DNA from: Bacillales bacterium
Lineage (GTDB): Bacteria > Bacillota > Bacilli > CAJFEE01
DNA length: 64,000 nucleotides
Assembly (NCBI GenBank): GCA_029256085.1
Contig: JAQSYP010000002.1
Location: 264,426 to 328,425 of the forward strand
Reading direction: 5' to 3'
Shown: positions 1 through 64,000 of the stretch, piece by piece
Layout: the number at the start of each line of letters is the position of its first letter
How positions within the stretch are numbered: the first letter of the stretch is position 1
Made by a program: the position numbers and the translations under genes
Notes under the pieces: generated by a model
The model's database searches: none
The model's input: only the letters and a program-made list of their open reading frames with translations
What the model was told of the DNA's origin: nothing

Positions 1-107
1 AGCGCACCACCACAAGCTGACCAACCGATTGAAAGGTTCCTCGGTTGCCAAATAACTAGCACTAGTGTAACTAAAAATATAATTCCTGCTAAAACCGCTT
101 CTAACAA
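1..107 (-). CDS. arsB: arsenical pump membrane protein ArsB, N-terminal fragment (gene continues past window start)
   Basis: Minus-strand translation from the TTG at 107 reads [35 protein letters not shown], matching the conserved ArsB/YdfA N-terminus. GGGGAG RBS upstream; overlaps the arsR stop, so likely translationally coupled. Confidence 0.6.
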
Positions 108-430
108 TTTAAATCTCCCCTTAATCCCTTTTGTTCTATTTCATTAATCTTTTCTGCCTGGCTTGGAATATATTTAAGAACGTCTAAAACTAATGGATAA
201 TATTCGCTTTCACTATTTAATGAATAAATAATCCATTGTCCTTTTCTTTTTTCATTGACTAACTTTGCATCTTTTAACTTTCGTAAATGTTGGCTTATCG
301 CAGGTTGCGTCATTTGAAAAACTTCAACGAATTCACAAACACAACACTCGTTATGTGACAAGAGCCCAATCATCGATAGTCTTGTTTTATCTCCTAGTAG
401 CTTTAAAATATTTGCAGTACTGTCTAACAA
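101..430 (-). CDS. arsR: ArsR/SmtB family metalloregulatory repressor
   Basis: 109 aa with an ECCVCEF metal-binding motif followed by an HTH ([19 protein letters not shown]). Sits immediately upstream of arsB. Confidence 0.8.
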
Positions 431-609
431 GATTATTCACCCCCATGGCATAAATATATAATTAATTACTTATATAATAGAACACTTATATATAAAAATA
501 AAGTGAAAATTTCAAACTGTTTTTGAATTACATTCCTCAAAATCCGACAAATTTCAATCAAATATTAGTTTATAATAAACATAATATATTAATTTTGGGA
601 GCGAAATTA

Positions 610-1107
610 GTGGAACGAAAAAGAAAATTTTTAGTATTGTTTATCTCGGCATTTTTGGTTTTATCACTGTACTATAAGAATAAATCTATTAATGTTTCTA
701 ATAGTGATAAACTAGTTATTGAAGATTATCTTAATAATAATATTCTAAAACCTCAATTTGGTGGAAAAGTGATTAGTGCGTTTGAAATACTAGGCTCCAA
801 CAAGGACAATGGAGAGATATTTTTGTGGGCATTACTAACTGAATACTATATGGATGGAAATAATTTAGAAATGGGTACTGGGAGATCTGGACCTATTGTT
901 TTAAATGTAGAACTAATAGATGATCACATTAAAATAAAGGGCTATGTACAGCCAAGAGATGGAAGCTATTATTCAAAAGATATTGAGAAGATGTTCCCAC
1001 TTTTAACTCACAATAAGATATATAATTACTCATCAAAACACATTGATAAGTTGATAAGAATACTAGACATGAAAAAAGAGGAATTATTAAATAAGAAATT
1101 TACATAA
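610..1107 (+). CDS. hypothetical membrane-anchored protein
   Basis: ORF 523..1107. The GTG at 610 is preceded by GGGAG and precedes a basic-then-hydrophobic signal anchor (VERKRKFLVLFISAFLVLSL). No recognisable domain. Confidence 0.4.
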   Translation: MERKRKFLVLFISAFLVLSLYYKNKSINVSNSDKLVIEDYLNNNILKPQFGGKVISAFEILGSNKDNGEIFLWALLTEYYMDGNNLEMGTGRSGPIVLNVELIDDHIKIKGYVQPRDGSYYSKDIEKMFPLLTHNKIYNYSSKHIDKLIRILDMKKEELLNKKFT

Positions 1108-1116
1108 AATATATAG

Positions 1117-1146
1117 AGCCTTCCCAATAATCGGGAAGGCTCTAAA
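1117..1146. terminator. bidirectional rho-independent terminator hairpin
   Basis: Perfect inverted repeat AGAGCCTTCCC-AATAATC-GGGAAGGCTCT lying between convergent genes. Confidence 0.6.
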
Positions 1147-1150
1147 CATA

Positions 1151-2620
1151 TTAATGTGCAGTACTACTTTCTAATCCACCTGGCTTGTTGAAAACTGCTA
1201 CTTTCTCAATTAAATGTGCGCAATTTTCATTTAAACCCACTAGATTAACTTTAATACCATTCTGATGATACTTAATTACAACTCTATCGATTGCATTCAC
1301 ACCAGATTCGTCTTTAACAAACGTATTAGCAAAATTAATTTCTACTTCTTCTGTATTAAGTTTGTAATCAAAAGCACCAAGAAAGTCCGTAGTTGAAGCA
1401 AAAAATAAAATCCCTTCAACAGAGTAAACGTGCTTTTCATTTTTTAATTTATGCTTAACTTTAATTTTCGCCATTTGCGAAGCGAAGAAAATAGCACTCA
1501 GAAGAATTCCACTTATCACACCTATTGCTAAATTGTGTGTAACTACAACTGCAGCAACAGTTACTAGCATTACAGCAGCATCTGATTTAGGAATAGTTAC
1601 TAAACGTTTTACAGAGCCCCAATCAAAAGTACTAATAGACACCATAATCATTACGGCTACTAGAGCTGCTAATGGTATTTGTATAACAAACTTATTTAAC
1701 ACGACAATCAAAATCATAAGGAAAACTCCGGCAACTAACGTAGATAATCTACCACGACCACCTGATTTTACATTAATTATTGATTGACCAATCATTGCAC
1801 ATCCTGCCATACCACCAAAGAAACCTGTAGCAATATTAGCAATACCTTGCCCTCGAGATTCTTTGTTCTTATCACTATCAGTGTCGGTTAAATCATCAAC
1901 GATTTGCGACGTTAATAGAGATTCTATTAAACCAACTAATGCGAGTGAAACAGCATATGGAAAAATAATTTTTAAAGTTTCCAAATTCAACGGAACATTA
2001 GGAAGAATGAAACTAGGTAATGAACCTGTTATCGTGCCCATGTCTCCAATCGTACTTACATCACTTTTTGTGAAAACAGCTATTAAGCTAATAATTATAA
2101 TTGCAACCAACGGTGACGGTACAGCAGTAGTAATTCTTGGGAAAATATAAATTATCGCTAAACCTAGAGCAACTAATGCATACATTACCCATGACTCACC
2201 TTTGAAATACGGTAACTGGGCAGAAAATATTAGAATCGCTAATGAATTAACGAACCCAATCATAACCGAACGTGGAATAAATTTTACTAGATTACCAATT
2301 TTCAAGAAACCTAAAATAATTTGGATTATGCCTGTAAGAATAGTAGCCGCAAACATATACTCAATTCCGTACTTTGCAACTAAACTAACTAAAACTAATG
2401 CCATTGCACCTGTAGCGGCTGAAATCATTCCCGGACGCCCACCAACAAACGCAATAATCACAGCAATACAAAATGATGCATATAGTCCTACCATTGGATC
2501 AACGCCTGCAATAATTGAGAATCCAATTGCTTCAGGGATAAGTGCTAAAGCAACAACAATTCCTGCTAGAACATCTCCTCGCACGTTGGAAAACCATTCT
2601 TGTTGTAACTTTTGTATCAC
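1151..2620 (-). CDS. SulP family inorganic anion (sulfate) permease with C-terminal STAS domain
   Basis: 489 aa. N-terminus ([33 protein letters not shown]) is the SulP signature. Multiple TM segments, then a soluble STAS-like C-terminus. Confidence 0.85.
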
Positions 2621-2876
2621 AACAACACCTCTTCCTTTATTAACTTAATTTTGACTTCCACCATATGAAAGTCGCTCCGGCACAATACTGAGAATTATAT
2701 AATAATAGTTTTCCTATTACAACCTGAGAAAATTTAACAATTAAGCTGTACTTATTGATACTTTAATAAATAAAACGTTTACATAAGTAGTAAAATATTT
2801 TTACTAGAAAATAATGGGACAATTTATTTGTTATTCTCTATAATTAGAAAAAGGTAATATCGAGAGGAGTGTTAAT

Positions 2877-3296
2877 TTGTTTAATAAAATTTTACTTGCA
2901 TCTGATGGATCTCCACATTCATTAAGAGCAGCCGAGAAAGCAAAAGTTCTTTGTGAGAATAATCCTAATGCAGAAATTACTATAATTTATATTCTAGATT
3001 CATTAACTTCAAAGTCTGATGTCTTATCTGAAGGAAATATTGAAGATAGGGAAGTAATGAGAAAGCAGCGTTTATCTCAAACAGAGAAATTATTAGATAA
3101 TGCTAATATCAATTACTTAACTAAAATTATTAAAGGTGATCCTGGAACAAGTATAGTTTCCTATGCAAATGAAAATAATTTTGACATAGTAGTAATCGGA
3201 AGTCGTGGACTTAACGGTTTACAAGAAATGGTTCTTGGAAGCGTTAGTCATAAAGTAGCAAAGAGAGCAATTGCACCAGTCTTAATAGTAAAATAG
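2877..3296 (+). CDS. universal stress protein (UspA family)
   Basis: 139 aa. ILLASDGSPHSLRAAEKA at the N-terminus and DIVVIGSRGLNGLQEMVLGSVSHKV at the C-terminus are typical Usp ATP-binding motifs. Confidence 0.8.
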   Translation: MFNKILLASDGSPHSLRAAEKAKVLCENNPNAEITIIYILDSLTSKSDVLSEGNIEDREVMRKQRLSQTEKLLDNANINYLTKIIKGDPGTSIVSYANENNFDIVVIGSRGLNGLQEMVLGSVSHKVAKRAIAPVLIVK

Positions 3297-3297
3297 A

Positions 3298-3322
3298 AAA
3301 AGCTGTCCGCGGACAGCTTTTA
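3298..3322. terminator. bidirectional terminator hairpin
   Basis: AAAAGCTGTCCGCGGACAGCTTTT palindrome between convergent genes. Confidence 0.6.
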
Positions 3323-3784
3323 TTAACTAAAATCTACAAAATCCTCTGAGTTATTTCTAATATATCTCCCAATTATATTAATCGTAGGTTGTGAAATTTT
3401 TGTAAATTTCTCCCTAAATTTTTTAATGACAGCATTACTATCCTTTTTAAATAATCCTTCTAATTCCTCAAAGTGCTGGAACATATCTTTAGCGCAAAAA
3501 TAATCTAATGCTGCTTTAATACCAATCCATACTTTGGGTTGATTATAGTAATACTTAGTCCACCAGCAGTATTCTTCTATGGATTTACTTGCATGATTAT
3601 AGTAAATGATAAACATAAATATTTCTTGTTGGCCTTTACTTAAATCATTATAAACTTCTTCTTTAACCTCTTTGCTTTTCCCCATGATCCTTGGAATTAT
3701 CGGTTCAAAACAGGCATGAACAAGTTGTTCTTCAGATATAGAATCAAATGTTTTTCTACTCATTTTCGCAAGCAATATTACCAA
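3323..3784 (-). CDS. hypothetical protein
   Basis: 153-aa ORF with no recognisable motifs. Start codon uncertain (TTG at 3784 or the ATG giving MSRKTF). Confidence 0.35.
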   Translation of the reverse strand: MVILLAKMSRKTFDSISEEQLVHACFEPIIPRIMGKSKEVKEEVYNDLSKGQQEIFMFIIYYNHASKSIEEYCWWTKYYYNQPKVWIGIKAALDYFCAKDMFQHFEELEGLFKKDSNAVIKKFREKFTKISQPTINIIGRYIRNNSEDFVDFS

Positions 3785-4007
3785 CCCTCAATATATTTAA
3801 TAATTCCTCTGTTATTTTTATTGTAGCAAATTCCTCATGTTAAGTCGCAAGGGTCATATCATGAGCAATAAATGTTTAACTTCCCTATTTTTTACTTTTA
3901 AAGACATAGTCATTTTTTTCATTTATTCTAAAACTACGCAATAGCTTGTACATCAAACTCTCCTTCTACATATTTTGTATAGACTTTGAAAATAAGGAGG
4001 TTTTTTT

Positions 4008-4229
4008 ATGTCACAGTGTCCTGATGGTTGTTGCCAAGGTAACGAAATACTATGTGTTTCCATTCCTTGTCCAATTTCAATTGTACTTTTAGGTCTTGAG
4101 CTTCAATTAGAGTTACCTTGTATTAAACTTACTGCACAAGATAGTTTAACTCCTGCTCAAATTCAACAAATTCTAAGTGTACTTTCTGGAATAATTGGAA
4201 GTCTTGGAACTAATATTGCTTCTGAATAA
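4008..4229 (+). CDS. small cysteine-rich protein (73 aa), function unknown
   Basis: Strong RBS (AAGGAGG) 8 nt upstream of the ATG. N-terminal half has 8 Cys (CPDGCCQGNEILCVSIPCP); C-terminal half is hydrophobic and Gly/Ser-rich. Confidence 0.5.
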   Translation: MSQCPDGCCQGNEILCVSIPCPISIVLLGLELQLELPCIKLTAQDSLTPAQIQQILSVLSGIIGSLGTNIASE

Positions 4230-4283
4230 GGTAACTAAAAATGTTAGAGACTACTTATCTTTAGTAGTCTCTAGCTACATAAT

Positions 4284-5297
4284 CTATTTTAAGAAATGTT
4301 GTGTTACTTTACCTTTCCCCTCTTTAACTTCAACTTCTGCATATGCTCCATTTATAAAAGTAATTTGAGGCGGTAAGTGACCACAGTCAATATCGTATAT
4401 AATTGGTACCTTTAATTCTTCATAAATATCAGAATAAACATCTTCTATTGTATAATTTTCAACACTATGGTTTTCTGGGCTACGACCGAACAAAATCCCT
4501 GAACAATTATCAAACCACCCAGCCAACTTCATCTGTACTAAAGATCTTCTTAGATCAGTTGTTGATAGTTCACAGTTTTCGAAATACCATAATATAGGTT
4601 CTTTCTTTAAATACTCCTTTGAAAATTTTTCAACATTACCATACGGTGTTCCAATTATATGTCGTATTATATCGACACATCCACCGAGTAATCGCCCTCT
4701 AATTTTTTCATTTTGTTTAGATACTGTCTTCCAATAGGTATCTTCCGTTAAGTGGAAAATACAAGGAGACGGGTTGCTATGCTGCCACTCTTTTTGATAT
4801 TTAGGTGAAGATAATTGGGTGATAGATTCCCCTACTTTAGTTGATAAAACGTCTTCCCACATAGCTGTTGTTTCATCGCAAGTCTCACCCCTTAAGTCAA
4901 TTAAGTTTGTACCGTGAGCCGTTGCGATTCCAGTGTTTAACGTGATTGCTAGTAAGAGAAGACTTGTGTCTGAGTAACCTAAAACCCATTTGTTTTTTAC
5001 TTTATCAAAATCAAGATGTTCAAGAATTTCTATTAAAAGTTCTCCACCCCAAGGCGGTATAATAATATTTATATTTTCATCTTGCAGCATCTCATTTAAT
5101 TCTGCTGCACGTGTTTTTGCAGGTGCCGATTTCGCCTTATCTTGAGTCCATGTTGTCTCACCGACTAACACTTTATAGCCTTTTCCCTGCATTTTGTTAA
5201 CTGCGAGTTTAAGTGCATCATGTAAATCTTCTCTTACCCCAGAAGATGGTGCTGTCACACCAATTGTTGATCCTTTTGATAAAAACGGATAAGTAAT
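4284..5297 (-). CDS. S66 family LD-carboxypeptidase (MccF-like)
   Basis: ITYPFLSKGSTIGVTAPSSG N-terminus and a GYSDTSLLLLAI serine-nucleophile motif. Start set at the ATG preceded by GGAGGG (listed ORF 4284..5348). Confidence 0.75.
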   Translation of the reverse strand: MTYPFLSKGSTIGVTAPSSGVREDLHDALKLAVNKMQGKGYKVLVGETTWTQDKAKSAPAKTRAAELNEMLQDENINIIIPPWGGELLIEILEHLDFDKVKNKWVLGYSDTSLLLLAITLNTGIATAHGTNLIDLRGETCDETTAMWEDVLSTKVGESITQLSSPKYQKEWQHSNPSPCIFHLTEDTYWKTVSKQNEKIRGRLLGGCVDIIRHIIGTPYGNVEKFSKEYLKKEPILWYFENCELSTTDLRRSLVQMKLAGWFDNCSGILFGRSPENHSVENYTIEDVYSDIYEELKVPIIYDIDCGHLPPQITFINGAYAEVEVKEGKGKVTQHFLK

Positions 5298-5380
5298 CAT
5301 AAAAATCCCTCCTACGTTGCCCACATTATACATAAATTTCGCCTTCAATGGAAAAATAATACAAAAAGGAGGATAATAAA

Positions 5381-5680
5381 ATGTTTAGAAAAATTATATT
5401 AATAATCAGTTTTAGTTTACTAATGAATTTAGGCATAGCCTCTGCAAAGACTACATTGCCTGGTGCAAAAATCACTGAAGAACAAGCTAAACAAATTGCG
5501 ATGAATACTGTAAGTGGCAAGGTTGTGAAGGTTGAATTAGAAATTGATAATGAAGTACTAGTTTATGAGGTAGATATCCAGACTCCAAACATGGTTTACG
5601 AAGTGAAAGTATGTGCGAAAACAGGTAAAGTTTTAGAGGTAGAAAAAGAAGACGACAAAGTTAAACAGAAAAGAAAGTAA
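5381..5680 (+). CDS. PepSY domain-containing secreted protein
   Basis: Signal peptide followed by a single PepSY-like repeat (EEQAKQIAMNTVSGKVVKVELEIDNEVLVYEVDI). Confidence 0.6.
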   Translation: MFRKIILIISFSLLMNLGIASAKTTLPGAKITEEQAKQIAMNTVSGKVVKVELEIDNEVLVYEVDIQTPNMVYEVKVCAKTGKVLEVEKEDDKVKQKRK

Positions 5681-5687
5681 TTAGAAT

Positions 5688-5712
5688 GCCCCGAACATTT
5701 TTCGGGGCTAAT
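5688..5712. terminator. rho-independent terminator
   Basis: GCCCCGAA-CATTTT-TCGGGGC hairpin between convergent genes. Confidence 0.6.
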
Positions 5713-5751
5713 TTTGTTATATTATTAAGTTTTAGAGTTAATCAGAAACTT

Positions 5752-6384
5752 TTAAGATAGTACTGAAAATCTTTTGTTTTCATGTTTAGGGTTTTCAATT
5801 TCATCTATAACAGCAATTGCATAATCAGCGTAGCTAATATAACTATTTCCATTTGAATCCATTGTTAAAATTTCACTGGCTAACCTATACTTACCGGTTC
5901 TTGGTCCTTCTGGATCAAAGAAAATTGCTGGACTAAGAAACGTCCAAGTAAAGGAATCAACTTTTCTTAATTCATCAAGATTTTTGGCCATACTGCTTGC
6001 TGTTGCATAATATAGTTCCGGAAAATCTGGAGTATTGACTAATTGCAGCTTCATTGAATCATCAACATATAAGCTTCCTGCTCCACCGACAACAAATAAT
6101 TTTGTGTTTGGTGTTCCATTAAGTGCATCGATTAATATTTTGCCTGCAGTCAAGTGACCTTCTTCCTCACCAGGAGCAGTATTAAATGCATTTACAACAA
6201 CATCAAATTCTTTTAAGTCATCTGTAGTTAAATCAAAAATGTTTTTTTCCAAGATACAGACATTTTTGTTTGAAACCTTATCACGGTTTCTAACGATTGC
6301 AGTTACATCATGACCTCTTTCTAATGCTTCCTTCATAATTAGACTACCTGATTTACCACTAGCTCCAATAATACCTAATTTCAT
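5752..6384 (-). CDS. NAD(P)H-binding protein (NmrA/atypical SDR-like)
   Basis: KLGIIGASGKSGSLIMKEALERGHDVTAIVRN Rossmann motif. Start at the ATG after a GGGGGAAAG RBS. Confidence 0.7.
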   Translation of the reverse strand: MKLGIIGASGKSGSLIMKEALERGHDVTAIVRNRDKVSNKNVCILEKNIFDLTTDDLKEFDVVVNAFNTAPGEEEGHLTAGKILIDALNGTPNTKLFVVGGAGSLYVDDSMKLQLVNTPDFPELYYATASSMAKNLDELRKVDSFTWTFLSPAIFFDPEGPRTGKYRLASEILTMDSNGNSYISYADYAIAVIDEIENPKHENKRFSVLS

Positions 6385-6385
6385 C

Positions 6386-6997
6386 TTACTTTCCCCCATT
6401 TCTATTCATTTCCTTCAAAATAACTTTTTCAAAATGTTCTTTACTAGCGACACCCTCAATTCTTTCTTCTCCAATAATGAATGTTGGAACGACACGTATT
6501 CGCTCTTCTGTATATGCAAACTCAAGTGCTTTAACTTGTACAGCTTTATACTTCCTAGAATGTAATGCGTTAGCAAACAAACTAGTATCTAGTCCAATTT
6601 CTCCACCAAGTTTAGTTAGAACTTCGATTTCTCCAATGTTTTGACTCTCTTGAAAAAGAGCTATAAAAATTCTATCGTTATACTCCTTACCTTTACCAAA
6701 TTCTTTTGCGAAGTGATAACCTTCAAAAGCTAAATCGGTATATGGGTGTGGGGAGAAGTTTGGTAGTTGCATTTCGACACCAAATTTTTCAGCCATGGGC
6801 TTAATCGATGTTTCCCAAGCATTTCTTTTAGCAGGATCATTAACCGGATCTAACTTAGGCGAAGGACTAGGGCACAATTCATATGGCATCCACTCAACTT
6901 CAACATCTTTATCTACTACTGCTGCATCAAATGGCGCTTTCGCTAAAAAACAAAACGGACATACATAATCTGAAAAAACTTTTATTTTTAAAGCCAT
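6386..6997 (-). CDS. DsbA family (FrnE-like) thiol-disulfide oxidoreductase
   Basis: CPFC active site inside a thioredoxin-like fold (KIKVFSDYVCPFCFLAK). Confidence 0.75.
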   Translation of the reverse strand: MALKIKVFSDYVCPFCFLAKAPFDAAVVDKDVEVEWMPYELCPSPSPKLDPVNDPAKRNAWETSIKPMAEKFGVEMQLPNFSPHPYTDLAFEGYHFAKEFGKGKEYNDRIFIALFQESQNIGEIEVLTKLGGEIGLDTSLFANALHSRKYKAVQVKALEFAYTEERIRVVPTFIIGEERIEGVASKEHFEKVILKEMNRNGGK

Positions 6998-7068
6998 TTA
7001 ACTTTCTCCCTCCGTTGTAACCGTAACAATTACAGTTACATCAAATTTTAAAAAAAATCGAACAATTA

Positions 7069-7497
7069 TCATTCAATTTTTTTGTTTAATACCTCAACTA
7101 GATCGTTCATGGTAACATTTTTCAAAACATTTTCCATTGCTTCCTGAGCTTGAAGTAATATTATTTCAAGTGTTGCCTGGATATTTGCACCGATTGGACA
7201 ATTTGGATTAGGATTTTCATGTATTTGAAAAAGTTCGCCCTCATCAACAACTTCGACTGCTCTATACACATCAAGTAGTGTAATTTCAACCAATCTCTTT
7301 TGAAGAGATGCTCCTCCAGTACCTAGTCGTACTTGGATGTAGCCAGCCTTTTTTAACATACCCATAATCCTTCTAATTACAACTGCATTAGTATTTACAC
7401 TTCCAGCAATAAACTCAGACGTACATATGTCCTCATTTTGAGTAGAAATAATACTAAGGATATGTACAGCTACTGAGAAACGACTACTTATTTTCAT
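7069..7497 (-). CDS. Rrf2 family transcriptional regulator
   Basis: N-terminus MKISSRFSVAVHILSII…GMLKKAGYI is the Rrf2 winged HTH. First gene of an apparent three-gene minus-strand operon with the DsbA-like and NAD(P)H-binding genes. Confidence 0.8.
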   Translation of the reverse strand: MKISSRFSVAVHILSIISTQNEDICTSEFIAGSVNTNAVVIRRIMGMLKKAGYIQVRLGTGGASLQKRLVEITLLDVYRAVEVVDEGELFQIHENPNPNCPIGANIQATLEIILLQAQEAMENVLKNVTMNDLVEVLNKKIE

Positions 7498-7696
7498 TTA
7501 CAATCACCTCCTGATGTAACTATTATAGTTACATCATTTGTTAAATGTCAAATATTATCTTCCTTCTAAATTAAATATTCGCTGACTATCTGCTCTGACT
7601 TTTACCTATCCAAAAAATACACAATTTAGTTTTTCGCAATATTCTGAAGTTTTGTAGTAAAATTATATGTAAGATAGTTTAAGGGTGGTGGGTAAA

Positions 7697-8398
7697 ATGA
7701 GTCTTGATTTTGATTATAATTATGTCAGGCAAGATAATATTATTGTTTTTTATAAAGAGAAATCATATATTGATGAAACAATTAATGTAATTAAAGAAGC
7801 CCAGGTTACGTTATCCAAATATTTTGAACTAACTTTAGAAAATCATAATATTCGAGTCGTTTTAACACCGAGTAGACTTGAATTTGATAAGCAAGTTTTA
7901 AATTTCTTAAAAATATCTTCCGAAACTCCCTCAAGAAGAAGCAGAATTGCCCAACCTCAAGGTACCGACCTAGTTCTTTTATCACCTACAGCATACTTTC
8001 TAGATTCAATTTACCGCTACAATTATGAAGAATATTCGCGCCTCCTTTGTCATGAACTTACACATATTTACCATGAAATATTATCACCTGATATGGAAAA
8101 AGTTCCGCGATGGTTTTCAGAAGGACTTGCTATATATCTTTCAGAACAGTGGATATATGAAGACGAGTTTAAATTACCTGTTGCTAGTGGGAATATCCCA
8201 ACACTTGATGAAATTAATGAAGATATTAATCTAGCATATGAGTGGGGTTGGCCAATAATTAAATATACAAATGAGATTTATGGAAAAGAAACTATTCTAA
8301 GATGCATCAAACAGGATAATTATCAAGAATTCACTAATTTCATGAGTGCTGAATTTGATTTAATAGAAGAGAACAGTAGGGAGTGGTTTAGTAGGTGA
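7697..8398 (+). CDS. putative zinc metallopeptidase-like protein (HEXXH…E motif)
   Basis: HELTHIYHE followed about 19 residues later by WFSEGLA, a gluzincin-like arrangement. Start at the ATG after GGTGGG. Confidence 0.4.
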   Translation: MSLDFDYNYVRQDNIIVFYKEKSYIDETINVIKEAQVTLSKYFELTLENHNIRVVLTPSRLEFDKQVLNFLKISSETPSRRSRIAQPQGTDLVLLSPTAYFLDSIYRYNYEEYSRLLCHELTHIYHEILSPDMEKVPRWFSEGLAIYLSEQWIYEDEFKLPVASGNIPTLDEINEDINLAYEWGWPIIKYTNEIYGKETILRCIKQDNYQEFTNFMSAEFDLIEENSREWFSR

Positions 8399-8934
8399 AG
8401 AGGATGCTTATTACTTTTTCGGCTTTCATCTTAATTTCTGGTTGTACCGAACACAGAAAATTTGATACTTCAAAACTTGAGGTTGTTGATGCAACTAATA
8501 CTAGTGAAATAGATGAAAATATAAAAAAAGAACAACCTATTGACTATGAAGCACCTTCATTAAAAATAGCTATAGAGTCTCTGCCGTATGATTTAAAACT
8601 TCCGGAAAAGTTACCATTTGAAACTGAGGGATTTAGAGTTAATAGTTTACAAGATTTAAACAAAGAAGGGAAAAAAGGTAATATTATTAGGATTCATTTA
8701 ATGGCTGTTAGTAAAGATAAAAGCAATCCAAAAATAGTAGATATCTTGGTACAAAATCAAAAAATTGAAGTTAATGGTGCAAATGAGGTTGAACTAAAAA
8801 ATAACCTCCATGGATATATTGCTGGTACAACTATTTTTGTTTATAAAGATGGAATTTCTTATTTAATAGGAATTATGGGACATGACGCTAAGAAAATTGA
8901 AAAAGCACTCATTGATCTTGCGAATCAAATATGA
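8395..8934 (+). CDS. hypothetical lipoprotein
   Basis: Signal peptide with lipobox (FILISGC). Start overlaps the upstream stop, suggesting translational coupling. Confidence 0.5.
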   Translation: MKRMLITFSAFILISGCTEHRKFDTSKLEVVDATNTSEIDENIKKEQPIDYEAPSLKIAIESLPYDLKLPEKLPFETEGFRVNSLQDLNKEGKKGNIIRIHLMAVSKDKSNPKIVDILVQNQKIEVNGANEVELKNNLHGYIAGTTIFVYKDGISYLIGIMGHDAKKIEKALIDLANQI

Positions 8935-9001
8935 TTTTCACCATTTCAAAAACACAAGCAATTAGTATAAAATGTAATTTGATGCTTCTTGAGAGGTGAA
9001 C

Positions 9002-10174
9002 ATGGTGAAAAATGTAAAAACTTTACTAGAAATTCTTTTCGTATCAACTTATCTTGGATTAACATCGTTCGGTGGGCCGATCGCACACTTGGGATATTTC
9101 CATAATGAATATGTTCGTAAAAGAAAGTGGCTAGACGAAAAAGCGTACTCTGAATTAGTTGCACTTGCACAATTTTTGCCAGGACCAGCTAGTAGTCAAG
9201 TCGGAATTGGGATAGGGGTAATGCGCGCTGGTTTATTAGGTGGTATCGTATCATTTATAGGATTTACGCTACCTTCTGTCTTAGCTCTAATTTTCTTCGC
9301 ACTCGCAATACAAACAGATATCGCAAAATCTGGTTGGATTAACGGATTAAAAATAGTGGCTGTCGCAATCGTAGCTCAAGCTATTTTAGGTATGGCGAAT
9401 AAACTCACACCCGATTTAAAAAGGAGAATTATTGCCCTTATCTCATTCGTAATTCTATTAATTTGGCAAACGACTTTTACACAAATTAGTGTAATTGTTT
9501 TTTCTGGATTAATTGGATTTCTTCTCTTCAGAAATAAAAGTGAAGTAGAAATTAGTACGGATTTTAATTTTCCAATATCACGAAGTTTCGGAGCAGGCTG
9601 TCTAATATTATTTTTCGGTTTACTCATTCTTCTACCAATATTAAGGGAAAACACTACCTTCAGTTGGGTCCAGATGTTCGATAGTTTTTATCGATCTGGT
9701 TCTTTAGTATTTGGAGGAGGTCACGTAGTGCTCCCACTTTTAGAACGAGAATTTGTTCCATTAGGATTGTTAAGCAAAGAGGATTTCATAGCTGGATACG
9801 GGTTGACTCAAGCGGTTCCCGGCCCGTTATTTACTTTTGCAGCTTATATAGGAGCGGTAATAGGAGGTTGGAAAGGTGGGTTATTAGCAACTTTCGCTAT
9901 TTTTCTTCCGGCATTTTTATTAATATTGGGTGCACTTCCGTTCTGGAATTCGTTACGAAAGAATCCTAAAGTAAATAGTGCTTTTATGGGAGCAAATGCA
10001 TGTGTTGTAGGTATTTTAATATCGGCATTCTATGATCCGATTTGGACAAGTACGGTTAAATCTCCTACCGATTTTGCATTTACTGCAGTATTGTTTAGTA
10101 TGTTAACCTTTGGAAAGCTTCCTCCTTGGCTAGTCGTAATTTCCGGGGCAATTGGTGGTTTTTTATTTTTATAA
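9002..10174 (+). CDS. chrA: chromate efflux transporter ChrA
   Basis: LGLTSFGGPIAHLGYFHNEYVRKRKWLDEKAYSELVALAQFLPGPASSQ is the ChrA signature, duplicated in the C-terminal half (GSLVFGGGHVVLPLL). Start at the ATG after GAGAGG. Confidence 0.85.
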   Translation: MVKNVKTLLEILFVSTYLGLTSFGGPIAHLGYFHNEYVRKRKWLDEKAYSELVALAQFLPGPASSQVGIGIGVMRAGLLGGIVSFIGFTLPSVLALIFFALAIQTDIAKSGWINGLKIVAVAIVAQAILGMANKLTPDLKRRIIALISFVILLIWQTTFTQISVIVFSGLIGFLLFRNKSEVEISTDFNFPISRSFGAGCLILFFGLLILLPILRENTTFSWVQMFDSFYRSGSLVFGGGHVVLPLLEREFVPLGLLSKEDFIAGYGLTQAVPGPLFTFAAYIGAVIGGWKGGLLATFAIFLPAFLLILGALPFWNSLRKNPKVNSAFMGANACVVGILISAFYDPIWTSTVKSPTDFAFTAVLFSMLTFGKLPPWLVVISGAIGGFLFL

Positions 10175-10216
10175 TAGGCTCTGTTTGTTAAGATTGACTT
10201 GATTGGGAGTGTATAA

Positions 10217-10369
10217 ATGAACATTGATATTTTATTACAAAAACTTGCTAAACCAGCTCAAAGAGCAATTCAAAATGAAGGAATAACAACAATAGAACAG
10301 CTATCAAAGTATAGTGAAAAAGAATTTTCTGAACTACATGGAATTGGAAAAACGCTATTAATGTCATAA
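10217..10369 (+). CDS. small hypothetical protein with HhH-like motif (50 aa)
   Basis: ATG to stop; contains ELHGIGKTLL (helix-hairpin-helix-like). Followed by a terminator at 10428–10456. May be a gene remnant. Confidence 0.25.
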   Translation: MNIDILLQKLAKPAQRAIQNEGITTIEQLSKYSEKEFSELHGIGKTLLMS

Positions 10370-10427
10370 AACGAACAATGGATGAGAACGGTATAACATT
10401 TTCACAAAAAAAGTAATACATAAAAAA

Positions 10428-10456
10428 TGGAACTTCTTAGCTTATCTGAAGTTCCA
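10428..10456. terminator. terminator hairpin
   Basis: GGAACTTCTTAGC-TTATC-TGAAGTTCC inverted repeat. Confidence 0.5.
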
Positions 10457-10463
10457 TTTCTCG

Positions 10464-10961
10464 TTATACTTGAGCTTTTCCAGTTAAATGTTCCACATTA
10501 ATTTTAACTACTCTAGCCTTCTCTTTCATTCTAGCAATATACTTTTCACCTTGTTCGATGTACTCAGGTGAATATTTTTTTATTAATTCGAGTAAAGCAT
10601 TGTCTTTTTCAACACCAAAGATCTCTTCAGCTCGTCCAAAAAGAACGACACTTTTGTAATTTGTATCAAATTTATCTGCTAAAAGTTCAACGTCTGTTGA
10701 CACACAAAAAGACACCTTATTACACTCGGATATGTTATCTAACTTCTCTCCTTCTAGCGCCGAGTGAAAGTACAAAACATTATTGAAATACACAAAATTT
10801 AACGGTGTAACGTATGGATAACCATTTTCATTTATTGTTGCAAGAACCCCGTGCTCGCCCTTCGCTAAAACTTCTTCACACTCAGTTATCGTTAGTTGCT
10901 TATCTTTTCTCCTCATTAATCTAAACAATCTCTTCACCCAATTCTTTAAAAATGAATTCAT
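10464..10961 (-). CDS. pyridoxamine 5'-phosphate oxidase family (flavin-binding split-barrel) protein
   Basis: VLATINENGYPYVTPLNFVYFNNVLYFHSA is typical of the PNPOx/NimA-like fold. Confidence 0.65.
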   Translation of the reverse strand: MNSFLKNWVKRLFRLMRRKDKQLTITECEEVLAKGEHGVLATINENGYPYVTPLNFVYFNNVLYFHSALEGEKLDNISECNKVSFCVSTDVELLADKFDTNYKSVVLFGRAEEIFGVEKDNALLELIKKYSPEYIEQGEKYIARMKEKARVVKINVEHLTGKAQV

Positions 10962-11095
10962 TTATACTACAGGATTAGACTTATCAAACTTCATAATCAA
11001 AGCACTCCAACACTTTTATTTCACTATAAAGGAATACTGTCGATTTCATAGAACTACTTATATAGTAAATTCTCTGATTGAAGGGAGCAAGGAAA

Positions 11096-11572
11096 TTGAA
11101 TAAATTAATTTTGGTTAGTATAGCTTGTCTAATTTTTTTAGTTGGGTGTTCTAACGAGAAAGTTACTAAAACTCCTAAAAAAGAACCTGTAATTACTTTA
11201 ACTAGCGAAGAACGAGAGATTTACAATAAATTTTCTTTAGATTTAAAAGAAGAGCATTTAAAAAATTTATCACCTTTAAGCATTGCAAAATTATATATAA
11301 ATGCTGGGCTTGAGAGAAAATACGAAGTTGAGTATGCTCTTTATACTGATAGAAAAAATTATGTTAGATGGTCAAAAGAGGATCACATGAAGTTTCCAGA
11401 CTCAGATAGATTAAATAAATCTATTGCCGAAACTATATACAGAGGAATTGAACAGGCCACGTTTAAACAAAAAAATGACTTTGAAGGTACACTAATTTAT
11501 AACAACAAAGGTTTTCAACTAATTAAAGACGAGGATGGAATATGGAACGTTGGGTTTATGCCAATTCAATAA
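11096..11572 (+). CDS. hypothetical lipoprotein
   Basis: TTG start after GGGAG. Signal peptide with lipobox (LVGCSNE). Confidence 0.45.
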   Translation: MNKLILVSIACLIFLVGCSNEKVTKTPKKEPVITLTSEEREIYNKFSLDLKEEHLKNLSPLSIAKLYINAGLERKYEVEYALYTDRKNYVRWSKEDHMKFPDSDRLNKSIAETIYRGIEQATFKQKNDFEGTLIYNNKGFQLIKDEDGIWNVGFMPIQ

Positions 11573-11917
11573 TCATAAAGCCATGAAACGCCTAACTGAA
11601 AATTCTATTACTAATAATGGTGCCAAAATTATAAGAAACACTGGCACTATGATTGATGGATTGTAATGCCAGTAAAAGTCAAATACAGTACCTTTTATTA
11701 ATGAGAGCCAGTTAAAGTACATTATTAGCCAAACACTATATGTTAAAAAACAGCTTCGCCTCAAAATATAAAAAGCCGCTAATGTTAAAAGACAAAAATC
11801 AAGAATAAATCTAGCTAAAAATAATTGGTCTACACCAAAAGTAATTACAGTCCATAAGTACAGCCGAATTCCAACAATTATTAGAATAAAGTGAAATAAT
11901 ATAAGTAGCTTTTTCAT
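11573..11917 (-). CDS. hypothetical integral membrane protein
   Basis: 114 aa with three or four hydrophobic helices. Confidence 0.4.
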   Translation of the reverse strand: MKKLLILFHFILIIVGIRLYLWTVITFGVDQLFLARFILDFCLLTLAAFYILRRSCFLTYSVWLIMYFNWLSLIKGTVFDFYWHYNPSIIVPVFLIILAPLLVIEFSVRRFMAL

Positions 11918-12078
11918 ATTCTCCCCTTAGCATCCTAGTTTTTAAAAGGAATCATAATATGAATATGTTCGCAGCAAATTTTATAGAACATTATTTTAAA
12001 TATTTAAATTTAAAGATATAAAATAACGCTAATTTCAATATTATTTATAAAATGATATAGCAAATTTGAGGTGTGACA

Positions 12079-12531
12079 ATGTTAGTCAATACATTTGGAA
12101 ATAGACTTCAAGGTATTAATTACACAGACAGAATTAGCGTATATGCAATAACCTTTAATAATGACAATAAAGTTCCCGTTGTTAAAACTCCTAACGGTTA
12201 TTTTTTACTGGGTGGTGGTATTGAAAGTAACGAAACACACAAAGATTGCCTTACCCGAGAATGTCTTGAGGAAGCAGGTCTTTCTATTGAGGTTAAGGAA
12301 TTTATATGTAAAGGAGATATTTACTTTTGGTCGACTAAATTTGATTACTACATGCATGCTGTAGGTTTTTTCTATTATGTAGAATTGAATGCTGACGTAA
12401 CTTTACCAACTGAATGTGATCACGAACTATTATGGCTTAATATAGATGACTGTTGTAATAAATTATTTCTAGAACATCAAGTGTGGGCTGTCAAACAAGC
12501 TTTTTTATTAAAAAATAATCTTAAATGCTGA
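12079..12531 (+). CDS. NUDIX hydrolase
   Basis: Nudix box GGGIESNETHKDCLTRECLEEAGL (GX5EX7REUXEEXGU). ATG after GAGGTG. Confidence 0.7.
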   Translation: MLVNTFGNRLQGINYTDRISVYAITFNNDNKVPVVKTPNGYFLLGGGIESNETHKDCLTRECLEEAGLSIEVKEFICKGDIYFWSTKFDYYMHAVGFFYYVELNADVTLPTECDHELLWLNIDDCCNKLFLEHQVWAVKQAFLLKNNLKC

Positions 12532-12625
12532 AACGCTAAATTGCGTTCAGCATTTTTTTGAAAATGGAATAATTTTCTTGCAAATAACAAAAGCTAGGTG
12601 TTGTGATTTTATTGGTTGAAAGGTT

Positions 12626-12916
12626 GTGAACTCATTGGCTAAAGATGATAAGATGAAAATAGAAGCACTAACATTATCTGAAATATTAGATGTGGAAAGA
12701 ACTATATTAGCTAATGAACGAACTCTTCTTTCATTTATTAGAACATCACTTACGACTCTTGCTGCTGCCGTTTCGCTAATTCAATTTTTCGAGCATAAAG
12801 TTTATGATTTTGTTGGATATTCACTAGTTCCAATTGGACTTTTAGTTCTTCTTATTGGATTAATAAGACATTCTAATACTAAAAAATTAATTAGAAAAAT
12901 GGTTTCTAAAGGATGA
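12626..12916 (+). CDS. DUF202 (YidH-like) small membrane protein
   Basis: LANERTLLSFIRTSL motif followed by two TM helices. Confidence 0.55.
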   Translation: MNSLAKDDKMKIEALTLSEILDVERTILANERTLLSFIRTSLTTLAAAVSLIQFFEHKVYDFVGYSLVPIGLLVLLIGLIRHSNTKKLIRKMVSKG

Positions 12917-13455
12917 TTACAGTGAGAAAATATTTATTAAAAAATGGCAAGGAAGTATCTATTAGATTTTCTATACCCTCTGATGCTGAAAATATAATTT
13001 CATATATTAATAGAGTTGGTGGAGAAAGTAACTATCTTACTTTTGGAAAAAATCAATTCCCGCTAACTGTTGAAGATGAAATTAAACATATAGACTCGCA
13101 AGCTCAAAAGGAAAATTGTTGCTCAATCATTGCTGTAGTTGCTGGAGAAGTTATAAGCTGCGCTAATGTTTCGGCTTCCGATAAGGATAGAATTAAGCAT
13201 ATCGGTACAGTAGGTATTTCCGTACGAAAAGATTTCTGGGGCGTTGGTGTTGGAAAACTTGTAATGCACGAACTGATAGATTGGGCTAGGGAAGGTGGCA
13301 TTCTTAAAAAATTATGTTTGAAAGTTAGAGAAGATAACGTTGCTGCAATAGATTTATATGAAAAATTAGGCTTTGTAACGGTCGGCCTTCTTGTAAATGA
13401 TTTTTATATAGACCAAAAATATTATAATTGTATTTTAATGGAATTATTTTTATAA
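12913..13455 (+). CDS. GNAT family N-acetyltransferase
   Basis: VGVGKLVMHELIDWAREGGILKKLCLKVREDNVAAIDLYEKLGF is a GNAT motif A/B region. Confidence 0.75.
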   Translation: MITVRKYLLKNGKEVSIRFSIPSDAENIISYINRVGGESNYLTFGKNQFPLTVEDEIKHIDSQAQKENCCSIIAVVAGEVISCANVSASDKDRIKHIGTVGISVRKDFWGVGVGKLVMHELIDWAREGGILKKLCLKVREDNVAAIDLYEKLGFVTVGLLVNDFYIDQKYYNCILMELFL

Positions 13456-13462
13456 AATTTTT

Positions 13463-13580
13463 TCATATTCCATAATTTCTGCACAATTATATTTTATATT
13501 AAGTACATGAAAACCTTTCAAACCTTAAAACCCTAACCTTTTTTCTGTGGACTACCCGAAAACCACAGATTTTTTTTTGT
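13463..13580. repeat. interspersed ~105-bp repeat, copy A (bcr-type / MITE-like element of the B. cereus group)
   Basis: Shares ATATTTTCTGCACAATTATRTTTTATATTWAGTACATGAAAACCTTTCAWRCCTTAAAACCCTAACCTTTTTCTGTGGA…CCACAG with 16329–16436, 19337–19453 and 21441–21558. Ends in an inverted repeat (CTGTGGA…CCACAG). Confidence 0.7.
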
Positions 13581-13591
13581 GTTTTTTTAAC

Positions 13592-13710
13592 TTATAATCC
13601 AAAGATTGAGGTTTATAATCCGAACTAGCTATTATTTAATCCGATATATGTGTTTTTTAATCCGAAATTTATTTTTTTAATCCAAACTCAAAGTTTTATA
13701 ATCCAAACAA
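13592..13710. repeat. phased array of six T(T/A)TAATCC(A/G)A motifs at ~20–22-bp spacing
   Basis: ttataatccaaa / ttataatccgaa / tttaatccgat / ttaatccgaaa / ttaatccaaac / tataatccaaac, seen directly in the sequence between two convergent gene ends. Confidence 0.6.
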
Positions 13711-13758
13711 AAAAATAGACCAAGTTTCTTATAAGGAAACCTGATCTATTTTTATTTA

Positions 13759-14619
13759 TTAAATTTTCCAACTTACAATATACTCGGTATGAGGACTAGC
13801 TGGTAAATCTAACATTGGTTCTTCGAGTACCCAATCACCCTTTAAATTCAATTCATTACAAGCTAGCTCAAACTGCGCTATCGCTATTCCCATATCTAAC
13901 ATCTGCATGTCATATCCCATCCGATTATAATTGGGTGTATGCTCGATATAAAAATGATATAAGGTGCGATCTTCTGAAACGATAATTCTCCAAGGCTGTT
14001 TGTTTGAAGCTGATGGACCTATTCTGACCATTTCTAACGGCGCTTCTAAAAGTCCTGAATCTGATTTAGAAAGTGGCTTACCTAATTGTGCATCAAAAAA
14101 GATCTGGTCCCACGATTTTCGATTATCAGACTTTGCCAGAAAGCGAAGTGTCTTATCGATAAAACTTTTATTATCAAGAGGGTAGCCGATTGGAGTTATA
14201 CAAGGAATAAACTCTCCCTCATTTAATTCAATCTCCTTTTCAAAGGAACTTCTGCTAAACGTTCCCCCCATCCAACACGTCCCAATCCCTAGCTCGGTCA
14301 AAAGTATAATTAGTTTCTGCAGGGTATATCCCGATCCTACAATTGAATACTTATCATTTTTCGTAATACCGATTAAATATCCTCTAGGATTTTTGATAAT
14401 TCCATATGTTCCGAGCTTAAGACCTTTATCAGAAACATTTTTAGTAACTTTTACTAGCTCTATTTTATTAGTTTTGCCAAAAGGATCTGTAAGATTTTGT
14501 TCGTCACTTATGTAAGTTAATATTTTATCAAAATGTGCATCAGTTATATTTTTTTCATCAAAAGTTCTTACAGAATAACGTTTCTTCATTGATTCAATTA
14601 AAGATTTTTCAAAAATCAT
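13759..14619 (-). CDS. nitroreductase family protein
   Basis: Nitroreductase-type RYSVRTF motif near the N-terminus and a second nitroreductase-like half (WMGGTFS). Confidence 0.55.
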   Translation of the reverse strand: MIFEKSLIESMKKRYSVRTFDEKNITDAHFDKILTYISDEQNLTDPFGKTNKIELVKVTKNVSDKGLKLGTYGIIKNPRGYLIGITKNDKYSIVGSGYTLQKLIILLTELGIGTCWMGGTFSRSSFEKEIELNEGEFIPCITPIGYPLDNKSFIDKTLRFLAKSDNRKSWDQIFFDAQLGKPLSKSDSGLLEAPLEMVRIGPSASNKQPWRIIVSEDRTLYHFYIEHTPNYNRMGYDMQMLDMGIAIAQFELACNELNLKGDWVLEEPMLDLPASPHTEYIVSWKI

Positions 14620-14632
14620 TTAGCGTACCTCT

Positions 14633-15172
14633 CTATAATTCAATTTTTACCGCATCGACAATTAAAGAAGGAAAGACTAATTTTTCACCTTTGTTTCTTG
14701 GATCATACTTTTTAGAACGAAAAATAATACCATCATTGCCATCCCAATCATTTATGCAAAAATCACCGTTTTCATTACAATACTCTAATAAGTTAACCTT
14801 AAATCCAGCACATTCAAACATTTTTGTTAAAGTTTTATAATTATGTACAATTTTATGAGTAGCAGCTGGGCCGGGGCCATCAACTTTTACAAGGTTTTGG
14901 TATACATCATCTTGAAAGTAGGCATCCGGAACGGCACAACGTACATACCCATTCTTAGCTAAAAATTTATAACAGATTTTCGCTGCTATCATTCCCTCAT
15001 CAAACGTTAAATGCTCCCATACATGTTCCGCAAGTATTGCTGATAAAGATTGTTCTTCAAATTTATCTTGCCAAGTTTTTTCATCTAGTAGGTTAAGCGT
15101 ATCCTCATTTGTATGCAACCAACCTGGGTTATTATTATATTCACCCGAACCAACTACTATCTTTAATACCAT
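14633..15172 (-). CDS. hypothetical protein (possible methyltransferase-like fold)
   Basis: 179 aa with IVVGSGEY and AEHVWEHL motifs; only a weak resemblance to SAM-MTase-like proteins. Confidence 0.3.
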   Translation of the reverse strand: MVLKIVVGSGEYNNNPGWLHTNEDTLNLLDEKTWQDKFEEQSLSAILAEHVWEHLTFDEGMIAAKICYKFLAKNGYVRCAVPDAYFQDDVYQNLVKVDGPGPAATHKIVHNYKTLTKMFECAGFKVNLLEYCNENGDFCINDWDGNDGIIFRSKKYDPRNKGEKLVFPSLIVDAVKIEL

Positions 15173-15184
15173 TAATATCCCCTC

Positions 15185-15481
15185 TTAAGGCTTATACTTT
15201 TGTGGATTACTAAAAAAATCACTATAGTTGTATCTTCCTACTACATCGAAAGTTTTTAAATCCTTTTTAAACTCAATTACAAACACTTCTCCGTGAAGTC
15301 CAGAATCATAATTATTATCTACTATTGCAAGCCTATTTTCTCCAAGAGGCACTACAGTGGTAGAAATTGAGTTGTATGTAGGTTGTTCAACATTGTTAAA
15401 ACTTGGTACTGGTTTTAAAGCGATAAAAATTAAACAAATTAAGATTCCAATTAAAATGTACTTTGTAGAATTATTATTCAT
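15185..15481 (-). CDS. hypothetical membrane-anchored protein
   Basis: Start at the internal Met (MNNNSTKYILIGILICLIFIALKP) followed by a signal anchor. The listed ORF extends further upstream without support. Confidence 0.35.
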   Translation of the reverse strand: MNNNSTKYILIGILICLIFIALKPVPSFNNVEQPTYNSISTTVVPLGENRLAIVDNNYDSGLHGEVFVIEFKKDLKTFDVVGRYNYSDFFSNPQKYKP

Positions 15482-15561
15482 GTGTTCTCCATTTCTCTTA
15501 ATAAAGGGTTTTGACAAAATTTGTAGAATACCTATTCTATTAGAAAAAAAGTGAGGTAAAT

Positions 15562-15876
15562 ATGGTAATAGATACAAGCATTATACAAATAGCGCTTATT
15601 ATAATTGTACTATATTTTTTATACAGTTGGAGTCAGCTAGAAACAAAGCGTTATAAAATTTTCTTATATTTCATCGTTAGTACTATAATAGTTCCACTTT
15701 TCGTGACAGAAACTCGAGAGAATAGACTAGAGTTGTGGTTCCCACTAGGTTTTACATATTTGTTTGTTTATTTAATGTTAAAAGAAGATAAACAACCTAA
15801 TAAAGTAAAAGCTTGTATTCTAGGATTAGTAGTTGGAGTTTATATGCTAATTTCAAAATATTGGGGAGTTTACTAA
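15562..15876 (+). CDS. hypothetical membrane protein
   Basis: 104 aa with three hydrophobic helices. RBS GTGAGG upstream. Confidence 0.4.
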   Translation: MVIDTSIIQIALIIIVLYFLYSWSQLETKRYKIFLYFIVSTIIVPLFVTETRENRLELWFPLGFTYLFVYLMLKEDKQPNKVKACILGLVVGVYMLISKYWGVY

Positions 15877-16319
15877 TGAAAATAATTAAATGGACTACGG
15901 TGTCTATAGTTCTAATATCTATATTATTTATGGCAGTAAAAGCACTTGAATATAATAATCTATTAAAACTAACTTATAACCAAAGAGATATGGAAGATTT
16001 GACTAAGGTTGAATATCAACTTAAAATTCCATCCAGCGAACCAGCAAGTTATACAGATGAACAAGTTTTGAATGATAAAGAGAATTTTACTAAGCTACAA
16101 GATATTTTGCAAAACATACGTTGGGAAAACAACTGGAAGTGTTGTGTCGACGGAGATGTAAGAGCAAACTTAACTTTTAAAAATAAAGAAAAGATACTTT
16201 ACCATATTAATTTTGAATCAGACGGAGCAACGATTGCTTCTTTCGAAAATAAGAAAAAAACGAAGTTCTATAAAATGGATGAAAAAAGTTCCGATCAATT
16301 GAAAAAAATTTTCAATTAG
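15876..16319 (+). CDS. hypothetical membrane-anchored protein
   Basis: ATG overlaps the upstream TAA (TAATG coupling). N-terminal TM (MKIIKWTTVSIVLISILFMAV). Confidence 0.4.
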   Translation: MKIIKWTTVSIVLISILFMAVKALEYNNLLKLTYNQRDMEDLTKVEYQLKIPSSEPASYTDEQVLNDKENFTKLQDILQNIRWENNWKCCVDGDVRANLTFKNKEKILYHINFESDGATIASFENKKKTKFYKMDEKSSDQLKKIFN

Positions 16320-16328
16320 AATCTTTTT

Positions 16329-16436
16329 TGCATATTTTCTGCACAATTATGTTTTATATTAAGTACATGAAAACCTTTCATACCTTAAAACCCTAACCTT
16401 TTTCTGTGGATTCTCGAAACCCACAGATTTTTTTGT
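16329..16436. repeat. interspersed ~105-bp repeat, copy B
   Basis: Over 90% identical to copies A, C and D. Confidence 0.7.
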
Positions 16437-16440
16437 TCTC

Positions 16441-16545
16441 ATTCAAATTAAGGAAATCTTCTTTATCCTCTTGTGCAAAAACAATTACCTTTTATCCACC
16501 TTTTGGCATTGGAGCTCCATTGACAATAATTTCTACCAGACGAAA
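16441..16545 (-). pseudogene. relic fragment paralogous to the 219-aa gene at 21567–22226
   Basis: Minus-strand translation LVEIIVNGAPMPKGG*KVIVFAQEDKEDFLNLN aligns with LVAVTFNGIPLSKVGEKVILFAGEDKEDFYNLN of the intact gene, with an in-frame stop. The first 20 nt (GAAATCTTCTTTATCCTCT) are identical at DNA level. Truncated where repeat copy B begins. Confidence 0.55.
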
Positions 16546-16886
16546 TATTTTCATGTATTTTCATCTTTCCACTATTATTTTCAATAATTCCTATTTTGGT
16601 TATACACCTAGGTTCTACTAATCCAATCACATTTTCATTCAACCAAAAAAATAGAGTTTAAGTAATACACATTAGTAACGAGTCAAAATTAAGTGATATC
16701 CACAAACTTTTAAATTTATGTTTTTAATGAATTGCGAGTCCTGAGTAATTCCCTCTAAATGAACATCCCATTACTATTATCAAATCCAATAGTTTCATAG
16801 TAAAGTGAAATAATATTAAAAGAATTATTCTAGAGTGTAACTTTTAGATGATTTATCTGTCTATATAGGCAGAGAGGAGAACGCGC

Positions 16887-17386
16887 ATGTCAGACCCTAG
16901 GATTGAACTATATGAGACTTACAAAGATACTGTTTATTTGTATCTTTATCGGTCATCTCTAAATAAGCAAATAGCCGAAGATTTAACACATGATACTTTT
17001 TTAAGTGCCTTCCAATCTCTAGGTAAATTTAGAGGAGAGTCGTCACTGAAAACATGGTTAATCAAAATTGCAAGAAATAATTATATTAGCTTTTCCCAGA
17101 AGAAACAAAATAAGTTGAAATACATACCAAAGACATATATGAATACGAAACCAATCAACGTGATCATTATAAATGCCTCGATGAGAAGCTGTTAATACAA
17201 TTAGTTCTTGTTAAAATGCAAGAAAATTATCGAACATATATTATTTTGCGTGATGTTAACGGTTTAACTTATGAAGAAATATCTGTAGTAACTAATGAAA
17301 CGATTCATCAAGTTAAAGTTGGCCTTTACCGTGCTAGGAAAAAATTTCGAGAATTATATAAGGAAGTGAATGAAGAATGGAATTAG
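16887..17386 (+). pseudogene. ECF (sigma-70 family) RNA polymerase sigma factor, disrupted by a frameshift
   Basis: Region 2 (…DLTHDTFLSAFQSLGKFRGESSLKTWLIKIARNNYIS) is in frame 0 and stops at 17195. Region 4 (LDEKLLIQLVLVKMQENYRTYIILRDVNGLTYEEISVVTNETIHQVKVGLYRARKKF) continues in another frame to the TAG at 17384–17386. The shift maps to the A-tract near 17105–17115, consistent with a 1-nt deletion. Confidence 0.7.
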
Positions 17387-18828
17387 AACACGATGTAGTT
17401 AAAGACTTATACCCATTATATATTGAAAATGATTTGAGTCCATCCGTTAAAATGGCAGTCGATGAACATTTAAAAAAATGTGACCACTGTTCAAAAAATT
17501 ATAATAGCAGCGTAGGATTTTCTGAGAATTTAAAAGAGTTGGAAAAACCCGTAATTGCAAATAAGGTTGATGAAAAAATAATACTTAAAGTAAAGATAAA
17601 TCAATTAAAATACTTAACTATGTTTTTAGCTAGTATTATACTTACAATTTTAATTTTAGATTACAAAAATGACCGAGAAAAACTATTAACTAAATTTCAA
17701 GATTACTTTATCGCAGCCGACTTTTTACCAGATTCATTTGCTCCTATTAAAGACAACACACACAGCAACCTAGAATATTTAAAAGAAGACATTTTCCGTA
17801 TATTTGAGAAAAAAATAATTTTAGAAGAAAACTTAAATTACTTTGAAAAACGCGAACTGAATAATACAGAGTACCGTTTAACATTACATGATGATAGTTT
17901 TAATAAAATGCTCGAAATTATGGAAATGCGCTATGACCAGGGTTTATGGGATAAAACAGACGAGGCAGTATATCAAAAAACACAAAAATACTTCCTAGAT
18001 TTTAGCAAATTACTTGGTAAGCAAGAAAATAAGTTAAATCATGGTTATAGTTCCTATTTTGAAACACTAGATATTGTAGAAATGGATAAATTTTACAAAA
18101 AGATCAATTTATTAAGTGATAGTTATACTAGATTTCATAAACTTCCAGAACAATTACATCCTATCGGCAAATCAAAATTAAAGAAAATAATAGCAAGAAA
18201 ACTTAACGTAAGTGTCAGCGATGTAAAGATATTAAAAAATAGATTGAGTGAAATTCCCTTTAACTATGAATTTGTAATACAAGATAAATACAACGGTTGG
18301 ATAGACGGATATAATGGACAAATTACTACCGTAAATGGAAATCATGGTCTATCTGACGGTCAAGTAATGACAACTGATAATGCAAAGAAAAAAGCGCACG
18401 AACACCTCCAAAATATATATGGTGATAAAATTAGTTTCAACTTAGTTTCGTTAGGTTTTAACTATAATTATGAATTTTCCAACTCAGATTTTAAGGTACA
18501 TAGCTTTAGAGTAGTTCCAGTACTTAAAGGATACAAGTTCTATACACGATACAATGAAGGTACGATTATTCACATAGATTCAGATACTGGTAAGCTTAGA
18601 ATGTTAAGTCTTGATAATAGAATAGGAGATCTTAACGAATTCCCTAAAACTGACTTAACTATTAAAATATCTAAAGAAAAACTACAAAATAAAAATCTAA
18701 CCGACACAGTTATCATATACTCCGAACTAACAGGTAAATTCGAATTAGTATATATGAACCCTAGGCTGGAGGATTTTGAAAAAGAGAAATTTTATTCAAC
18801 AAAAGGAAATTTCAAACTTTCTTATTAG
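17377..18828 (+). CDS. anti-sigma factor with N-terminal zf-HC2 zinc finger, one TM segment and a large extracytoplasmic domain
   Basis: ATG overlaps the sigma stop (ATGGAATTAG). HLKKCDHC matches the H-x3-C-x2-C motif. TM segment YLTMFLASIILTILILDY. 483 aa. Confidence 0.7.
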   Translation: MELEHDVVKDLYPLYIENDLSPSVKMAVDEHLKKCDHCSKNYNSSVGFSENLKELEKPVIANKVDEKIILKVKINQLKYLTMFLASIILTILILDYKNDREKLLTKFQDYFIAADFLPDSFAPIKDNTHSNLEYLKEDIFRIFEKKIILEENLNYFEKRELNNTEYRLTLHDDSFNKMLEIMEMRYDQGLWDKTDEAVYQKTQKYFLDFSKLLGKQENKLNHGYSSYFETLDIVEMDKFYKKINLLSDSYTRFHKLPEQLHPIGKSKLKKIIARKLNVSVSDVKILKNRLSEIPFNYEFVIQDKYNGWIDGYNGQITTVNGNHGLSDGQVMTTDNAKKKAHEHLQNIYGDKISFNLVSLGFNYNYEFSNSDFKVHSFRVVPVLKGYKFYTRYNEGTIIHIDSDTGKLRMLSLDNRIGDLNEFPKTDLTIKISKEKLQNKNLTDTVIIYSELTGKFELVYMNPRLEDFEKEKFYSTKGNFKLSY

Positions 18829-18832
18829 CAAA

Positions 18833-18862
18833 AAAAGGACTCCTCAGAGTCCTTTTTAAGTT
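18833..18862 (+). terminator. rho-independent terminator
   Basis: AAAAAGGACTCCTCAGAGTCCTTTTT hairpin followed by a T-run. Confidence 0.65.
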
Positions 18863-18958
18863 TGTTGTTTGTTATCGTATTCTTTAAAACCTATTTGTAA
18901 TTTATTTAGCAACTCAGCTTGAGCTTTTTTATTATAAATTATTTGTGTTTCACTATAT

Positions 18959-19144
18959 TTATTTATCTATAACTCTGTAAGCATTCGTTGAATTTAAGTG
19001 GTTATCAAAAATCCACTGCTTTATTTCATCTTTTTCTCTTAATCTATCCATCTTTTTCTTATATTCTACTGGATCGTCAGGTTTACTCTTTCTTGTGTTT
19101 CCAGAAAATATAGCCTCTAAGATATCTTTGAAAAAATCCTCCAT
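18959..19144 (-). CDS. small hypothetical protein (61 aa)
   Basis: Short charged ORF; no recognisable motif. Confidence 0.3.
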   Translation of the reverse strand: MEDFFKDILEAIFSGNTRKSKPDDPVEYKKKMDRLREKDEIKQWIFDNHLNSTNAYRVIDK

Positions 19145-19336
19145 AAAATCACTCTCCCTATTATCCGTAACCTACAATTTTTCACTCTATCAATTGAAAC
19201 GTAAACGGTAACCAATAATTTCTATCTTAAATATCATCCAATGATTCTTTAAGAATAACTTGAGAAAGTAAAACCTTTCGTCTTTATCTATTATTCTTTC
19301 AAATTTTACCTCAATTTAAAAATTTTGATAAGGGAT

Positions 19337-19453
19337 TTTCCATATTTTCTGCACAATTATGTTTTATATTTAGTACATGAAAACCTTTCATACCTTAAAA
19401 CCCTAACCTTTTTCTGTGGATTCTCGAAACCCACAGTATTTTTTTTGCCTAAA
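19337..19453. repeat. interspersed ~105-bp repeat, copy C
   Basis: As copies A, B and D. Shares the extended 3' tail TATTTTTTTTGCCTAAA with copy D. Confidence 0.7.
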
Positions 19454-19490
19454 TTTGAAATAGTGCAAATAAATTTTGTCCGCACTACTT

Positions 19491-20186
19491 TTAAAACATT
19501 CCTGGTTTCTTGTTTAGAGGCTCATTAAAAAGATCAACATTTAAATTACCTGTTGAGTCTAGTTCGGCTAAAAATATGTCTTCTGCTTTTTGCGCGCCTT
19601 GCTTTACTATCTCCTGCTGCAACCACTTAGTATCTAACTTTGCAAATTTCAAATTATTATATTGTATTTCCCCATCAATAATTAGTGGTAGTGTTAGTCC
19701 CTCATATTGGGTATCTATATTCAAATCACTAGGAGTTACAGGTCTATTTTGTGATGTTGGAATTACAGATAGATTACCATCCGGTTCTATTATAGCGAAC
19801 TCTACATCTGAAACTTTTGCATATCCTTGTAATCTCAATAACGATAATAAGAAAGGCAAATTCATTCTATTTCGTCTCATTGCTTGTCTGTCAATTTTGC
19901 CGTTCACAATTATAATTTCAGGTTTAACATCAAAATTATAAAACCATTTATTTAATGATAATCTACCTATAATAACAGCCATAACGGCAATCGTGACTGT
20001 ACCTATGAAAGCTTTAGTTGTTACCTTGTATACTAGCGGTTCAGCCGCAACGTTAGCTAGAACCATAAGCGCCGTGAAATCATAGGATGTTAGCTGAGAA
20101 ATAGACTTCCTTCCAATTAGCCTAACACTAAACCATGAGAAAATTAATACAACTATACATCGAGATACATAAACTAAGAAATCCAT
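19491..20186 (-). CDS. DUF421 (YetF-like) membrane protein
   Basis: SISQLTSYDFTALMVLANVAAEPLV together with the C-terminal YetF-type soluble domain. Confidence 0.7.
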   Translation of the reverse strand: MDFLVYVSRCIVVLIFSWFSVRLIGRKSISQLTSYDFTALMVLANVAAEPLVYKVTTKAFIGTVTIAVMAVIIGRLSLNKWFYNFDVKPEIIIVNGKIDRQAMRRNRMNLPFLLSLLRLQGYAKVSDVEFAIIEPDGNLSVIPTSQNRPVTPSDLNIDTQYEGLTLPLIIDGEIQYNNLKFAKLDTKWLQQEIVKQGAQKAEDIFLAELDSTGNLNVDLFNEPLNKKPGMF

Positions 20187-20198
20187 TTTTCACCCTTC

Positions 20199-20618
20199 TT
20201 ATGGCTCTGGAACTATTCTTAAAAAATTGTTCCAAAGTTTTAATGCAGACATTGCCTGTCCAACCGTCTCTGTATCATCTTTGGTCTTTATAGCACCATT
20301 CATACGGGAAAGATTATCTACAAAAAGTAAATAGTCTGCCTCAGCATAATTCAAAGCAATTAAGTACTTATTTTTCTCCCACGAAGACATTAGCTTTCTT
20401 GACGAAACCTCCGCATCACTCCATCGTTCTTCCTGTGCATAATTAATTATGTTGTTAAGTTCACTTTCAATTGGTTTAGTTGAAGTAAGAACTGCATATC
20501 TTGCAATGAAGTATGCTATAAATAGTAAAACTACAATACCAAGCAATGAGTTAGTAACAGTTCTATTTCTCACGCCTAGTCCCCCTTTTTTCTTAACGCT
20601 ATAACCGATTATTGACAA
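20199..20618 (-). CDS. DUF4363-like membrane-anchored protein (partner of DUF421)
   Basis: 139 aa with an N-terminal TM. Gene order with DUF421 is conserved in Bacilli. Confidence 0.45.
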   Translation of the reverse strand: MSIIGYSVKKKGGLGVRNRTVTNSLLGIVVLLFIAYFIARYAVLTSTKPIESELNNIINYAQEERWSDAEVSSRKLMSSWEKNKYLIALNYAEADYLLFVDNLSRMNGAIKTKDDTETVGQAMSALKLWNNFLRIVPEP

Positions 20619-20704
20619 AAGAATGACTGCATAAACATTATCTTTTTTGCTTTTAGATTAAATAAAAGACACACTTTATAATAATAAGTGTGTCTTTTAG
20701 TCTA

Positions 20705-21412
20705 CTATTTTTTTCCTAATGAAAATCCTTCAAACAGTCTACCACCATATGGTTGTAGAACCTCATCTACTAAATTAATTACTGCACATTTTTTATTATT
20801 TTTATAGAATTCATCAAAAGCATATACAAACTGTTCTGCAAACTCTAAATCATACTGCTTTAATGAACGCAAAGCCCATTTTGATGTACCAGTCCACTTA
20901 CGGTTTGTTCGCAAAACAAATTCGATTACTAAATCAGCTAAAGCATTTGCAACAAAAATCCCTTCTGGTCTATTACCGCATCCGATAAAATCTTCTAATA
21001 CATCTGTTATAAAATATCTTTTAAAATTTATAGTTTCGCTAGTCCAGGCTTCTGGACCCTTATCAAGAAGTTTTTGCGCTTCATTTTTTATAATGTCGAG
21101 TATATTTTCATCCTTTAAAACAAATCCCTCTGAAACCATTCTAGGCAACGAAGGTCTTGCCCTTTTACAGTCATTTTCAAAGTAATCTTTATAAGAAATA
21201 AAGTTATGTACAAATATTTCAATCGGCCATCCGAAAGCTATTAGTGATTCGCGATAGGCTGTGGAGATATCGTTACAGAAAACAACAATATCTAGATCAG
21301 ATGTTTCAGTAAATTCTCCCCTAATAACACTCCCTGCCAATACTGCTCCTTGGCAATCTGGAAAATATTCACTAATAAAGTTTCTTGCAGCTTCAATAGG
21401 CTCTTGTCTCAT
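20705..21412 (-). CDS. nucleotidyltransferase domain protein (Pol-beta superfamily; possible antibiotic nucleotidyltransferase)
   Basis: AVLAGSVIRGEFTETSDLDIVVF is the GS…D.D NTase motif; plus a C-terminal helical domain. Confidence 0.6.
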   Translation of the reverse strand: MRQEPIEAARNFISEYFPDCQGAVLAGSVIRGEFTETSDLDIVVFCNDISTAYRESLIAFGWPIEIFVHNFISYKDYFENDCKRARPSLPRMVSEGFVLKDENILDIIKNEAQKLLDKGPEAWTSETINFKRYFITDVLEDFIGCGNRPEGIFVANALADLVIEFVLRTNRKWTGTSKWALRSLKQYDLEFAEQFVYAFDEFYKNNKKCAVINLVDEVLQPYGGRLFEGFSLGKK

Positions 21413-21440
21413 TTTTTGACCTCATAAAATTTTTATATGT

Positions 21441-21558
21441 TTTCCATATTTTCTGCACATTTATGTTTTATATTAAGTACATGAAAACCTTTCATGCCTT
21501 AAAACCCTAACCTTTTTCTGTGGATTCTCGAAACCACAGTATTTTTTTTGCCTAAAAT
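21441..21558. repeat. interspersed ~105-bp repeat, copy D
   Basis: As copies A–C. Confidence 0.7.
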
Positions 21559-21566
21559 CCACTTTT

Positions 21567-22226
21567 TTAATTATTTTCTATTTTGTTAATTAATTCAGCT
21601 AGTGACATTTTTAAATTATCATTTTCAGTGAATTCTATGTGTCTAAATACCTTATTGCTTTGTTCATCGATAATAAATTTACCTTGATTTGAACCTATAG
21701 GGTAATAAACTTTTTCATTCAAATTATAGAAATCTTCTTTATCCTCTCCGGCAAAAAGAATTACTTTTTCGCCAACCTTTGAAAGTGGAATCCCGTTAAA
21801 AGTTACAGCTACTAAATCAGATGACAATTTTACAGGTATGTTAAACTTATCACTGACATACTTTTGAATATTCCCTTTCGTGGTTATACCTCCAGCTTCA
21901 ACTACACTAATAACATCACCCTTTTTTATATTACTAGTAAAATTTTTTGTAACTCTTATTTTTAATTTAGAGAATGTATTTGTTTTAAAATCAAAGTATT
22001 CAATATCGAGTATTTTACCTTCGAAAATTGTATCAGAATTTAACTTTAATTCTGATACGGTATTATATGTTTTTACGGAATCCGCAAAAGCCGAAACAGT
22101 TTTTATATCGCTTAATTTTACTTTGTTGCTAATGTTTAGTATTTTAACTCTATCTTTCTGATAATATGTAAATATACCTATCACAATGATTGATAGAGAT
22201 ATAAAGCTGATTATATATTTTTTCAT
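21567..22226 (-). CDS. hypothetical signal-anchored extracytoplasmic protein (219 aa)
   Basis: N-terminal TM (MKKYIISFISLSIIVIGIFTYY). Intact paralog of the relic at 16441–16545. Confidence 0.5.
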   Translation of the reverse strand: MKKYIISFISLSIIVIGIFTYYQKDRVKILNISNKVKLSDIKTVSAFADSVKTYNTVSELKLNSDTIFEGKILDIEYFDFKTNTFSKLKIRVTKNFTSNIKKGDVISVVEAGGITTKGNIQKYVSDKFNIPVKLSSDLVAVTFNGIPLSKVGEKVILFAGEDKEDFYNLNEKVYYPIGSNQGKFIIDEQSNKVFRHIEFTENDNLKMSLAELINKIENN

Positions 22227-22345
22227 TAATTTTCACCCCATATTTTTATAACTATAATTTTATCATAGGTTGGATAATTATCTATTTAAAAGAACTTAGA
22301 AATTACAAAGGAAAGGAGCTGATCCAAATGGGTAGCTCCTTCATT

Positions 22346-23113
22346 TTATAAAACTATATTAAAATATTCTTTTAATGCGTTGTTATATTCTTCGTCTGTT
22401 TTTGGTACAAAAGTTTTAATACCTTCACTTGTCGATACCCTAAAATCTGAACCTAATATAGTATTTATTCCATAATTCGTTCTAATTGCAACTCTAACAG
22501 TATTTTTAAAAATAGAGTCATCAGAATTTTCGCACCAATAAGACGGCATGATGAAATCTTTTGGCAACTGTGGTTCTTCAGTAAACGAATATAATTTATG
22601 CCACTGATCCTCTTCCTTCTCAAAAAGTATCCAACCAAAATAATAATCTTTTACTAACTTGTAAGAGGTGTGACCATCATTTTGTACTAATCCTTCTATC
22701 ATCTCTATCGGTTTAAGTGGAGAATTCACACCGACTCCTACATCGCATATATAAAATTTACCGTTAATTTTTACTTTTAAAACATGGTGTTGACGCATTG
22801 GAGGCAAATTTTCCTCATATCTCCAAAAACGCGCTATATAATCAGTTACCCTAAATCCAAGTTCTCGAAGTAAAGAACCGAATAGCGCATTCAGTTCAAA
22901 ACAAAAACCCCCGCGATTATTACACACAATTTTTTGATATAGCTGTTCAACGTCAAGTGAAATAGGTTTACGGTTTATAATATCAAAATTTTCAAATGGG
23001 ACCCTCTTAAGATGACATTCTTGCAATTTTGAGAGTGTATTCAAGTTAACTTCTATTGTACCTTCATAACCAATTCTCTCTAAATATTTAGTAACCTCAC
23101 TGCTCATAATCAA
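22346..23113 (-). CDS. arylamine N-acetyltransferase (NAT)
   Basis: RVPFENFDI and NRGGFCFELN motifs (catalytic Cys in RGGxCxELN). Confidence 0.85.
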   Translation of the reverse strand: MIMSSEVTKYLERIGYEGTIEVNLNTLSKLQECHLKRVPFENFDIINRKPISLDVEQLYQKIVCNNRGGFCFELNALFGSLLRELGFRVTDYIARFWRYEENLPPMRQHHVLKVKINGKFYICDVGVGVNSPLKPIEMIEGLVQNDGHTSYKLVKDYYFGWILFEKEEDQWHKLYSFTEEPQLPKDFIMPSYWCENSDDSIFKNTVRVAIRTNYGINTILGSDFRVSTSEGIKTFVPKTDEEYNNALKEYFNIVL

Positions 23114-23251
23114 GTCCCCTATAATACAGTTTATACTACTAGTCTATTATATTTAAATATCTAGTAATCATGTTATTTATGGCTATTTAAAGGAGTTAGA
23201 TTAGTATGTACTGAATTAATAATATATAAGAGAAAACTGGGGGGAATTCAA

Positions 23252-24196
23252 GTGGAAGATGTCAAAGTAGCCGTAGTTCAAGCCGCGTCAGTTGTTATGG
23301 ATAAAGATAAAAGTACAGAAAAAGCTGTAAAACTAACACTAGAAGCAGGAAATAACGGAGCAAACATTGTTGTTTTTCCAGAAGCATTTATTCCTGCTTA
23401 TCCAAGAGGTCTTAGTTTCGGAGCAGTAGTTGGGAGCCGCTCTCTTGAAGGTAGAAAAGATTTTTACCGATATTGGGAAAATTCGATAGCTGTTCCGAGT
23501 GAAGAAACTGATAGATTAGGTGAAGCAGCTCGTAAAGCTGGAGTTTATTTAGATATTGGTGTAATTGAGAGAGATAATGAATATAGCAAAGGAACTTTAT
23601 ACTGTACTATGTTATATTTTGGACCTGACGGCACATTGCTAGGTAAACACCGTAAATTAAAGCCAACAGGCTCGGAAAGATTAATTTGGGGCGAAGGTGA
23701 TGGAAGTACTCTGCCAGTATTTGATACGCCTTTCGGAAAAATCGGCGGACTCATTTGCTGGGAAAATTACATGCCCCTCGCAAGAGCAGCAATGTACTCG
23801 AAAGGTGTACAAATATACATTGCTCCAACTGCTGACTCGAGAGACTTGTGGCAATCTACTATTCGTCATATAGCGGCTGAAGGTAGATGCTTCGTGCTTT
23901 CATGCAATCAATATGTAACTAAAGAAATGTACCCTTCTGACTTAGCTTGCTTTGAAGATTTAGTAAACTCACCTGATGAGATGTGCCCTGGTGGGAGTGC
24001 AATTGTTGGCCCGTTAGGTGAATATATAGTCAGTCCAGTTTGGGGGAAAGAAGATATCTTATATGCTTCCTTGAACTTACAAGATATCGCATATAGTCAG
24101 TTCGATTTCGATGTTGTTGGCCACTATTCAAGACCTGATGTATTTCAGCTAGTTGTTAATGATGAGAAAAAAGAAAATGTAGTATGGAGAAGCTAA
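23252..24196 (+). CDS. nitrilase / carbon-nitrogen hydrolase family protein
   Basis: VKVAVVQAASVVMDKDKS…IVVFPEAFIPAYP (catalytic Glu), KHRKLKPT (Lys) and GGLICWEN (Cys) form the catalytic triad. GTG start. Confidence 0.85.
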   Translation: MEDVKVAVVQAASVVMDKDKSTEKAVKLTLEAGNNGANIVVFPEAFIPAYPRGLSFGAVVGSRSLEGRKDFYRYWENSIAVPSEETDRLGEAARKAGVYLDIGVIERDNEYSKGTLYCTMLYFGPDGTLLGKHRKLKPTGSERLIWGEGDGSTLPVFDTPFGKIGGLICWENYMPLARAAMYSKGVQIYIAPTADSRDLWQSTIRHIAAEGRCFVLSCNQYVTKEMYPSDLACFEDLVNSPDEMCPGGSAIVGPLGEYIVSPVWGKEDILYASLNLQDIAYSQFDFDVVGHYSRPDVFQLVVNDEKKENVVWRS

Positions 24197-24198
24197 AA

Positions 24199-24228
24199 GT
24201 TGGTTCCATGAACCAACTTTTTTATTTG
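24199..24228 (+). terminator. rho-independent terminator
   Basis: GTTGGTTC-CAT-GAACCAAC hairpin followed by TTTTTT. Confidence 0.6.
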
Positions 24229-24302
24229 AAAAATCTCCTTCAATTATTTCGGATTTCCATTATAATTAGTTAGTATGTCTAATTTGAAAGAGTGGATTTA
24301 TT

Positions 24303-25241
24303 ATGAAAAATAAAATTGTGTTTGGTATTTTGTGTGCCATAGTTTGCGAGATTATATTTGGTTTTAGTTTTCTTTTTACAAAAAAAATTACAAATACTGT
24401 TTCAACTTTAAATTTATTAAGTTGGAGATTTATAATAGCATTTCTATTTTTAAATATATGTGCACTACTTCGAATAATTAAGTTGAATTTCAAAGGAAAA
24501 CAACTAAAGTCTTTATTTTTAGTAGCTTTGTTTCAACCAGTAATTTATTTTATCGGAGAAACTGTTGGTATTAACCTTACTACTGCTTCTGAAAGTGGTG
24601 TAATAATTTCAAGCATTCCGATAGTTACCCTGTTATTTTCAGCATTAATATTGAAGGAATCTCCAACTAGATTACAAATTTTAGGCGTTAGTACTACTGC
24701 TGTTGGTATTTTGATCATGGTACTAGTTAAAGGGATTGAAGCTTCATTTAACCCAATTGGCTATATTATGTTATTTCTCGCAGTAATTTCATATAGTTTA
24801 TATTCCGTTTACTCAGAAAAAGCTACAGAATTCAGTAGTATTGAAAAAACATACGCAATGATGGCATTTGGTGCTATCACATTCACATTTATGGCACTGA
24901 TTCAAAATATTAATTCAGGAACACTTAAGGAATATTTACTATTACCAGTAGAAAACCCTGATTTTTTAAATGCGATTGGTTATCTAAGTATTGTCAGCTC
25001 AGTTGTTGCATTTTTATTATATAATTTAGCAATAGAATATCTTGGAACTAATCGTACAGCCTCATTTGTAGGTGTTTCAACAATTGTAACTGTAGTTGCT
25101 GGTGTTATTTTTTTGAAAGAAGATTTTTCTTCGTATCAAATTATTGGAACGATTCTTGTAATTGTTGGAGTTTATTTAGCTAATATTATTAAAGATGACG
25201 ATTTAAAATCACAAAACTATGAAGTTAAAAAGGTAAGCTAG
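24303..25241 (+). CDS. DMT superfamily (EamA-like) transporter
   Basis: About 10 TM segments with the two-repeat EamA architecture. Confidence 0.65.
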   Translation: MKNKIVFGILCAIVCEIIFGFSFLFTKKITNTVSTLNLLSWRFIIAFLFLNICALLRIIKLNFKGKQLKSLFLVALFQPVIYFIGETVGINLTTASESGVIISSIPIVTLLFSALILKESPTRLQILGVSTTAVGILIMVLVKGIEASFNPIGYIMLFLAVISYSLYSVYSEKATEFSSIEKTYAMMAFGAITFTFMALIQNINSGTLKEYLLLPVENPDFLNAIGYLSIVSSVVAFLLYNLAIEYLGTNRTASFVGVSTIVTVVAGVIFLKEDFSSYQIIGTILVIVGVYLANIIKDDDLKSQNYEVKKVS

Positions 25242-25247
25242 AAAGTT

Positions 25248-25775
25248 CTAGCTTACCTTTTTTTCAACTTTTTCAATAATTATTGTGAAAAATAGCAAAA
25301 CAATTAACGGTATTAATAGTAAATTTTCTCTTAAAAATAAATTATATGCAGCCTCATATCCAGATTGCGGAGTTGGGTACCCAACCTCTTTTTGAAAGTT
25401 AAAAATCAATTCTACAATTATCGCAATAAAAATAACAAGTTTAATCTTCAGTCCACTCTTAACTAATTTAATCATATACGCTTCTAGCTTATTAGACTTT
25501 ATATATAAAACTATTTGATAAACTATTAAAACTAAACTAACAAATATCACCAATCCATGTGGAGTAAGCGGTTTAAAATAATTGCCCCAAATTTCATTAC
25601 TACTACTAAAATCATTAATATACTTATATGATGCTAGAAATGATATACAATTACCAATAGCAATAGGCATATATGTTTTAAGAACCTTACTGAGAATTAC
25701 TAAAAACAATGAACATACAAACATTATTAAGTATCCTATCAATGACCTCTCTTTGAAATCATTTAACATAGCCAA
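25248..25775 (-). CDS. hypothetical integral membrane protein
   Basis: 175 aa with 4–5 TM segments. Confidence 0.4.
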   Translation of the reverse strand: MAMLNDFKERSLIGYLIMFVCSLFLVILSKVLKTYMPIAIGNCISFLASYKYINDFSSSNEIWGNYFKPLTPHGLVIFVSLVLIVYQIVLYIKSNKLEAYMIKLVKSGLKIKLVIFIAIIVELIFNFQKEVGYPTPQSGYEAAYNLFLRENLLLIPLIVLLFFTIIIEKVEKKVS

Positions 25776-25857
25776 ATAAACATATGGAATACTACTAAGA
25801 AAAAGTAATAGTAATTGATAGTATTTAATATTTATTTCCCCCTGATCTTAGAGCATT

Positions 25858-26496
25858 TTAATCTAAAATCGCTATTGCTCTTACTGGTGCCCCGTCTGCT
25901 TCTTGAAATTTTATAGGTAACGCAAAAAAAGTAAACAACTCCTCACCAATTTCACCTAAACGAGTTAAGTTTTCTATAACAACGATATCATTTTCTGCAA
26001 AAAGTTTCTTGTGAATTGTTAAGTTAAAATCTGAAATTGGATCGATTCCAATAACATCTAATCCAACACCCTTTTTCTTTGTCTTTATTAAGTAATCTGC
26101 AACTTCCTCAGTAATGTACGGGTAATCACCGAAGTATGATTCCGATCCCCATTTTTTATCCCATCCTGTATAAAATAGCAGGAATTCAGCATCGTTTGCC
26201 TTTTTTTCATTAATAAAATCCATAGTAATTTTGTCGCCATCTCCTAATGAACTACAATCAACTACTAGTGCTTTTCCTAAGAATTGTTCAACTGAATAAG
26301 AATCCAAAGTTGGCCTATGCGAAAATAAATGTGCCGGTGCATCCATATGTGTTCCAGTGTGCGAATACATAGTTAGCAATGTTTCTTTAAATCCGTGTTG
26401 TTCATATGTATTAGAAACTCGTAGTTTAGGACCCTCTGTACCTGGATAAACAGGCATATTTTCTGATATTGTATGTGTTAAATCAATAATTTTCAT
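25858..26496 (-). CDS. cyclase family protein (kynurenine formamidase-like)
   Basis: IDLTHTISENMPVYPG and HTGTHMDAPAHL motifs. Confidence 0.75.
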   Translation of the reverse strand: MKIIDLTHTISENMPVYPGTEGPKLRVSNTYEQHGFKETLLTMYSHTGTHMDAPAHLFSHRPTLDSYSVEQFLGKALVVDCSSLGDGDKITMDFINEKKANDAEFLLFYTGWDKKWGSESYFGDYPYITEEVADYLIKTKKKGVGLDVIGIDPISDFNLTIHKKLFAENDIVVIENLTRLGEIGEELFTFFALPIKFQEADGAPVRAIAILD

Positions 26497-26562
26497 ATGA
26501 TCACCCTCGATATTTTTCTAGTACTTTTCTTATTTAACTTATATAGGTTTCTATCGGTAGTT

Positions 26563-26904
26563 TTAGTCTATAACTGTAATCTTTTTTGCTTTTGCTTGAG
26601 CTGGATACGACTCGTTAATTCCACCCTCTATGATGTATTCTACTTTATTACCCTTTTCAAAAACTTCATCACCATCATAACTTAAATAAATTAGTGAAAG
26701 ACCTTCCCCCATTAGGTCCTCAAATGAAATATTTTTTATTAATTCATATTTTTCATGAGTAATGTTTTCTGCGACTAGTATTCTATTATCTTCAACCTTT
26801 ATTACATACCCGGTGTTTTTTATAGTAGGTTCTGACACCTGAGTGCAACCTGTTAATATAAAAATTAAGACAAAAAATATCCAGTATTGACACTTTGACT
26901 TCAT
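26563..26904 (-). CDS. hypothetical lipoprotein
   Basis: ATG after AGGAGTG. Lipobox LTGCTQ. Confidence 0.45.
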   Translation of the reverse strand: MKSKCQYWIFFVLIFILTGCTQVSEPTIKNTGYVIKVEDNRILVAENITHEKYELIKNISFEDLMGEGLSLIYLSYDGDEVFEKGNKVEYIIEGGINESYPAQAKAKKITVID

Positions 26905-26923
26905 GTTTTCACTCCTATCATAT

Positions 26924-28327
26924 TTAATCCACATACCCGTAACCCACAATTTTCACCTTATCAATCGAAGCGTAAACGATAAAGTTATTAGGGATTTGAT
27001 ATTTTTCTGTCGTAGTAAAATCTAGAAGATAAACTTCTTTACCAATATAATTACTATCTTTGATTTCACCCATATATTCTTTTAACAGGACTTTTGAAAG
27101 TCGAACCTCTTTATCTTTATCAATTCTTGATTTGTGTTTATCTGAAAGCTGGCTTTTCACTTTTTTAATAACTGTATCCGTACTTTTAAGCTGAGACACA
27201 AATGCTTTTGGAACAGTAAAATTAAAAAAGTTTCCGATTTCAATAGACTCGCAACCTACTAAATAATACTCTATTCCGTAATCTGTCTTCCTATCTTCAA
27301 CATATTTACAAGCCGTAGTGTTAATCCCTGCACCAGTTCCAGCATATCCATCTTGCGTGTTATCTGATGTGTAATGAATTAACTTGCCATCAAAAACTAG
27401 ATTATCAAATATTGGATCACCCTCTACCGTGTACCTTGTAATCCGGATGGTATCTGTAATATTATTTTTGACATTTTCTAAAAATCTAGCAAACTTATCT
27501 AAATTTTCAAACCCACTTGAAGAAGAAACAACATCGCCATTTATGATTGCATCCGCTACGGAGTAAGGTTTCTTTGGATTTACTACCTTTGTAGTTGTAG
27601 GTTTTTTACGTTTATTATTGTTGTATTTCAATAAGTCTGATACTGTTGTAAAAGTGTAGCCTTGTTCGTGCAGTGAAACTATGATTTTCTCTACGGACTC
27701 TAGTGATTCTTTTCTACTTTCATACATAACATGCAACAATATTATTGAACCTGGTTTGGTACTTCCAACCACATAATTAGCAATTGTATCCGAATTACTA
27801 TTAACTTCTAAGACGGTTTCTGGCTCTATATTCCAGAAAATAGTTTTTCTATTATGCTTTGATAAATAGTATGGTAGATATAGCAGTCTTTTTCCATATG
27901 GAGGTCGTACGTGTATGTCTCCCTCATAACCAATTTTGCGAATCAATTCATCAGTTTTTTCGATTTCATTTCTTATGAAGCTCGGCGACTTTAAGACCAT
28001 TCGTTCATGAGAATATGTATGATTACCAACTTCATGCCCTTCGATGACAATCTTTTCTGCTGCCTCTAAATCTTTTTCTATCTCTTTGCCTGTTAAGAAA
28101 AATGTCCCTTTTACATTATGCTTTCTTAATATATTAAGGATTTGATCCGTATTTACTCCAGGTCCATCATCAAAAGTCAAAGCGACCACTTTTTCTTTTG
28201 TCTCTACTTTAGTAACGAGTCCACCAAAAAACTGAAAAGACCTAGATTTTGAGATTTGAAAAAGCGAGAATGCTATTCCAATAGTCAGCATTATGGCAAT
28301 AATTGCAATAATAATTTTCTTTTTCAT
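26924..28327 (-). CDS. polysaccharide deacetylase (NodB-domain) family protein with N-terminal TM and a C-terminal extra domain
   Basis: VALTFDDGPGVNTDQIL and HEVGNHTYSHE NodB motifs. Start at the MKKK Met, with GGAG upstream. Confidence 0.75.
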   Translation of the reverse strand: MKKKIIIAIIAIMLTIGIAFSLFQISKSRSFQFFGGLVTKVETKEKVVALTFDDGPGVNTDQILNILRKHNVKGTFFLTGKEIEKDLEAAEKIVIEGHEVGNHTYSHERMVLKSPSFIRNEIEKTDELIRKIGYEGDIHVRPPYGKRLLYLPYYLSKHNRKTIFWNIEPETVLEVNSNSDTIANYVVGSTKPGSIILLHVMYESRKESLESVEKIIVSLHEQGYTFTTVSDLLKYNNNKRKKPTTTKVVNPKKPYSVADAIINGDVVSSSSGFENLDKFARFLENVKNNITDTIRITRYTVEGDPIFDNLVFDGKLIHYTSDNTQDGYAGTGAGINTTACKYVEDRKTDYGIEYYLVGCESIEIGNFFNFTVPKAFVSQLKSTDTVIKKVKSQLSDKHKSRIDKDKEVRLSKVLLKEYMGEIKDSNYIGKEVYLLDFTTTEKYQIPNNFIVYASIDKVKIVGYGYVD

Positions 28328-28352
28328 ATTTTTCTCCATCTAGTTTGATTTA

Positions 28353-28733
28353 TTATCTTATAATCTCAATAATCAACATAACAGCCAATCCAATACATAT
28401 ACCACTGTCCACAAAACTAATTATAAACTCCTTTTTATCTGGTTCGGCTTCAAGCTGATCCAAACCAGTAATCACATTATAAACTGCAATAAAAATCAAA
28501 TAACATATTGTAATAATTCCTCCAGTTGATACTTTCAATATAATTACTATTATGGAAAAAACAAATATTGTTATGAAGAATACCTTTTGAAGCTTCCTAA
28601 TTAATTCTTTATTTCTCTCATTAAAGTACTCATATCTCTTAAATGGATTACTTTTTATCTTTAGAAATTTCTTAAATGCTAAAAATGATATAAACTGGGC
28701 GACAATACAGACGAGAAGAACCTTTAAAAACAT
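28353..28733 (-). CDS. hypothetical membrane protein
   Basis: Four hydrophobic helices. Start at MFLKV after GGAGGG. Confidence 0.4.
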   Translation of the reverse strand: MFLKVLLVCIVAQFISFLAFKKFLKIKSNPFKRYEYFNERNKELIRKLQKVFFITIFVFSIIVIILKVSTGGIITICYLIFIAVYNVITGLDQLEAEPDKKEFIISFVDSGICIGLAVMLIIEIIR

Positions 28734-28925
28734 ATTTCCCTCCAATTTGAGCCATTTTCTTACTCTTACTGTTTAAAAATTCTACATGACTAATCTTAAT
28801 ACCTTTTATTACAAATTGTAGAGGTAATGTTCCTATATTTGTGGAATATATAACGCATAGAAGTATTAATAGGTGGGATTCATATTCGAAAGATAATAAC
28901 ATTTTCAATTACAATTTTTCTGCTT

Positions 28926-29201
28926 TTGACACTTAATAAGTTTTTATCGGAATTTTTCGAAGTAAAGTTTGTAGATCTCTCCGTGTTTGTTGGAGTTATA
29001 GGAGTAGCAGTAATTTATCTTTTTACATCATCTGGTGGATATTTTAGCAATAATTTAAACCTTCAAACTCAAGCTAGTACAGGAATAAAAATGGTTGAAG
29101 AGCAGAGGAGTTTTGCTGTTTCAATGGCTTTTTATGCTTCGGTTATTTATTTCCTTGTATCTTTAATAGTCACTTTTTTCGTCTATAGAAGCTACTTTTA
29201 A
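28926..29201 (+). CDS. hypothetical small membrane protein
   Basis: 91 aa with two TM segments. Confidence 0.35.
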   Translation: MTLNKFLSEFFEVKFVDLSVFVGVIGVAVIYLFTSSGGYFSNNLNLQTQASTGIKMVEEQRSFAVSMAFYASVIYFLVSLIVTFFVYRSYF

Positions 29202-29225
29202 GTTCTCGAACAGTGGGGTTTACAA

Positions 29226-29765
29226 ATGAAAAAAATTCTAATTTTAAATACAATTTTATTCGTCTTTATTGGTGTAGCTAAATTTTTAAACTATAAAAGT
29301 ATAAAGCGAATTTTAGATCATCATGATGGGAGTTTTATTAATATTGAGATGGATTTTTTAACTACTATGTATAGCACATCATATGACACTCGTGTTGGAA
29401 TTATTGATTTCTCAGTCTATATAATTTTGTTTGGAATCCTAATAAACGTATATTGGCTGTTTAAAGGATTTTTCATAAAACAAAAAAATCCATTAGCGAT
29501 CGCCTTAGGATTGTTTGCTCTAATTACAGCTATACTAGATTTATTTATGAACAACATTACTAATCTTCTGCTCCAACAAAATCCTGTCTTGCATTTTTTT
29601 CGCGAGTATTTCTATGAAATGGTTGTAGTAGAGAATTTACAATATAAAGAAGCAGGTAGTTTTTACATTCATTATTCTTATACAGCATACTTAATCCATA
29701 TAATCAGTTTTATAATAATTGGATTGCTAATAGATTCTTTTAGAAATAGGTATTTAAAAAAATGA
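29226..29765 (+). CDS. hypothetical membrane protein
   Basis: 179 aa with four TM segments. Confidence 0.4.
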   Translation: MKKILILNTILFVFIGVAKFLNYKSIKRILDHHDGSFINIEMDFLTTMYSTSYDTRVGIIDFSVYIILFGILINVYWLFKGFFIKQKNPLAIALGLFALITAILDLFMNNITNLLLQQNPVLHFFREYFYEMVVVENLQYKEAGSFYIHYSYTAYLIHIISFIIIGLLIDSFRNRYLKK

Positions 29766-29793
29766 CACTTCAACTCGTGTCATTTTTCTTATT

Positions 29794-29991
29794 TTATATT
29801 ATTTTCCTTTTCATAACTGCAATAACTTCTCTTGAAGTGCCTTGCCCAAAACTAGTATCAAAGCAAGAAATTAATTCCCAACCCTCTTGCCCGTTCTCAT
29901 TTAGTTCTCTTTCAAATTGTTCTTCATTCAGCTTTCCGCCAAAGAAGCCACCTGGCTTGAACTTAATAGATTTGTATTCCCATCTCTCCAT
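29794..29991 (-). CDS. DUF4177 domain-containing small protein
   Basis: MERWEYKSIKFKPGGFFGGKLNEEQFERELNENGQEGWELI matches the conserved DUF4177 pattern. Confidence 0.55.
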   Translation of the reverse strand: MERWEYKSIKFKPGGFFGGKLNEEQFERELNENGQEGWELISCFDTSFGQGTSREVIAVMKRKII

Positions 29992-30128
29992 ACTACAACC
30001 CCACTTTCTTATTTCTATTTAGTACAAATTAATATAATAATTCAATAAAATCAACCTCAAAAAAGCTATACGAAGGAAAAAGACTTTAACATATTGAATA
30101 TATTAATAGACTTTATTTATAATTAGAG

Positions 30129-30728
30129 GTGACTATATTGGAAGATACCTTATCAGCATTAATTAAGATTATAAAACAAGTTCCTATAAACGGTCGTTAC
30201 ATTCTGGGCATTGATGGATTAGGTCGTGCTGGCAAGACCACAATTGTTAAGGAAATAAGTAATAAATTAACTGACAAACCATTTTTTATTTTTCATATAG
30301 ACGATCATATCGTTGAAAGAAAATTTAGATATAACACTAGTTTAGCAGAATGGGAAGAATATTACTTTTTACAATGGAAAGTTGGTTGGCTTGCTGAAAA
30401 CTTTTTCCAAAAGTTAAAAGATTCTAGTAGTAACTTTGATTTGCCATATTATGATAAGGCAACTGACCAAATTTCAATCAAAAGTATCGAATTACCTACT
30501 AATTGCCTCATAATTATTGAAGGTGTTTTTCTCCAAAGAAAAGAATGGCGAGATTTCTTTGACTATGTAGTATATATGGACTGTCCAAGAAAAGAGAGGT
30601 TTCAACGAGAAGATGAGTTAACACAGTTAAATCTTAATAAGTTAGAAAAACGGTACTGGAAGGCTGAAGAGTATTATTTGCAAACTGAAAAACCAATGGA
30701 AAGAGCAAATTTTATTATAAGTGGTTAA
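30129..30728 (+). CDS. P-loop kinase (uridine kinase-like family)
   Basis: Walker A GIDGLGRAGKTT. About 200 aa. Confidence 0.55.
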   Translation: MTILEDTLSALIKIIKQVPINGRYILGIDGLGRAGKTTIVKEISNKLTDKPFFIFHIDDHIVERKFRYNTSLAEWEEYYFLQWKVGWLAENFFQKLKDSSSNFDLPYYDKATDQISIKSIELPTNCLIIIEGVFLQRKEWRDFFDYVVYMDCPRKERFQREDELTQLNLNKLEKRYWKAEEYYLQTEKPMERANFIISG

Positions 30729-30762
30729 TTATTTAAAGATACATTAAAATAGGGGTCTAAAT

Positions 30763-31488
30763 ATGAAAAAATATAAACACATAATATCACTTGGATTCTT
30801 TTGTAGCACAGCACTTGAATTAGAAAGGATTGGATTGAGAGATAGTAGCAGTCCTTTTGATTGGCTAATTTCAGATTTTAAGGGTGTAATTGAATGTATT
30901 GATAATGGATTTGATGATTTATTGAACTATGATAATATTTCACAGTACAAAGAAATACCTCAATATTATGTAGATAATAAGTATAATCTACACTTCTATC
31001 ATGATTTTTCTGGCTATGCTAGCTTGATGAATCAATTACCAAAAGTTCAAGAAAAGTATAGAAGGAGAATTGATAGGTTCTATAAAAACATAAAAGAACC
31101 AACATTATTTTTATATTATATAAAGGATATGGTTGAACTAGAATATATTGAAAGGGATTACTCTTCTATTATTTCAATTCTAAAAAAAAGCAATTCGAAT
31201 AATAATCTAATTTTAATTTCAAACGAAGACATTACTTCTCAATCATTATATATTTATTATGTGAAAAAAGATGACACTGATTCTGTTGCTAGAGTATTTC
31301 TAGAAAAAAATAAAGAGCTAAACGATTATTTGTGTTCTGATATCTATGATTCAAATAAAAGGCAATCTAACATTAATAGATTTAAAAGTGGTATTAAAAA
31401 GAAAAAACTACTATCTTATTCTGAAGTAATTATATCTAAAGTGCAAAGGAAATTACTTAAAAAATACATTCATAGTTCAACATGTTAG
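30763..31488 (+). CDS. DUF1796-like hypothetical protein (putative papain-like peptidase family)
   Basis: ISLGFFCSTALELERIGLRDSSSPFDW N-terminus. Confidence 0.4.
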   Translation: MKKYKHIISLGFFCSTALELERIGLRDSSSPFDWLISDFKGVIECIDNGFDDLLNYDNISQYKEIPQYYVDNKYNLHFYHDFSGYASLMNQLPKVQEKYRRRIDRFYKNIKEPTLFLYYIKDMVELEYIERDYSSIISILKKSNSNNNLILISNEDITSQSLYIYYVKKDDTDSVARVFLEKNKELNDYLCSDIYDSNKRQSNINRFKSGIKKKKLLSYSEVIISKVQRKLLKKYIHSSTC

Positions 31489-31520
31489 TAATAAATACGA
31501 ATATTATCCCAACTATTTTT

Positions 31521-31556
31521 AGTACATCAATCCCAATTGTTCAGTCTCACAATTGG
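31521..31556. terminator. bidirectional terminator hairpin
   Basis: ATCCCAATTG-TTCAGTCTCAC-AATTGGGAT hairpin followed by TTTTT. Confidence 0.6.
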
Positions 31557-31572
31557 GATTATTTTTAATGAT

Positions 31573-32238
31573 TTAGCATTTGTTTAATAACATATAATCA
31601 TTAAGTTTTTGTTTAAAATCATCTATTTTGAATAATACGTTATTTGGCTGTGTTACAAAATTTGATGTTTGATAATTAGGTAACCATTGAACTCCTATTG
31701 TATAAACGTTTGCCTTTAGACCTGCAACTATATCTGCCTCGCTGTCCCCAATAAATAGTGCGTCATCATTTTTCACATTCAATAGATTTAGAGCTTTAAT
31801 TATTCCTTCAGGATCAGGCTTTGGATTCTCAACATCCTCACTAGTAATAATTACATCAAATAAAGTTTCCATTTCAAGTGCCTTTAATGAAATATCTAAG
31901 CTTCTTTTACCTTTGCCTGTAACGATTCCGAGTTTTACCCCTTTTTCTTTAATACTCTTGAGCAAATCTTCTATATCACTATTTTTCTTAACCAATTCTG
32001 AATGGTTTTCAAAATACTTTTCATAATACATTTCAATTGCTTTCTCTTTATCTGAACTTAATAAATTCTTAAGTATAATACCTTTTTCACATGGACCAAA
32101 CATCCCTACAATCTCTTCTGGTGAGATGTCCCTATTATCAAACTCTTTAAATACATACTTAAAAGCGTAAAAACAAATAGGTAATGTGTCGGCTAGTGTC
32201 CCATCAAAATCAAATATAACTGCTTTAATACCAATCAC
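31573..32238 (-). CDS. HAD family hydrolase (phosphatase)
   Basis: VIFDFDGTLADT motif I, plus GDSEADI. Confidence 0.8.
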   Translation of the reverse strand: MIGIKAVIFDFDGTLADTLPICFYAFKYVFKEFDNRDISPEEIVGMFGPCEKGIILKNLLSSDKEKAIEMYYEKYFENHSELVKKNSDIEDLLKSIKEKGVKLGIVTGKGKRSLDISLKALEMETLFDVIITSEDVENPKPDPEGIIKALNLLNVKNDDALFIGDSEADIVAGLKANVYTIGVQWLPNYQTSNFVTQPNNVLFKIDDFKQKLNDYMLLNKC

Positions 32239-32262
32239 TTCCTTTTACTTTTTATTGAAAAT

Positions 32263-32748
32263 CTATAATGTACTCCTATCTAATTTCTTTTTAAAAACGA
32301 CTCTATCTTGATTAGGTCCATCATAATCTTGAAAAACTGAAATACTGTCAGTCATTTTATTTCCCTTTTCAATACTAAATCCCATTTTCATATGGAAGTT
32401 AATTGAATCCTTATTTACAGGTGAGGTTACGCAACGTATAATACTTCTACCATTTTGGCGAGAAATCTTAAAAAACTCTTCATATAACACTTTTCCGATT
32501 TTTTGTTTTCTGTATTTAGGATGAACTCCTACAAAATGGATATAAGCTTCATCTGGATTTGATTGAGAGAGGAACCCGATTAGGAAACCAGTTACTTCTC
32601 CATCCTTTTCAGCAATAAAACTAGTATTATTAAAGTGCTCAAAAAATAACATAGGCAGCATATCAGACATTTGTCTTCCACCCCACCATTCATTTATCTG
32701 AGCTAGTATCGTGTCATAATCTGATGCAATAACAAAACGAAGCTTCAA
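32263..32748 (-). CDS. GNAT family N-acetyltransferase
   Basis: HPKYRKQKIGKVLYEEF acetyl-CoA-binding motif. Confidence 0.7.
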   Translation of the reverse strand: MKLRFVIASDYDTILAQINEWWGGRQMSDMLPMLFFEHFNNTSFIAEKDGEVTGFLIGFLSQSNPDEAYIHFVGVHPKYRKQKIGKVLYEEFFKISRQNGRSIIRCVTSPVNKDSINFHMKMGFSIEKGNKMTDSISVFQDYDGPNQDRVVFKKKLDRSTL

Positions 32749-32895
32749 TGTTGTCCCTCCTTTTTAAAACTCTTTATTAACATTCGACATATTTTTTTAA
32801 TAGTCCTTTTAATCATGGTTAGCAAACCTACAGAATTTACATACTCAAATATGTTATATTATACAGAGCATAGTCAGTAAAGGAGTTCGAACAGT

Positions 32896-35082
32896 ATGGC
32901 AAAAAGTGTAGTAATAGCTGAGAAGCCTTCCGTTGCACGTGATATCGCAAATGTCCTTAAGTGTACGAGAAAAGGTAATGGTTTTTTAGAAGGGGATAAA
33001 TATATAGTAACTTGGGCACTAGGACATTTAGTTACCCTAGCTGATCCGGAAGCTTACGATAACAAATATAAAGCATGGAATTTAGAAGATCTTCCAATGC
33101 TTCCTGAAAATATGAAGCTAGTAGTAATGAAGCAAACAGGAAAGCAGTTCAATACTGTGAAGGCACAATTAAGTCGTAATGATGTAAATGAAATAATTGT
33201 AGCTACAGATGCAGGTAGAGAAGGAGAATTAGTTGCACGTTGGATTATTGACAAAGCAAAAGTACATAAACCGATAAAACGTCTATGGATTTCTTCTGTA
33301 ACTGATAAGGCTATTAAAGATGGATTCAATAACTTAAAACCAGGTAAAGCTTATGAAAATCTATATGCATCAGCGGTAGCTCGCTCTGAAGCTGACTGGT
33401 ATATAGGATTAAATGCTACTCGTGCTTTAACGACAAAATTCAATGCTCAATTAAACTGTGGCAGAGTGCAAACTCCAACAGTTGCCATGGTTGCAGCACG
33501 AGAAGATGAAATTAAAAGTTTTAAACCGCAAACATATTATGGCATTGAAGCCCAAACTGATCAAATCAAGTTAACTTGGCAGGATGCAAATGGGAATAGT
33601 CGTAGCTTCAATAAAGAAAAAGTTGCCGATATCGTAAACTCTATTGGTAGAAAAGATGCGACTGTTATCTCGGTTGACCGCAAGAAAAAGAAAACATTTG
33701 CACCAGCACTTTACGATTTAACCGAGTTGCAGCGTGACGCTAATAAAATCTTTGGGTATTCTGCTAAAGAAACATTAAATATTATGCAAAAATTGTACGA
33801 ACAGCATAAAGTTTTAACTTACCCGCGTACCGATTCACGATATTTGTCTTCTGATATAGTGGGCACAATTCCGGATAGACTTAAAGCTTGCGCTACTGGC
33901 GAATATCGATCGCTTGTTGGGAAAATTAGCAAGCCTATTAAAGCATCAAAATCATTCGTTGATGACAGCAAAGTCAGTGATCACCATGCCATCATTCCGA
34001 CTGAGGAATATGTTAATTTTTCTGCGTTCACTGATAAAGAACGTAAAATATATGATCTTGTTGTGAAAAGATTTTTATCTGTTTTATTGCCTGCTTTTGA
34101 ATACGAACAGTTAACAGTACAGGCAAAAATCGGTAACGAAAAGTTCATAGCAAAGGGTAAATCAGTAATTAATTACGGTTGGAAAGAAGTTTATCAAAAT
34201 CGGTTTGAGGATGAGGAAACTGACGATGTCAAAGAACAACTTCTGCCCCGTCTTAACAACGGAGATATCTTAAAGACTAAATTAATCGTGCAAACTTCAG
34301 GACAAACAAAGCCACCTGCACGTTTTACTGAAGCAACACTACTTTCGGCAATGGAAAATCCGACTAAATATATGGAAACAAATGATAAAAAGCTTGTAGA
34401 CATGTTAAAGTCAACAGGCGGATTAGGTACAGTAGCCACACGAGCAGATATCATTGATAAATTATTTAATTCTTTTTTATTAGAAAAACGTGGAAGTCAG
34501 GAAATTTTCATTACTTCAAAAGGGCGCCAACTTTTAGATTTAGTCCCTGAGGAATTAAAATCTCCAGCAACAACAGCCGAGTGGGAACAAAAGCTTGAAC
34601 TAATTGCTAAAGGTAAGCTGAAGAAAGATGTTTTCATTAACGAAGTAAAAAAACATACAAAAGAAATTGTCAGTGAAATCAAATCTAGCACTAAAAAGTA
34701 TAAGCACGACAACATCTCAACAAAGTCATGCCCAGACTGTGGTAAGGCAATGCTTGAGGTTAATAGTAAAAAAGGTAAAATGCTAGTTTGCCAAGACCGA
34801 GAATGTGGACATAGAAAAAATGTAGCTCGCGTGACAAATGCCCGTTGCCCACAATGTAAGAAGAAAATGGAGCTCCGTGGTGAAGGTGAAGGTCAAATAT
34901 TTTCATGTGTGTGTGGACACCGTGAAAAACTATCGGCATTCGAAGCAAGACGTAAGAAAGAATCTGGTGGCAAAATCGACAAACGAACTGTTCAAAATTA
35001 TTTAAAACAGCAAGAAAAGGAATCAGAACCAATTAATAACCCTTTCGCTGACTTATTAAAAGGGATGAAGTTTGATAAATAA
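32896..35082 (+). CDS. topB: DNA topoisomerase III
   Basis: 728 aa. TOPRIM N-terminus (SVVIAEKPSVARDIANVL…YIVTWALGHL), the active-site tyrosine region, and C-terminal Cys4 zinc ribbons (CPDCGK…CQDRECGH; CPQCKK…CVCGH). Confidence 0.9.
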   Translation: MAKSVVIAEKPSVARDIANVLKCTRKGNGFLEGDKYIVTWALGHLVTLADPEAYDNKYKAWNLEDLPMLPENMKLVVMKQTGKQFNTVKAQLSRNDVNEIIVATDAGREGELVARWIIDKAKVHKPIKRLWISSVTDKAIKDGFNNLKPGKAYENLYASAVARSEADWYIGLNATRALTTKFNAQLNCGRVQTPTVAMVAAREDEIKSFKPQTYYGIEAQTDQIKLTWQDANGNSRSFNKEKVADIVNSIGRKDATVISVDRKKKKTFAPALYDLTELQRDANKIFGYSAKETLNIMQKLYEQHKVLTYPRTDSRYLSSDIVGTIPDRLKACATGEYRSLVGKISKPIKASKSFVDDSKVSDHHAIIPTEEYVNFSAFTDKERKIYDLVVKRFLSVLLPAFEYEQLTVQAKIGNEKFIAKGKSVINYGWKEVYQNRFEDEETDDVKEQLLPRLNNGDILKTKLIVQTSGQTKPPARFTEATLLSAMENPTKYMETNDKKLVDMLKSTGGLGTVATRADIIDKLFNSFLLEKRGSQEIFITSKGRQLLDLVPEELKSPATTAEWEQKLELIAKGKLKKDVFINEVKKHTKEIVSEIKSSTKKYKHDNISTKSCPDCGKAMLEVNSKKGKMLVCQDRECGHRKNVARVTNARCPQCKKKMELRGEGEGQIFSCVCGHREKLSAFEARRKKESGGKIDKRTVQNYLKQQEKESEPINNPFADLLKGMKFDK

Positions 35083-35088
35083 AAAAAT

Positions 35089-35110
35089 GGTGAGTCGACA
35101 TTGACTCACC
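35089..35110. terminator. perfect 8-bp-stem hairpin GGTGAGTC-GACATT-GACTCACC (first copy)
   Basis: Seen in sequence. AAAAAAA on the 5' side gives a T-run on the minus strand. Confidence 0.5.
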
Positions 35111-35357
35111 AGGGTTGATGTTTTGGAATCTGCAAGACTCCTACGGGATCAGCGAGAAGCTACTTAAAAACTAAATTGATTCTTTGGATTGGAAAAATAG
35201 ATACTTTAATAAATCTGTGTTGATTGAAGCGAAGGTGATCGACTCCAGCGGGAACAGCACGAGCCGAAAATCCATTTTTGCTAGTGAAACTAGCAAAAAT
35301 TAGTTGAGGCCGTGCCCGCGGAAAGCGAGCACCGAAAGCGCAAATCAACAAAATAAT
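35111..35357. other. ~250-bp GC-richer block bounded by two identical hairpins; candidate structured ncRNA or mini-insertion
   Basis: Contains the perfect palindrome TTTTTGCTAGT-GAAA-ACTAGCAAAAA nested inside a longer-range pairing (GCGGG…GCACG with CGTGC.CCGC). No credible ORF. Confidence 0.3.
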
Positions 35358-35379
35358 GGTGAGTCGACATTGACTCACC
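35358..35379. terminator. identical second copy of the GGTGAGTCGACATTGACTCACC hairpin, with T-runs on both sides (bidirectional terminator)
   Basis: Seen in sequence. Followed by TTTTTT on the plus strand and preceded by AAAATAA. Confidence 0.6.
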
Positions 35380-35384
35380 ATTTT

Positions 35385-36221
35385 TTAGTAGCTTTTTCGT
35401 TTGTTAGAAAGGATTATGTAGTTAATTACTTTTTGCAAAGTAAAACCAACTAATAAAATCACAACTAATAATAGTGTAATACTAGCGCCTGGAGGAGTAC
35501 CCATTTCATACGATGATACTAGACCAGTAAAAATCCCAAAGACCGACGTCATTACCGCAACTACAAAAACTAATTTAAAACCTTTAGCGATTCGTATTGC
35601 AAACGCAGCCGGTAAAACTATTAACGCCGATACTAGTAAAACCCCTATCATCGGAATTATCACTGAGATTGCTAGTCCAGTCATTATACTAAATGACAGT
35701 GAAAGTAAGTTAGTATTAATCCCTACTGTATGCGCTGTGTCTTCGTCAAATGTTAGAAGATACAATGGCTTAAAAAATACCGCCAAATATAAGAGAATCA
35801 ATACAGTAATTCCTGCCAGAATATAAACTTGCTCTGGAGAAATAGTGACAATTGAACCAAATAAGTATTGTTCAATACTTACAGTTGAATCTCCTTTATT
35901 AAAGTTTGCTAAAAACAAAGCGAATGAAAGACCAGCAGCCATTAAAATAGCTATTGAAACCTCTGAATATGACTTATAGGCTCTTCTCATATATTCAATA
36001 CAAATAGAACCTACTAAAACTACTAAAATAGTAGCAAAAGTTATATTAATGTTTGCAAAAATCCCAATAGCAACCCCAGATAATGATATATGTGAAAGGG
36101 TGTCGGCCATTAAAGCCTGTCTTCTGAGAACAAGAAAGACTCCAAGAAGGGGTGCAATAATCGCTATTAGACTACCCGCCCAAAATGCCCGTTGCATGAA
36201 TTCAAGACCAAGCATTTCCAT
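35385..36221 (-). CDS. znuB: zinc/metal ABC transporter permease (ZnuB-like)
   Basis: 278 aa with about 8 TM segments, from the ABC-3 family ([27 protein letters not shown]). Last gene of the zur–znuACB cluster. Confidence 0.8.
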
Positions 36222-36874
36222 CCTCCTTGTTCACCCCTTTCAATGTTAATTAATTTACTTAAATATTGTTGAACTTCGGCCTGATTATGAGTAACCATTA
36301 CAACTGTAATCCCATGGTGTTTAACTTGATGAGTCATAAATTCATAGAAACTTTTTCTACTTTCAGCATCCATTCCTGTTGTAGGTTCATCTAGAACTAA
36401 TAAATCTGGCTCTGAAGCTAGGGCACGTGCAATACAGATTTTTTGTTTTTGTCCACCTGATAGTTCACCGATTTTACGATTCCTAAGTTCCCACATTCCT
36501 ACCATCTTCAATGAATTTTCCACCTTTGTTTTGTCAGCAGTGGATAGTCTTTTGAACCAAGCGCCTTTTTTAAATCTACCTGATTCAACTAATTCAAGAA
36601 CTGTACTTGGAAATCCTACATTAAATGATGAAATCTGTTGGGGAACATAACCTATCGTTAGATTTTTTCCTTGAACATTTTTATTACTAATATAAACATC
36701 ACCTGACCACGGCTTAATAAGGCCAAGCATTAATTTAAGTAAAGTTGATTTTGACGCTCCGTTCTGCCCGGTAATTGCAACGAATTCACCTGATTCGATA
36801 GTAAAATTAACACCATTCAAACTAGGTTCATGTGAATAACCGAATACAAGATTTTCAACAGATGCAAGAATCAT
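36167..36874 (-). CDS. znuC: zinc/metal ABC transporter ATP-binding protein (ZnuC-like)
   Basis: Walker [10 protein letters not shown], signature LSGGQKQ and Walker B LLVLDEP. Confidence 0.85.
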
Positions 36875-36950
36875 GAAATATCCCCCGTCTTGAGCATTAT
36901 AATAGTCAGAAGTGTACGTCTATTTATTGACGCACACTATTTAAGCAGTT

Positions 36951-37922
36951 CTATTGTTGCGAAAATGATTTTTCGATAGAATTTAAATTTTTCTTCATTA
37001 CTTCAATATAATTTAATCCTTTTTTCTGATCCTCTTTACTCAAGCCTTCAAGTGTGTTCAGAACGTCTGTCTTAGCACCGATTTCTGCTGCGAGAGTTTT
37101 AGCTACTTTGGGGGAAGCTAATTCTTCAAAAAAGATTGTATTTATTTTGTGTTCCTTAGCAAACTTTTTTAATTCTGCTAGTCGTGCTGGGCTAGGTTCA
37201 GCTTCTGGTGATATTCCAGAAATAGGAACTTGTTTAATATTGTATTCCCTAGTTAAATAACCAAACGCAGCATGTTGAGTAATCATTTCACTACCAGCGT
37301 GATTATTTAACTCATCTTTAAAAAGTTGATCCAATTCTGCCAATTTAGCAATATAGTTTTTACTATTTTGCTCATAAATGTCTTTATTATTTGGATCTAT
37401 TTTAATAAATGCCTCGGTAATCTTTTGAACTTCTTGTTGAGCCAACACTGGACTTAACCAAACGTGTGGGTCAACTTCATGGCTTTCTTCTTCATGGCCA
37501 TGTTCATCTTCTTTATGACCTTCTACTTCATGCTCTTCTATTCCTTCAATTAGTTCAATGTCTTCGCTAGCATTTACGAATAACGGCTTATCATTAGCAG
37601 TTAAGTTCTTCTCAACATCAGGCACCCAAGTTTCAAAATGCTCACTATTATAAATTATCATATCAGCATTTTGTATTTTCGCCATATCTTTAGGAGAAGG
37701 TTCCCAGTCATGTGGCTCTATATTTGAAGGGATCAATAATTCAACGTCAGCATTTTCACCAGCAACATTTTTAGCGAATTCATACATTGGATAGAATGTT
37801 GTTAGAATATGAATCTTTTCTTCCTTTGATTTTTCTTCATTCGGAGTACTGCCACAACCTGATAGAAGTCCTAGGAAAGAAACAGTAAGAACGCTTATTC
37901 TAAATACTTTATTAAAACTCAT
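36951..37922 (-). CDS. znuA: zinc ABC transporter substrate-binding lipoprotein (ZnuA/AdcA-like) with His-rich loop
   Basis: Lipobox LLSGCGS. HEVEGHKEDEHGHEEESHEVDPHVW is the acidic/His-rich loop characteristic of ZnuA. Confidence 0.85.
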   Translation of the reverse strand: MSFNKVFRISVLTVSFLGLLSGCGSTPNEEKSKEEKIHILTTFYPMYEFAKNVAGENADVELLIPSNIEPHDWEPSPKDMAKIQNADMIIYNSEHFETWVPDVEKNLTANDKPLFVNASEDIELIEGIEEHEVEGHKEDEHGHEEESHEVDPHVWLSPVLAQQEVQKITEAFIKIDPNNKDIYEQNSKNYIAKLAELDQLFKDELNNHAGSEMITQHAAFGYLTREYNIKQVPISGISPEAEPSPARLAELKKFAKEHKINTIFFEELASPKVAKTLAAEIGAKTDVLNTLEGLSKEDQKKGLNYIEVMKKNLNSIEKSFSQQ

Positions 37923-37944
37923 TGCTAAAATCCTCCATTTATAT

Positions 37945-37963
37945 AGTAATCATTACGATTTAG
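37945..37963. promoter_or_regulatory. Zur box-like palindrome 1 (TAGTAATCATTACGATTTA)
   Basis: Matches the Firmicutes Zur operator (AAATCGTAATnATTACGATTT). Lies upstream of znuA. Confidence 0.55.
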
Positions 37964-38013
37964 TTAATAAAAAAAATCAACTCACAATTATATATAATAT
38001 CATAAATCGTAAT

Positions 38014-38030
38014 TATTACTATTATCAAGA
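38014..38030. promoter_or_regulatory. Zur box-like palindrome 2 (AAATCGTAATTATTACT)
   Basis: 12 of 14 core positions match the Zur box consensus. Sits in the zur–znuA intergenic region. Confidence 0.55.
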
Positions 38031-38036
38031 CTTTTT

Positions 38037-38450
38037 TTATTTATTACACGGTGGGCAGTAGCCGAATAATTCGAACTTGTGATTATTGATTTGATACCCA
38101 GGCAATTGATGTTCAACGGTTTCTATCGGACAAATATTTATAGGTTTAATTACTCCACATTTTTTACATATAAAATGGTGGTGATGCAGTTTAGTATTAC
38201 AATGAACCCTGAACTGTTTTTCATTATTCATATCAATTGATTCTAGAATTTCGAGCTCAACAAACGTATAGATGTTACGATAAATCGTATCAAAACTAGC
38301 TCCAGGAAATTCTTTTTGAAAAGCCAAGATTATATCTTTTGCCGGTACATATTGATCTTGATTAAAGAACAATTCCAATAAGTGTTCTCTTTGCTTTGTA
38401 ATTTTATAACCATTTATTTTTAACTTGTTAATCGCTTGCTCAATATTCAT
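38037..38450 (-). CDS. zur: Fur family regulator, zinc-specific (Zur)
   Basis: 137 aa with a Fur-family DNA-binding helix (TKQREHLLELF), an HHHHF…CKKCG metal site and a C-terminal CPPC. Adjacent to the zinc ABC transporter and the Zur boxes. Confidence 0.75.
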   Translation of the reverse strand: MNIEQAINKLKINGYKITKQREHLLELFFNQDQYVPAKDIILAFQKEFPGASFDTIYRNIYTFVELEILESIDMNNEKQFRVHCNTKLHHHHFICKKCGVIKPINICPIETVEHQLPGYQINNHKFELFGYCPPCNK

Positions 38451-38537
38451 TAACTTCTTCCTTTTCTATACTTCATACTGATATTTTAACATAGAAAAAA
38501 CCTTCTCGCGAGAATAGACAAAGGAATTAGGGCTATT

Positions 38538-39077
38538 TTATAACTCTAATTCCATATATCTAGCACCTTCGATAGGATTGAATACGTATTGATCAATATC
38601 ATAAAATCCAAATAACAAATATAATTCTTGTGCTTTTATCATTGTAGGCAAAGTATCAAGCCTAATAAAATCATATTTTAGCAATCTTGCTTCTTCAATA
38701 ACCATTTCAATTAACTTTGCCCCAATACCTAATCCTCTAAAATCGTCACAAACATATAATCGCTTCATTTCACATATACCATCTGAAATTTTACGAAATG
38801 CGACACACCCTACTGCTTTACAATTAACTACAGCTATAATTAGAGCCCCATCCGGTGGAGCATATTTTCCAGGTAATGTTTTCAGTTCCTCTTCAAAATT
38901 TTGAAAACAAAGATCAACCTTCATTGACTTAGAATATTTTATGAAAAGTTGTCTAACTTCATCTATCATTTCTTGATTAGTTACTTTTAAATATTCAATC
39001 ATATCGTAGACCTCCGACTCTGTTGTTAATATGTATGTTCTACAAATTAGGTTGCTAATCCTTTTTTCACTAGACAT
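38538..39077 (-). CDS. GNAT family N-acetyltransferase
   Basis: RLYVCDDFRGLGIGAKLIEMVIEEA acetyl-CoA-binding motif. Confidence 0.7.
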   Translation of the reverse strand: MSSEKRISNLICRTYILTTESEVYDMIEYLKVTNQEMIDEVRQLFIKYSKSMKVDLCFQNFEEELKTLPGKYAPPDGALIIAVVNCKAVGCVAFRKISDGICEMKRLYVCDDFRGLGIGAKLIEMVIEEARLLKYDFIRLDTLPTMIKAQELYLLFGFYDIDQYVFNPIEGARYMELEL

Positions 39078-39135
39078 CCTTAAACTTTTTGTTCAAAATA
39101 GTAAATATCAACATGTACTATAAAGGAGAATAATC

Positions 39136-40008
39136 GTGGCTCAATTAACATTAGAACAATATAGCTCGAAAATTAATTTATTTGAAAAATTTATCCCAGC
39201 AGTTGATAAAATGATACACCCGATGAAAACAGTAGATAAATTACTAGAATTAATTATAAATGAAAATGGCGAATTAAATAAAAACGGGGTACCAGATGCG
39301 TATGAAGATAAAAGAAGTTTTTTAGACGCATACTTAACAGTCAGAAAACCTATGGAGCTTTCTGATGATTTCAACGTAAATATTAATACACTTTTACAAT
39401 TTGAATCACAACAAAGAGGCATTGTTAATGTGGACAACATCAATATTATCTCAAATAAAATTGCTCTTTGGCCAGGCGATATAACTAGACTTGACGCTGA
39501 TGCAATTGTAAATGCTGCAAATAATCAATTATCAGGATGTACTGCACCGTTTCATAAATGTATTGATAACCTAATTCATAGTGCAGCAGGTCCGCAACTT
39601 AGAAATGACTGTGATAAAATCATCACACTGCAAGGTGAGTTAGAAAAAACAGGTGGGGCGAAAATCACTAGAGCCTATAATTTACCGTCAAAATACGTAT
39701 TACACACGGTTGGGCCTGTTATCGAGCAAGGGACATTACTAACAAAAGAATATGAGTCTCTACTTGCTTCTAGCTATACATCATGTCTTGAGCTAGCTAA
39801 CGAAACTAATGACATTAAAACAATTGCATTTAGTCCGGTTTCAACAGGTGAATATGGATTTCCAACTCAAAAGGCAGCTGAAATTGCTATTAATGCAATA
39901 GCTGATTGGTTAGCTAACAATCCTAATAATTTTGAAAAAATAATTCTAAATGTAGTTACTAAAGATGATTACACTACTTATCAAAAAGTTATGGATCAAG
40001 AACTTTAA
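39136..40008 (+). CDS. macro domain protein (ADP-ribose binding / protein-ADP-ribose hydrolase-like) with an N-terminal extension
   Basis: The C-terminal ~180 aa (IALWPGDITRLDADAIVNAANNQLSGCTA…GPQLR) form a macro domain. The N-terminal ~110 aa are unassigned. Confidence 0.7.
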   Translation: MAQLTLEQYSSKINLFEKFIPAVDKMIHPMKTVDKLLELIINENGELNKNGVPDAYEDKRSFLDAYLTVRKPMELSDDFNVNINTLLQFESQQRGIVNVDNINIISNKIALWPGDITRLDADAIVNAANNQLSGCTAPFHKCIDNLIHSAAGPQLRNDCDKIITLQGELEKTGGAKITRAYNLPSKYVLHTVGPVIEQGTLLTKEYESLLASSYTSCLELANETNDIKTIAFSPVSTGEYGFPTQKAAEIAINAIADWLANNPNNFEKIILNVVTKDDYTTYQKVMDQEL

Positions 40009-40065
40009 TACTTCTTTGAAATTTGGCAATGCTAAACCTATATTAAATTAGTAAAGGTGATGTAA

Positions 40066-40218
40066 ATGCCACACAAGGATCATGACGATAAAATTCAAGA
40101 ACACGAAAGTAACCTTCTTGAGGATAATAGAAAAAATCCAGCGAACGAAGCATTACAAAGATATTTAAACCCTTTTTTTCCTAGAAATAATGATCGTAGT
40201 GAAACAGATCGTAAATAA
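40066..40218 (+). CDS. small hypothetical acidic/basic protein (50 aa)
   Basis: ATG 7 nt after AAAGGTGA. Followed directly by a strong terminator. Confidence 0.3.
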   Translation: MPHKDHDDKIQEHESNLLEDNRKNPANEALQRYLNPFFPRNNDRSETDRK

Positions 40219-40221
40219 GAG

Positions 40222-40256
40222 AGTGTCCCAATAGTTTTTATTTGGGACATTTTTTT
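40222..40256 (+). terminator. rho-independent terminator
   Basis: GTCCCAA-TAGTTTTTATT-TGGGAC hairpin followed by ATTTTTTTA. Confidence 0.6.
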
Positions 40257-40280
40257 ATTTTTAAAGATTTTTCGACAAGT

Positions 40281-40440
40281 CGGTTGATAATAATGCATAT
40301 TGGGTTGATAAAATTGCATTTTCGGTTGATAAAATTGCTATTTCGGTTGATAAAATAACTATTTCGGTTGATAAAAATGCTTATTCGGTTGTTGATAGAA
40401 GCGTCATTTCCGCCGATAGAACTATCATTTGCGTTCATAG
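40281..40440. repeat. tandem array of about seven ~21-bp repeats (consensus CGGTTGATAAAATTGCTATTT), the last three degenerate
   Basis: Seen in sequence. Lies inside listed ORF 40238..40618(-), where it translates to FINRNS(N/Y) heptads. Confidence 0.7.
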
Positions 40441-40614
40441 TACTAGTAGCATCACTGCTTGACTCAATCGACAATTGTTCTGACTCTAAAATATATATAA
40501 TTGCACCGTGAATCGGATTTTTTGCACCGCCTTTAATTAAAATTGCACCTCCTTGTCGAAAACTAAAAATCAAGAAAAAAAGCAAGACTCCTTTGATCTG
40601 AAGTTTGCTTTTTT

Positions 40615-42951
40615 TCACTCTTGAATTAAATATTCTGATGATATACCTTCCGAAAAGGTGGATGGCTCACCTACACTGTATAGATGCAAGTAATGCATTG
40701 CGCGAGTGCATGCTGTGTAGAACAACCTTCGAAGACTTTCATCACCGTATACTTCCGCCGATGCATTGTAAATTATAACTGCGTCAAACTCGATACCCTT
40801 AGCCAGATACGTTGGTATGACTACTACTCCTTGCTCGTACTCAGTTGAACCATTTTTAACAATTTTAATATCCTCGATCTTACTCAATGCTACGTATGCT
40901 TCAGCACACTCTTTAGCTGATTTGCAAATTACAGCTATAGTATTGTAATTACGCTCCTTTAAGTCATTAACTTTTGACATTATGCGTTGATGTAGTTCAT
41001 CACGAGTAGGCAGTTGCGTAAGCACAGGCACTTCGCCATCCCGTTCAAACGGAATTATTTGATCGCCGCCATTAATAAGATTTCGTGTGAATTCAACGAT
41101 AGGTTTTGTTGATCTATAGCTTCGATGCAATTTTATTGTTTTTGATTCATTAGCTCCGTACAAACCTTGAAGTATATTGAAGTCAACCATATCACTGCTA
41201 GTATGAGCAAATATCGCTTGGTTGAAATCACCAAGCACAGTCATGCCAGCTGAAGGAAATAACCGTTTTATAAATTCAAATTGAAATGGCGAGTAATCTT
41301 GAGCTTCGTCTACTAGTACATGTTTGATCGAAACATTCATTTGAAACCCTTGAATTAACTCTTTCAAAAGTAAAAACGGAGTTGTATCCTCATATAAAAG
41401 TTTGCCTTCTTCTAACATTTTAATTGTTAAAAGACAAATATTTTCCCATTCCACAGGGGTCTCGCCATTAATCCAACTTGGATCGTTAAAAAGTTGTTTA
41501 TAAATTCCAACAATGTTTATGAATCCTAGTTTTTGCACCCATTTTCGTATTGGCTTTAATTTTCTACGGACAACCATTCGACTAAGTACTTCAAATTCTT
41601 TATCATAATCATCGTGTGTTTTTTCAGTATAACTACCTTTTTTATGCAAGTATTTATAGGCCTTTTGATGATCATCCTTACTGAGGAATTGAATTTCTTC
41701 TTGTACCCACGGCTTACTCAGTTCACTTTTGTCTACTTCATCTATTTTCTCATTCAACCATTCTGTCAATTTATCTAGCCTATTATGAAATTTTAGTGTG
41801 GTATCGAAATTATAAAATCTATTAGTAATTTCTTTTGAAGAAACAATCCATTCTCCTCTAAATTTAATACCTTTAAAAAGCATACCTGATGATTCTAATG
41901 ACTGTCTGTAAGCTTTAATAATTTCGAAAAATTGAAGAGATGCTTTGAACTTGATGTTTGCAATCCTAGTCTGATAGTCAGGATCATCATTTGCTGTTAA
42001 TACATATTCCATTTGCTCATAGTTATCTTCAATATTAAATGTTTTGCCTAATCGATGGGTCAAATATCGTTGGAACGTCACCTGTTGCATATTTTCCTCG
42101 CCAAGTTCAGGTAACACTCTGGAAACGTAATTATTAAACATTGCATTTGGCGAAAAAAGAATAATTTGATCCGCTCTCAGCCATTCTCGGTATTTATAAA
42201 GCAAGTAGGCAATTCGTTGAAGAGCTGCCGATGTTTTTCCACTACCAGCTGCACCTTGAACAATGAGCAATTTTTTCTTATCATACCTAATTATTTGATT
42301 TTGTTCTTGTTGAATACTAGCTACGATACTGTGAAGATGTTTATCTGTTCGTTTTCCTAGCACATGCTGTAGTATCTCATCTCCGATTGTAAGACTTGTA
42401 TCAAATATCGATTCGATAAAACCGTTACGAATTATATATTGCCATTTTGTATCTAAAACTCCTGAAACTTTTCCCCCTGGGGTGTCATACTCCGCAGGTC
42501 CAGGTGCATAATCATAGTAAACGCTTGAGATCGGGGCACGCCAATCGTAAATTAGAAAATCCTCACCACTGCTATCTGTAAGTGTAGATACCCCAATATA
42601 AATACGTTCAACATCAGAAGTTCCTTCTTCAATGAAGTCAATCCGTCCGAAATACGGGATTTCCCGCATTCGTCTCAATGAGGATAACCGTTTCGTTGCT
42701 TGCATATGAGTACTTTGAGAAACCGACAAGGCTTGGGTCTGTTGTCGCAAGCTAATAATTGTCTCGAGATAATCATCAAAACTATCAGTATTTACTTTGA
42801 CTTCATCCCAAAAGTTTTTCCGTATATCGACCACATTATTTAGAGTTTGATCTGTTTCAACTTCAAACTTAATAATCTGGTCATTAATTATTTCTAAAAT
42901 ACGGTCTACACGATCTTGCTCCAATCGAAGCTGTTTATCCATGTCATGCAC
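40615..42951 (-). CDS. helD: RNA polymerase recycling motor ATPase HelD (UvrD-like helicase IV family)
   Basis: 778 aa. N-terminal coiled-coil domain, Walker A LLIVQGAAGSGKTSAALQRIAY, and UvrD-like motifs (VLVDEAQDYSPFQF; …YRS). Same length and architecture as B. subtilis HelD. Confidence 0.8.
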   Translation of the reverse strand: MHDMDKQLRLEQDRVDRILEIINDQIIKFEVETDQTLNNVVDIRKNFWDEVKVNTDSFDDYLETIISLRQQTQALSVSQSTHMQATKRLSSLRRMREIPYFGRIDFIEEGTSDVERIYIGVSTLTDSSGEDFLIYDWRAPISSVYYDYAPGPAEYDTPGGKVSGVLDTKWQYIIRNGFIESIFDTSLTIGDEILQHVLGKRTDKHLHSIVASIQQEQNQIIRYDKKKLLIVQGAAGSGKTSAALQRIAYLLYKYREWLRADQIILFSPNAMFNNYVSRVLPELGEENMQQVTFQRYLTHRLGKTFNIEDNYEQMEYVLTANDDPDYQTRIANIKFKASLQFFEIIKAYRQSLESSGMLFKGIKFRGEWIVSSKEITNRFYNFDTTLKFHNRLDKLTEWLNEKIDEVDKSELSKPWVQEEIQFLSKDDHQKAYKYLHKKGSYTEKTHDDYDKEFEVLSRMVVRRKLKPIRKWVQKLGFINIVGIYKQLFNDPSWINGETPVEWENICLLTIKMLEEGKLLYEDTTPFLLLKELIQGFQMNVSIKHVLVDEAQDYSPFQFEFIKRLFPSAGMTVLGDFNQAIFAHTSSDMVDFNILQGLYGANESKTIKLHRSYRSTKPIVEFTRNLINGGDQIIPFERDGEVPVLTQLPTRDELHQRIMSKVNDLKERNYNTIAVICKSAKECAEAYVALSKIEDIKIVKNGSTEYEQGVVVIPTYLAKGIEFDAVIIYNASAEVYGDESLRRLFYTACTRAMHYLHLYSVGEPSTFSEGISSEYLIQE

Positions 42952-43208
42952 TCCTTAAAAAAAATTATAAACGGGGGTTGACTTCAGTTAAAATATGTTA
43001 TAAAATTAAGATAGGGATAGTTTACACTTACACTAAACACCCTGATGCATTCTATACTAATTTATCACATTTTTATTTATAAATCAATGAATTCTATCAT
43101 TAGTGCAAAACTTCTTTTTCTAAGATGTTTTGCACTTTTTTATTTATATTTGGCATGAATTAATTTTTGTGTTTTAATATGAATTAATTAATTTGGCGGA
43201 GGTAGCTT

Positions 43209-43682
43209 ATGTCTATAGCAAGTGTAAAATCTTATCTAAAAGAGTTTGGAGTGGAAAATAGAATCATAGAGGCACCAGTTTCAAGTGCCACTGTAGAATT
43301 GGCTGCCCAGGCATTCAACTGTGAACCCATGCGGATAGCTAAATCTATCACCTTTGATGCGGAAGGTAGATATTTACTTATTGTAGCTGCAGGTGATGCT
43401 AAAATTAATAATCAAAAGTTCAAATCACACTTTGGCACAAAGCCGAAAATGCTTGGTTTTAGCGATGTAGAAACAATAATTGGACATGCTGTTGGCGGGG
43501 TTTGCCCATTTGCAGTCAATCCAGGAGTAGATATTTATCTTGATGAATCTCTAAAAAGATTCGAAACTGTATTTCCTGCATGCGGAAGTGGGAATAGCGC
43601 AATCGAACTAACAATTAATGAATTAGAACAATACTCACAATCATTAGGTTGGGTAGATGTATGTAAGGGATGGGATGAATAG
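43209..43682 (+). CDS. YbaK/EbsC family aminoacyl-tRNA deacylase domain protein
   Basis: 157 aa; IAKSITFDAEGRYLLIVAAGDAKIN and GHAVGGVCPF motifs. Confidence 0.65.
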   Translation: MSIASVKSYLKEFGVENRIIEAPVSSATVELAAQAFNCEPMRIAKSITFDAEGRYLLIVAAGDAKINNQKFKSHFGTKPKMLGFSDVETIIGHAVGGVCPFAVNPGVDIYLDESLKRFETVFPACGSGNSAIELTINELEQYSQSLGWVDVCKGWDE

Positions 43683-43686
43683 AGTT

Positions 43687-44946
43687 TTAACTAGTCGGAT
43701 CATACTTCCTACTTTTCTCTTTAATCATATTAACACCTATGAATCCAACAAAGGAAAATATGCTTGGAATGATAAATGCGTAATGGAATGCAATTTCTAT
43801 TGAATCTTTTGGAAAAGCATCAATTAAATTACCAAAAGCAATCGGCAACAAAAAGGCGCTCAAAAAACCACCCGTATTGGAAAAGCCAGAAACAACACCA
43901 ACTTCTTTTATGGGGAAAGATTTACGCACAACTGCAAAGGTTAATGCACTAGCTCCACTTCCAAAACCGATAATAAAAAGAAAAACCACTACCATATTAA
44001 AAGATGGATTAACGCCTAGTAGGAATAGACCTAACCAGCTACAAAATACCATTAAATGTGTTAAACTATATATTTTTTTTATGGAACCAAATCGACTAGA
44101 AATCCAACTTGTAAGTGGGCCACCAATGATTGCACCAAATAAACCATACATCATCAGTTGACTCGCATCTGAGCGTGATAAACCAAAAACATGCATTCCA
44201 TATGGCACTCCCCAAGAACCAATAAATCCAAAATATGTCCCGACAATACCAAAGTGGCAAATTAACGTTGCCCATGCCTGACGCTTTGAAATTACACGTC
44301 GCAAAATATTTAAAAAATTTTCACGAGGTTCATTTGATTGTTCATCGGTTACAACATCATCCTTAAAAATTTGTTTAGCTTTCTTTATCAGAACAATATA
44401 AAGAAGATAAGATAATAAAATTAAAGTTATTCCGACACTAAGAAATGGAGTTCTCCACCCAACGAAAGAAATCCAAGTGGAAAATGGGACAGTCGCTGAT
44501 AATGAACCAAGGCTTGAAGCTAAAGAAATAATACCTAATAATTTTACAAATTCTATTATCTTAAACCATTGACTTAAAATTAAAACCAAGTTTACATAAA
44601 TAGTCGCATCACCGATACCAACTAAAAATCGAGAGAAGATCAGAACATATTCATTTGGAGCACTACTGTAAATCACACTTCCTACACCATTAAGAAGTGT
44701 TCCAATAATGAGAAAACGATTTGGTCCATATCGATCAGATAGTAAACCTATCGGGATTTGTAAACCCGCATAAGCAAAAAATTGAATACCAGCCATAAAA
44801 CCTATTGTTGAAGCAGAAACGTTGAATTCGTTTATAAGTTGATTTGTAATAAGTCCTGGCGCGGTTCTCTGACTCACAATTATAAAGTAAGCAAATAATG
44901 TGGTATAAAACACAACCCATCTATAACTACTTTCCTGCTTGTTCAT
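43687..44946 (-). CDS. MFS transporter
   Basis: 419 aa, 12 TM segments, MFS loop motif (GLLSDRYGPNRFLIIG). Confidence 0.8.
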   Translation of the reverse strand: MNKQESSYRWVVFYTTLFAYFIIVSQRTAPGLITNQLINEFNVSASTIGFMAGIQFFAYAGLQIPIGLLSDRYGPNRFLIIGTLLNGVGSVIYSSAPNEYVLIFSRFLVGIGDATIYVNLVLILSQWFKIIEFVKLLGIISLASSLGSLSATVPFSTWISFVGWRTPFLSVGITLILLSYLLYIVLIKKAKQIFKDDVVTDEQSNEPRENFLNILRRVISKRQAWATLICHFGIVGTYFGFIGSWGVPYGMHVFGLSRSDASQLMMYGLFGAIIGGPLTSWISSRFGSIKKIYSLTHLMVFCSWLGLFLLGVNPSFNMVVVFLFIIGFGSGASALTFAVVRKSFPIKEVGVVSGFSNTGGFLSAFLLPIAFGNLIDAFPKDSIEIAFHYAFIIPSIFSFVGFIGVNMIKEKSRKYDPTS

Positions 44947-45037
44947 CTCAGACGCCCTCTCTTATGTCAAAATCACATAACAATATTTTTGAGGCATATA
45001 GTTATTTATATTAAAATTCATGGAATTAATTAACCTA

Positions 45038-45068
45038 AAAAAAAACAGTGGGAAATGTCCCACTGTCT
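45038..45068. terminator. bidirectional terminator
   Basis: AAAAAAACAGTGGGA-AATG-TCCCACTGTCTTTTTT hairpin. Confidence 0.65.
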
Positions 45069-45090
45069 TTTTTGCGTTATTTATATATCC

Positions 45091-45312
45091 CTAATTTTCG
45101 TCCGGTTTGTACTCTATAATATCTCCTGGTTGGCAGTCTAGAGCTTTACAAATAGCTTCTAAAGTTGAGAAACGAATGGCTTTTGCTTTTCCATTTTTTA
45201 AAATAGAAAGGTTAGCCATTGTTATACCAACTCTTTCCGAAAGTTCTGTTACACTCATCTTCCTTTTAGCAAGCATCACATCAATATTTATTATAATCGC
45301 CATTGTTTTCAC
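45091..45312 (-). CDS. XRE family HTH transcriptional regulator (YozG-like)
   Basis: MSVTELSERVGITMANLSILKNGKAKAIRFSTLEAICKALDCQPGDII. Confidence 0.8.
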   Translation of the reverse strand: MKTMAIIINIDVMLAKRKMSVTELSERVGITMANLSILKNGKAKAIRFSTLEAICKALDCQPGDIIEYKPDEN

Positions 45313-45313
45313 C

Positions 45314-45799
45314 TCAGACTATTAAGTCATTTTCTGATTTTATATCAATAGCTTCTTGTAAAAGCCTTTGAAGAACGGCAGCAAAAACTGCAATTACCAT
45401 TGAAGCAAAAATAGGTACCATTCCCATTATTATGAGACCAGGGGCATCGTCTAACTCAGCAACCATATAAACAAACGGAAGAATTAACACGTACAAAGCG
45501 CTGATTGTTACTGCACACATTTTAATATTCTTCAAACCTTTAACAGACAATTCAGAGAAAGCTTGGTTGTTATCAATATAACTTAAAAGTTTAAACGACT
45601 GAATCAATGCAATAAAAAATGGAACGATCGCTAAATACATACCTATTACAATCGGATATAGCATATAAGCATAATCTGGGTTAACAGGATTTTTAGCTAA
45701 CCACGGTATCCCATATAAACCTAAAGCCAGAACTGGTAATCCAATAAGAATTACAGCTAATTTTAAAAATAGAGTCGAACCATGTTTCATTAGAAACAC
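45314..45799 (-). CDS. DUF2975 family membrane protein (usual upstream partner of YozG-like HTH)
   Basis: 161 aa with four TM segments. Stop overlaps the regulator's start. Confidence 0.6.
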   Translation of the reverse strand: MFLMKHGSTLFLKLAVILIGLPVLALGLYGIPWLAKNPVNPDYAYMLYPIVIGMYLAIVPFFIALIQSFKLLSYIDNNQAFSELSVKGLKNIKMCAVTISALYVLILPFVYMVAELDDAPGLIIMGMVPIFASMVIAVFAAVLQRLLQEAIDIKSENDLIV

Positions 45800-45892
45800 C
45801 TCACTTAATTATTGTTAATTTAATTTTACTATATTATTTATCGTTTCGCAATAAATTATTACCTTTTTTTAATATATTTTTGCCGTTATAAA

Positions 45893-45942
45893 AATAAACA
45901 CCATGTACTTATACAAAATAAACACCATGTACTTATACAAAA
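45893..45942. repeat. perfect 25-bp tandem duplication (AAATAAACACCATGTACTTATACAA ×2)
   Basis: Seen in sequence. Lies in the promoter region upstream (on the minus strand) of the DUF2975–HTH pair. Confidence 0.7.
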
Positions 45943-46036
45943 TAAAAAACATTCCCATTCCATAGAAATGCTCTTTAAAACTTAAATTTATATTATACTA
46001 TTTGGTCATTAAAAAATATAATATTTCTAAAAATTA

Positions 46037-46285
46037 TTAAAAACCGATTATCTTAAATACGAAAAAAAACATTACTAACAGAAAAGAAAACACTAAACAG
46101 CCCCCTATAAAATAACCGAAGTACTTTAGTGGTTTTGGCATACTATCCATATCTACATTAGCTAGGTTTGCACCGTTACCTTCTATTTTGTTCATGTGAT
46201 CTATCGCATCATTAAATGGTTTATTTTCATGATTCATAGTTAGCCGCCAGTGAAAAACATATTTATAAATTTTGTGTATTGTCAT
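46037..46285 (-). CDS. small hypothetical membrane protein
   Basis: 82 aa with a C-terminal TM. Confidence 0.3.
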   Translation of the reverse strand: MTIHKIYKYVFHWRLTMNHENKPFNDAIDHMNKIEGNGANLANVDMDSMPKPLKYFGYFIGGCLVFSFLLVMFFFVFKIIGF

Positions 46286-46402
46286 ATATAAAGGAAATGT
46301 AACGATATTTGTGGAATATAAATAGATTGTGGTACTATCAAGCGCCGTTCGTACAATAATATTTATTTACTATATTAACTAAAGTGATTTAGGAGCTGAA
46401 TT

Positions 46403-46816
46403 ATGAACGATAACTTTAAAGTAACATTAATGTTTACGGTGATTTGTATGATAATAACGGGCGCTGTGAACTTCAATGTCTTTTTAACCTCAGAACCAGT
46501 AGAATTATACAATTTTTACACTACTCTGATATATATAGTTTATTGGCTTGCGGTAATTGGCATATCAGTACTTTTTAAAGAACAAAGCATATTAAATTTC
46601 ACTAATAAATTTTGGATTTTTATGTTTATAATTTCTCTGCTATCGGCTATTTACAAACCTACTATATTATTACCGTTTATAATTGCTTTTTTTCCACAAT
46701 TTGCAGGACTTACATTATATATTTATACTAATGATGTTTTCATGTTTACAACACTTTTATCAGCATTCTTATGTGCTATATCTTGGTACTTTAATATGAG
46801 ACTTAAAAACTTATAA
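46403..46816 (+). CDS. hypothetical membrane protein
   Basis: 137 aa with four TM segments. RBS GGAG upstream. Confidence 0.4.
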   Translation: MNDNFKVTLMFTVICMIITGAVNFNVFLTSEPVELYNFYTTLIYIVYWLAVIGISVLFKEQSILNFTNKFWIFMFIISLLSAIYKPTILLPFIIAFFPQFAGLTLYIYTNDVFMFTTLLSAFLCAISWYFNMRLKNL

Positions 46817-47075
46817 ACTTTTTAAATCGTTGTGCAATCAAATATGAGGTACAAGTTATACCTATGTAAAAGGGAATCCACATCGGATAACCAGATAGCA
46901 CATCATTTCCCCAACAAATATATTGTAAAGAAAAATCGACTGGAAGCGGGACTAACATACTAGGTAGAAGTTTGTTTGTAAATAACGATATCACCATCGT
47001 AATTATACCTATAATAAATGGTAGATAAAAAAACACAAACTTTAGTGGCTCAATACTTCTGATTAATTCAATCAT
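46803..47075 (-). CDS. hypothetical membrane protein
   Basis: 90 aa with two TM segments. Confidence 0.35.
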   Translation of the reverse strand: MIELIRSIEPLKFVFFYLPFIIGIITMVISLFTNKLLPSMLVPLPVDFSLQYICWGNDVLSGYPMWIPFYIGITCTSYLIAQRFKKFISF

Positions 47076-47112
47076 TCTTTATACCTCATATGTCGCAGAG
47101 TTTAAGGTGGAG

Positions 47113-47271
47113 TTATTTTTCTTTAATAGCTTTTAATATTTCTTTCAAAGTCGAATTTATGTTAGTTAGACTTAACAAAATTATTCCTAACATGGCAAAT
47201 GTAACGATTTCATTTGTTAAAAATGAAATAACTCCCAGTGCAAAAAAATACAAAGTATATAACCAGTTCAT
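47113..47271 (-). CDS. small membrane peptide (52 aa)
   Basis: Strong RBS (GGAGGTG) 8 nt before the ATG. Two predicted TM helices. Preferred over the overlapping plus-strand ORF 47090..47299. Confidence 0.4.
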   Translation of the reverse strand: MNWLYTLYFFALGVISFLTNEIVTFAMLGIILLSLTNINSTLKEILKAIKEK

Positions 47272-47421
47272 TTATGATACACCTCCAATTGCAAGTTAGA
47301 AGATATAGATGCAACATGATATATTTCGACAAAGAAAAGCACTTATCCTTTGAGAAATGCTCGACAGTACTCCAGAGATACTTGATTTTACAATAAACTA
47401 CCCTACTAGGAGCTAAATTTA

Positions 47422-47880
47422 ATGAAAAAAGCGTTAAAATTTATAGTACTTTTTACTACATTCTTTGTTTTATATGTTGGTTTTTTTGACAAACCATCTT
47501 TAGTTAATTACGCTTTTTGGAAATATAAATGGGGACTAGATGTACCGTATTCGAATAAAATAAATACAGTTTTTCAATCTAATGGAATGAATTATGCGGC
47601 CTACCATATAGTTAGCTATGACAACAAACTTACCCATTTGGCACTTAGATTTAGTGAGTGGAATAAAATTTCTGGTAATGAGCGGGATTTTATAAATGAA
47701 AAAATAAGCAACATTAAACAAGATAAAGAAGATGTTTTTACTAGGCATCCAATTCTTTTCGATGAAAATAGCTATTATATATTTTTAGATAAAAGCAGTT
47801 CGTATAATGCAGAAATATTCTTTGCTATATTAAATCCAAAGACAAAGAAAATGTATATATATGAATACTGGGGCATTTGA
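47422..47880 (+). CDS. hypothetical signal-anchored protein
   Basis: 152 aa. N-terminal TM. RBS AGGAG upstream. Confidence 0.4.
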   Translation: MKKALKFIVLFTTFFVLYVGFFDKPSLVNYAFWKYKWGLDVPYSNKINTVFQSNGMNYAAYHIVSYDNKLTHLALRFSEWNKISGNERDFINEKISNIKQDKEDVFTRHPILFDENSYYIFLDKSSSYNAEIFFAILNPKTKKMYIYEYWGI

Positions 47881-47883
47881 TAA

Positions 47884-48276
47884 TTACTCTTTAATAGCTT
47901 CAATTGGAACTTCCCAAACAAAGTATTGGCTAGTTGTATATTGCCTTGTCGATACATGAATTTTTTTATTACCTTTTTCAAAAAAATACCCTGCCCCCAT
48001 TTGTTCTTTATATTCCCAACCGTATTCTTTCATGTAATTCTTCATAACATTGATATTTTCGTCGTATCTACCTGTCTTGGTTATTAATTTAATATATTTG
48101 TCATTTCGAGATATTTCAGCATACCCATCCTTAGAATCTTCGATACTCATAATTGCTGTTATAGTATTAATTGGGTTTCCTTCATAGAAAATAATTTTTC
48201 CAAAAAACACTTCAGTAATCCCAATTAAAAGCGTTATAAATAGTGCAATTGCTATTAAACCAGTTTTTAACTTCAT
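47884..48276 (-). CDS. hypothetical signal-anchored protein
   Basis: 130 aa. N-terminal TM. Confidence 0.4.
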   Translation of the reverse strand: MKLKTGLIAIALFITLLIGITEVFFGKIIFYEGNPINTITAIMSIEDSKDGYAEISRNDKYIKLITKTGRYDENINVMKNYMKEYGWEYKEQMGAGYFFEKGNKKIHVSTRQYTTSQYFVWEVPIEAIKE

Positions 48277-48286
48277 AAAAATTCCC

Positions 48287-48715
48287 CTATCTCTTTTCCT
48301 TATGCTTCAACTCTCTTAAATCTTTATTTGTTGAATAAGTATTTTGATAGATATTATCTTTACTTTCAACCCAATAGTGATAGGTTGTGTTAGGTTCATT
48401 TTTGAAAACTACTCCAATATCGTATGGATTCATATGTTTAAAACCATCTTTTCTATGTGGGACTGTTGAAATTTTCCATTCTTCACTAGGATAAAGTTCC
48501 AATAAGTAAGGTTTCAACAATTCAACTTTCTTATTAATCTGATAATCTATCCAATACGGTCGGGCTACGAAAAAAACAGAATATCCTATTAATATAATAA
48601 GTGCTAAATACCTAAAAACTTTGCTATATTTTCCTTTTAAAAAAAGTGATAAAAATATAATTGTAACAATGGCAATACCGACAAATATAAACTCTAATAG
48701 TTGAGATGGATGCAT
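48287..48715 (-). CDS. hypothetical membrane protein
   Basis: 142 aa with two TM segments. Confidence 0.4.
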   Translation of the reverse strand: MHPSQLLEFIFVGIAIVTIIFLSLFLKGKYSKVFRYLALIILIGYSVFFVARPYWIDYQINKKVELLKPYLLELYPSEEWKISTVPHRKDGFKHMNPYDIGVVFKNEPNTTYHYWVESKDNIYQNTYSTNKDLRELKHKEKR

Positions 48716-48728
48716 ATTCCTGCCCCCT

Positions 48729-49595
48729 TTATAACTCTTTTACACGTTTAAGGTATTTGTGCATTGCTTTATCGTCCTCGAAAGGATAATTATATGAAAA
48801 TTTATCAGCAACCTCTATTGCTAAACTTCTAAATAATTCACAAGCAACAAAAACAGAATCCCACATATTTTCATAGTTACTATCAGAGTATGTTTGTTTA
48901 TACATATTCCAGTAATTTTCTTGAAGGTAATTCTTAAAGTACTTACCCATTTTCCCTGAAGAAACTTGGAAGTTATTATTCATCCCAATCCACCAAGATA
49001 CCATTTGATCAAGTCTAGCCCTTATGACAAGCTCAAACATTTGTTTTGCATACGGTAACTCATCACGCCAAATGCCTTTTGCAACATTTTGTAAGCACCA
49101 CCAGAAATCATTACAACAACTCAAATATTCTGCTTCAGTTGGTGCTTTCACATAATAATCACTGTCAGTTGGAGCACCAATAATTGGCAAAATATTATCC
49201 TTGTCTAGTAATGGAATCGTAAGTTTATCTTTACCGTAGGTATCATAAATTGAATGTATTGACTCGATTCGCAAATCTATACGATTGCCATCTTTAAATA
49301 GCATTAAATAGCCATATGACTTATCAATATTAACTTCAATACCAATAGATTTATCGTTCCTATCTGGTTGCTGCATCATTAGCAAATCTCCAAAGACGCA
49401 AATCCATTTTTCATCATTAATGAATGAAGCTGTTTCTGTTACAACATATACAATATCGTAATCTTGAAAAATATCCTTTTTAACATTTGGATTTGCTCTT
49501 GAACCATTCATATATACGGCTCTTACTCGTTGATCCTCTATTGCAATACTTAAAATCAAATTAAACATTTCTTTTTCAGATCTCAATGTTTTCAC
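48729..49595 (-). CDS. aadK: aminoglycoside 6-adenylyltransferase (ANT(6), AadK-like)
   Basis: RSEKEM…NGSRANPNV..DIFQDYDIVYVVTETASF and the CCNDFWW motif are characteristic of ANT(6)/AadK. 288 aa. Confidence 0.8.
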   Translation of the reverse strand: MKTLRSEKEMFNLILSIAIEDQRVRAVYMNGSRANPNVKKDIFQDYDIVYVVTETASFINDEKWICVFGDLLMMQQPDRNDKSIGIEVNIDKSYGYLMLFKDGNRIDLRIESIHSIYDTYGKDKLTIPLLDKDNILPIIGAPTDSDYYVKAPTEAEYLSCCNDFWWCLQNVAKGIWRDELPYAKQMFELVIRARLDQMVSWWIGMNNNFQVSSGKMGKYFKNYLQENYWNMYKQTYSDSNYENMWDSVFVACELFRSLAIEVADKFSYNYPFEDDKAMHKYLKRVKEL

Positions 49596-49800
49596 CTACT
49601 CTAGGTATTTTTATAATTTATCTCTATACTTATTTGTTTTTATTGATTTTTCAGCTACCATACTTATTTAAACCCTTTTGATAGTTTAATAAATTTCATG
49701 ATGTTTTTTTATTAAGATAGTATTATAATAACAATACTTTAAATTTCCAATATTTGTTATATTAATATTAAAGTAAAATAATTTTTATGGGGAGATTTAA

Positions 49801-50610
49801 ATGTTGAATAGCAAATATAAAATTGCTTATGTTTTATCGTTTGTAATCTTGGTTTTGGCAACTTTGGCATCTACATGGGGACTTTTTTCTGAGTCAATTT
49901 ATCGGGACAATGATTTAATTATCGCTGCTTGGAAAGGAAATGATTTAGTTACATTATTCGTCGTAATTCCGTTAATGATTATATCACTACGCGGGTCCTC
50001 GAAAGGTTCAAATCGATCGCATTTAATTTGGATGGGTACACTTTTATATATGCTCTATAATTATATGTTCTACTTATATGGTGCTGCATTTAATAAATTA
50101 TTCTTAGTTTATGTAGCACTATTTACGCTTTCAATTTATGCATTAATAATAGCACTTCTTAAAACTGATGCTTCAAATATATCTAGTCTATTTTCAAAAA
50201 AGACACCCATTAAATGGATTAGTGGTTTTATGTTATTCTTTGGTACATTATTAGGTATTCTTTGGATAATTATGTCACTAAGCTTCGTATTCACTAATAA
50301 AATACCTCAAGCAATTACACAAACTGACCATCCTACAGGTGTAGTATTTGCAACAGATTTATCAATCCTAATTCCAGCTTTAATAATAAGTGCAATTTTC
50401 CTCTTAAAAAGAAAAGATTGGGGCTACGTATTTTCATCGATGGTTTTAATAAAAGCAACAACATACGGTATGGCATTAATTGCAATGTCAGTAATTGCAA
50501 AATTCAGAACTGGAGAAGGCGACCCTATGATCCCACTATGGGCGTTTTTAAGTATTGGTTGCTTTATATCATGTTTTGTATTATTGAAAAATATGAAAAA
50601 AATTATTTAA
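49801..50610 (+). CDS. hypothetical integral membrane protein
   Basis: 269 aa with about 8 TM segments. Confidence 0.45.
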   Translation: MLNSKYKIAYVLSFVILVLATLASTWGLFSESIYRDNDLIIAAWKGNDLVTLFVVIPLMIISLRGSSKGSNRSHLIWMGTLLYMLYNYMFYLYGAAFNKLFLVYVALFTLSIYALIIALLKTDASNISSLFSKKTPIKWISGFMLFFGTLLGILWIIMSLSFVFTNKIPQAITQTDHPTGVVFATDLSILIPALIISAIFLLKRKDWGYVFSSMVLIKATTYGMALIAMSVIAKFRTGEGDPMIPLWAFLSIGCFISCFVLLKNMKKII

Positions 50611-50649
50611 ATCTAAAAATAAGCATTTCTCTAAATGAGAAGTGCTTAT

Positions 50650-51219
50650 TTATTGATGTTTGCTTAACCACTCACTCTTTATACTTGCATAAATAGCCAT
50701 ATCACAAAACTCTTTCTTGTTACGTATATATGCTTGTCTAAATGTTCCTTCGTGCTTCATTCCACTTTTAACCATTACTTTACCTGAAGCAACGTTATTT
50801 ATATCGTGTTTTGCAGTAATTCTATTAAATCCTATTTCTGAAAATAAATAATTAATAACCCCTTGAAGGGTTTCGCACATGATACCCTTTCCCCAATAAG
50901 TTTTTGACATACAAAACCCTAACTCACAAGATAAATTTTGTTCGTCTAAATTGAATACTCTAATTCCACCAATAACTTCTCTAGTTTCATTAAGTTCAAT
51001 AGCCCAATGGTATACGTTAGCTTCCTTATACTCGTTTACCCACTGTACGATAAATCCTTTAGTAACCTCAATGTCACTATGTGGATCCCAAGTTAAGAAT
51101 CTTGTAACTTCACTATCATTTGCCCAATTTTTAAACATATCATTAGCGTCAGTCATTTCAAACCTTCTAAGTATGAGTCTATCTGTATTGATTGTATTTG
51201 TTCCTTGATGTGATAACAC
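50650..51219 (-). CDS. GNAT family N-acetyltransferase (RimJ/RimL-like)
   Basis: TDRLILRRFEMTDANDMFKNWANDSEVTRFL N-terminus and WGKGIMCETLQGVINYLF motif. Confidence 0.75.
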   Translation of the reverse strand: MLSHQGTNTINTDRLILRRFEMTDANDMFKNWANDSEVTRFLTWDPHSDIEVTKGFIVQWVNEYKEANVYHWAIELNETREVIGGIRVFNLDEQNLSCELGFCMSKTYWGKGIMCETLQGVINYLFSEIGFNRITAKHDINNVASGKVMVKSGMKHEGTFRQAYIRNKKEFCDMAIYASIKSEWLSKHQ

Positions 51220-51330
51220 AATAAATCCCCCTAGTAAAAAAATCTAATATTGTTTAATTCTACATTTCAGATTCTGAATCTTTTGTAGCTAAACTAGTAG
51301 GCCACTTAATCAGAAAGTGTTGTTTTTTAA

Positions 51331-51545
51331 TTTGGATTAAATATTTCGAAAAGTTAGTGGCATATTACGAAAAGTTAGTGATATATTGCCAAAAGTTAGT
51401 GATATATTGCCAAAAGTTAGTGATATATTGCCAAAAGTTAGTGATATATTGCCAAAAGTTAATGATAAATCGGTAAAAGTTAATGATATGACAAAAGGCA
51501 CCGAGACTAAGTCTTGATGCATTTTATGAGTTGAGCCAAATGAAT
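51331..51545. repeat. composite element 1: TTTGGATTAAATATT leader, seven ~21-bp tandem repeats (AAAAGTTAGTGATATATTGCC), a conserved ~40-nt hairpin segment, and a GTTGAG…CTCAAC-TTTTTT terminator hairpin
   Basis: Seen in sequence. A related element lies at 52092–52245. Confidence 0.7.
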
Positions 51546-51548
51546 ACC

Positions 51549-51941
51549 TCAACTTTTTTCTTTAGTTATTTTCTTTTTGTATTTGTGTGTTTTTGCAGAT
51601 TTTATAGCTACCTTACTTACTTTAAACCCTTTTGATAGTTTAATAATTTTTAACATTTTACCTAGCTTCCCTATTTTAACAAAACCCGATAAAAATGCTA
51701 AATGACTTGCATTTAATGATATGACTATTGCTAAAATGCCAATAATGTTATCTTTTAGAAATTCCTTTTTATCTTTTGAAGCGTAGCCTATAATAATCAA
51801 CTCTACTAAAAAGATTAATAAGATTGCGTTGGTTAATACTTCTGAATATATACTTTTAATAAAAATTGATAGCACTAAATAGATTGCTAAAATAAAAGCT
51901 GCTATATTATATACTTTATAAAATTTGTCTACTATTCTCAC
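51549..51941 (-). CDS. small membrane protein with lysine-rich C-terminal tail
   Basis: 130 aa with three TM segments and a KSAKTHKYKKKITKEKS tail. The 3' end coding IKLSKGFK is also found as a DNA fragment upstream of aadK. Confidence 0.4.
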   Translation of the reverse strand: MRIVDKFYKVYNIAAFILAIYLVLSIFIKSIYSEVLTNAILLIFLVELIIIGYASKDKKEFLKDNIIGILAIVISLNASHLAFLSGFVKIGKLGKMLKIIKLSKGFKVSKVAIKSAKTHKYKKKITKEKS

Positions 51942-52091
51942 ATTAATATCTCCTAAACCCTACTTTACTTAAGCTTAACTCAACTTTAATTAATTTAATA
52001 TAAAAATGGCATAAAAAAAGTGAGGTTCAGAATGTAAACAAACCTATGCAATCTAGTCTGCCTACAGCCTATTTGAAGTTTAAGAAAGTGG

Positions 52092-52245
52092 TTTGGATTA
52101 AATATTGTGAAAAGTAGATGGTATATTGTTAAAAGTAGATGATAAAGTTATTAATATTACTATTTAAAAATGACAAAAGACACCGAGGCCAAGTCTCGAT
52201 GCCTTTTGTCGACAATTTGAAGTGAGGTTTTACCCTCACTTGAAA
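52092..52245. repeat. composite element 2 (paralog of 51331–51545): same leader, two AAAAGTAGATGGTATATTG-type repeats, the conserved GACAAAAGACACCGAGGCCAAGTCTCGATGCCTTTTGTC hairpin, and a GTGAGG…CCTCAC hairpin
   Basis: Seen in sequence. Confidence 0.7.
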
Positions 52246-52251
52246 CATCTT

Positions 52252-52779
<528 letters not shown>

Positions 52780-52799
52780 TTAGCTCCCTATATTTAAGA

Positions 52800-54077
52800 T
52801 TAAGTTATTTTTCTACGAGACCATATCACCACTGGAATTAGTAATAAAGATAAAATTCCGCCAGCGAGTGATAAAGTTAGATAACTAGATCCTGCTACAA
52901 TTAATCCCGACAGCGCACTACCAGCAGCCCCTGATAACGCAATCATTACATCCACTTTACCTTGAGTCTTAGCTCTTGTGGAAGTTGTAGTAGAATCAAC
53001 AATAAGTGCCGTCCCACTGATCAAACCAAAATTCCAGCCTAACCCTAGCAATGAAAGTGCAATTACTAACATAACAAAGGAATCTCCTGGTGCAAATGCC
53101 GCAATAAGTCCTGCCAAAAGTAATGTAGTACCAGATGCAATACTCATCGCTGTACGCCCTAGCTTATCAACTAGTACACCAGTAACTAGTGAAGGAAGAT
53201 ACATTGCACCTATATGGAAACCAATAACCATTCCAACTGCACCAAGATTGTGTCCATGATGCATCATATGAACCGGAGTCATTGTCATAATCGCTACCAT
53301 TACAATTTGGGTAACAACCATGATCGTTGCACCAACTATTATTCCTCTTTTGTTTTCTATTTGTTCAGTTGTCCCCAAAATTCCTTTGTCAGTTGTAACC
53401 TGGTTGCTAGTTTCTAGCGATCTTGCTATTACTAAAGGATCTGGGCGAAGCATTATAAAAAGAACAACACATGCTAAAATATAAGCTGCTGCCGCTAAAA
53501 TGAACGGACCTGCAAGAGATGGTACACCTATTGACTTAGAAAAGTTTCCCATCACATTCACCATGTTTGGACCAGCAACGGCACCAAAAGTTGTAAAAAC
53601 CATAGCAATACTAATAGCAGTCGCTCGCTGTTTACTATTTGCTAAATCGGTACCGGCATACCGAGCTTGTAAGTTTGTTGCAGACCCAGCACCATAAAAA
53701 AGTAGAGAAGCAAATAACAGTGAGACACTATTAATTATCGCTGCGATTATAACTCCAATCGCCCCAATTCCACCAATCATAAAACCTGTTGATAAACCTG
53801 TACGACGACCATACGCTTGTGACAGTCTCCCAACTAATAATGCAGCACCTGCTGACCCCAAAGTTAATAAGGCTGAAGGTATTCCAGCATACGCATCCGT
53901 TCCAAGCATTTGCCGAGCAAGAAGAGCACCGACGGTAACTCCAGCGGCAAGTCCTGCACCACCAAAAATTTGTGAGATACTTACAACAATTAATGTGCGT
54001 TTGTATAAATTTTTTAGTCTTTCAGTTGACCAAACCTCTGAATGTGTCTCTGATACTCTTATCCGCTCGAGTTGCAT
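52800..54077 (-). CDS. MFS transporter
   Basis: 425 aa, 12 TM segments, LVGRLSQAYGRR MFS motif. Confidence 0.8.
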   Translation of the reverse strand: MQLERIRVSETHSEVWSTERLKNLYKRTLIVVSISQIFGGAGLAAGVTVGALLARQMLGTDAYAGIPSALLTLGSAGAALLVGRLSQAYGRRTGLSTGFMIGGIGAIGVIIAAIINSVSLLFASLLFYGAGSATNLQARYAGTDLANSKQRATAISIAMVFTTFGAVAGPNMVNVMGNFSKSIGVPSLAGPFILAAAAYILACVVLFIMLRPDPLVIARSLETSNQVTTDKGILGTTEQIENKRGIIVGATIMVVTQIVMVAIMTMTPVHMMHHGHNLGAVGMVIGFHIGAMYLPSLVTGVLVDKLGRTAMSIASGTTLLLAGLIAAFAPGDSFVMLVIALSLLGLGWNFGLISGTALIVDSTTTSTRAKTQGKVDVMIALSGAAGSALSGLIVAGSSYLTLSLAGGILSLLLIPVVIWSRRKIT

Positions 54078-54245
54078 GCTTCAACCAACTTTCCGAATCT
54101 TTAACTAGATTTGAACTATCATAACACGCACAAAAAATCCATACAATATTAAATTGCATGGAGAGCATTCGACAAAATATACCTGATTTTCTGTATAGGA
54201 TAAAGGATTACTTGATAGGACAACATATTTGATGGGTGATATTAT

Positions 54246-55013
54246 ATGAAATTCAAAAAATATATGCAGATAATTTTGTTTTTATGTATTGTTCTAACTC
54301 CAATGCCCATAAGAGCTCACAGTAATGACCCTAATATTTCGGTTACTCGTCAACTTTTTTCAGCTATCCATGATAGAGACGCACGTAAATTAAAGTCTTT
54401 GGTTACCCCATCAGTAAAGATACCTGAGATTAGAGAAGTTACCCCGATTACGAGATTTCAATCTTTTCCATCATATAAGAAGGAAAACTCAAGAATTATA
54501 GTTGGTCGATTTGGTGAGGAATATGAAAGATTTGCATTTATATGGGAGGTATCTTTTAATAAAGATCATAATAAAATTACAGAAATTAAAGTAATTTCAG
54601 ATTTGGCGAACCCACATATGAACGAGCAGCCCATAGTCAAAAAATATACTAAAAAGTTTAAGAAGAATATACTTGTTCCTGCTTTTTTTCCATTTGATGT
54701 CACACATGTTACAGGGAAAGTAACTGGCAATATGATAAATTTATATTATAAAAACCTAGATATTAATGGTGTTCTGGAAATTAAAGCATCGCCACAATTA
54801 ATAGAACAGACTGGAAAAACTACAGTAACATTAAATAATGGAAAAAATGCTTTTTTAGAAAAAATACAATCAGGTTTTGTGTGTACCCTTATTCACGAAA
54901 ATATGCAGTATGAAGTTAGCGTTTATAAAATTAATGGGGGAAGTTATAACCCATCGAAGAAACAGCTAATAAAAGTTGTTGAATCTATGTTTCCCACTGT
55001 CAAAATAAAATAA
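54246..55013 (+). CDS. hypothetical secreted protein
   Basis: Signal peptide (MKFKKYMQIILFLCIVLTPMPIRAHS). 255 aa. Confidence 0.45.
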   Translation: MKFKKYMQIILFLCIVLTPMPIRAHSNDPNISVTRQLFSAIHDRDARKLKSLVTPSVKIPEIREVTPITRFQSFPSYKKENSRIIVGRFGEEYERFAFIWEVSFNKDHNKITEIKVISDLANPHMNEQPIVKKYTKKFKKNILVPAFFPFDVTHVTGKVTGNMINLYYKNLDINGVLEIKASPQLIEQTGKTTVTLNNGKNAFLEKIQSGFVCTLIHENMQYEVSVYKINGGSYNPSKKQLIKVVESMFPTVKIK

Positions 55014-55048
55014 TTTTTTATTCATTAATAACGATATAATAAATACAT

Positions 55049-55363
55049 TTATGTCGTTATTTTTAATCCAATTACTGCTACTAAAATCATAGCTATGCAT
55101 AAAATCCGTTTCCAATCCTTTGCATCACCATAAAAAACCATTCCAACTATAGTGGCACCCACTGTCCCAATGCCTGTCCAAACCGCATAGGAAACTCCCA
55201 TGGGAAGGGTTTTCATCGCTAAACTTAAAAAACTAAAACTAAATACGAATCCAAGAACTAGCACCATGTATGACTGCAAGTTTTTGTCCTTGGCTACTTT
55301 ATTCATACCTGTAACACCTACAACTTCAAAGACTCCAGCAAGTATTAGATATACCCATCCCAT
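55049..55363 (-). CDS. SMR family multidrug efflux subunit (second of a heterodimeric pair)
   Basis: 104 aa, four TM segments, conserved membrane Glu (VFEVVGVTGMN). ATG overlaps the upstream stop (ATGA). Confidence 0.75.
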   Translation of the reverse strand: MGWVYLILAGVFEVVGVTGMNKVAKDKNLQSYMVLVLGFVFSFSFLSLAMKTLPMGVSYAVWTGIGTVGATIVGMVFYGDAKDWKRILCIAMILVAVIGLKITT

Positions 55364-55364
55364 T

Positions 55365-55706
55365 TTACGATGCACCTTCTTTATTACTAGTGTCTGTTGT
55401 AACAAGCTTTAACCCTACAACACCAGAAATCAATAAGATAATAAGTAATACTTTTGTAAAATTGAACGCTTCACCGAAAACGAGTATCTCCACGACAACA
55501 GTCCCTGCCGTTCCTATTCCTGTGAAAATTGCGTAAACAGTAGACACTGGCAAGGATTTTGTTGCCTTAATAAGAATAACAAAAGACATATATATAAGTA
55601 TTGCAGTTACAGTCCAAGCCAACCAGTTACTAGAATGCTTTAATCCTACTGCCCACAACATTTCTAATATTCCAGCAAATATGACCAATACCCAATCTCG
55701 GTTCAT
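55365..55706 (-). CDS. SMR family multidrug efflux subunit (first of a heterodimeric pair)
   Basis: 113 aa, four TM segments, conserved Glu (ILEMLWAVGLK). ATG preceded by GGGGGA. Confidence 0.75.
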   Translation of the reverse strand: MNRDWVLVIFAGILEMLWAVGLKHSSNWLAWTVTAILIYMSFVILIKATKSLPVSTVYAIFTGIGTAGTVVVEILVFGEAFNFTKVLLIILLISGVVGLKLVTTDTSNKEGAS

Positions 55707-55963
55707 TTCTGATTCCCCCGTTGTAATATTTTTATCACGTTCAAATGTCAATTCGCTTAATATTTATACTATTTACCTAACTTCGAGCAAATCATTAAAT
55801 AATATTATACTAGATTATACTACCAAATTGCAGGGATTCTTCTGATCCTCAAAACATTATTATTTGTTGAACTAAAGGTAAATTTGAAAAGGAATTGGTG
55901 ATAGATGAGTAGAATATTATTATGAAATAAAGTCGTTATTCACTAACATAGGGGAGATAATAA

Positions 55964-56524
55964 ATGTTTACATATAAAATCGATGAAGAATTATCGTTAA
56001 AACTAATCGAGTCAAAAGATGCACAAGAAATTTTCGAACTAACGGATAAAAATAGAGAATACCTAAGAGAATGGCTTCCATGGGTTGATATTACGAATAA
56101 GGTTGAAGATACTCAGAATTTCATTAAAATGTCGTTGAATGGTTTTGTAAATAGAAAATCTCTTGATGTTGTAATTTTATATAAGGGTAAAGCAGTTGGA
56201 ATTGTTGGTTACAATGAAATCAACAACGTAAATAATATCGCTTATATTGGGTATTGGATTGGTAGCGATTATCAAGGTAAAGGCATTATGACAAGATCAA
56301 CAAAATCTATAATTGACTATGCTTTTAATAATTTAGGTCTTAATCGAGTTGAAATTAGAGCTGCTGTTGAAAATACGAAAAGTAGAGCTGTTCCTGAAAG
56401 ACTTGGCTTTACTAATGAAGGAGTTATTCGAAGCGCTTCCTTCGTTAATGACAAGTATTATGACATGGTAGTGTATGGAATGCTTGCTGACGAGTGGAAT
56501 ATAAGAGAGACCGAAAACAGGTGA
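55964..56524 (+). CDS. GNAT family N-acetyltransferase (RimJ/RimL-like)
   Basis: YQGKGIMTRSTKSIIDYAFNNLGLNRVEIRAAVENTKS. Confidence 0.75.
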   Translation: MFTYKIDEELSLKLIESKDAQEIFELTDKNREYLREWLPWVDITNKVEDTQNFIKMSLNGFVNRKSLDVVILYKGKAVGIVGYNEINNVNNIAYIGYWIGSDYQGKGIMTRSTKSIIDYAFNNLGLNRVEIRAAVENTKSRAVPERLGFTNEGVIRSASFVNDKYYDMVVYGMLADEWNIRETENR

Positions 56525-56612
56525 AATTAGTATAAGTTAGTGGAATTATATATATTTTTTGGGGAATGTATCATAAAAAAGAACTAGACTGTTGAGTTTT
56601 CTGGAGGTAAAA

Positions 56613-56864
56613 ATGAGAAATTTATTTATTATTATGTGTGCAAAATTTATTGTAGGTATGTATCTAATTTTTAATGCATTTACATTTGGTGAGAGTTTTG
56701 TCAGTACAAAAACTGCAAACAACGGGGGCAGTATGGACTCAAACTTGTACAATATTACATTACAAGAAAGTACTAGCAATATACGAACTGCCGGGGAATT
56801 ACTGTCACTAGTGGGTGGAATCGGAATAATATTTTATGGTTATATCCTTTTTAAAGACAAATAA
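56613..56864 (+). CDS. small membrane protein
   Basis: ATG 5 nt after GGAGG. Two TM segments. Confidence 0.4.
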   Translation: MRNLFIIMCAKFIVGMYLIFNAFTFGESFVSTKTANNGGSMDSNLYNITLQESTSNIRTAGELLSLVGGIGIIFYGYILFKDK

Positions 56865-57088
56865 TATAGTATTAGGGTCGACTATTATTATTTAAATGGC
56901 GTAGTTACTGAAGCCTATTATACTATCAAAGATAATAACATATTGGACGAGAACGGAAAGTATTACCTTTATTTAGAAGATCACAAAATTGAGGTTACAG
57001 AAGGATTAAATAAGAAAGTAGTAGTCAGTAAGAGATCTACTCTAACTGAAATGTTTTTAGTACACATATAATTAAACGGAGGAAAGGC

Positions 57089-57541
57089 ATGAATAATAGA
57101 TTTAAGGTTTTTTACTTTTTTATAAGTATTGTAATGCTTCTTATTAATAGTGGGTGCATCGATAAGACTCCAACAGCGGAAGAGTTAAATGGGAAGATTC
57201 AAGGTGCTAAACAAATTGAAGAACATATTATTAAGCTTGAAAAGGCATCTATAGACAAAGCAAATGCTATGCTGAAAAATAAAGAAGATATACTTGTTAA
57301 AAGTGTCGAACCTTATATTTATAAATATGACGGTGAAGCAAAAGTTAAGTTAGATGATAACAATATGTATACCGATAGTATTCAAGGTGTATTCACTGGA
57401 GAAATAGGTGGACATAGACTTTATGCAACGAAACTACCTGTGGGCACGAAAGTTTATTTCGATTCATCTGGTCAATATCTTTATTCAGAAGTTAATCATA
57501 AAATCAAAAGATATAAAGCACTTTCTATCAAAGTTAAATGA
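57089..57541 (+). CDS. hypothetical lipoprotein
   Basis: Lipobox LINSGCID. RBS GGAGGAAAGG upstream. Confidence 0.5.
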   Translation: MNNRFKVFYFFISIVMLLINSGCIDKTPTAEELNGKIQGAKQIEEHIIKLEKASIDKANAMLKNKEDILVKSVEPYIYKYDGEAKVKLDDNNMYTDSIQGVFTGEIGGHRLYATKLPVGTKVYFDSSGQYLYSEVNHKIKRYKALSIKVK

Positions 57542-57634
57542 AAAATGCATCCTAATTCATTACACCTCTTTCCAGATTATTTATATTTATAGCCCCTTAT
57601 CGGATTTATTGAGTATAGGTATAGGGTTCCTATA

Positions 57635-58450
57635 TTAGTTTAAAGACATTGTTAAACCATTTTTAAAACCCTTGATTTCATACTTGATTTCTAGTTCAAC
57701 TTTTTCACTCGATTTAATAGTAAAGTTGTTTGATTCCCACTTTTTTATGTCATCTTGTAAGTATTTTGAATGTGCAACATAATAAGTTGCGCTTATCCCA
57801 CCTGATAGCTTTATTTTTATATTCCTTAAATCATCAAGGTCCTTTGCCATAGGTTTTATTTCTAAACTGTACGTAGAAGTTTTATTTCCTGTAAGTTTCT
57901 TAATTGTTGTGATTTCCATAATCCCCTCAATACTTAAAACATCCTTTGAAGTTGTGGGAGTTAAATCGGCTTTTTGAATAACCTTTTTGTGATTAATAGT
58001 TTTACCTTTATACTTATAAGATACATTCAAAGTCGCTTCCCCATCTTTACTAACAAAAACACCATCACTTATAGCTTTTTCAAGATTAGATAAGTGTTTT
58101 GCTTTCTTAGTATTAAATCCGAAAGTCTCCCCGTCCTCTGAATCGATTGATATTTCAATATCAGATACACCATCAACTACGGTTTTTGCCTGTAATTTAT
58201 GATTAACAGCAGTGTCGGTCTTTCTAATTGAATGGGAAATAAGTATTTCTTTTAAGTCAATCAAATTTGTTTCAACGCTCTTATCATTTTCCTGATAGGA
58301 GTTAATAAATTCTGCACATTTAGAGCGTTTGTTTTCTTTTTTATCGCCACATTTACTTATTCCTGCAGTTTCATAATTACTAGCACACCCACTTATAAAA
58401 ATCAATCCAAAAAGTAATGTGCTTAATAATAAATTTTCTCTAATATTCAT
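57635..58450 (-). CDS. hypothetical lipoprotein
   Basis: Lipobox FISGCASN. 271 aa. Confidence 0.5.
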   Translation of the reverse strand: MNIRENLLLSTLLFGLIFISGCASNYETAGISKCGDKKENKRSKCAEFINSYQENDKSVETNLIDLKEILISHSIRKTDTAVNHKLQAKTVVDGVSDIEISIDSEDGETFGFNTKKAKHLSNLEKAISDGVFVSKDGEATLNVSYKYKGKTINHKKVIQKADLTPTTSKDVLSIEGIMEITTIKKLTGNKTSTYSLEIKPMAKDLDDLRNIKIKLSGGISATYYVAHSKYLQDDIKKWESNNFTIKSSEKVELEIKYEIKGFKNGLTMSLN

Positions 58451-59003
58451 AAAATCCCCCTTATAGCACTATCGCATTCACTTTGTTTACTAGTACTATT
58501 CAACAAAAAAAGCACTACTCCTTTAAGAGAAACTATCAATAGCGCTTTCTGTGTTTTAATCCTCTTTTAAAAGATGATATTAAAGTCAGAATTATAGTTA
58601 AAGTGATAAAGAAGGCAGTTAATCTAAACTACCACTACCTTTAAAACTTTGAGAAAATATTATGTCTTTTATGTCAGATTCGTTAGGAATTCTATAAACT
58701 AAGACTCTACCATAAATTAGTGATTAAAAAATATATATTCGACAAAATATACTTTAATCCTTCATTGTAATATGAATACCAAAAGGGATTTGTATTATTT
58801 AAATAGAATACTACTACAAGAGAAAAATTATAAAATGGAAATACTCTACTCCTTTTACTCAATTACTTTACAGAGAAATTTCAGATTATAAAGATATTGA
58901 TTTAATTTAGCAATCAAAAAAAATAACTTTAAACTACAAATCTATGTAAAAGTGGGGTTATATTATTTTAACAAATATCAAATTCCTTTTAACTTTAACT
59001 TTT

Positions 59004-59636
59004 TTGTCTGTTGTACTTTTTGGGTGTCAATCAAATGAAAACACTGTTAAGCAAGATAAAGCTAATAAGTTGCAATCAGAAAACAATAATAAATTAAAAT
59101 TAGAATCTGAAATTTCAAAGATCAATGTTAATAATGATAAAGGTACTGGTACAAAATTTTTTGATGATGATGAAACGATTGAAACTTTTAAAAATGTAAT
59201 TTCAAGCGCTGTAAAACACGAAGGTATGGTTGATATGGCTAGTCCTAAGTTTTTTGTAAGTGTGGGTTATGTAAAAGGAACCGGGAAATTTTTATTTTTA
59301 TGGTTAGGCGAAAAAGGGCATAGAAGTTCACTAATGGACCCTAATGATACACATACAATTTATACTGTCTCGGAAGAAATGACTGCTAAGTTAATTGACT
59401 TACTAAGTTCAAGTAACCAACAAGTGAAAGAAAATGAAAATGAAATAACAAAACAAATTGACGATGAACTAAATAGAATTATTCACAAAACTGATTTTAT
59501 GCTTTTTTCAGGTAGTCCCTTAAATTATTTTGAGAATAACCATGAACAATTTGATTATATTATTTCAAAAAAAGATATTACCTTAAATCATTTTTTGAAC
59601 AATTTTTCGGAAAATAGAATGGTTTACTGGTCGTGA
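59004..59636 (+). CDS. hypothetical lipoprotein-like protein with an anomalous N-terminus
   Basis: The lipobox LFGCQS sits only 5 aa after the first available TTG. The upstream in-frame sequence (KWGYIILTNIKFLLTLTFLSVV) looks like the rest of a signal peptide but has no canonical start codon. Confidence 0.35.
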   Translation: MSVVLFGCQSNENTVKQDKANKLQSENNNKLKLESEISKINVNNDKGTGTKFFDDDETIETFKNVISSAVKHEGMVDMASPKFFVSVGYVKGTGKFLFLWLGEKGHRSSLMDPNDTHTIYTVSEEMTAKLIDLLSSSNQQVKENENEITKQIDDELNRIIHKTDFMLFSGSPLNYFENNHEQFDYIISKKDITLNHFLNNFSENRMVYWS

Positions 59637-59727
59637 ATGGTACGTAAAATACTCTAAATTCGTTAAAGTCAGTTAATAACAAGGAACCTACTTAAAATTT
59701 TGGAGTGCAATGGAGGTTGAGTTAATC

Positions 59728-60063
59728 ATGGCAAAATATGAAACTACAATTATTGGTCAATTCGATGAAGTAGTTAGTCATTTGGAAAATGATATTAGTA
59801 ATAGTGGAATGAGTATGAAATTAGTTGATGAAAGCAACTACACTATTGGAGATACAAACGTTGCTGTTCGAGTTTATGATAAATATTTTATGAGAAATGG
59901 AAACAGAGCAAGTTTAAGTCTTACTGTTGTAGGTAATAACAGCAATATTTTCATTTCAGCAATTGGTGCTGGCGGTGGACAAGGTATTATTTTTAACTTT
60001 AGTCTTGGTGCTGAAGATAATATGGTGGAAATCGTGCAAAAAAGTATAGAACAAATGGAGTAA
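59728..60063 (+). CDS. small conserved hypothetical protein, paralog 1 (~111 aa; MAKYETTIIGQFDEV…AIGAGGGQGIIFNFSLGAED)
   Basis: ATG 9 nt after GGAGG. About 95% nucleotide identity to 62989–63324. Confidence 0.55.
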   Translation: MAKYETTIIGQFDEVVSHLENDISNSGMSMKLVDESNYTIGDTNVAVRVYDKYFMRNGNRASLSLTVVGNNSNIFISAIGAGGGQGIIFNFSLGAEDNMVEIVQKSIEQME

Positions 60064-60069
60064 TACTAT

Positions 60070-60106
60070 TTGTTGAAACAGTCACGATATAAAATCGTGA
60101 CTGTTT
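60070..60106. terminator. bidirectional terminator
   Basis: AAACAGTCACGAT-ATAAAA-TCGTGACTGTTTTT hairpin. Confidence 0.65.
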
Positions 60107-60110
60107 TTGA

Positions 60111-60920
60111 CTAATTATTTTTTATACTCTGATTAATATTTTTTAACTCATTTCCAACTATTCTTTTTATTTTTTCATTACCTATAACTCCACTATGAAA
60201 TGTATTTGTATCTATCCAATAAGTTTGCCAGAAGGTAATTCCGTTATTAAGTTCAATTTCTAGGAAAATGCGTTTACCTTCCAACTTACGTTCATCAATT
60301 AATGTTTGGACATCTCTAAGTTTTAGTTTATACCATTCTTCTAAAAACATATTTTTACTAAATTGAGAAAATGTATGAATTCTACTACCATCATCAGTGC
60401 TTTGTATATAAATTTTATTAACAAAGTTTTTCATAGGAAACAGCTCATCAGCAGTTTTTGCTTTCATGTTATTATATACGACATATACTTGATTATTGGC
60501 ACTTACAATTAAGTTCGAAGGGTAACCACGCACCTCATAAATTGGTGTATTTATATCTAAGTATGTTGCATCACCATTTTTCATTTTATGGTCACTACAT
60601 GCATAGCCTGCCATAGTATAACTTACTTTCCCAATTTCATTGCCATTTTCCACTTGAATGGTTGTATCACCTCGATATTTATTACTTTCATATCTAATAT
60701 CATTAATCTTAAGTGTATCCACCCAACTAATTTCCGCATCAGGACATTCTTTTCTATCTTTATATAAATGGTCTAAGTCCTTATTAATTTGTTCAGATTC
60801 CTTGTATTCTTCACCTTCAGAAACTACATCATAAAAATAGTTTCTAATCGTAATGGATGAAGTATAAATTAATATGATAACTATTATAGATATTAGGATT
60901 TTAATTTTACTAATATTCAT
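60111..60920 (-). CDS. signal-anchored hypothetical protein, paralog 1 (269 aa)
   Basis: N-terminal TM (ISKIKILISIIVIILIYTS). Paralog of 63377–>64000. Confidence 0.5.
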   Translation of the reverse strand: MNISKIKILISIIVIILIYTSSITIRNYFYDVVSEGEEYKESEQINKDLDHLYKDRKECPDAEISWVDTLKINDIRYESNKYRGDTTIQVENGNEIGKVSYTMAGYACSDHKMKNGDATYLDINTPIYEVRGYPSNLIVSANNQVYVVYNNMKAKTADELFPMKNFVNKIYIQSTDDGSRIHTFSQFSKNMFLEEWYKLKLRDVQTLIDERKLEGKRIFLEIELNNGITFWQTYWIDTNTFHSGVIGNEKIKRIVGNELKNINQSIKNN

Positions 60921-60958
60921 TTTAATCTCCTTAAAGTTACTCTCAATCTTAATATATA

Positions 60959-61549
60959 TTAAATTGAGATTTGGAGGTAATTTCTTCTTTTTTTATACAT
61001 GTAACCATAAATTAGTCCTACTACAATTCCTACCGCATGCGCTGCTCCACCTATTGAGGTTTGAGGATTTTGTAATGTTAATAATAAGTTAACAACAAAT
61101 AATGCTATTAACCAATGTTTTGATTTAGATTTTAAAATTATAGCATTAGGTTCCAGGACTGAATAAACCGCAACTACTCCGAAAGCTGCCGCTGATGCAC
61201 CTGCTACCGGGTCACCATCCCATCCAATTAGTGGAGCATATGCCAAAGTAGCCAAGCTCCCTATTAATCCACAAAGAAAATATGAGTAAACGACTTCTTT
61301 TGCATTTGTTACCTTTTCTAACTGAGCTCCAAATACAAAAATCAGTAAAATATTTAATAATGCATGGATAGTGACTTTATGTGAAAAAAAAGCAGTCAAT
61401 AATGTCCAAGGTTTATCCATTACCAAATTAGGATCAAGTAAAAATACATCAGTTAAATGTGGAAAAAAATTTAAAGTAATATAAATTAGAATGTTAATTA
61501 AAATTATTATCAATGTACCGGGTTTACTAGAATATTCTTTAAGTTTCAT
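60959..61549 (-). CDS. rhomboid family intramembrane serine protease
   Basis: Six TM segments; GASAAAFGVV (GxSG serine motif) and HALLNILLIFVFG regions; conserved His in AHAVGIVVG. Confidence 0.75.
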   Translation of the reverse strand: MKLKEYSSKPGTLIIILINILIYITLNFFPHLTDVFLLDPNLVMDKPWTLLTAFFSHKVTIHALLNILLIFVFGAQLEKVTNAKEVVYSYFLCGLIGSLATLAYAPLIGWDGDPVAGASAAAFGVVAVYSVLEPNAIILKSKSKHWLIALFVVNLLLTLQNPQTSIGGAAHAVGIVVGLIYGYMYKKRRNYLQISI

Positions 61550-61958
61550 TTAAGCACACTCCTAAGATTTATTTATAAACTACATATTATTTCTTTAATA
61601 TTTACATGCCTACTAATATGAATATGATAATAAAATCAAAAGTTTTTAAATTTATTCGAGTCTAAGTATTCATATTTTCCACTTCTCATCTCATCTAATA
61701 ACACGAATTTGTTTCCTATCGCCTTACATACACCATTAAATGTGTTATTCGACAATAAAAGCATTTCTCCTTTTAGAAAATGCTAAAAATAAATTTGTAT
61801 ACTTAAAATTCCTATGAAGGTTTATAAGCACACATATAGAATATAGTTAGGTATAGTGATGAATAAATAGAACGACTTATGTAATATAGACCATTATGAT
61901 AATAGGATTGGTTTTATAGATTTTTGCTAGAAAGAAAATATAGCACAGGGGTGTAAAA

Positions 61959-62456
61959 ATGAAACAATTAGGAACCCTATATTTTTTCTGTGGAAAAATG
62001 GGGGCAGGAAAATCAACTAAATCAAATCAATTGGCTAAAGATAAAAATGCTGTACTTTTATCTGAGGATGAATGGATTTCATCTCTTTATCCCAATCAAG
62101 TAACATCGTTTGAGGAATATATAAAATACTCGGCGCTGCTTAAACCGTTAGTGAAAAAGCATGTCCAAAATATACTAAGTGTCGGTACAGATGTAGTGAT
62201 GGATTTTCCAGGAAACACTAAAAGGTTGCGAAAGTGGTTTTTAGAAATCGCTTCAGAAATCAATGCAAATCATCAACTAATTTTTCTTAATCTAAGTGAC
62301 CAACAATGCTTAAGTCAAATTGTACAAAGGCGAATCGAACAACCTGAAAGAGCAGCTTTTGACACGGAAGCCGTCTTTATTCATGTTACTAGTTTTTTTG
62401 AAGAGCCCGAAGCATCTGAGGGGTTAAATATATTAGAGTTTAGAAGAAATGATTAG
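61959..62456 (+). CDS. P-loop kinase-like ATP-binding protein (zeta-toxin / chloramphenicol phosphotransferase-like superfamily)
   Basis: Walker A FFCGKMGAGKST. 165 aa. Confidence 0.5.
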   Translation: MKQLGTLYFFCGKMGAGKSTKSNQLAKDKNAVLLSEDEWISSLYPNQVTSFEEYIKYSALLKPLVKKHVQNILSVGTDVVMDFPGNTKRLRKWFLEIASEINANHQLIFLNLSDQQCLSQIVQRRIEQPERAAFDTEAVFIHVTSFFEEPEASEGLNILEFRRND

Positions 62457-62775
62457 ATTAAATCTATTTATAATTCCTATCTTTGCAATATTATCAATCT
62501 ATTATAAAGAGTATGGATATACATTCATTACAATTTTGATGTTACTAATTTTATTTACAGTTGATTATCTTAAAGATAAAAAAATAGATAAAATTGCTAT
62601 TTTAATTTTATGGTTATTTATTATAAATCTGAATCCCGTGTATTATTTAGCTGCATCTATTGCTGAGTATACGGCTAAAACATCATTAATCATTAACACA
62701 ATTTACATTTTAATTAACATCATCGCAAATATATATATTGATAGGATAAATATGATATTAAAAAAATCTTTATAA
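62449..62775 (+). CDS. hypothetical membrane protein
   Basis: Three TM segments. Overlaps the kinase stop. Confidence 0.35.
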   Translation: MIRLNLFIIPIFAILSIYYKEYGYTFITILMLLILFTVDYLKDKKIDKIAILILWLFIINLNPVYYLAASIAEYTAKTSLIINTIYILINIIANIYIDRINMILKKSL

Positions 62776-62988
62776 ACAAAAATACACTTTATCACAGTGT
62801 ATTTAAGTGCAATTTCAAGTGCCGTAAAACAAAATGGAATTGTGAATATGGCTAAACCAGAATTCGATTTAAATTTCCTTAGTTCAAGTGAGAGAACGAA
62901 AAAGTAACTAAAGAACAAATTGACCGAGAATAAACAAAATTAACTAAGAAAGCTACTTAAAAACGAAGCGCTGGAGGTTGTGTTAATC

Positions 62989-63324
62989 ATGGCAAAATAT
63001 GAAACTACAATTATTGGTCAATTTGATGAAGTAGTTAGTCATTTGGAAAACGATATTAGTAATAGTGGAATGAGTATGAAATTAGTTGATGAAAGTAACT
63101 ACACTATTGGAGATACTAGCATAGCAGTTCGAGTTTATGATAAATATTTTATGCGAAATGGAAACAGAGCAAGTTTGAGTCTTACTGTTGTAGGTAATAA
63201 CAGCAATATTTTTATATCAGCAATTGGTGCTGGCGGCGGGCAAGGTATCATTTTTAACTTTAGCCTTGGTGCTGAAGATGATATGGTGGCAATTGTGCAA
63301 AAAAGTATAGTACAAATAGAATAA
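62989..63324 (+). CDS. small conserved hypothetical protein, paralog 2
   Basis: Near-identical to 59728–60063. Confidence 0.55.
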   Translation: MAKYETTIIGQFDEVVSHLENDISNSGMSMKLVDESNYTIGDTSIAVRVYDKYFMRNGNRASLSLTVVGNNSNIFISAIGAGGGQGIIFNFSLGAEDDMVAIVQKSIVQIE

Positions 63325-63338
63325 TATTATTGTTAAAA

Positions 63339-63370
63339 CAGTCACGATACAACACCGTGACTGTTTTTTT
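63339..63370. terminator. bidirectional terminator
   Basis: AAACAGTCACGAT-ACAACAC-CGTGACTGTTTTTTT hairpin. Confidence 0.65.
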
Positions 63371-63376
63371 GCGAAC

Positions 63377-64000
63377 TTATGGTTTTTTATTACCCTGTTT
63401 AATATTTTTCAACTCATTTTCAATAATTCTTTTTATGTTTTTATTACCAATAACTCCGTTGTGAAATGTATTTGTATCTATCCAATAAGTTTGCCCGAAA
63501 GTAATTCCGTTATTTAGTTCAATTTCTAAAAAAATACGTTCACCTTCCAACTTACGTTCATCAATTACTGTTTGAACATCTCTAAGTTTTAGTTTATACC
63601 ATTCTTCTAAAAACATATTTTTATTAATTTGAGAAAATGTATGAATTCTACTACCATCATCAGTGCTTTGTATATAAATTTTATTAACTAAATTTTTCAG
63701 AGGTAATAGTTCTTCAGCAGTTTTTGCTTTCATGTTACTATATACTACATATACTTGATTATTGGCACTTACAATAAAGTTTGAAGGGTAACCACGGACT
63801 TCATAAATTGGTGTATCGATATCTAAAAATGTTGCATCACCATTTTTCATTTTGTGGTCACTACATGCATAGCCTGCCATAGTATAACTTACTTTCCCGA
63901 TTTCATTGCCATTTTCCACTTGGATGTTTGTATTACTTCGAGAAAAAATAATTTCATATCTAATATCATTAATCTTAAGTGCATCCACCCAACTAATCTC
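63377..64000 (-). CDS. signal-anchored hypothetical protein, paralog 2 (C-terminal part; N-terminus beyond window end)
   Basis: About 90% aa identity to the protein at 60111–60920 over the visible 203 aa. Confidence 0.5.
   Translation of the reverse strand, partial: EISWVDALKINDIRYEIIFSRSNTNIQVENGNEIGKVSYTMAGYACSDHKMKNGDATFLDIDTPIYEVRGYPSNFIVSANNQVYVVYSNMKAKTAEELLPLKNLVNKIYIQSTDDGSRIHTFSQINKNMFLEEWYKLKLRDVQTVIDERKLEGERIFLEIELNNGITFGQTYWIDTNTFHNGVIGNKNIKRIIENELKNIKQGNKKP

What the first reader, a model, noticed from the sequence alone, without database searches (positions are those of the whole stretch)
13463..21558. Four copies of a ~105-bp interspersed palindromic-end repeat (probable bcr-type MITE) within 8 kb
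Copies at 13463–13580, 16329–16436, 19337–19453 and 21441–21558 are more than 90% identical. The core is ATATTTTCTGCACAATTATGTTTTATATTAAGTACATGAAAACCTTTCATACCTTAAAACCCTAACCTTTTTCTGTGGATTCTCGAAACCCACAG followed by a T-run. Every copy lies in a short intergenic region at the 3' end of a gene. The inverted terminal CTGTGGA…CCACAG could form a long RNA hairpin, so the element may act as a terminator or be transcribed as a small RNA.

This density, four copies in a 64-kb window, is high and marks the 13–22-kb stretch as a plastic accessory region.
Basis: partly seen in the sequence, partly recalled or inferred. Interest (0 to 1): 0.5.

Follow-up and report, generated by a model that had tools for sequence, protein, structure and literature searches.

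The report
Lineage-specific terminator-like intergenic repeat, not bcr
Four near-identical ~110-bp non-coding repeats really do sit between genes in an 8-kb stretch, but they belong to an uncultured Bacillales bacterium, lack every hallmark of a bcr element or MITE, and look most like a small, locally duplicated, selectively maintained "transcription stop" module of modest general interest.

Summary
There are four + strand copies of a 105-109-bp core at 13470-13578, 16330-16434, 19340-19446 and 21444-21549. They are 89-96% identical, and no further copy occurs in the 64-kb window or in 11 kb beyond it.

The host is an uncultured Bacillales MAG with 31.7% GC, not a B. cereus-group genome. I found no terminal inverted repeats, no abutting target duplications and no transposase or integrase. 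There is no Rfam, plasmid or phage match, and no true hit in 185,579 species-representative genomes or the JGI metagenome collection.

A ~93%-identical relative carries only the orthologues of copies 1 and 4. Copies 2 and 3 lie in a 4.4-kb segment that the relative lacks.

Orthologous cores are better conserved (97%, 94%) than their flanking genes (93%, 85%). Sequences duplicated together with the cores are only ~70% identical. This points to constraint on the core and to spread by local segmental duplication.

Each core has a short palindrome, a C-rich tract with three ACCTT motifs, and a 6-bp GC hairpin followed by T7-9.

My best reading is a SPRITE-like, one-way terminator or 3'-end module that may be expressed as a small RNA. 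Function is inferred, not shown. Interest is low to moderate.

The parts
13470..13578 (+). Copy 1 core (109 bp). Homology to the other copies runs about 13452-13582. Sub-features: palindrome 13507-13521, C-rich tract 13523-13544, hairpin 13545-13568, T9 13570-13578. It lies 15 nt after the stop of the + strand GNAT gene (12913-13455), convergent with the nitroreductase gene (13759-14619, - strand).
   Evidence: An orthologous copy in L003 is 97.2% identical and shares copy-specific variants.
16330..16434 (+). Copy 2 core (105 bp). Sub-features: palindrome 16367-16381, C-rich tract 16383-16403, hairpin 16404-16426, T7 16428-16434. It starts about 10 nt after the stop of the + strand YhfM-like gene (15813-16319). 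Its right end abuts a decayed p219 paralogue.
   Evidence: It lies at the left edge of the 4.37-kb segment absent from L003.
19340..19446 (+). Copy 3 core (107 bp). Homology runs about 19304-19453. Sub-features: palindrome 19377-19391, C-rich tract 19393-19413, hairpin 19414-19436, T8 19439-19446. It lies 38-45 nt from the stop of the - strand DUF421 gene (19491-20186). Its left flank is a ~70-80% copy of the nucleotidyltransferase 5' leader, including the complement of the ribosome-binding site.
21444..21549 (+). Copy 4 core (106 bp). Homology runs about 21414-21556. Sub-features: palindrome 21481-21495, C-rich tract 21497-21517, hairpin 21518-21539, T8 21542-21549. It fills almost all of the 154-bp gap between the stop of p219 (21567) and the start of the nucleotidyltransferase gene (21412), both on the - strand.
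   Evidence: An orthologous copy in L003 and L004 is 94-95% identical.
16436..16703 (-). Rearranged pseudogene fragment of a p219 paralogue. It is truncated exactly at the right end of copy 2. p219 residues ~104-171 are encoded on the - strand, and an N-terminal piece is inverted.
   Evidence: tblastn and blastn; repeats D2, D4 and I1. DNA identity to p219 is 70% over 205 bp.
21567..22226 (-). p219, a 219-aa orphan membrane-anchored protein. Its gene and promoter region (about 21551-22348) are absent from L003, and the indel starts at the right end of copy 4.
16313..20685 (.). A 4.37-kb segment present in the window but absent from the ~93%-identical relative. It carries copy 2, the p219 pseudogene, a split ECF sigma gene with its anti-sigma gene, a 61-aa ORF, copy 3, and a Clostridia-like DUF421-DUF4363 pair.

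Best explanation
What it is. This is a lineage-restricted small intergenic repeat of an uncultured Bacillales bacterium. The module is ~105-110 bp, AT-rich (~30% GC) and non-coding. Read on the + strand it has four parts:
1. an AT-rich left part;
2. a 6-7-bp palindrome, (C)ATGAAA-acc-TTTCAT(G);
3. an unpaired C-rich tract, ACCTTAAAACCCTAACCTTTTT;
4. a 6-bp GC hairpin, CTGTGG...CCACAG, followed by seven to nine T.
The last part is the anatomy of a Rho-independent terminator that works in one direction only.

How I think it works (inferred). It acts in cis at the transcript level as a one-way stop and 3'-end module. It ends + strand transcripts of the GNAT gene (copy 1) and the YhfM-like gene (copy 2). 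At all four sites it keeps + strand read-through out of the - strand gene whose 3' end lies to its right. The ~80 nt upstream of the hairpin is as conserved as the hairpin stem, so it probably has an added role. That role could be the body of a short C-rich RNA or 3'UTR, or a protein-binding site.

How it multiplied. It did not spread by cut-and-paste transposition. Local segmental duplication and recombination carried pieces of neighbouring DNA along with it, taking the locus from two copies (as in the relative) to four.

Shown: the copies, their anatomy, their restriction to this lineage, the absence of MITE and bcr features, the extra conservation of the core, and the co-duplicated flanks.
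Inferred: termination, any RNA role, and the direction of the copy-number change.
For: Existence and anatomy.

Terminator-like end. The 6-bp stem (4 G-C pairs) is invariant in all six copies from two genomes. A T5 run lies before it and T7-9 after it. The reverse strand has A-runs instead, so the signal is unidirectional.

Position. The right neighbour is always the 3' end of a - strand gene. At copies 1 and 2 the left neighbour is the stop codon of a + strand gene, 10-15 nt away.

Constraint.
- Orthologous cores are 97.2% and 94.4% identical. Flanking genes are 92.8% and 85.2% identical, and other intergenic DNA is 91.5% and 85.3% (binomial P 0.04 and 0.002).
- Orthologues keep copy-specific variants, so this is not concerted evolution.

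Local duplication rather than transposition.
- The left ends are ragged.
- The left flank of copy 3 copies the nucleotidyltransferase leader up to the start codon.
- Copies 2 and 4 are both followed by p219 or its pseudogene, at 70% identity versus 94-95% for the cores.
- All four copies lie within 8 kb and in one orientation, and none occurs in the other 67 kb examined.
- There are no TIRs and no abutting duplications.
- No transposase or integrase was seen among the ORFs and gene calls checked across the ~75 kb (Pfam hits on record for JGI gene calls, plus my own scan of 20 ORFs of at least 200 aa).

Lineage restriction.
Against: - The + strand hairpin is weak for a terminator (-6.2 to -6.7 kcal/mol, 10-12-nt loop). 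The consensus terminator scan did not list it.
- Copies 3 and 4 have no + strand gene just upstream, so a pure 'gene terminator' role fits only two of the four copies.
- Termination alone does not explain why the 80 nt upstream is conserved.
- The constraint statistics rest on two orthologous pairs and nine differences.
- Only 75 kb of the source genome and 21 kb of the relative could be read. A genome-wide dispersed (mobile) distribution is therefore not excluded.
- The element's junction with p219 differs by 162 bp between copies 2 and 4. A simple co-duplication needs an extra deletion ending exactly at the element's edge.
- No expression data exist.
Confidence: 0.45

Rival explanations
1. 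A family of stand-alone small RNA genes on the + strand. Each copy would be transcribed from its own promoter in the AT-rich left part. The product would be a ~70-80-nt RNA with a 5' hairpin (CAUGAAAaccUUUCAUG), an unpaired C-rich seed with three ACCUU anti-Shine-Dalgarno-like motifs, and a terminator. It would act on mRNAs by pairing at ribosome-binding sites, like the multi-copy LhrC or csRNA families of other Firmicutes (that comparison is from my own knowledge).
For: - The architecture of hairpin, unstructured C-rich tract and terminator is conserved in all six copies.
- The whole core, not only the terminator, is more conserved than its flanks.
- Copies 3 and 4 have no upstream + strand gene, so a terminator there makes most sense for a self-contained transcript.
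- Local clustering in one orientation is typical of sRNA paralogues.
Against: - No positionally conserved sigma-A-type promoter exists on the + strand. Copies 3 and 4 and the copy-4 orthologue in L003 have none even at relaxed thresholds. I recognised no alternative-sigma consensus by eye.
- No Rfam family matches; the best hits have E 0.06-7 and are noise.
- No compensatory changes are seen (0 of 17 pairs).
- Fold z-scores are only -1 to -2.9.
- At copies 1 and 2 the element starts within 15 nt of a stop codon, which leaves no room for an independent upstream promoter outside the element.
Confidence: 0.2
2. A non-autonomous mobile element mobilised in trans by a transposase encoded elsewhere in the genome. 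It would be either a MITE in the loose sense used for SPRITE, or an IS200/IS605-type hairpin-ended derivative, which needs neither TIRs nor duplications and inserts in one orientation.
For: - The right end is discrete and identical in all copies (T-run followed by G).
- Two of the six indel breakpoints between the two genomes fall at element edges: the left edge of copy 2 and the right edge of copy 4.
- Cores are 94-96% identical while adjacent paralogous DNA is only 70% identical.
- A gene (the p219 pseudogene) is truncated exactly at the element's edge.
- All copies share one orientation.
- Copy number differs between close relatives (4 versus 2).
Against: - There are no TIRs (10 of 30 matches), and no consistent or abutting target duplication.
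- The left boundary is ragged, and flanking homology extends beyond the core.
- No empty site for a single element was found. The extra copies sit inside a larger 4.37-kb indel.
- No transposase was seen among the ORFs and gene calls checked in the ~75 kb examined.
- Only four copies were found, all within 8 kb.
- The two copies shared with the relative are orthologous and stable.
Confidence: 0.17
3. A portable promoter and operator cassette read on the - strand. TTTTCA-16-(C/T)ATAAT would drive the gene to the left: the nucleotidyltransferase gene at copy 4 and the 61-aa ORF at copy 3. The ATGAAA-N3-TTTCAT palindrome overlaps the -35 box and would be the operator.
For: - The promoter-like site is at the same position in 5 of 6 copies, and is a perfect TATAAT in the copy-1 type.
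- Copy 4 and its orthologue occupy almost all of the DNA upstream of the nucleotidyltransferase gene, about 40-70 nt from its start.
- The - strand is the probable leading strand (GC skew -0.06 on the + strand).
Against: - Such hexamer matches are no more frequent here than in shuffled sequence (49 found versus 44.5 expected in 9 kb).
- The -10 box is broken (CATAAA) in the window's own copy 4, the copy where it should matter most.
- At copies 1 and 2 it would fire antisense into the 3' ends of convergent genes.
- More distant homologues of the nucleotidyltransferase gene lack the element upstream.
Confidence: 0.1
4. Recombination sites (integron attC-like or Xer/dif-like) that delimit exchangeable gene cassettes.
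For: - The four copies are directly oriented, 2.1-3.0 kb apart, with different gene sets between them.
- Indel breakpoints fall at element edges.
Against: - No integrase or recombinase was seen among the ORFs and gene calls checked in the ~75 kb.
- The element does not fold as one long imperfect palindrome like attC.
- The 4.37-kb indel is bounded by a copy on one side only.
- The intervening segments hold several genes in both orientations.
- The resemblance to dif arms that I noted by eye is weak, and such matches are expected in AT-rich DNA.
Confidence: 0.04

Closest known systems
[quoted passage not shown] 2011, PMC3049150)
   Same: - About 105 bp and AT-rich.
- Carries a hairpin followed by a T-rich tract.
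- Sits close to the 3' ends of genes and between convergent genes.
- Has no convincing TIRs, no established target duplication and no matching IS end.
- Is restricted to one species and its closest relative.
- Orthologous copies are stable between genomes.
   Different: - SPRITE has an 18-bp duplex, whereas this element has a 6-bp stem.
- SPRITE has ~30 dispersed copies per genome in both orientations. Here four copies lie in 8 kb in one orientation, though the rest of the genome was not seen.
- No sequence relationship was detected, and the host order differs.
- This element has a conserved ~80-nt non-palindromic body with a C-rich tract.
bcr1-bcr18 repeats of the Bacillus cereus group (bcr1 ~155 bp; PMC6542083, PMC3184786)
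   Same: Both are small intergenic repeats of a Bacillales genome. Both lie in the 100-400-bp size range, are possibly transcribed, and vary in copy number between relatives.
   Different: - bcr elements are defined in, and specific to, the B. cereus group. This host is a different, uncultured Bacillales lineage.
- bcr1 is flanked by 5-bp direct repeats with a TTTAT motif and folds into a two-stem cruciform with compensatory changes. None of that is seen here.
- No sequence match was found to B. cereus-group representative genomes or to plasmids.
Canonical bacterial MITEs (e.g. Correia/nemis of Neisseria, RUP of pneumococcus)
   Same: Short, non-coding, intergenic, multi-copy and AT-rich. Such elements can carry terminator or promoter signals that affect neighbouring genes.
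   Different: MITEs have terminal inverted repeats, target-site duplications and a long end-to-end stem-loop. This element has none of these. Its only hairpin is local and lies at one end.
Multi-copy regulatory sRNAs of Firmicutes (LhrC1-5 of Listeria, csRNAs of Streptococcus; from my own knowledge, not tested here)
   Same: Several near-identical ~100-nt units, partly clustered. Each ends in a terminator and carries unpaired C/U-rich motifs that could pair with Shine-Dalgarno sequences.
   Different: Those families have defined promoters dependent on a response regulator, and their transcripts have been demonstrated. Here I could find no conserved + strand promoter, and no expression data exist.

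Membership tests
bcr repeats (B. cereus group) | Occurs in B. cereus-group genomes, to which bcr elements are specific | tested here: not met
   - The host is an uncultured 'Bacillales bacterium' MAG with 31.7% GC.
- The 35-base core pattern has 0 hits in 185,579 species-representative genomes.
- The 18-mer core gives only 27 single chance hits in unrelated taxa.
bcr repeats (B. cereus group) | Sequence similarity to a bcr1-bcr18 consensus | tested here: inconclusive
Indirect test: blastn with word size 11 against 72,556 plasmids gave no match. That collection should include B. cereus-group plasmids, which are reported to carry bcr1, 4, 6, 10, 13, 16 and 18 (PMC6542083). The chromosomal-only bcr types were tested only by the exact-word scans.
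bcr repeats (B. cereus group) | Flanked by 5-bp direct repeats / TTTAT motif at the insertion site (bcr1 group) | tested here: not met
   The longest shared strings between the 20-nt flanks differ from copy to copy, do not abut the element, and lie partly inside the homologous left flank.
MITE | Terminal inverted repeats | tested here: not met
   The first 30 nt against the reverse complement of the last 30 nt gives 10 of 30 matches at the best offset. The CTGTGG/CCACAG repeat is a local 3' hairpin.
MITE | Target-site duplication and precise ends shown by an empty site | tested here: not met
   - No consistent duplication was found.
- The left ends are ragged.
- The sister genome lacks copies 2 and 3 only as part of a 4.37-kb indel, so there is no clean empty site.
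MITE | A related autonomous IS or transposase with matching ends in the same genome | not testable with these tools
   No transposase was seen among the ORFs and gene calls checked in the ~75 kb read. The rest of the 476-kb contig and the rest of the genome could not be fetched.
SPRITE-like terminator repeats | ~100-bp AT-rich repeat ending in a hairpin plus T-rich tract | tested here: met
   Cores are 105-109 bp with 28-31% GC. A 6-bp GC stem followed by T7-9 is present in all copies. The stem is much shorter than SPRITE's 18 bp (PMC3049150).
SPRITE-like terminator repeats | Enriched next to 3' ends of genes and between convergent genes | tested here: met
   All four copies adjoin a gene 3' end. 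Copies 1 and 2 lie between convergent genes. With n = 4 there are no usable statistics.
SPRITE-like terminator repeats | Sequence homology to pneumococcal SPRITE | not tested
   I did not have a SPRITE sequence. No streptococcal genome was hit by the exact-word scans. Membership is not claimed; the comparison is by behaviour only.
Intrinsic (Rho-independent) terminator | GC-rich stem-loop immediately followed by a U-run on the transcribed strand | tested here: met
   On the + strand: a 6-bp stem with 4 G-C pairs at -6.2 to -6.7 kcal/mol, then 7-9 T within 0-2 nt. This is weak by usual standards. The loop of 10-12 nt exceeds the limit of the consensus scan, which did not list it. Activity was not tested.
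Known RNA families (Rfam 15) | Score at or above a family's gathering threshold | tested here: not met
   There were 0 matches in the whole window at gathering thresholds. Around copy 3 only noise appeared at E up to 10.

The most novel reading that the evidence does not exclude
The core is a functional, selectively maintained unit that does two things. It would encode a new multi-copy C-rich small RNA family of an uncultured Bacillales lineage. Its copies would also serve as homology anchors at which gene cassettes are gained, lost or duplicated. Candidate cassettes are the orphan p219 gene and the 4.4-kb segment with Clostridia-like DUF421/DUF4363 genes. This would explain why two of the six indel breakpoints between sister genomes coincide with element edges.
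Probability: 0.15. Interest if true: 0.45.

Novelty: new member of a known kind. Interest (0 to 1): 0.25.

Why it matters
If the reading is right, this is one more example that low-GC Gram-positive genomes evolve their own private, terminator-bearing intergenic repeats, as the pneumococcus did with SPRITE. It would also show that such repeats can multiply by local duplication alongside gene-cassette gain, without transposing.

The practical lesson is about annotation. A repeat with a hairpin at one end should not be filed as a MITE or a bcr element without checking the host, TIRs and target duplications.

The conserved C-rich body plus terminator is a reasonable candidate sRNA or 3'UTR element. 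It could be tested directly in metatranscriptomes from the same samples.

The broader significance is modest. The element is so far known from two closely related uncultured genomes, and no function has been shown.

Tried and rejected
1. Rfam search at gathering thresholds on the whole window, and at E up to 10 around copy 3: nothing meaningful.
2. Exact and relaxed pattern scans of public collections.
   - Genome contigs gave only chance seed hits, which I checked with nhmmer.
   - Metagenome contigs likewise gave only chance hits (checked).
   - Viral contigs gave nothing.
   - The JGI samples that hold this organism are evidently not in the scannable metagenome collection.
3. blastn with word size 11 against plasmids and phages: no match.
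4. Small ORFs inside the element. A 9-aa + strand ORF and a 20-29-aa - strand ORF (MKGFHVLNIKHNCAENM...) were rejected. Their C-termini vary, most substitutions change the amino acid, ATG becomes TTG in the copy-1 type, the Shine-Dalgarno spacing is poor, and the peptide is not hydrophobic, so it is not toxin-like.
5. A + strand sigma-A promoter: none is conserved in position. By eye I also found no sigma-54, sigma-B, -E, -F, -G, -H, -K or ECF consensus.
6. An ancestral regulatory region of the nucleotidyltransferase gene: rejected, because homologues at 68-70% identity in other genera lack the element.
7. Arrival together with the Clostridia-like DUF421/DUF4363 cassette: rejected. The Acetivibrio locus is collinear but has no element, and copies 1 and 4 exist in the relative without that cassette.
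8. Integron-like or Xer-like sites: no recombinase was found and the fold is not attC-like.
9. Extending the search for copies. Only about 11 kb beyond the window could be fetched, and it held no copy. One look-up failed because the called start codon differs.
10. The source study and the bcr1 paper were not in the library.

Full report
**1. The observation**

Four copies of one sequence are present, all on the + strand.
- The repeat finder reports a four-member family spaced 2860, 3010 and 2104 bp apart.
- A 44-nt core allowing up to 3 mismatches hits exactly four times, against 0 expected in 100 shuffles.
- An HMM built from the copies finds the same four at E 1e-34 to 1e-38. The next best hit in the 64-kb window has E 0.19.

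The well-aligned cores are 13470-13578, 16330-16434, 19340-19446 and 21444-21549, each 105-109 bp with ~30% GC. Core identity is 94-96% among copies 2, 3 and 4, and 89-90% between copy 1 and the rest.

Two descriptive points need correcting.
- "More than 90%" does not hold for copy 1.
- CTGTGG...CCACAG is not a pair of terminal inverted repeats. It is a single local hairpin at the 3' end with a 6-bp stem and a 10-12-nt loop, at -6.2 to -6.7 kcal/mol as + strand RNA.

**2. Whose genome this is**

- The window is the reverse complement of about 139,015-203,014 of a 475,827-bp JGI metagenome contig, 3300042934 Ga0456364_0000041.
- One of its proteins is deposited at NCBI as "MAG... [Bacillales bacterium]".
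- GC content is 31.7% throughout.
- The nucleotidyltransferase next to copy 4 is 82% identical to that of a second Bacillales MAG. It is 65-70% identical to proteins of many Bacillaceae genera (Virgibacillus, Rummeliibacillus, Ornithinibacillus, Lysinibacillus, Neobacillus and others). No B. cereus-group protein appears among the best 120 hits.

The premise of a B. cereus-group genome is therefore wrong.

**3. Distribution**

- The 35-base invariant core pattern has no match in one genome for each of 185,579 species.
- A 25-base pattern has no match in the JGI metagenome collection or in IMG/VR.
- Relaxing to the invariant 18-mer gives 27 single hits in unrelated taxa. nhmmer shows these are the seed alone.
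- A gapped pattern gives two marine coding-sequence hits, also chance.
- blastn against plasmids and phages finds nothing. Rfam has no matching family.
- About 11 kb beyond the window ends holds no further copy.
- A Logan contig from SRR35185192 is 100% identical to window 19407-21488. It breaks inside copies 3 and 4, as expected for a repeat.

Outside this genome, the element occurs only in a sister genome. That genome is represented by locus L003 from JGI 3300042923 and L004 from NCBI GCA_029239855.1, and is 92-96% identical over most of the aligned region.

**4. Comparison with the sister genome**

L003 is collinear with window 6666-36000 but has only two copies. They are the orthologues of copy 1 (between the GNAT and nitroreductase genes) and of copy 4 (upstream of the nucleotidyltransferase gene). 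Each shares copy-specific variants with its window partner.

Three window segments are missing from L003.
- 16313-20685 is missing. It starts within about 10 nt of the left edge of copy 2.
- 21551-22348, the p219 gene, is missing. It starts at the right edge of copy 4.
- 23090-26563 is missing.

The 4.37-kb segment holds copy 2, a rearranged p219 pseudogene, a split ECF sigma gene with its anti-sigma gene, a 61-aa ORF, copy 3 and a DUF421-DUF4363 pair. The closest relatives of that pair are clostridial: 77-78% amino-acid identity to Acetivibrio and Pseudobacteroides, collinear at 71% DNA identity. No element lies next to the pair in those genomes.

**5. Is it a MITE or a bcr element?**

- Terminal inverted repeats are absent: 10 of 30 matches between the two ends.
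- There is no consistent duplication abutting the element. The short strings shared by the flanks differ between copies and lie partly in a region that is itself homologous among copies.
- The left boundary is ragged. Copies 3 and 4 and the copy-4 orthologue in L003 share a further ~35 nt that is the 5' leader of the nucleotidyltransferase gene, up to its start codon. Copy 1 shares ~15 nt of it and copy 2 none.
- No transposase or integrase appears among the ORFs and gene calls checked across the ~75 kb (Pfam hits on record for JGI gene calls, plus my own scan of 20 ORFs of at least 200 aa).
- bcr elements are specific to the B. cereus group, and bcr1 is flanked by 5-bp repeats with a TTTAT motif (PMC6542083, PMC3184786). 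Neither condition is met here.
- I could not obtain the bcr consensus sequences. That alignment remains undone, but the indirect tests are all negative.

**6. Anatomy**

Read on the + strand, each core has these parts (coordinates):
1. An AT-rich left part, ...CCATATTTTCTGCACAATTATGTTTTATATTAAGTAC.
2. A palindrome, (C)ATGAAA-acc-TTTCAT(G).
3. A C-rich tract, CCTTAAAACCCTAACCTTTTT. Counting the palindrome, the core holds three ACCTT motifs.
4. The hairpin CTGTGG-N10-12-CCACAG.
5. Zero to two bases, then seven to nine T.

On the - strand the hairpin is followed by A5, so any terminator is one-way. In copies 2 and 3 the - strand RNA hairpin is stronger (10 bp with G-U pairs, -11 kcal/mol), but this does not hold for the other copies.

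A sigma-A-like TTTTCA-16-(C/T)ATAAT lies on the - strand in five of the six copies. It is broken (CATAAA) in the window's copy 4. Such matches are no more frequent in this AT-rich DNA than in shuffled sequence. No + strand promoter is conserved in position.

Small ORFs on either strand are unconvincing.

**7. Evidence for constraint**

- The copy-1 pair is 97.2% identical (3 differences in 109). Neighbouring genes are 92.8% identical and other intergenic DNA 91.5%.
- The copy-4 pair is 94.4% identical (6 differences in 108). The adjacent gene is 85.2% identical and its leader 85.3%.
- The binomial P values are 0.04 and 0.002.
- Paralogous cores are 94-96% identical, while DNA duplicated along with them is much more diverged. 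p219 and its pseudogene are 70% identical over 205 bp, and the leader copy beside copy 3 is ~71% identical.
- Orthologues resemble each other more than paralogues do, so within-genome homogenisation is not the explanation.

The whole core, not just the stem, therefore seems to be under purifying selection. The sample is small: two orthologous pairs.

**8. Best explanation and rivals**

*Best reading (confidence ~0.45).* This is a private, SPRITE-like intergenic repeat, a ~110-bp module whose clearest signal is a one-way intrinsic terminator.
- It lies beside the 3' end of a - strand gene at all four sites.
- At copies 1 and 2 it lies 10-15 nt after the stop of a + strand gene.
- It would end + strand transcripts and shield the convergent genes.
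- It multiplied locally by segmental duplication or recombination rather than by transposition.

*Weak points of that reading.*
- The stem is weak.
- Copies 3 and 4 have no + strand gene upstream.
- The conserved 80-nt body is left unexplained.

*Rivals.*
- Stand-alone C-rich sRNA family (~0.2). This is the main rival because of those weak points. It is held back by the lack of any recognisable promoter, covariation or Rfam relative.
- Trans-mobilised element without TIRs (~0.17). This is kept alive by the discrete right end, by indel breakpoints at element edges, and by the gene truncated at the edge of copy 2.
- A - strand promoter cassette (~0.1).
- Recombination sites (~0.04).

**9. Comparison with known elements**

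By behaviour, the closest known element is SPRITE of S. pneumoniae. SPRITE is ~105 bp, AT-rich and terminator-like, is enriched at gene 3' ends and between convergent genes, has no clear TIRs or duplication, and is confined to one species and its nearest relative (PMC3049150).

The differences are the much shorter stem here, the few clustered and co-oriented copies, and the conserved C-rich body. No homology is claimed.

The element fails the defining tests for MITEs and for bcr elements.

**10. Verdict**

The element is real, non-random and probably functional. It is a new, lineage-specific member of a known kind, the small terminator-like intergenic repeats. It is not a bcr element and not a canonical MITE.

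Interest is low to moderate. Its main value is as a testable sRNA or terminator candidate and as a marker of a rearranging locus in an uncultured Bacillales genome.

Noticed in passing
window 13593-13706 (+): Six copies of TWTAATCCRA are phased about every 21 bp (13593, 13614, 13635, 13656, 13676, 13697). They lie between copy 1 and the 18-bp-stem terminator of the nitroreductase gene (13711-13753). The window has 9 matches against 1.6 expected. This looks like a phased protein-binding array, similar to iterons. In the NCBI MAG contig L004, a deletion runs from inside the copy-1 orthologue's hairpin into this array.
   Followed up: partly
window 21567-22226 (-) and 16436-16703: p219 is a 219-aa protein with an N-terminal membrane anchor. 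It is an orphan: the only match in 5.8 billion protein clusters is itself. A decayed, partly inverted paralogue fragment lies beside copy 2. The gene is absent from the ~93%-identical sister genome.
   Followed up: partly
window 19491-20618 (-): The closest relatives of the DUF421-DUF4363 gene pair are in Clostridia, with 77-78% amino-acid identity to Acetivibrio cellulolyticus and Pseudobacteroides. The pair is collinear with the A. cellulolyticus locus at 71% DNA identity. It is missing from the sister Bacillales genome. This suggests horizontal acquisition.
   Followed up: partly
window 16887-17386 (+), next to 17377-18828: The ECF sigma factor is called as two separate ORFs: 102 aa with region 2 and 56 aa with region 4. 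They lie upstream of a 483-aa zf-HC2 anti-sigma gene. This is either a frameshifted pseudogene or an assembly error.
   Followed up: no
window 20663-20699: A 37-bp near-perfect palindrome (AAAAGACACACTT...AAGTGTGTCTTTT) lies between the nucleotidyltransferase and DUF4363 genes. The sister genome has a related but different hairpin at the same place, which there lies between convergent genes.
   Followed up: no
window 22349-23089 (-) versus L003 9064-9803: The arylamine N-acetyltransferase-like gene (Pfam Acetyltransf_2) is only 66% identical in DNA between the two genomes, which are otherwise ~93% identical. The product is 253-255 aa here and 203 aa in the relative. This suggests allele replacement or different paralogues at this position.
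   Followed up: no
window 48729-49595 (-), and L035 15970-20176 (just left of the window): A streptomycin adenylyltransferase-family gene (PF04439, E 3e-115) lies in the window. An arsenic-resistance cluster (ArsR-like HTH, ArsB, LMWPc, ArsD, ArsA) lies just outside its left end. Both look like ordinary accessory resistance genes.
   Followed up: no

Follow-up and report, generated by a model that had tools for sequence, protein, structure and literature searches.

A decayed and partly inverted relic of a TIMP-like gene beside a terminator-like repeat

A region of about 276 bp (16436-16711), located directly beside one copy of an interspersed repeat, reads from its sequence as a pseudogene relic of a 219-aa TIMP-like gene family. 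It consists of two homologous pieces, both carry disabling lesions, and their nearest relative is the intact family member in the same window (the whole 64-kb stretch of DNA that was analysed). The relic and the intact gene are laid out as follows:

16436..16632, minus strand: C-part of the relic, counterpart of codons 104-172 (nt 311-515) in the intact gene; identified by blastn, codon-level alignment, tblastn, and a shuffle control
16631..16711, plus strand: N-part of the relic, counterpart of codons 18-44 (nt 54-132) in the intact gene; identified by blastn (Plus/Minus) and alignment
21567..22226, minus strand: intact 219-aa gene (P0001, protein p219), encoding an N-terminal membrane anchor or signal followed by an NTR/TIMP-like OB-fold domain

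Homology is evident at both the DNA and the protein level. With blastn, 16436-16632 aligned with 21712-21916 in the same orientation (143 of 205 positions identical, E = 5e-22), and 16631-16711 aligned with 22173-22095 in the opposite orientation (60 of 81, E = 5e-10). When the whole window was searched by tblastn with the 219-aa protein, a match appeared at 16438-16539 on the minus strand (22/34 identities, E = 2e-8), and the family profile also matches 16396-16491. As a control, the best matches of 300 dinucleotide-preserving shuffles of the relic were collected; these had a mean of 22.1 bits (sd 2.2) and a maximum of 31.9. The relic alignments reached 89.7 and 50.0 bits, which is 3 times the best shuffle for the 205-nt piece and 1.6 times for the 81-nt piece. 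The C-part is 70% identical to the gene, and the gene/relic pair 70-74% overall. Differences affect 27% of the aligned sites and 37% of third codon positions.

An earlier note on this DNA had described a decayed homolog of the 219-aa gene from a minus-strand translation of 16441-16545. The translation is correct, and the homology is confirmed by the searches above, which extend the similarity far beyond a short identical run to 205 nt plus 81 nt. The length of 105 bp given there is too short for what is a real homolog of about 276 bp. Moreover, 20 identical nucleotides had been placed at its 3' edge; no exact run exceeds 19 nt (16453-16471, equal to 21729-21747), and this one begins 17 nt in from the junction.

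Comparison within the family was used to identify the nearest relative of the relic. The projected peptide of the C-part shares 34 of 63 residues with p219, compared with 28 of 63 for the best other family member, in a sample limited to representatives at 50% clustering. The N-part falls in a family-variable region, where 14 of 25 residues are identical to p219 and at most 4 of 25 to any other sequence, so that only P0001 matches this region among the family members compared. Because the intact gene is its nearest relative among the sampled family members, the relic is regarded as a decayed local paralog. The best-matching 34 residues could be taken to suggest a different explanation, namely a chance match or the conserved EDKEDF motif in AT-rich DNA. 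They span this most conserved motif of the family, and P0002, from another organism, reaches 64% there compared with 65% for the local gene. However, neither the scores of the two DNA alignments against the shuffles nor the exclusive match of the N-part is consistent with such an origin. Likewise, an assembly chimera at the repeats might be suspected, as a stretch of about 64 nt is identical in repeat copies B and C (listed below) and could mislead assemblers. Against this, contig L004 of the Logan assembly of SRR35185192, an independent assembly made with a second assembler, is 100% identical to window positions 16397-19401. This single contig spans the repeat/relic junction, the inversion junction, and the whole relic. 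That there is no relic at all, whether through chance or chimerism, is very improbable.

Two further apparent similarities were discarded. An extension of the N-part to residues 5-18 overlaps DNA that is homologous, on the other strand, to codons 104-122, and the apparent match consists of hydrophobic low-complexity residues. A second occurrence of TTTTCATTCAA at 16632-16642 (13/14 match, E = 0.23) is not a meaningful signature.

The relic is disabled in several ways. In total, it has two in-frame stops, deletions of 5 nt and 3 nt, a 2-nt insertion, and no start codon. Specifically, the C-part (27% mismatches) contains a TAA stop in place of codon E153 and both deletions, of which the 5-nt deletion shifts the frame, and the N-part (24% mismatches) contains one stop and the insertion. 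The in-frame stop reported in the earlier note is therefore present, but the frameshifting indels and the inverted 5' fragment had been overlooked. Codons 1-17, 45-103, and 173-219 are absent. The two parts lie on opposite strands and are joined head-to-head at 16631/16632, and the 3' end of the C-part (codon 172) abuts repeat copy B. Either an inversion or a deletion fusing two divergently oriented copies would produce this arrangement, and the two are indistinguishable in the sequence. The greater extent and the internal inversion indicate that several rearrangements were involved. The JGI annotation contains no gene call for the relic, which occupies about half of a 567-bp gene-free stretch.

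Could such a fragment have been retained for a purpose? A silent donor cassette is a partial copy kept for gene conversion into an expressed surface-protein gene, as in the pilE/pilS system of Neisseria, and here the repeat would serve as the recombination anchor. This would agree with a promoterless partial copy 5 kb from a gene for a secreted or membrane-anchored protein, with the same repeat after both. However, only a single copy exists, it is interrupted by stops and frameshifts and is partly inverted, and the repeat is found at different gene coordinates in the two places. In addition, a divergence of 27% with a longest identical run of 19 nt leaves too little for efficient homologous exchange. 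A donor role is hardly credible, and the relic itself is non-functional.

The repeat that adjoins the relic occurs in four copies clustered within 8 kb:

13465..13579, plus strand: copy A, the most divergent (about 90-92%); starts 10 nt past a GNAT gene
16326..16435, plus strand: copy B, about 110 nt; starts 6 nt past the stop of a 168-aa plus-strand gene
19333..19447, plus strand: copy C; the 3' end of a minus-strand YetF/DUF421 gene lies about 40 nt beyond it
21439..21550, plus strand: copy D; 16 nt separate its end from the intact 219-aa gene's stop codon

All copies span roughly 100-135 nt and carry, on the plus strand, a 6-7 bp stem followed by a run of 7-9 T. In copy B, a small hairpin and a C-rich stretch are followed by a 6-7 bp hairpin and then by seven T and G. 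The hairpin was missed by a simple terminator scan, as its loop exceeds 8 nt, and promoter and terminator scans yielded no excess over shuffle expectation. Copies B and C are 97.3% identical and B and D 95.5%. Copies C and D have extra flanking bases in common (135 nt at 93%); since the repeat ends were defined from four copies, B could be slightly truncated. Each of the four adjoins a minus-strand gene at its 3' end, and their orientation is uniform; for copy A, this is a nitroreductase gene 180 nt to its right. Two of the four adjoining genes (nitroreductase and YetF-family) are unrelated to the 219-aa family. No other relics were found near copies A and C.

The earlier note had correctly observed that the relic abuts copy B as the intact gene precedes copy D, that homology stops exactly at the repeat, and that the 3' end is missing. 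The relic homology begins right after G 16435, where the sequence shared by all four repeats ends, and the relic lacks the stop as well as the 47 codons 173-219. At both B and D, the repeat lies on the 3' side of a minus-strand gene with its T-run facing the gene. Two origins had been offered for this adjacency, and neither agrees well with the data.

The first is a simple insertion, in which an intact paralog was cut short at codon 172 by the arrival of a MITE-type mobile repeat. The sharp boundary, the several highly similar copies, and the breaks of k-mer assembly at the repeat copies are consistent with an insertion. Nevertheless, the displaced 3' part should lie across the repeat, where instead the intact 168-aa gene ends 6 nt before copy B, and the missing last 48 codons (47 plus the stop) are nowhere in the window. 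The other marks of MITE-type insertion also fail here. No terminal inverted repeats were seen (the best terminal inverted match is 9-11/18, in AT-rich sequence), and neither a target-site duplication nor a consistent flanking direct repeat was seen around the repeat; these features thus provide no positive evidence of mobility. A blastn search against plasmids gave no match to the repeat. The repeat pattern was also absent from metagenome contigs (two exact-pattern scans), species-representative genomes, and viral contigs, in scans that missed the source contig too. Furthermore, insertion alone leaves the inversion and the internal deletion unexplained. Taken together, simple insertion is quite unlikely.

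The second is segmental co-duplication, in which the repeat, spacer, and gene were copied as one unit, one gene decayed, and the repeats were kept alike by selection or gene conversion. At both places repeat and gene have the same order and relative orientation. The clustering of the four copies, with none in the other 56 kb of the window or in the 8 kb past its end, suggests local copying, and the extra flanks shared by C and D may be a trace of it. On the other hand, divergence is not comparable: repeat pairs show 93-97% identity (95.5% for B and D) compared with 70-74% for the gene and relic, and the closest copy to B is C rather than D. If repeat and gene were of equal age, the repeat would have evolved about 6-10 times more slowly or been homogenised. 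Nor is homology contiguous: the 16-nt spacer of the D side and the 47 codons are absent at copy B, which leaves two separate blocks, and the deletion needed to produce this must have ended exactly at the last shared base of the repeat. Copies A and C are similarly placed beside unrelated genes. As all copies lie at gene 3' ends and two of the genes are unrelated, adjacency is the usual position of the repeat rather than a mark of co-duplication. Copying of the gene and repeat as one segment is therefore rather unlikely. If the repeat is functional (as a terminator or small RNA) or has undergone gene conversion among copies that lie 2-5 kb from one another, the high identity is uninformative on its age, and co-duplication becomes possible.

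We consider it probable that inversion and deletions destroyed an old paralog, whose broken end became joined to a younger, terminator-like repeat. The surviving pieces and lesions are directly visible in the DNA, and from them we infer duplication, inversion, and repeat joining as steps of this history. The paralog would have arisen by an ancient lineage-specific duplication and diverged to about 27% of aligned sites. An inversion with breakpoints near nt 53/54 and 310/311 of the gene, or a fusion of two divergent copies, would then have rearranged it, and deletions and point decay would have completed its destruction. The repeat of about 110 nt would be a separate unit, either much younger or homogenised. 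The event that attached copy B to the broken 3' end would also have cost the paralog its last 47 codons and the spacer. The start of homology exactly after the shared repeat end fits such joining at the boundary of a discrete unit.

The surroundings of the relic also bear signs of decay. To its right lies the following pair of genes:

16887..18828, plus strand: ECF sigma gene and zf-HC2 anti-sigma gene; the sigma gene is frameshifted near 17114-17138

The 567-bp gap upstream of this operon is made up of the repeat, the pseudogene, and the promoter region. The frameshift in the sigma gene, whose orthologs are intact (166-168 aa), shows that the neighbourhood is decaying. An intact paralog was sought via anti-sigma orthologs on contigs of Aquibacillus halophilus, Niallia sp., and a JGI metagenome, but these loci share none of the neighbouring genes, nor was a homolog of the 219-aa gene found near them. 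The closest orthologs were 47-49% identical, with none above 49%. No close relative of this MAG, in which the ancestral intact paralog or an empty site might have been visible, was found.

The intact gene belongs to an unannotated family without a Pfam or NCBIfam match. A word-indexed protein search returned the query itself only, and an exhaustive HMMER search was required to recover the family. For locus finding, a 40-sequence family alignment was too divergent, so an 8-sequence alignment was used instead and recovered one locus, a single copy in Neobacillus drentensis. The NTR/TIMP-like fold of P0001, located behind a signal or anchor, corresponds to that of bacterial 'Tim' proteins. In Listeria monocytogenes, the Mtz-Tim pair consists of a secreted metzincin and a TIMP-like lipoprotein (PMC8235301). 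Relatives of P0001 elsewhere are linked to matrixin genes and ECF sigma factors, another family member in the same genome is linked to an ECF sigma factor, and homologs on three plasmids have a metzincin gene adjacent or fused. Unlike the Listeria pair, P0001 has no metzincin gene in its 64-kb window, and none is present at the N. drentensis family locus (L008). Its resemblance to Listeria Tim lies in the fold. For the same comparison, tblastn against phage genomes gave no matches.

Compared with known interspersed repeats, the present repeat resembles SPRITE-like terminator repeats, with a length of about 100-135 nt, several near-identical intergenic copies, and a hairpin with a T-run at gene ends. 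This is a likeness by form: no Rfam family matched at E <= 1, and a role in termination or transcription is putative. In contrast to bcr1 and MITEs, it is without terminal inverted repeats or 5-bp direct repeats. A further difference from known interspersed repeats is that its four visible copies are clustered and that searches beyond this organism did not recover the pattern. It is unlikely, though it may be, that the repeat is an active, undescribed mobile or recombinogenic element, or a homogenised multi-copy small-RNA gene. If it were mobile, it would land at or recombine with gene 3' ends, and the rearranged paralog would be its footprint. With either a mobile element or a small RNA, the cluster of four copies would be a hotspot where gene ends are remodelled.

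Ordinary bacterial pseudogene fragments are leftovers of decaying paralogs. The relic shares with them an intact homolog in the genome, stops, frameshifts, truncation at both ends, and the lack of a start codon and gene call; its internal inversion and the 3' break exactly at the end of an interspersed repeat are unlike them. It is an ordinary case of gene decay, and neither the relic nor the by-products of its analysis open a long-standing question. As a small example, it illustrates the death of a bacterial paralog via inversion, deletion, and point decay, and it demonstrates that adjacency to a common repeat can mimic segmental duplication. The more useful by-products are the unannotated family of the intact gene, its TIMP/NTR-like fold, and its links to matrixin and ECF sigma genes.

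The stretch at 16436–16711, hereafter the relic, is a decayed homolog of the intact 219-aa gene at 21567–22226 on the minus strand (p219). The earlier note had read 16441–16545 as a minus-strand fragment homologous to p219, and retranslation showed its translation to be correct. When the p219 protein was compared with all six frames of the window by tblastn, the single match besides the gene itself lay at 16438–16539 (22/34 identical, E = 2e-8). Both blastn and tblastn upheld the homology, and the DNA similarity proved much longer than had been claimed. The region 16436–16632 is colinear with 21712–21916 (143/205 identical, E = 5e-22), and a second block, 16631–16711, matches 22173–22095 in inverted orientation (60/81, E = 5e-10). 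As a control, 300 dinucleotide-preserving shuffles of the relic were scored against the gene; their best scores had a mean of 22.1 bits (sd 2.2, maximum 31.9), compared with 89.7 and 50.0 bits for the real blocks. Exact identity extends over at most 19 nt (16453–16471 = 21729–21747), and because the similarity reaches well past this run, the observation stands.

Parts of the relic, with the corresponding positions in p219
16436–16632, minus strand: C-part, gene nt 311–515, codons 104–172
16631–16711, plus strand: N-part, gene nt 54–132, codons 18–44

Of the 197 positions aligned between the C-part and the gene, 54 differ: 18 at first, 12 at second, and 24 at third codon positions. The C-part has also lost 3 nt at one site and 5 nt at another, the latter loss shifting the frame, and has TAA replacing the GAA codon of E153. 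The N-part has 19 mismatches, two inserted nucleotides, and one stop. It is joined head-to-head to the C-part at 16631/16632; codons 1–17, 45–103, and 173–219 are absent from the relic and left no trace anywhere else in the window. No gene is annotated by JGI between 16319 and 16887. Both junctions, repeat/relic and C-part/N-part, lie inside one contig of a second assembler (Logan SRR35185192, L004, equivalent to window 16397–19401 and 100% identical). An inversion of gene nt 54–310, then loss of everything past nt 132, would give exactly the observed head-to-head junction; so would a deletion that fused two copies lying in divergent orientation.

The best-matching 34 residues cover the most conserved motif of the p219 family, in which P0002, a member from another organism, is 64% identical to the relic versus 65% for the local gene. 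The relic was projected onto the gene codon by codon before it was compared with family members. In the C-part, p219 is identical at 34/63 positions versus 28/63 for the next-best member; in the N-part, which falls in a family-variable linker, the counts are 14/25 versus at most 4/25 for every other member. These counts make the local gene the nearest sampled relative of the relic. The split between the two is old, and the relic is very probably a dead paralog.

Repeat copies and their right-hand neighbours
13465–13579, plus strand: copy A; nitroreductase gene, minus strand
16326–16435, plus strand: copy B; relic, minus strand
19333–19447, plus strand: copy C; YetF/DUF421 gene, minus strand
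21439–21550, plus strand: copy D; p219, minus strand

The repeat beside the relic is an undescribed, terminator-like element. Besides a small hairpin and a C-rich stretch, every copy contains a 6–7 bp hairpin followed by 7–9 T and a G, and the right-hand neighbour of all four is a minus-strand gene with its 3' end toward the repeat. Copies A and B start 10 and 6 nt past the stop codon of a plus-strand gene and could act as terminators of these genes. Identity is 97.3% for B–C, 95.5% for B–D, 93% over 135 nt for C–D, and approximately 90–92% for A against the rest. The rest of the 64 kb and the 8 kb past the window end yielded no fifth copy, Rfam returned no match, and neither terminal inverted repeats nor target duplications were seen at the copies. 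Searches of genomes, metagenomes, and viral contigs (exact-pattern scans) and of plasmids (blastn) found nothing. Logan contigs break off within copies B, C, and D, which is usual at repeated sequence. Copies C and D (19319–19453, 21426–21556) have extra bases in common flanking the 110-nt core, ACCTCA on the left, which is the ribosome-binding site of a nucleotidyltransferase gene at D, and GCCTAAA on the right; these copies may form a subfamily with a longer unit or result from local segmental copying. Directly after copy A, before the terminator of the nitroreductase gene, the motif TAATCCRAA occurs six times at 13593–13710 with a spacing of approximately 21 nt.

The segmental-duplication reading was right in that a genuine pseudogene remnant lies beside a repeat, but it is unlikely that gene and repeat were copied as one unit. 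Such an event should leave them similarly diverged, whereas the repeats differ by approximately 4.5% and gene and relic by 27% (37% at third positions). Copy D is not the closest to B, which is nearer to C, and in place of contiguous homology, the spacer and 47 codons between repeat D and the homologous region are absent at B. Joint copying is tenable only under strong constraint on the repeat or its homogenisation by conversion. Simple insertion of a repeat into the paralog, cutting off its 3' end, is less probable still; the displaced end would be expected beyond the repeat, where there is instead an intact 168-aa YhfM-like gene ending 6 nt from it, and the missing 3' segment is nowhere in the window. 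Relic homology begins at the base right after the last one common to all four repeats, which speaks for joining at the edge of a discrete unit, with deletion. The history we consider somewhat the more probable is that several rearrangements broke up an old paralog and that a younger repeat became attached to its broken end, with an accompanying deletion.

The window is part of the 475,827-bp metagenome contig Ga0456364_0000041 (JGI 3300042934; NCBI locus tags K0S51_). Its G+C content is 31.7%, and the composition profile has no shift around the relic and repeats. Elsewhere, two intergenic arrays of 21-bp tandem repeats (40280–40405; 51320–51487 plus 52102–52164) have 5–7 units each, with different unit sequences, and resemble iterons or regulator binding-site arrays. 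A segment of approximately 1 kb is present twice, 3.3 kb apart (59711–60753 and 62972–64000; 91–94% identity), and near 59611–59619 the JGI contig copy (L009) has approximately 67 nt that are absent from the window.

The p219 family comprises 209 cluster representatives at E ≤ 0.001 and matches nothing in Pfam, NCBIfam, or the PDB by sequence. The AlphaFold model of p219 is confident (mean pLDDT 89.5), and the predicted fold is TIMP/NTR-like. Homologs encoded on plasmids of B. cereus and B. thuringiensis follow immediately after a matrixin (PF00413) gene, and one plasmid-borne homolog, in C. beijerinckii, is fused to a matrixin; this association resembles the Listeria Mtz-Tim pair (PMC8235301). 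The window contains no matrixin gene.

External loci with p219-family and matrixin sequences
L011, 3314–4552
L012, 3200–4618
L013, 3292–4660

In Neobacillus drentensis (L008, 5927–5974), a 16-residue stretch resembles the C terminus of the B. thuringiensis matrixin (E = 0.075). It sits just upstream of the only p219 homolog in the genome collection, adjoined by a phage-integrase fragment, and may be another decayed partner gene. Approximately 4 kb past the window end, a 321-aa single-pass protein (L009 15785–16750, minus strand; window-equivalent ~67.7–68.7 kb) is encoded immediately after an ECF sigma gene, and its C-terminal domain belongs to the TIMP-like p219 family (hhalign probability 97.9%). 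This protein, together with the database family member P0036, a sigma-factor fusion, suggests that anti-sigma factors, too, use the TIMP-like domain as their outside part.

Orthologs of the anti-sigma factor adjacent to the relic occur in Aquibacillus, Niallia, Sutcliffiella, and Mesobacillus, all at most 49% identical; their loci have no neighbours in common with the relic locus and no p219 homolog. The ECF sigma genes at these loci are intact (166–168 aa). The one beside the relic (16887–17386) has a frameshift near 17114–17138, seen in both assemblies, that leaves ORFs of 102 and 56 aa, both approximately 70% identical to the intact orthologs. Either the gene became a pseudogene recently or the frameshift comes from a shared read error. 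The split sigma gene extends the picture of decay in this neighbourhood, in which the relic is a genuine, rearranged pseudogene remnant and a case of ordinary gene decay.

Follow-up and report, generated by a model that had tools for sequence, protein, structure and literature searches.

A Frameshifted ECF Sigma Factor Gene Upstream of an Intact Anti-Sigma Factor Gene in a Bacillales Metagenome-Assembled Genome

Operon Organization

The DNA analyzed here, referred to as the window, is an AT-rich stretch of 64 kb (GC content 31.7%) from a metagenome-assembled genome (MAG) deposited at NCBI as 'MAG: Bacillales bacterium', and is identical in sequence to contig Ga0456364_0000041 (475,827 bp) of JGI metagenome 3300042934. 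As read from the sequence, the module described below is most likely a two-gene, self-activating operon encoding an ECF sigma factor and its anti-sigma factor, in which the sigma gene is frameshifted (Table 1). Three coding sequences are annotated at the locus in GenBank (MDF2946444, MDF2946445 and MDF2946446), and a terminator-like hairpin closes the operon. The genes on either side of the sigma/anti-sigma pair are different in every genus among the orthologous loci compared, so the conserved unit is the two-gene operon. No paralogous sigma gene was found in the 64-kb window, and Rfam searches of the window and of the 13.3–21.9 kb region returned no relevant match.

Table 1. Coordinates of the operon features in the window.
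Feature	Position	Strand	Basis
ECF-type promoter, presumably autoregulatory	16836..16863	+	Sole match in window; invariant blocks in 8 orthologous upstream regions
Promoter elements: -35 TGTAAC(T), 16-nt spacer, -10 TGTCTA	-35, 16836-16842; -10, 16858-16863	+	
Shine-Dalgarno-like GAGAGGAG	16872..16879	+	Read from sequence; 7 nt 5′ of sigma ATG
Sigma gene 5′ part, original frame: sigma2 and start of linker, codons 1-77	16887..17116	+	Pfam PF04542; homologue alignment
Site of 1-nt deletion (T AA G TT G)	17111..17117	+	Codon alignment; insertion scan; conserved Glu
Sigma gene 3′ part, -1 frame: linker and sigma4, TAG at 17384-17386	17117..17386	+	Pfam PF08281; alignment to residues 78-166
Truncated ORF as translated, MDF2946444.1: 77 native and 25 out-of-frame residues, TAA	16887..17195	+	
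Intact anti-sigma factor, 483 aa: zf-HC2, TM segment and extracytoplasmic region	17377..18828	+	
Intrinsic terminator-like hairpin and T-run, 4 nt past anti-sigma stop	18832..18857	+	

Surrounding DNA

Four copies of an intergenic repeat of approximately 110–120 nt, 90–97% identical to one another, lie on the positive strand at 13454-13576, 16314-16434, 19324-19445 and 21428-21548, and the element is confined to this one 8-kb stretch of the window. Each copy comprises a small hairpin, a C/U-rich stretch (CCUUAAAACCCUAACCUUUUU), a terminator-like stem (CTGTGG...CCACAG) and a T-run. Copies 2 and 3 flank the sigma/anti-sigma module, and the Logan contig described below breaks within them. The element had no match in Rfam or in metagenome_contigs and shows no covariation among its four copies; candidate identities are a multicopy small-RNA gene and a MITE-like repeat.

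In the gap 5′ of the sigma promoter, two fragments interrupted by stop codons derive from a paralogue of the gene at 21567-22226, which encodes 219 aa: one at 16438-16539 on the negative strand matches aa 138-171 of this protein at 65% identity (34 aa, E = 8e-11), and one at 16632-16703 on the positive strand matches aa 19-42 at 54% identity (24 aa, E = 2e-5). The first of these sits after repeat copy 2, as the intact gene sits after copy 4. On the basis of these alignments, the fragments are interpreted as a segmental duplication that has been rearranged and has decayed. A 61-aa ORF on the negative strand (18959-19144), situated 3′ of the operon terminator and before repeat copy 3, is predicted as a gene in each of the two assemblies and matches no Pfam or NCBIfam family.

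The Sigma Gene Is Divided Between Two Reading Frames

The 102-aa ORF at the start of the operon carries a Sigma70_r2 domain (PF04542, E = 5e-14), while a 56-aa ORF at 17216..17386, in the -1 frame relative to the first, carries a Sigma70_r4_2 domain (PF08281, E = 4e-9). No stop codon interrupts the -1 frame between 17114 and its TAG codon, and frame 0 ends at a TAA at 17193-17195. When the addition of one base is used to repair the gene, a 166-aa ECF sigma factor results, and a tblastn search with this protein gives two abutting matches in separate frames, covering residues 1-78 and 77-166. The original prediction that sigma regions 2 and 4 sit in different frames is therefore borne out by the Pfam matches, the ORF map and the tblastn search.

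The repaired protein has approximately 48 uninterrupted homologues of 163–190 aa, with 61–73% identity, coverage of up to 100% and a best E-value of 4.5e-68, from Mesobacillus, Cytobacillus, Niallia, Sutcliffiella, Aquibacillus and metagenomes. The split of the sigma gene is genuine in the deposited sequence, far above chance, and the two 'sigma' coding sequences in GenBank, MDF2946444 and MDF2946445, are halves of one pseudogene. Group 4 (ECF) sigma factors consist of sigma2 and sigma4 only, within approximately 160–200 aa, as the repaired 166-aa protein does; in the window these domains do not share one continuous ORF, as frame 0 stops between them. Judged from its sequence, the gene as encoded is a pseudogene of the ECF family and not a functional member.

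The generic ECF model is the only sigma factor model whose cut-off the repaired protein exceeds (TIGR02937, 76.7 bits against 42.9). Its scores are below the cut-offs for SigM_subfam (TIGR02950, 108.9 vs. 147.95), SigX (NF007220, 61.1 vs. 260) and SigW (NF007223, 60.6 vs. 209), and far under those of the SigV, SigY and SigZ models. The window sigma belongs to a new, uncharacterized ECF subfamily, and the sigma/anti-sigma family was seen here only in Mesobacillus, Cytobacillus, Niallia, Sutcliffiella, Aquibacillus and relatives.

Position of the Missing Base

The lesion was located by a codon alignment of the window with seven orthologous loci and by an exhaustive insertion scan, in which every base was inserted at every position and the products were scored with an HMM of the orthologues. 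Single-base insertions that restore the ORF fall only between 17111 and 17194, and the highest scores, 278–275 bits, are obtained at 17111-17120, compared with 248 bits at the far end of the interval. The codon alignment places the gap immediately 5′ of an invariant Glu codon, GAA at 17117-17119: the Aquibacillus sequence is AAA CAA TTA GAA ATA CAT ACA (K Q L E I H T), compared with AAT AAG TT- GAA ATA CAT ACC in the window. Because this Glu is present in 13/13 aligned homologues, the missing base is favored at 17111-17117. The comparison with orthologues that had been proposed as a check gives the same answer, as the gene is uninterrupted in all seven loci and has one base more at this position. 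The coordinates originally given for a 1-nt deletion (~17100–17118) were about right; its placement in an A-tract was wrong, as an extra A in the AAAA at 17107-17110 yields CAA AAA TAA, a stop codon, and repair at that tract is ruled out.

The nature of the site also bears on whether the frameshift could be a phase-variable (contingency) switch, as had been suggested, with slipped-strand mispairing in a homopolymer turning sigma factor production on or off. In favor of this, a 1-nt indel lies within an A/T-rich stretch; however, the longest run in the restorable interval near the junction is AA, TT or AAA (at most 3 nt), no tract of more than 4 nt is found nearby, the A4 tract is unable to restore the frame, and the orthologues have no tract at the position of the deletion. 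Contingency tracts are typically at least 7 nt long. With no long simple-sequence tract at the indel and A4 excluded by the insertion scan, a phase-variable switch is scarcely credible.

The frame could instead be restored during translation, by programmed or leaky -1 ribosomal frameshifting at a site such as A CCA AAG (17126-17132), so that some full-length sigma factor would be made and positive autoregulation could amplify it. The shift needed is indeed -1, and an A-preceded Lys AAG codon lies within the permissive interval, in the variable linker. However, the canonical X XXY YYZ heptamer is absent from 17111-17194, leaving only the weak A CCA AAG, and the positive-strand sequence further downstream showed no stimulatory hairpin. 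The orthologues encode one uninterrupted ORF, so recoding is not conserved, and the combination of a heptamer and a conserved frameshift that marks programmed -1 frameshifting of the dnaX or IS3 type is missing here; such recoding is very improbable.

A two-piece sigma factor, in which the 102-aa sigma2 protein and the 56-aa sigma4 fragment (from ATG 17216) assemble on RNA polymerase in the manner of SigO-RsoA, is equally hard to sustain. Both fragments are annotated as coding sequences, and ATG 17216 lies 21 nt past the frame-0 TAA, near enough for termination-reinitiation. Against this, no Shine-Dalgarno sequence precedes 17216, and the 56-aa ORF begins within region 4, without approximately 35 linker residues and the first sigma4 helix. 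Only the window genome has this arrangement, the approximately 48 relatives being single-chain proteins. In a more elaborate proposal, a little full-length sigma would be made by leaky -1 slippage (at A CCA AAG) or by the sigma2 fragment joining a reinitiated sigma4 fragment, and positive autoregulation would amplify it into a tight stochastic on/off ECF switch, restrained by an anti-sigma factor whose YpeB-like PepSY plus helical-bundle sensor domain would be of a previously undescribed kind; this has at best a slim chance of being correct.

A second frameshifted member of the sigma family was found in a Mesobacillus-like Logan contig of 1288 bp (P0050). Its frame is lost elsewhere, after ...WLFKIAR at codon 63 of the sigma gene, which is residue 76 of the 176-aa called protein on account of a 13-residue N-terminal extension, and the out-of-frame sequence runs on to 176 aa. 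This may be a raw-assembly error or an independent pseudogene. The P0050 and window frameshifts lie at different places, and there is no recurrent site.

Genuine Deletion or Artefact

The frameshift is probably, at odds of about two in three, a genuine and recent loss-of-function deletion, which would silence a presumably autoregulated ECF module belonging to an uncharacterized Bacillaceae subfamily. A sequencing or assembly artefact, whereby the gene is intact in the organism and one base was lost in the consensus, is a less likely alternative. The Logan assembly of SRR35185192 contains a 3,005-bp contig that is identical to the window at 3005/3005 nt, deletion included, and that ends within the flanking repeats, as expected from k-mer assembly of accurate reads. 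That a separate assembler gives the same sequence, base for base, over 3 kb argues against an artefact; however, the source is a MAG and the Logan contig may stem from the same reads, in which case a systematic read error would be possible.

The remainder of the window offers a measure of sequence accuracy. The 60 ORFs of at least 137 aa, which cover 45.5 kb of the window, are all open, and contain 144 A/T runs of at least 6 nt, including 35 of 7–8 nt. Among 26 neighboring ORFs scanned against Pfam, 18 matched a family, with no gene split between adjacent ORFs, and the other eight were without family; the whole-window ORF map likewise revealed no further split gene. The overlapping genes at 55049-55405 and 55365-55751 on the negative strand both encode a full Small Multidrug Resistance domain, and on this evidence they resemble a paired SMR transporter and not a split gene. 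The absence of any other split gene in 64 kb despite so many long A/T runs speaks against an artefact, as do the local runs of no more than 3 nt and the exclusion of the A4 tract as the site. The homopolymer sequencing error that had been considered is disfavored on the same grounds, since the site is not a real homopolymer, although repair in the AA at 17112-17113 or the AAA at 17118-17120 scores nearly equal to the best.

No further lesion was found in the sigma or the anti-sigma gene, and the sigma is as conserved as its intact orthologues, from which it follows that a genuine deletion would be evolutionarily recent. The window sigma deviates at 5/75 columns that do not vary among the other seven orthologues, the same figure as for the intact L005, L007 and L009. 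The lineage is faster in sigma and anti-sigma alike and not in sigma alone (Fisher p = 0.09–0.83), and its sigma/anti-sigma identity ratios are in line with those of other pairs (74/49 vs. 73/56 and 70/50). Relaxed selection specific to the sigma gene was considered and rejected, as neither relative-rate nor leave-one-out tests revealed an excess relative to the intact orthologues. The total lack of secondary decay suits an artefact as well as a recent mutation: there is a single lesion, and both halves are otherwise perfectly conserved, without extra private substitutions relative to intact orthologues. Local erosion of the DNA is nonetheless real, as the stop-containing paralogue fragments at 16438-16703 demonstrate, in favor of a genuine deletion.

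An intact allele from the same species was not found among 5.8 billion proteins, and look-ups of the 102-aa and 483-aa proteins led to nothing other than the JGI contig and a single Logan contig. An exact-pattern scan of metagenome_contigs for alleles gave no matches, not even to the source contig, so the sample lies outside that collection, and a literature search on the sample identifiers found nothing. As the species is represented by a single genome, neither fixation of the deletion nor an ancestral intact allele is demonstrable. Of the explanations originally offered for the frameshift, a pseudogene is the best supported, with a single lesion, two assemblies that agree and no intact allele on record.

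The Anti-Sigma Factor

The 483-aa product of the second gene has an N-terminal zf-HC2 domain (PF13490, E = 3e-6, 27.6 bits against a cut-off of 22.2), and the residues H31-x3-C35-x2-C38 are invariant in 31/31 homologues, giving it the N-terminal H-x3-C-x2-C motif within an anti-sigma domain that characterizes zinc-binding anti-sigma (ZAS) proteins. One hydrophobic segment (residues ~79–94) is followed by a large C-terminal domain. The protein has 45 homologues of 472–504 aa, and those named to organism are nearly all from Bacillaceae-type taxa. The description given at the outset, of an intact 483-aa anti-sigma factor with an ATG over the sigma stop, an HxxxCxxC finger, one TM segment and a large external domain, holds in full, given the zf-HC2 match and the 31 homologues. 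A scan of genome_contigs with the anti-sigma factor retrieved Aquibacillus halophilus only.

In the AlphaFold model (pLDDT 81.6), N-terminal helices (residues 1–43) are predicted to be followed by a disordered linker, a long helix holding the hydrophobic segment, an extracytoplasmic helical bundle (~118–275) and tandem alpha/beta modules (~283–474). The ectodomain matches no Pfam or NCBIfam family, including the PepSY sequence family, and Foldseek gave no match for the anti-sigma factor in the PDB. The modeled ectodomain appears to resemble the PepSY repeats of YpeB together with a 4-helix-bundle sensor. A literature search on PepSY anti-sigma factors found nothing relevant.

The window anti-sigma factor departs from its orthologues at 25/96 sites (26%) that are invariant in L001 and L004-L009, compared with 4–16.5% for the others in a leave-one-out analysis. 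There is no matching excess in the sigma, and a long branch or relaxed constraint may account for the excess in the anti-sigma factor. In Bacillus tianshenii, a truncated 284-aa copy and a full 487-aa copy of the anti-sigma factor are found (proteins P0115 and P0084); the full copy is named '3-demethylubiquinone-9 3-methyltransferase (glyoxalase superfamily)' at NCBI, an evident mis-annotation.

Promoter, Translation Signals and Proposed Consequence

The sequence TGTAAC-N16-TGTCTA upstream of the sigma gene occurs once in 64 kb, where 0.04 matches are expected. When the 90 nt 5′ of the sigma gene are aligned for eight orthologous operons, invariance is confined to two blocks, TGTAACT and TGTCT, at a fixed spacing (N15), and each fetched locus has exactly one match to the promoter, located approximately 22–30 nt 5′ of the sigma ATG. 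This conservation strongly supports TGTAACT-N15-TGTCT as a clear phylogenetic footprint of a putative ECF-type promoter. The original call of a sigma-X-type ECF promoter stands, with the promoter recurring at 8/8 orthologous loci. The sigma itself is not an orthologue of SigX, as it passes only the generic ECF model; 'SigX-type' fits the -35 hexamer, not the orthology. A search for additional TGTAAC-N15-17-TGTCT(A) sites marking members of a regulon found none besides the operon promoter, in the window or in the fetched loci.

A purine-rich GAGAGGGG block is found in the orthologues at the same place as the GAGAGGAG Shine-Dalgarno sequence of the window. The sigma and anti-sigma genes share 10 nt at the sigma stop and the anti-sigma ATG (ATGGAATTAG), with the same geometry in the closest orthologue, L004, and an AAGGAAG motif at 17360-17366 precedes the anti-sigma start. 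Apart from the missing base in the sigma gene, the operon is intact in its promoter, ribosome-binding site, anti-sigma gene and terminator.

If the deletion is genuine, the loss of one base in the sigma2-sigma4 linker would lead to translation of a 102-aa product consisting of sigma2 and 25 junk residues, without sigma4. By the established mechanism of ECF sigma factors, such a product would neither read the -35 element nor dock on the beta-flap, and the operon, with its promoter of the self-recognized type, would fall to basal expression. Because the sigma would be lost and the promoter is presumably read by its own sigma, transcription of the anti-sigma gene should also shut down. In addition, as ribosomes would now halt 182 nt 5′ of the anti-sigma start, translational coupling would be lost and the AAGGAAG motif alone would remain. 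We infer that the whole module is effectively silent and that no active 'orphan' anti-sigma factor is left. The suggestion of a pseudogene leaving an orphan anti-sigma factor is accordingly retained for the pseudogene, with its single lesion in two assemblies, and not for an active orphan.

The frameshift itself is of minor weight: it probably marks one more ordinary pseudogene with a single lesion, and less likely reflects a consensus error in a MAG. The analysis corrects the annotation, as MDF2946444 and MDF2946445 belong to one gene, and defines an uncharacterized ECF subfamily with the promoter motif TGTAACT-N15-TGTCTA, whose conserved anti-sigma factor of approximately 480 aa could inform experimental work in Mesobacillus or Cytobacillus species that can be cultured.

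Comparison with Known Systems

The locus resembles other single-lesion bacterial pseudogenes, such as the frameshifted regulators of natural isolates, in having one indel, a sequence that is otherwise conserved and an intact partner gene, and there is nothing distinctive about it in this respect. A sigma function in two pieces in a relative of Bacillus also recalls SigO-RsoA and the skin-interrupted sigK. Those are conserved, dedicated arrangements, however, with separate genes that have their own signals or a 48-kb excisable element, whereas the window sigma lacks one base, and in the window genome only.

The putative likeness of the anti-sigma ectodomain to YpeB, a spore germination protein with C-terminal tandem PepSY domains (PDB 5boi), is accompanied by only 15% sequence identity and by no PepSY match in Pfam. 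Unlike in YpeB, the modules in the anti-sigma factor form part of one protein with a zf-HC2 anti-sigma domain and a helical bundle.

The closest parallels are with the ECF systems of Bacillus subtilis, SigM-YhdL-YhdK, SigW-RsiW and SigX-RsiX, which share with the window module a sigma factor of approximately 165 aa with sigma2 and sigma4 only. As in the B. subtilis ECF operons, the anti-sigma gene is presumably co-transcribed with the sigma gene, with a start/stop overlap, and an 'AAC' -35 element and a 'GTC'-containing -10 element, 16 nt apart, lie 5′ of the module's own operon; like RsiW, the anti-sigma factor has an N-terminal HxxxCxxC motif. The window pair differs from those of B. subtilis in its much larger anti-sigma factor (483 aa), with an ectodomain without family, in a sigma that falls below every named equivalog cut-off, and in that its sigma gene is broken. 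By analogy with these systems, the sigma/anti-sigma pair of this family would be expected to work like a classical ECF/ZAS pair.

Follow-up and report, generated by a model that had tools for sequence, protein, structure and literature searches.

The small RNA tsr24 was defined in Staphylococcus aureus by RNA-seq and RT-PCR, and is missing from one of three reference strains (PMC4752604). According to a 2026 preprint, which names both a 'tsr24 family' and a locus 'tsr24_10', it is multi-copy in this species; the Rfam entry presents it as an sRNA and does not mention an IS module. IS1272 and TnSha1, both of the IS1182 family, insert into hairpins, mostly transcription terminators situated just downstream of genes (PMC5678879; PMC4923244). 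One documented IS1272 target is a '24-bp IR with 9-bp arms and 6-bp spacer' (PMC5678879), palindromic targets in the IS1182 family being credited to Siguier et al. 2015 as cited in the IS1272/TnSha1 paper, and insertion deletes or replaces the target hairpin with no duplication (PMC4923244; PMC5678879). MITEs and interspersed repeats, i.e. bcr1, Correia, BOX/RUP/SPRITE and ERIC/REP of B. cereus, Neisseria, pneumococci and enterobacteria, are small, non-coding, dispersed and placed at gene 3′ ends; they form hairpins with compensatory changes and are polymorphic for presence or absence.

The block described here, which resembles the latter systems in these respects, lies within a 64,000-nt stretch of Bacillales DNA (hereafter the window). 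The sequence-only reading had placed it between two convergent operons, and Pfam supports this arrangement: topB on the plus strand and a permease of a znuB cluster on the minus strand converge across a spacer of 302 nt. The permease is accompanied by an ABC ATPase and a ZnuA-like binding protein, in a ZnuA/ABC-ATPase/Fur-type cluster. The locus comprises the following features.

32896–35082, plus strand: topB (DNA topoisomerase III; Pfam Topoisom_bac, 3.5e-116, plus Toprim), stop codon at 35080–35082
35081–35111, no strand assigned: left direct-repeat copy, an A7 tract plus a 24-nt inverted repeat with 9-nt arms TGGTGAGTC/GACTCACCA and spacer GACATT
35114–35160, plus strand: probable relic of a second family copy, left arm only (GTTGAT..GCAAGACTCCTACGGGATCAGCGAG; also GACTCCTACGGGATCAGCG; covariance model 11.8 bits)
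35161–35217, plus strand: AT-rich spacer with no detectable homologue
35218–35350, plus strand: intact structured core, a 133-nt rod-like hairpin (covariance model R1, 104 bits, the window copy being in the seed)
35350–35386, no strand assigned: right direct-repeat copy (35350–35380, hairpin at 35358–35379) plus a T6 tract (35381–35386)
35385–36221, minus strand: ABC-3 family permease (ZnuB/MntC-like; NCBI name YceA; Pfam ABC-3, 3.5e-76), stop codon at 35385–35387

The 22-bp hairpin GGTGAGTC-GACATT-GACTCACC is present twice, at 35089–35110 and 35358–35379, precisely where the sequence-only reading had put it. With a closing T/A pair it becomes a 24-nt inverted repeat, TGGTGAGTC-GACATT-GACTCACCA (35088–35111 and 35357–35380), which occurs exactly twice in the 64 kb even at three mismatches (shuffles gave zero) and has no further copies elsewhere in the window or in 242 loci. 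The direct repeat extends beyond what had been stated: a repeat search returned 37 nt at 92%, and by reading it spans 31 nt, an A-tract followed by the hairpin (AAAA[A/T]AATGGTGAGTCGACATTGACTCACCA), with one mismatch between 35081–35111 and 35350–35380. In its 24-nt inverted repeat, 9-nt arms, 6-nt spacer and position just past a gene, the window hairpin matches a documented IS1272 target. The footprint is the opposite of that left by IS1272/TnSha1, in that A-tract and hairpin are duplicated at the window locus.

The left hairpin starts 6 nt past the topB stop codon, and the T6 tract after the right hairpin overlaps the znuB stop codon. Applying the criteria of a GC-containing stem, a 3–8 nt loop and a U-tract, the right hairpin is predicted to be terminator-like on both strands and the left one on the minus strand only, i.e. 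for the znuB operon, having A7 upstream and no T-run downstream. Because the left hairpin lacks a plus-strand U-tract, topB transcripts should read through the block and stop at the right hairpin, the predicted first effective terminator for topB.

The insert between the repeats measures 238 nt (35112–35349), starts with GGGTTGAT and finishes with ATCAAC. The window as a whole has a GC content of 0.317 (31.7%) and positions 35250–35349 reach 0.50, so that the GC enrichment noted by the sequence-only reading is real (0.50 vs 0.317), but its size is not: the GC-rich structured part is ~133 nt long (35218–35350) and not ~250 bp. When 35061–35400 was compared by BLAST with all fetched loci, matches were confined to 35218–35352, the left 106 nt of the insert (35112–35217) being AT-rich and without homologues; a similarity search of this left part against IS leaders gave nothing significant. 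The only listed reading frame, a 73-aa ORF on the minus strand (35160–35381), has no Pfam match and, although it survives in the orthologous block of a close relative (L003, see below), its frame is interrupted by stops in 42 of 86 family copies. It was rejected as a gene, in agreement with the initial view that the block holds no plausible ORF.

The whole region folds far better than shuffled sequences (z = -9.8 on the plus strand, -8.3 on the minus strand), and the minimum-energy fold of the window copy is the same rod as the family consensus described below. Its outer helix, TGTTGATT/AATCAACA, pairs positions 35218–35225 with 35343–35350; further in lie two loop strands, GACTCC (35241–35246) and GGAAAGCG (35320–35327), both of them family-conserved motifs, the helices GCGGG/CCCGC and GCACG/CGTGC, and an apical hairpin at 35274–35300. 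The latter is the inner palindrome of the sequence-only reading, ATTTTTGCTAGT/ACTAGCAAAAAT, and is indeed perfect. The longer-range pairing of CCAGCGGG..GCACG.GCC with GGCCGTGCCCGCGG likewise appears in the minimum-energy fold and corresponds to helices that covary across the family. The supposed GNRA-like motifs GGAAAGCG and CCGAAAGCG, by contrast, are not GNRA tetraloops; each is the 3′ strand of an internal loop that the family conserves. When cmsearch aligns the window copy to the model, it flags 4 of the 23 pairs as non-standard.

The core is a member of a large interspersed family on Bacillales chromosomes, plasmids and prophage contigs. Across this order it is found in hundreds of copies, solo or MITE-like. 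Its 3′-end pattern (GGAAAGCGA-N13-AAATCAACA) was found in at least 118 stretches of a species-representative genome collection, nearly all from Bacillaceae and allies, with carriers in Neobacillus, Metabacillus, Fictibacillus, Cytobacillus, Niallia, Oceanobacillus, Jeotgalibacillus and one Sporolactobacillaceae MAG; several genomes gave more than one match, family copies often being several per genome. The central pattern of the core was found in at least 120 metagenome stretches, with no second copy from the source organism among the metagenome matches listed. Covariance model R1, built from 81 non-redundant copies, recovered 122 copies at E ≤ 1e-5 in 100 genome loci and 10 copies in IMG/VR contigs, and the family core is carried on two Kurthia plasmids, one plasmid copy having nothing annotated beneath it. 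BLAST of the window core matched loci L188 (87% over 90 nt, E 7e-24) and L088 (E 2e-23) as well as a Kurthia plasmid (79% over 88 nt, E 8e-10), all of which, together with L105 and L146, form an AT-rich apical subfamily with the window copy. A literature search for a named Bacillaceae repeat with the family sequence found none.

The family fold is well supported by covariation. RNAalifold on the family alignment gave 23 pairs, 18 of them with compensatory changes; 92.2% of alignment cells pair as compared to 77.7% in shuffles, double changes number 299 vs 94, and the observed values were reached by none of 500 shuffles. Sliding the partners by 1–3 columns lowers pairing to 35–45%. From the outside inward, the rod consists of the outer helix, a purine-rich internal loop (GGAGCGGAAGG / UGGAGCGGAAA), a second helix, the GACUCC/GGAAAGCG loop, two helices and a variable apical hairpin. 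The outer helix varies by subfamily (GTTGATT/AATCAAC, GTGATT/AATCAC, TGCTT/AAGCA and others) and the inner loops hardly vary at all; for GACTCC and GGAAAGCG this constancy is partly by construction, because the same motifs served to collect the alignment. The plus strand gives the more stable fold in 77 of 86 copies but shows no enrichment of G-U pairs as the sense strand, leaving the strand test ambiguous.

With respect to genes, 42 copies are co-oriented, 26 anti-oriented, 27 convergent and 7 divergent. Copies thus cluster by gene 3′ ends and avoid divergent promoter regions, and they occur in both orientations; such gene-3′-end placement with weak strand bias typifies mobile repeats that the host tolerates. 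In Bacillaceae, many copies are enclosed by a shell that has terminal repeats GGCTSTGTTAAA and AT-rich target duplications of 8 bp, the latter, judged by eye, often in A/T tracts beside terminators. Full-length ISs bearing the shell repeat GGCTSTGTTAAA were absent from the fetched loci, a shell-type repeat (GGCTNTGTTAA) is absent near the window block, and none of the other family copies examined has a long flanking repeat. Clustering of all ORFs from ~240 loci for a linked protein partner returned only common paralogues (ABC ATPases, histidine kinases, SDRs and a phage tape measure protein).

Like a classical MITE, the window insert is non-coding, 238 nt in size, and present or absent among close relatives. 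It departs from that class in its 31-nt flanking repeat, classical MITEs making short duplications (2–10 bp), and in its 8-nt inverted repeat TGTTGATT/AATCAACA, which is the outer helix of the fold instead of a pair of terminal repeats. The conservation pattern of a typical MITE is reversed as well, for in the core family the interior loops are most conserved and the outer stem differs by subfamily. Compared by description, bcr1 has 5-bp repeats and a two-hairpin shape, and the repeats bcr1-18 are B. cereus-specific and unlike the core in shape; REP/REPIN units of 20–40 nt, with their RAYT, differ from the window unit of ~130 nt.

Rfam, to which the sequence-only reading had looked for an answer, reports no family at gathering thresholds anywhere in the window and none over the repeat in 18 related loci; tsr24 appears below threshold only. 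The window copy aligns to the tsr24 model (RF02577) with 18.5 bits (E 0.086; model positions 137–198 only) and other family members with 27–33 bits (E down to 3e-4), all below the gathering score of 50. The likeness lies in GACUCC..G.GGGA.CAG..CGAAGAC..CUGAG..CCC..GGAAAGCGA and the same nested helices (model positions about 130–203). The tsr24 model also spans ~130 nt of an ISSau3 leader, which is absent at the window locus.

The connection to ISs was made through the transposase of a Kurthia plasmid, annotated as IS1182-family (Pfam DDE_Tnp_1_6, DDE_Tnp_1 and DUF772). A tblastn search with this query returned six loci, each of which has the core on the opposite strand, 50–190 nt upstream of the transposase start codon. 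One of these loci (L245) is S. aureus ISSau3, which contains the published tsr24 primer sequence and whose core plus transposase recur at 99% identity on many Staphylococcus plasmids. ISSau3 is arranged as left terminal repeat GAGGCTGGGACATAAAT, hairpin, core, leader, transposase, hairpin and right terminal repeat, and the Kurthia plasmid IS follows the same plan. Among nine diverse plasmid IS1182-family elements, the core is present in two, ISSau3 and ISSep1 (S. epidermidis), and absent from IS1182 proper and six further members, and is therefore a feature of an IS1182 subgroup; alternatively, it may be an independent element that repeatedly landed at IS left ends. In N. massiliamazoniensis, MITE-like copies have IS1182-type terminal repeats surrounding the core, and several Neobacillus species contain paired cores with internally deleted remnants of a transposase between them. 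The same tblastn query found nothing in the 64 kb, the ORFs of the block have no Pfam match, and direct reading of 35000–35450 revealed none of the IS1182-type terminal repeats (GAGGCTGGGACA-like) present in ISSau3 and the Kurthia IS.

The left part of the insert probably contains a half-copy relic of a second family member. Positions 35114–35160 score 11.8 bits with the covariance model, corresponding to E 0.44 window-wide and 9e-4 in a restricted post-hoc search, and align by eye with locus L017 (GCGAGACTCCTACGGGATCAGCGGGAC) at 24 of 27 positions; the right arm of the intact copy is no match for the P2/P3 strands of the relic. The 64 kb contain one significant family copy and this weak relic. 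Next to it, AAGCTACTTAAAAA at 35157–35170 is the reverse complement of the right flank TTTTTTAGTAGCTT (35381–35394).

The history of the locus was traced in the window and loci L003 and L004, the only three lineages of the organism present in the collections. Window and L003 are 94.2% (topB) and 95.6% (znuB) identical at the nucleotide level and both carry the block, so that the insertion predates their split and is not recent. L004, ~91% identical to both, has a 90-nt spacer without the block, in line with the block being an insertion not shared by all relatives. It retains, 5–6 nt after the topB stop, a hairpin (GGTGACTC-ATTAC-GAGTCACC) orthologous to the left hairpin of the window, in which a G and a C are swapped at one paired stem position with pairing kept. 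As L004 keeps this hairpin after topB, the left hairpin is ancestral host sequence and the right one the extra copy. The orthologous hairpin is a predicted minus-strand terminator, and a second, unrelated L004 hairpin is predicted to terminate the plus strand. The comparison that the sequence-only reading had envisaged thus yielded a relative that lacks the block and keeps the orthologous hairpin, but not a clean empty site with a single identical hairpin.

Both hairpins are the same in window and L003, the right one showing no change, and the 106-nt spacer shows two changes. In the left arm of the core, 7 substitutions and 14 indel columns were counted along about 135 nt; a 13-nt insertion in L003 makes a perfect palindrome and destroys GACTCC. 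The L003 core (outside the seed) scores 64.4 bits (E 1.4e-15), as compared to 104 bits for the window copy in the seed. In the apical hairpin, two changes fall on the paired positions 35282 and 35292 and the pair is kept. The pattern of change fits a decaying passenger flanked by selected terminators.

We favour, at somewhat better than even confidence, the interpretation that the block is a remnant of mobile DNA lacking a transposase: an IS1182-type module that came to lie beside the topB terminator, the hairpin of which was duplicated, and that is now a passive passenger of a 3′ UTR. A ~130-nt rod module, of which one intact copy and probably one half-copy relic are left, would have landed beside the hairpin after topB in a hairpin-directed event that cut to the left and right of the palindrome, which may have been extruded, and thereby duplicated it. 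Hypothetically, if a 24-nt cruciform were extruded and cut at its base with a stagger of ~7–8 nt, a linear repeat of 31 nt would result. IS1182-family target repeats range from 0 to 60 bp in ISfinder. Transcripts of topB would then run through the module and end at the right hairpin; because the insert lacks a promoter-like site, a conserved ORF, a transposase and IS terminal repeats, the module would be a passenger and not a gene. This interpretation rests on the observed family membership, conserved fold, IS association, presence/absence pattern and terminator-like signals, and from these we infer the insertion mechanism, the course of transcription and the lack of a present function. Counting against it are the lack of a GAGGCTGGGACA-like repeat in the insert and of a transposase within 64 kb that could mobilise the module, the footprint opposite to that of IS1272/TnSha1, the absence of a long flanking repeat at the other copies examined, the occurrence of the core in only two of nine plasmid IS1182-family elements, and the weak score of the relic (11.8 bits). 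Two suggestions of the sequence-only reading are thereby affected: a miniature inserted element agrees with a non-coding, dispersed family that is missing from L004, and of a terminator copied during insertion, the terminator-like hairpins and the inserted nature of the block hold, the copying by the insertion event itself being plausible but unproven.

Decay in situ of a complete IS1182-family IS at the terminator, with transposase and terminal repeats later deleted and one or more left-end modules left behind, would account for the core being the left-end module of such ISs, has a parallel in the internally deleted Neobacillus copies that retain cores, and could be hinted at by the half-copy relic and the inverted scrap of right flank, both suggestive of rearrangements. 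We nevertheless deem it unlikely, as terminal repeats are outermost and losing both while keeping 31-nt repeats that abut the end of the core (..AAATCAAC directly followed by AAAATAATGG) takes two precise deletions, and as the 106 nt preceding the core do not resemble IS leaders. A second alternative is a tsr24-type small RNA gene, in which the core would use the right hairpin as its own intrinsic terminator, be independent or processed from the topB 3′ UTR, and act in trans: tsr24 itself was detected by RNA-seq and RT-PCR, a hairpin and T-run follow within about 15 nt of the core in ISSau3 and the Kurthia IS, a promoter-like site with an extended -10 (10 of 12 positions) in ISSau3 points into the core, 77 of 86 copies fold more stably as the plus strand, and there is weak co-orientation with upstream genes (42 vs 26). 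However, the search for a sigma-70-like promoter site inside the window insert found none, the RNA would, in the IS context, be antisense to a transposase leader, which this locus lacks, copies of the family lie in both orientations and avoid promoter regions only, the L003 orthologue lacks a conserved loop motif, and sense-strand G-U pairs are not enriched. An independent small RNA gene, as the sequence-only reading had considered, therefore appears distinctly unlikely.

A third alternative is a host-selected cis element, a rod RNA that stabilises the topB mRNA 3′ end or insulates the convergent operons. Persistence of the block since before the window/L003 split, the perfect conservation of both hairpins, the maintained pair at 35282 and 35292 despite differing bases, and the clustering of family copies near gene 3′ ends would all be expected of such an element, but L004 lives without the block, the terminator role alone explains the conserved hairpins, and the 7 substitutions and 14 indel columns in the L003 core left arm, against two changes in the 106-nt spacer, imply that the conserved motifs are not under local constraint; selection of this kind is very improbable. 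The hairpins could, finally, be read as 11-6-11 palindromes (AATGGTGAGTC-GACATT-GACTCACCATT) serving as core sites of a tyrosine recombinase that integrated a small circle. Both their geometry and their asymmetric spacer, which is in direct orientation, fit such a site. Yet the site is found nowhere else in the window or the 242 loci, a Pfam scan of the eight ORFs at 30763–37922 detected no recombinase, and the orthologous L004 hairpin at the same place behaves as an ordinary predicted terminator; the palindrome is not known to resemble B. subtilis dif, and we consider a site-specific cassette far-fetched.

Beyond the remnant itself, a more speculative proposal concerns the role of the core within intact ISs. 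ISSau3 has a promoter-like site (10 of 12 positions, extended -10) inside the transposase start that points outward through leader and core and, judging from its position, would yield an antisense RNA of about the length of tsr24. As a candidate outward-transcribed structured RNA it resembles, by functional analogy, the antisense control of the IS10 RNA-OUT type; unlike antisense control over the start codon, the core does not overlap the transposase start codon. Tentatively, and as a rather doubtful possibility, the core could be the conserved structured 3′ domain of an outward, RNA-OUT-like antisense RNA controlling the transposases of an IS1182 subgroup, or a single-strand hairpin recognised by their transposition machinery, the 31-nt duplication being a footprint across an extruded cruciform. 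If true, this would explain the very variable target-repeat length in the IS1182 family, and a single ancient functional class would comprise both the Rfam 'sRNA' tsr24 and the hundreds of Bacillales repeats that lack annotation.

For the annotation of the locus, the block should be called neither a gene nor a regulatory RNA, and the 3′ UTR of topB is probably unusually long, at about 300 nt, and contains two identical terminators. The element belongs to an already known kind of mobile DNA, its unusual part being the duplicated terminator hairpin. As a natural example of a hairpin-associated insertion with an outcome opposite to that of IS1272, the duplicated terminator could help explain how ISs attack hairpins. 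More broadly, a single covarying fold is shared by tsr24 of S. aureus, some IS1182-family ISs at their left end and a very large family of Bacillales repeats that lacks annotation, so that tsr24, the IS1182 left end and the GC-rich repeats, kept apart in the sources searched, are linked here. Given its strong support by covariation, the fold could be turned into a proper covariance model that would remove many spurious 'hypothetical proteins' and sRNA calls.

The ~130-nt rod-shaped core was found to be lengthened, at one particular spot, in several of the genome, metagenome and plasmid loci compared (L-numbers). In L003 (5345-5362, corresponding to window position 35242), the closest relative carrying the block, a 13-nt insertion (AATGCATGCATTT) lies exactly after the position of GACTCC, a conserved internal-loop strand of the core, and creates a perfect 18-nt palindrome, CGAAATGCATGCATTTCG. 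The same spot accommodates an additional module of 60-70 nt, starting with TCGAAAATGC..GCATTTTCTTCGTGCG, in L105, L041, L190, L212 and L228. The position is either a fixed site of expansion or a nested element's footprint.

The folding potential of the core also varies between copies. In GC-rich members of the family (e.g., L039, L050 and L074), an alternative fold is possible because the 5′ strand CUGCGGG can pair with either of two partners, namely CCCGCGG in the 3′ arm or CCCGCAG in the apical internal loop. The copy in the window is devoid of the second of these, CCCGCAG. Over window positions 1-64000, no Rfam family scored at or above its own gathering score. A near-threshold match to the Rfam Bacillaceae-1 RNA (30.8 bits vs. 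a gathering score of 35) was seen on the minus strand of L187 (219-279) and has no relation to the repeat.

Within the insert between topB and znuB, the sequence directly 3′ of the relic arm, the probable half-copy of the family, is complementary at 13 of 14 positions to the right flank:

35157-35170, AAGCTACTTAAAAA, within the insert
35381-35394, TTTTTTAGTAGCTT, T-tract and final znuB codons, abutting the right hairpin on its right side

This complementarity may have been left behind when the region was inverted or rearranged, or may have arisen by chance given the AT-rich sequence.

Inverted pairs of cores, spaced 150-520 nt apart, lie on either side of IS1182-type transposase remnants in L016, L029, L040, L061, L069 and L104. 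These remnants comprise an N-terminal piece, MFKPRE..EYEFVSIDELVPDDHLLRLID, as well as C-terminal scraps, and their length varies from one Neobacillus species to another. Downstream of the transposase stop codon of the Kurthia plasmid IS (L278), a hairpin at 748-789, GAAGGTGATGTC-GAATTT-GACATCACCTTC, resembles the duplicated hairpin of the window, GGTGAGTC-GACATT-GACTCACC, a likeness that could reflect coincidence or common ancestry. L060 and L079, from a record titled Pseudomonas sp. ISL-84, are contigs that hold canonical copies of the Bacillaceae type, whose flanks are those seen at loci of Cytobacillus and Neobacillus; mislabelling of the organism or contamination of the assembly may account for this.

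Finally, the core occurs in divergent architectures. 'Mini' variants of ~45 nt (L015, L020, L028, L076, L096 and L099), in which TGTTGATTGGAGC is fused straight to GGAAAGCGAG...AAATCAACA, look like deletions between GCGGAA motifs repeated in both arms. A ~1 kb non-coding stretch of a Sporolactobacillaceae MAG (L088, minus strand, ~6990-8000) consists of full, partial and nested core copies together with other recurrent modules (ACTTTTTCAGTGGC, AGCGGGAGACCACTGAAAAAGTACACTTAG), forming a mosaic repeat array. In a further subfamily (L166, L183, L218, L221, L237 and L241), the core occupies the centre of a far longer palindromic element of ~330 nt with terminal repeats of its own, TGAATCAATTTCATAATT / AATTATGAAATTGATTCA. 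This subfamily shows one and the same core housed in differing outer shells.
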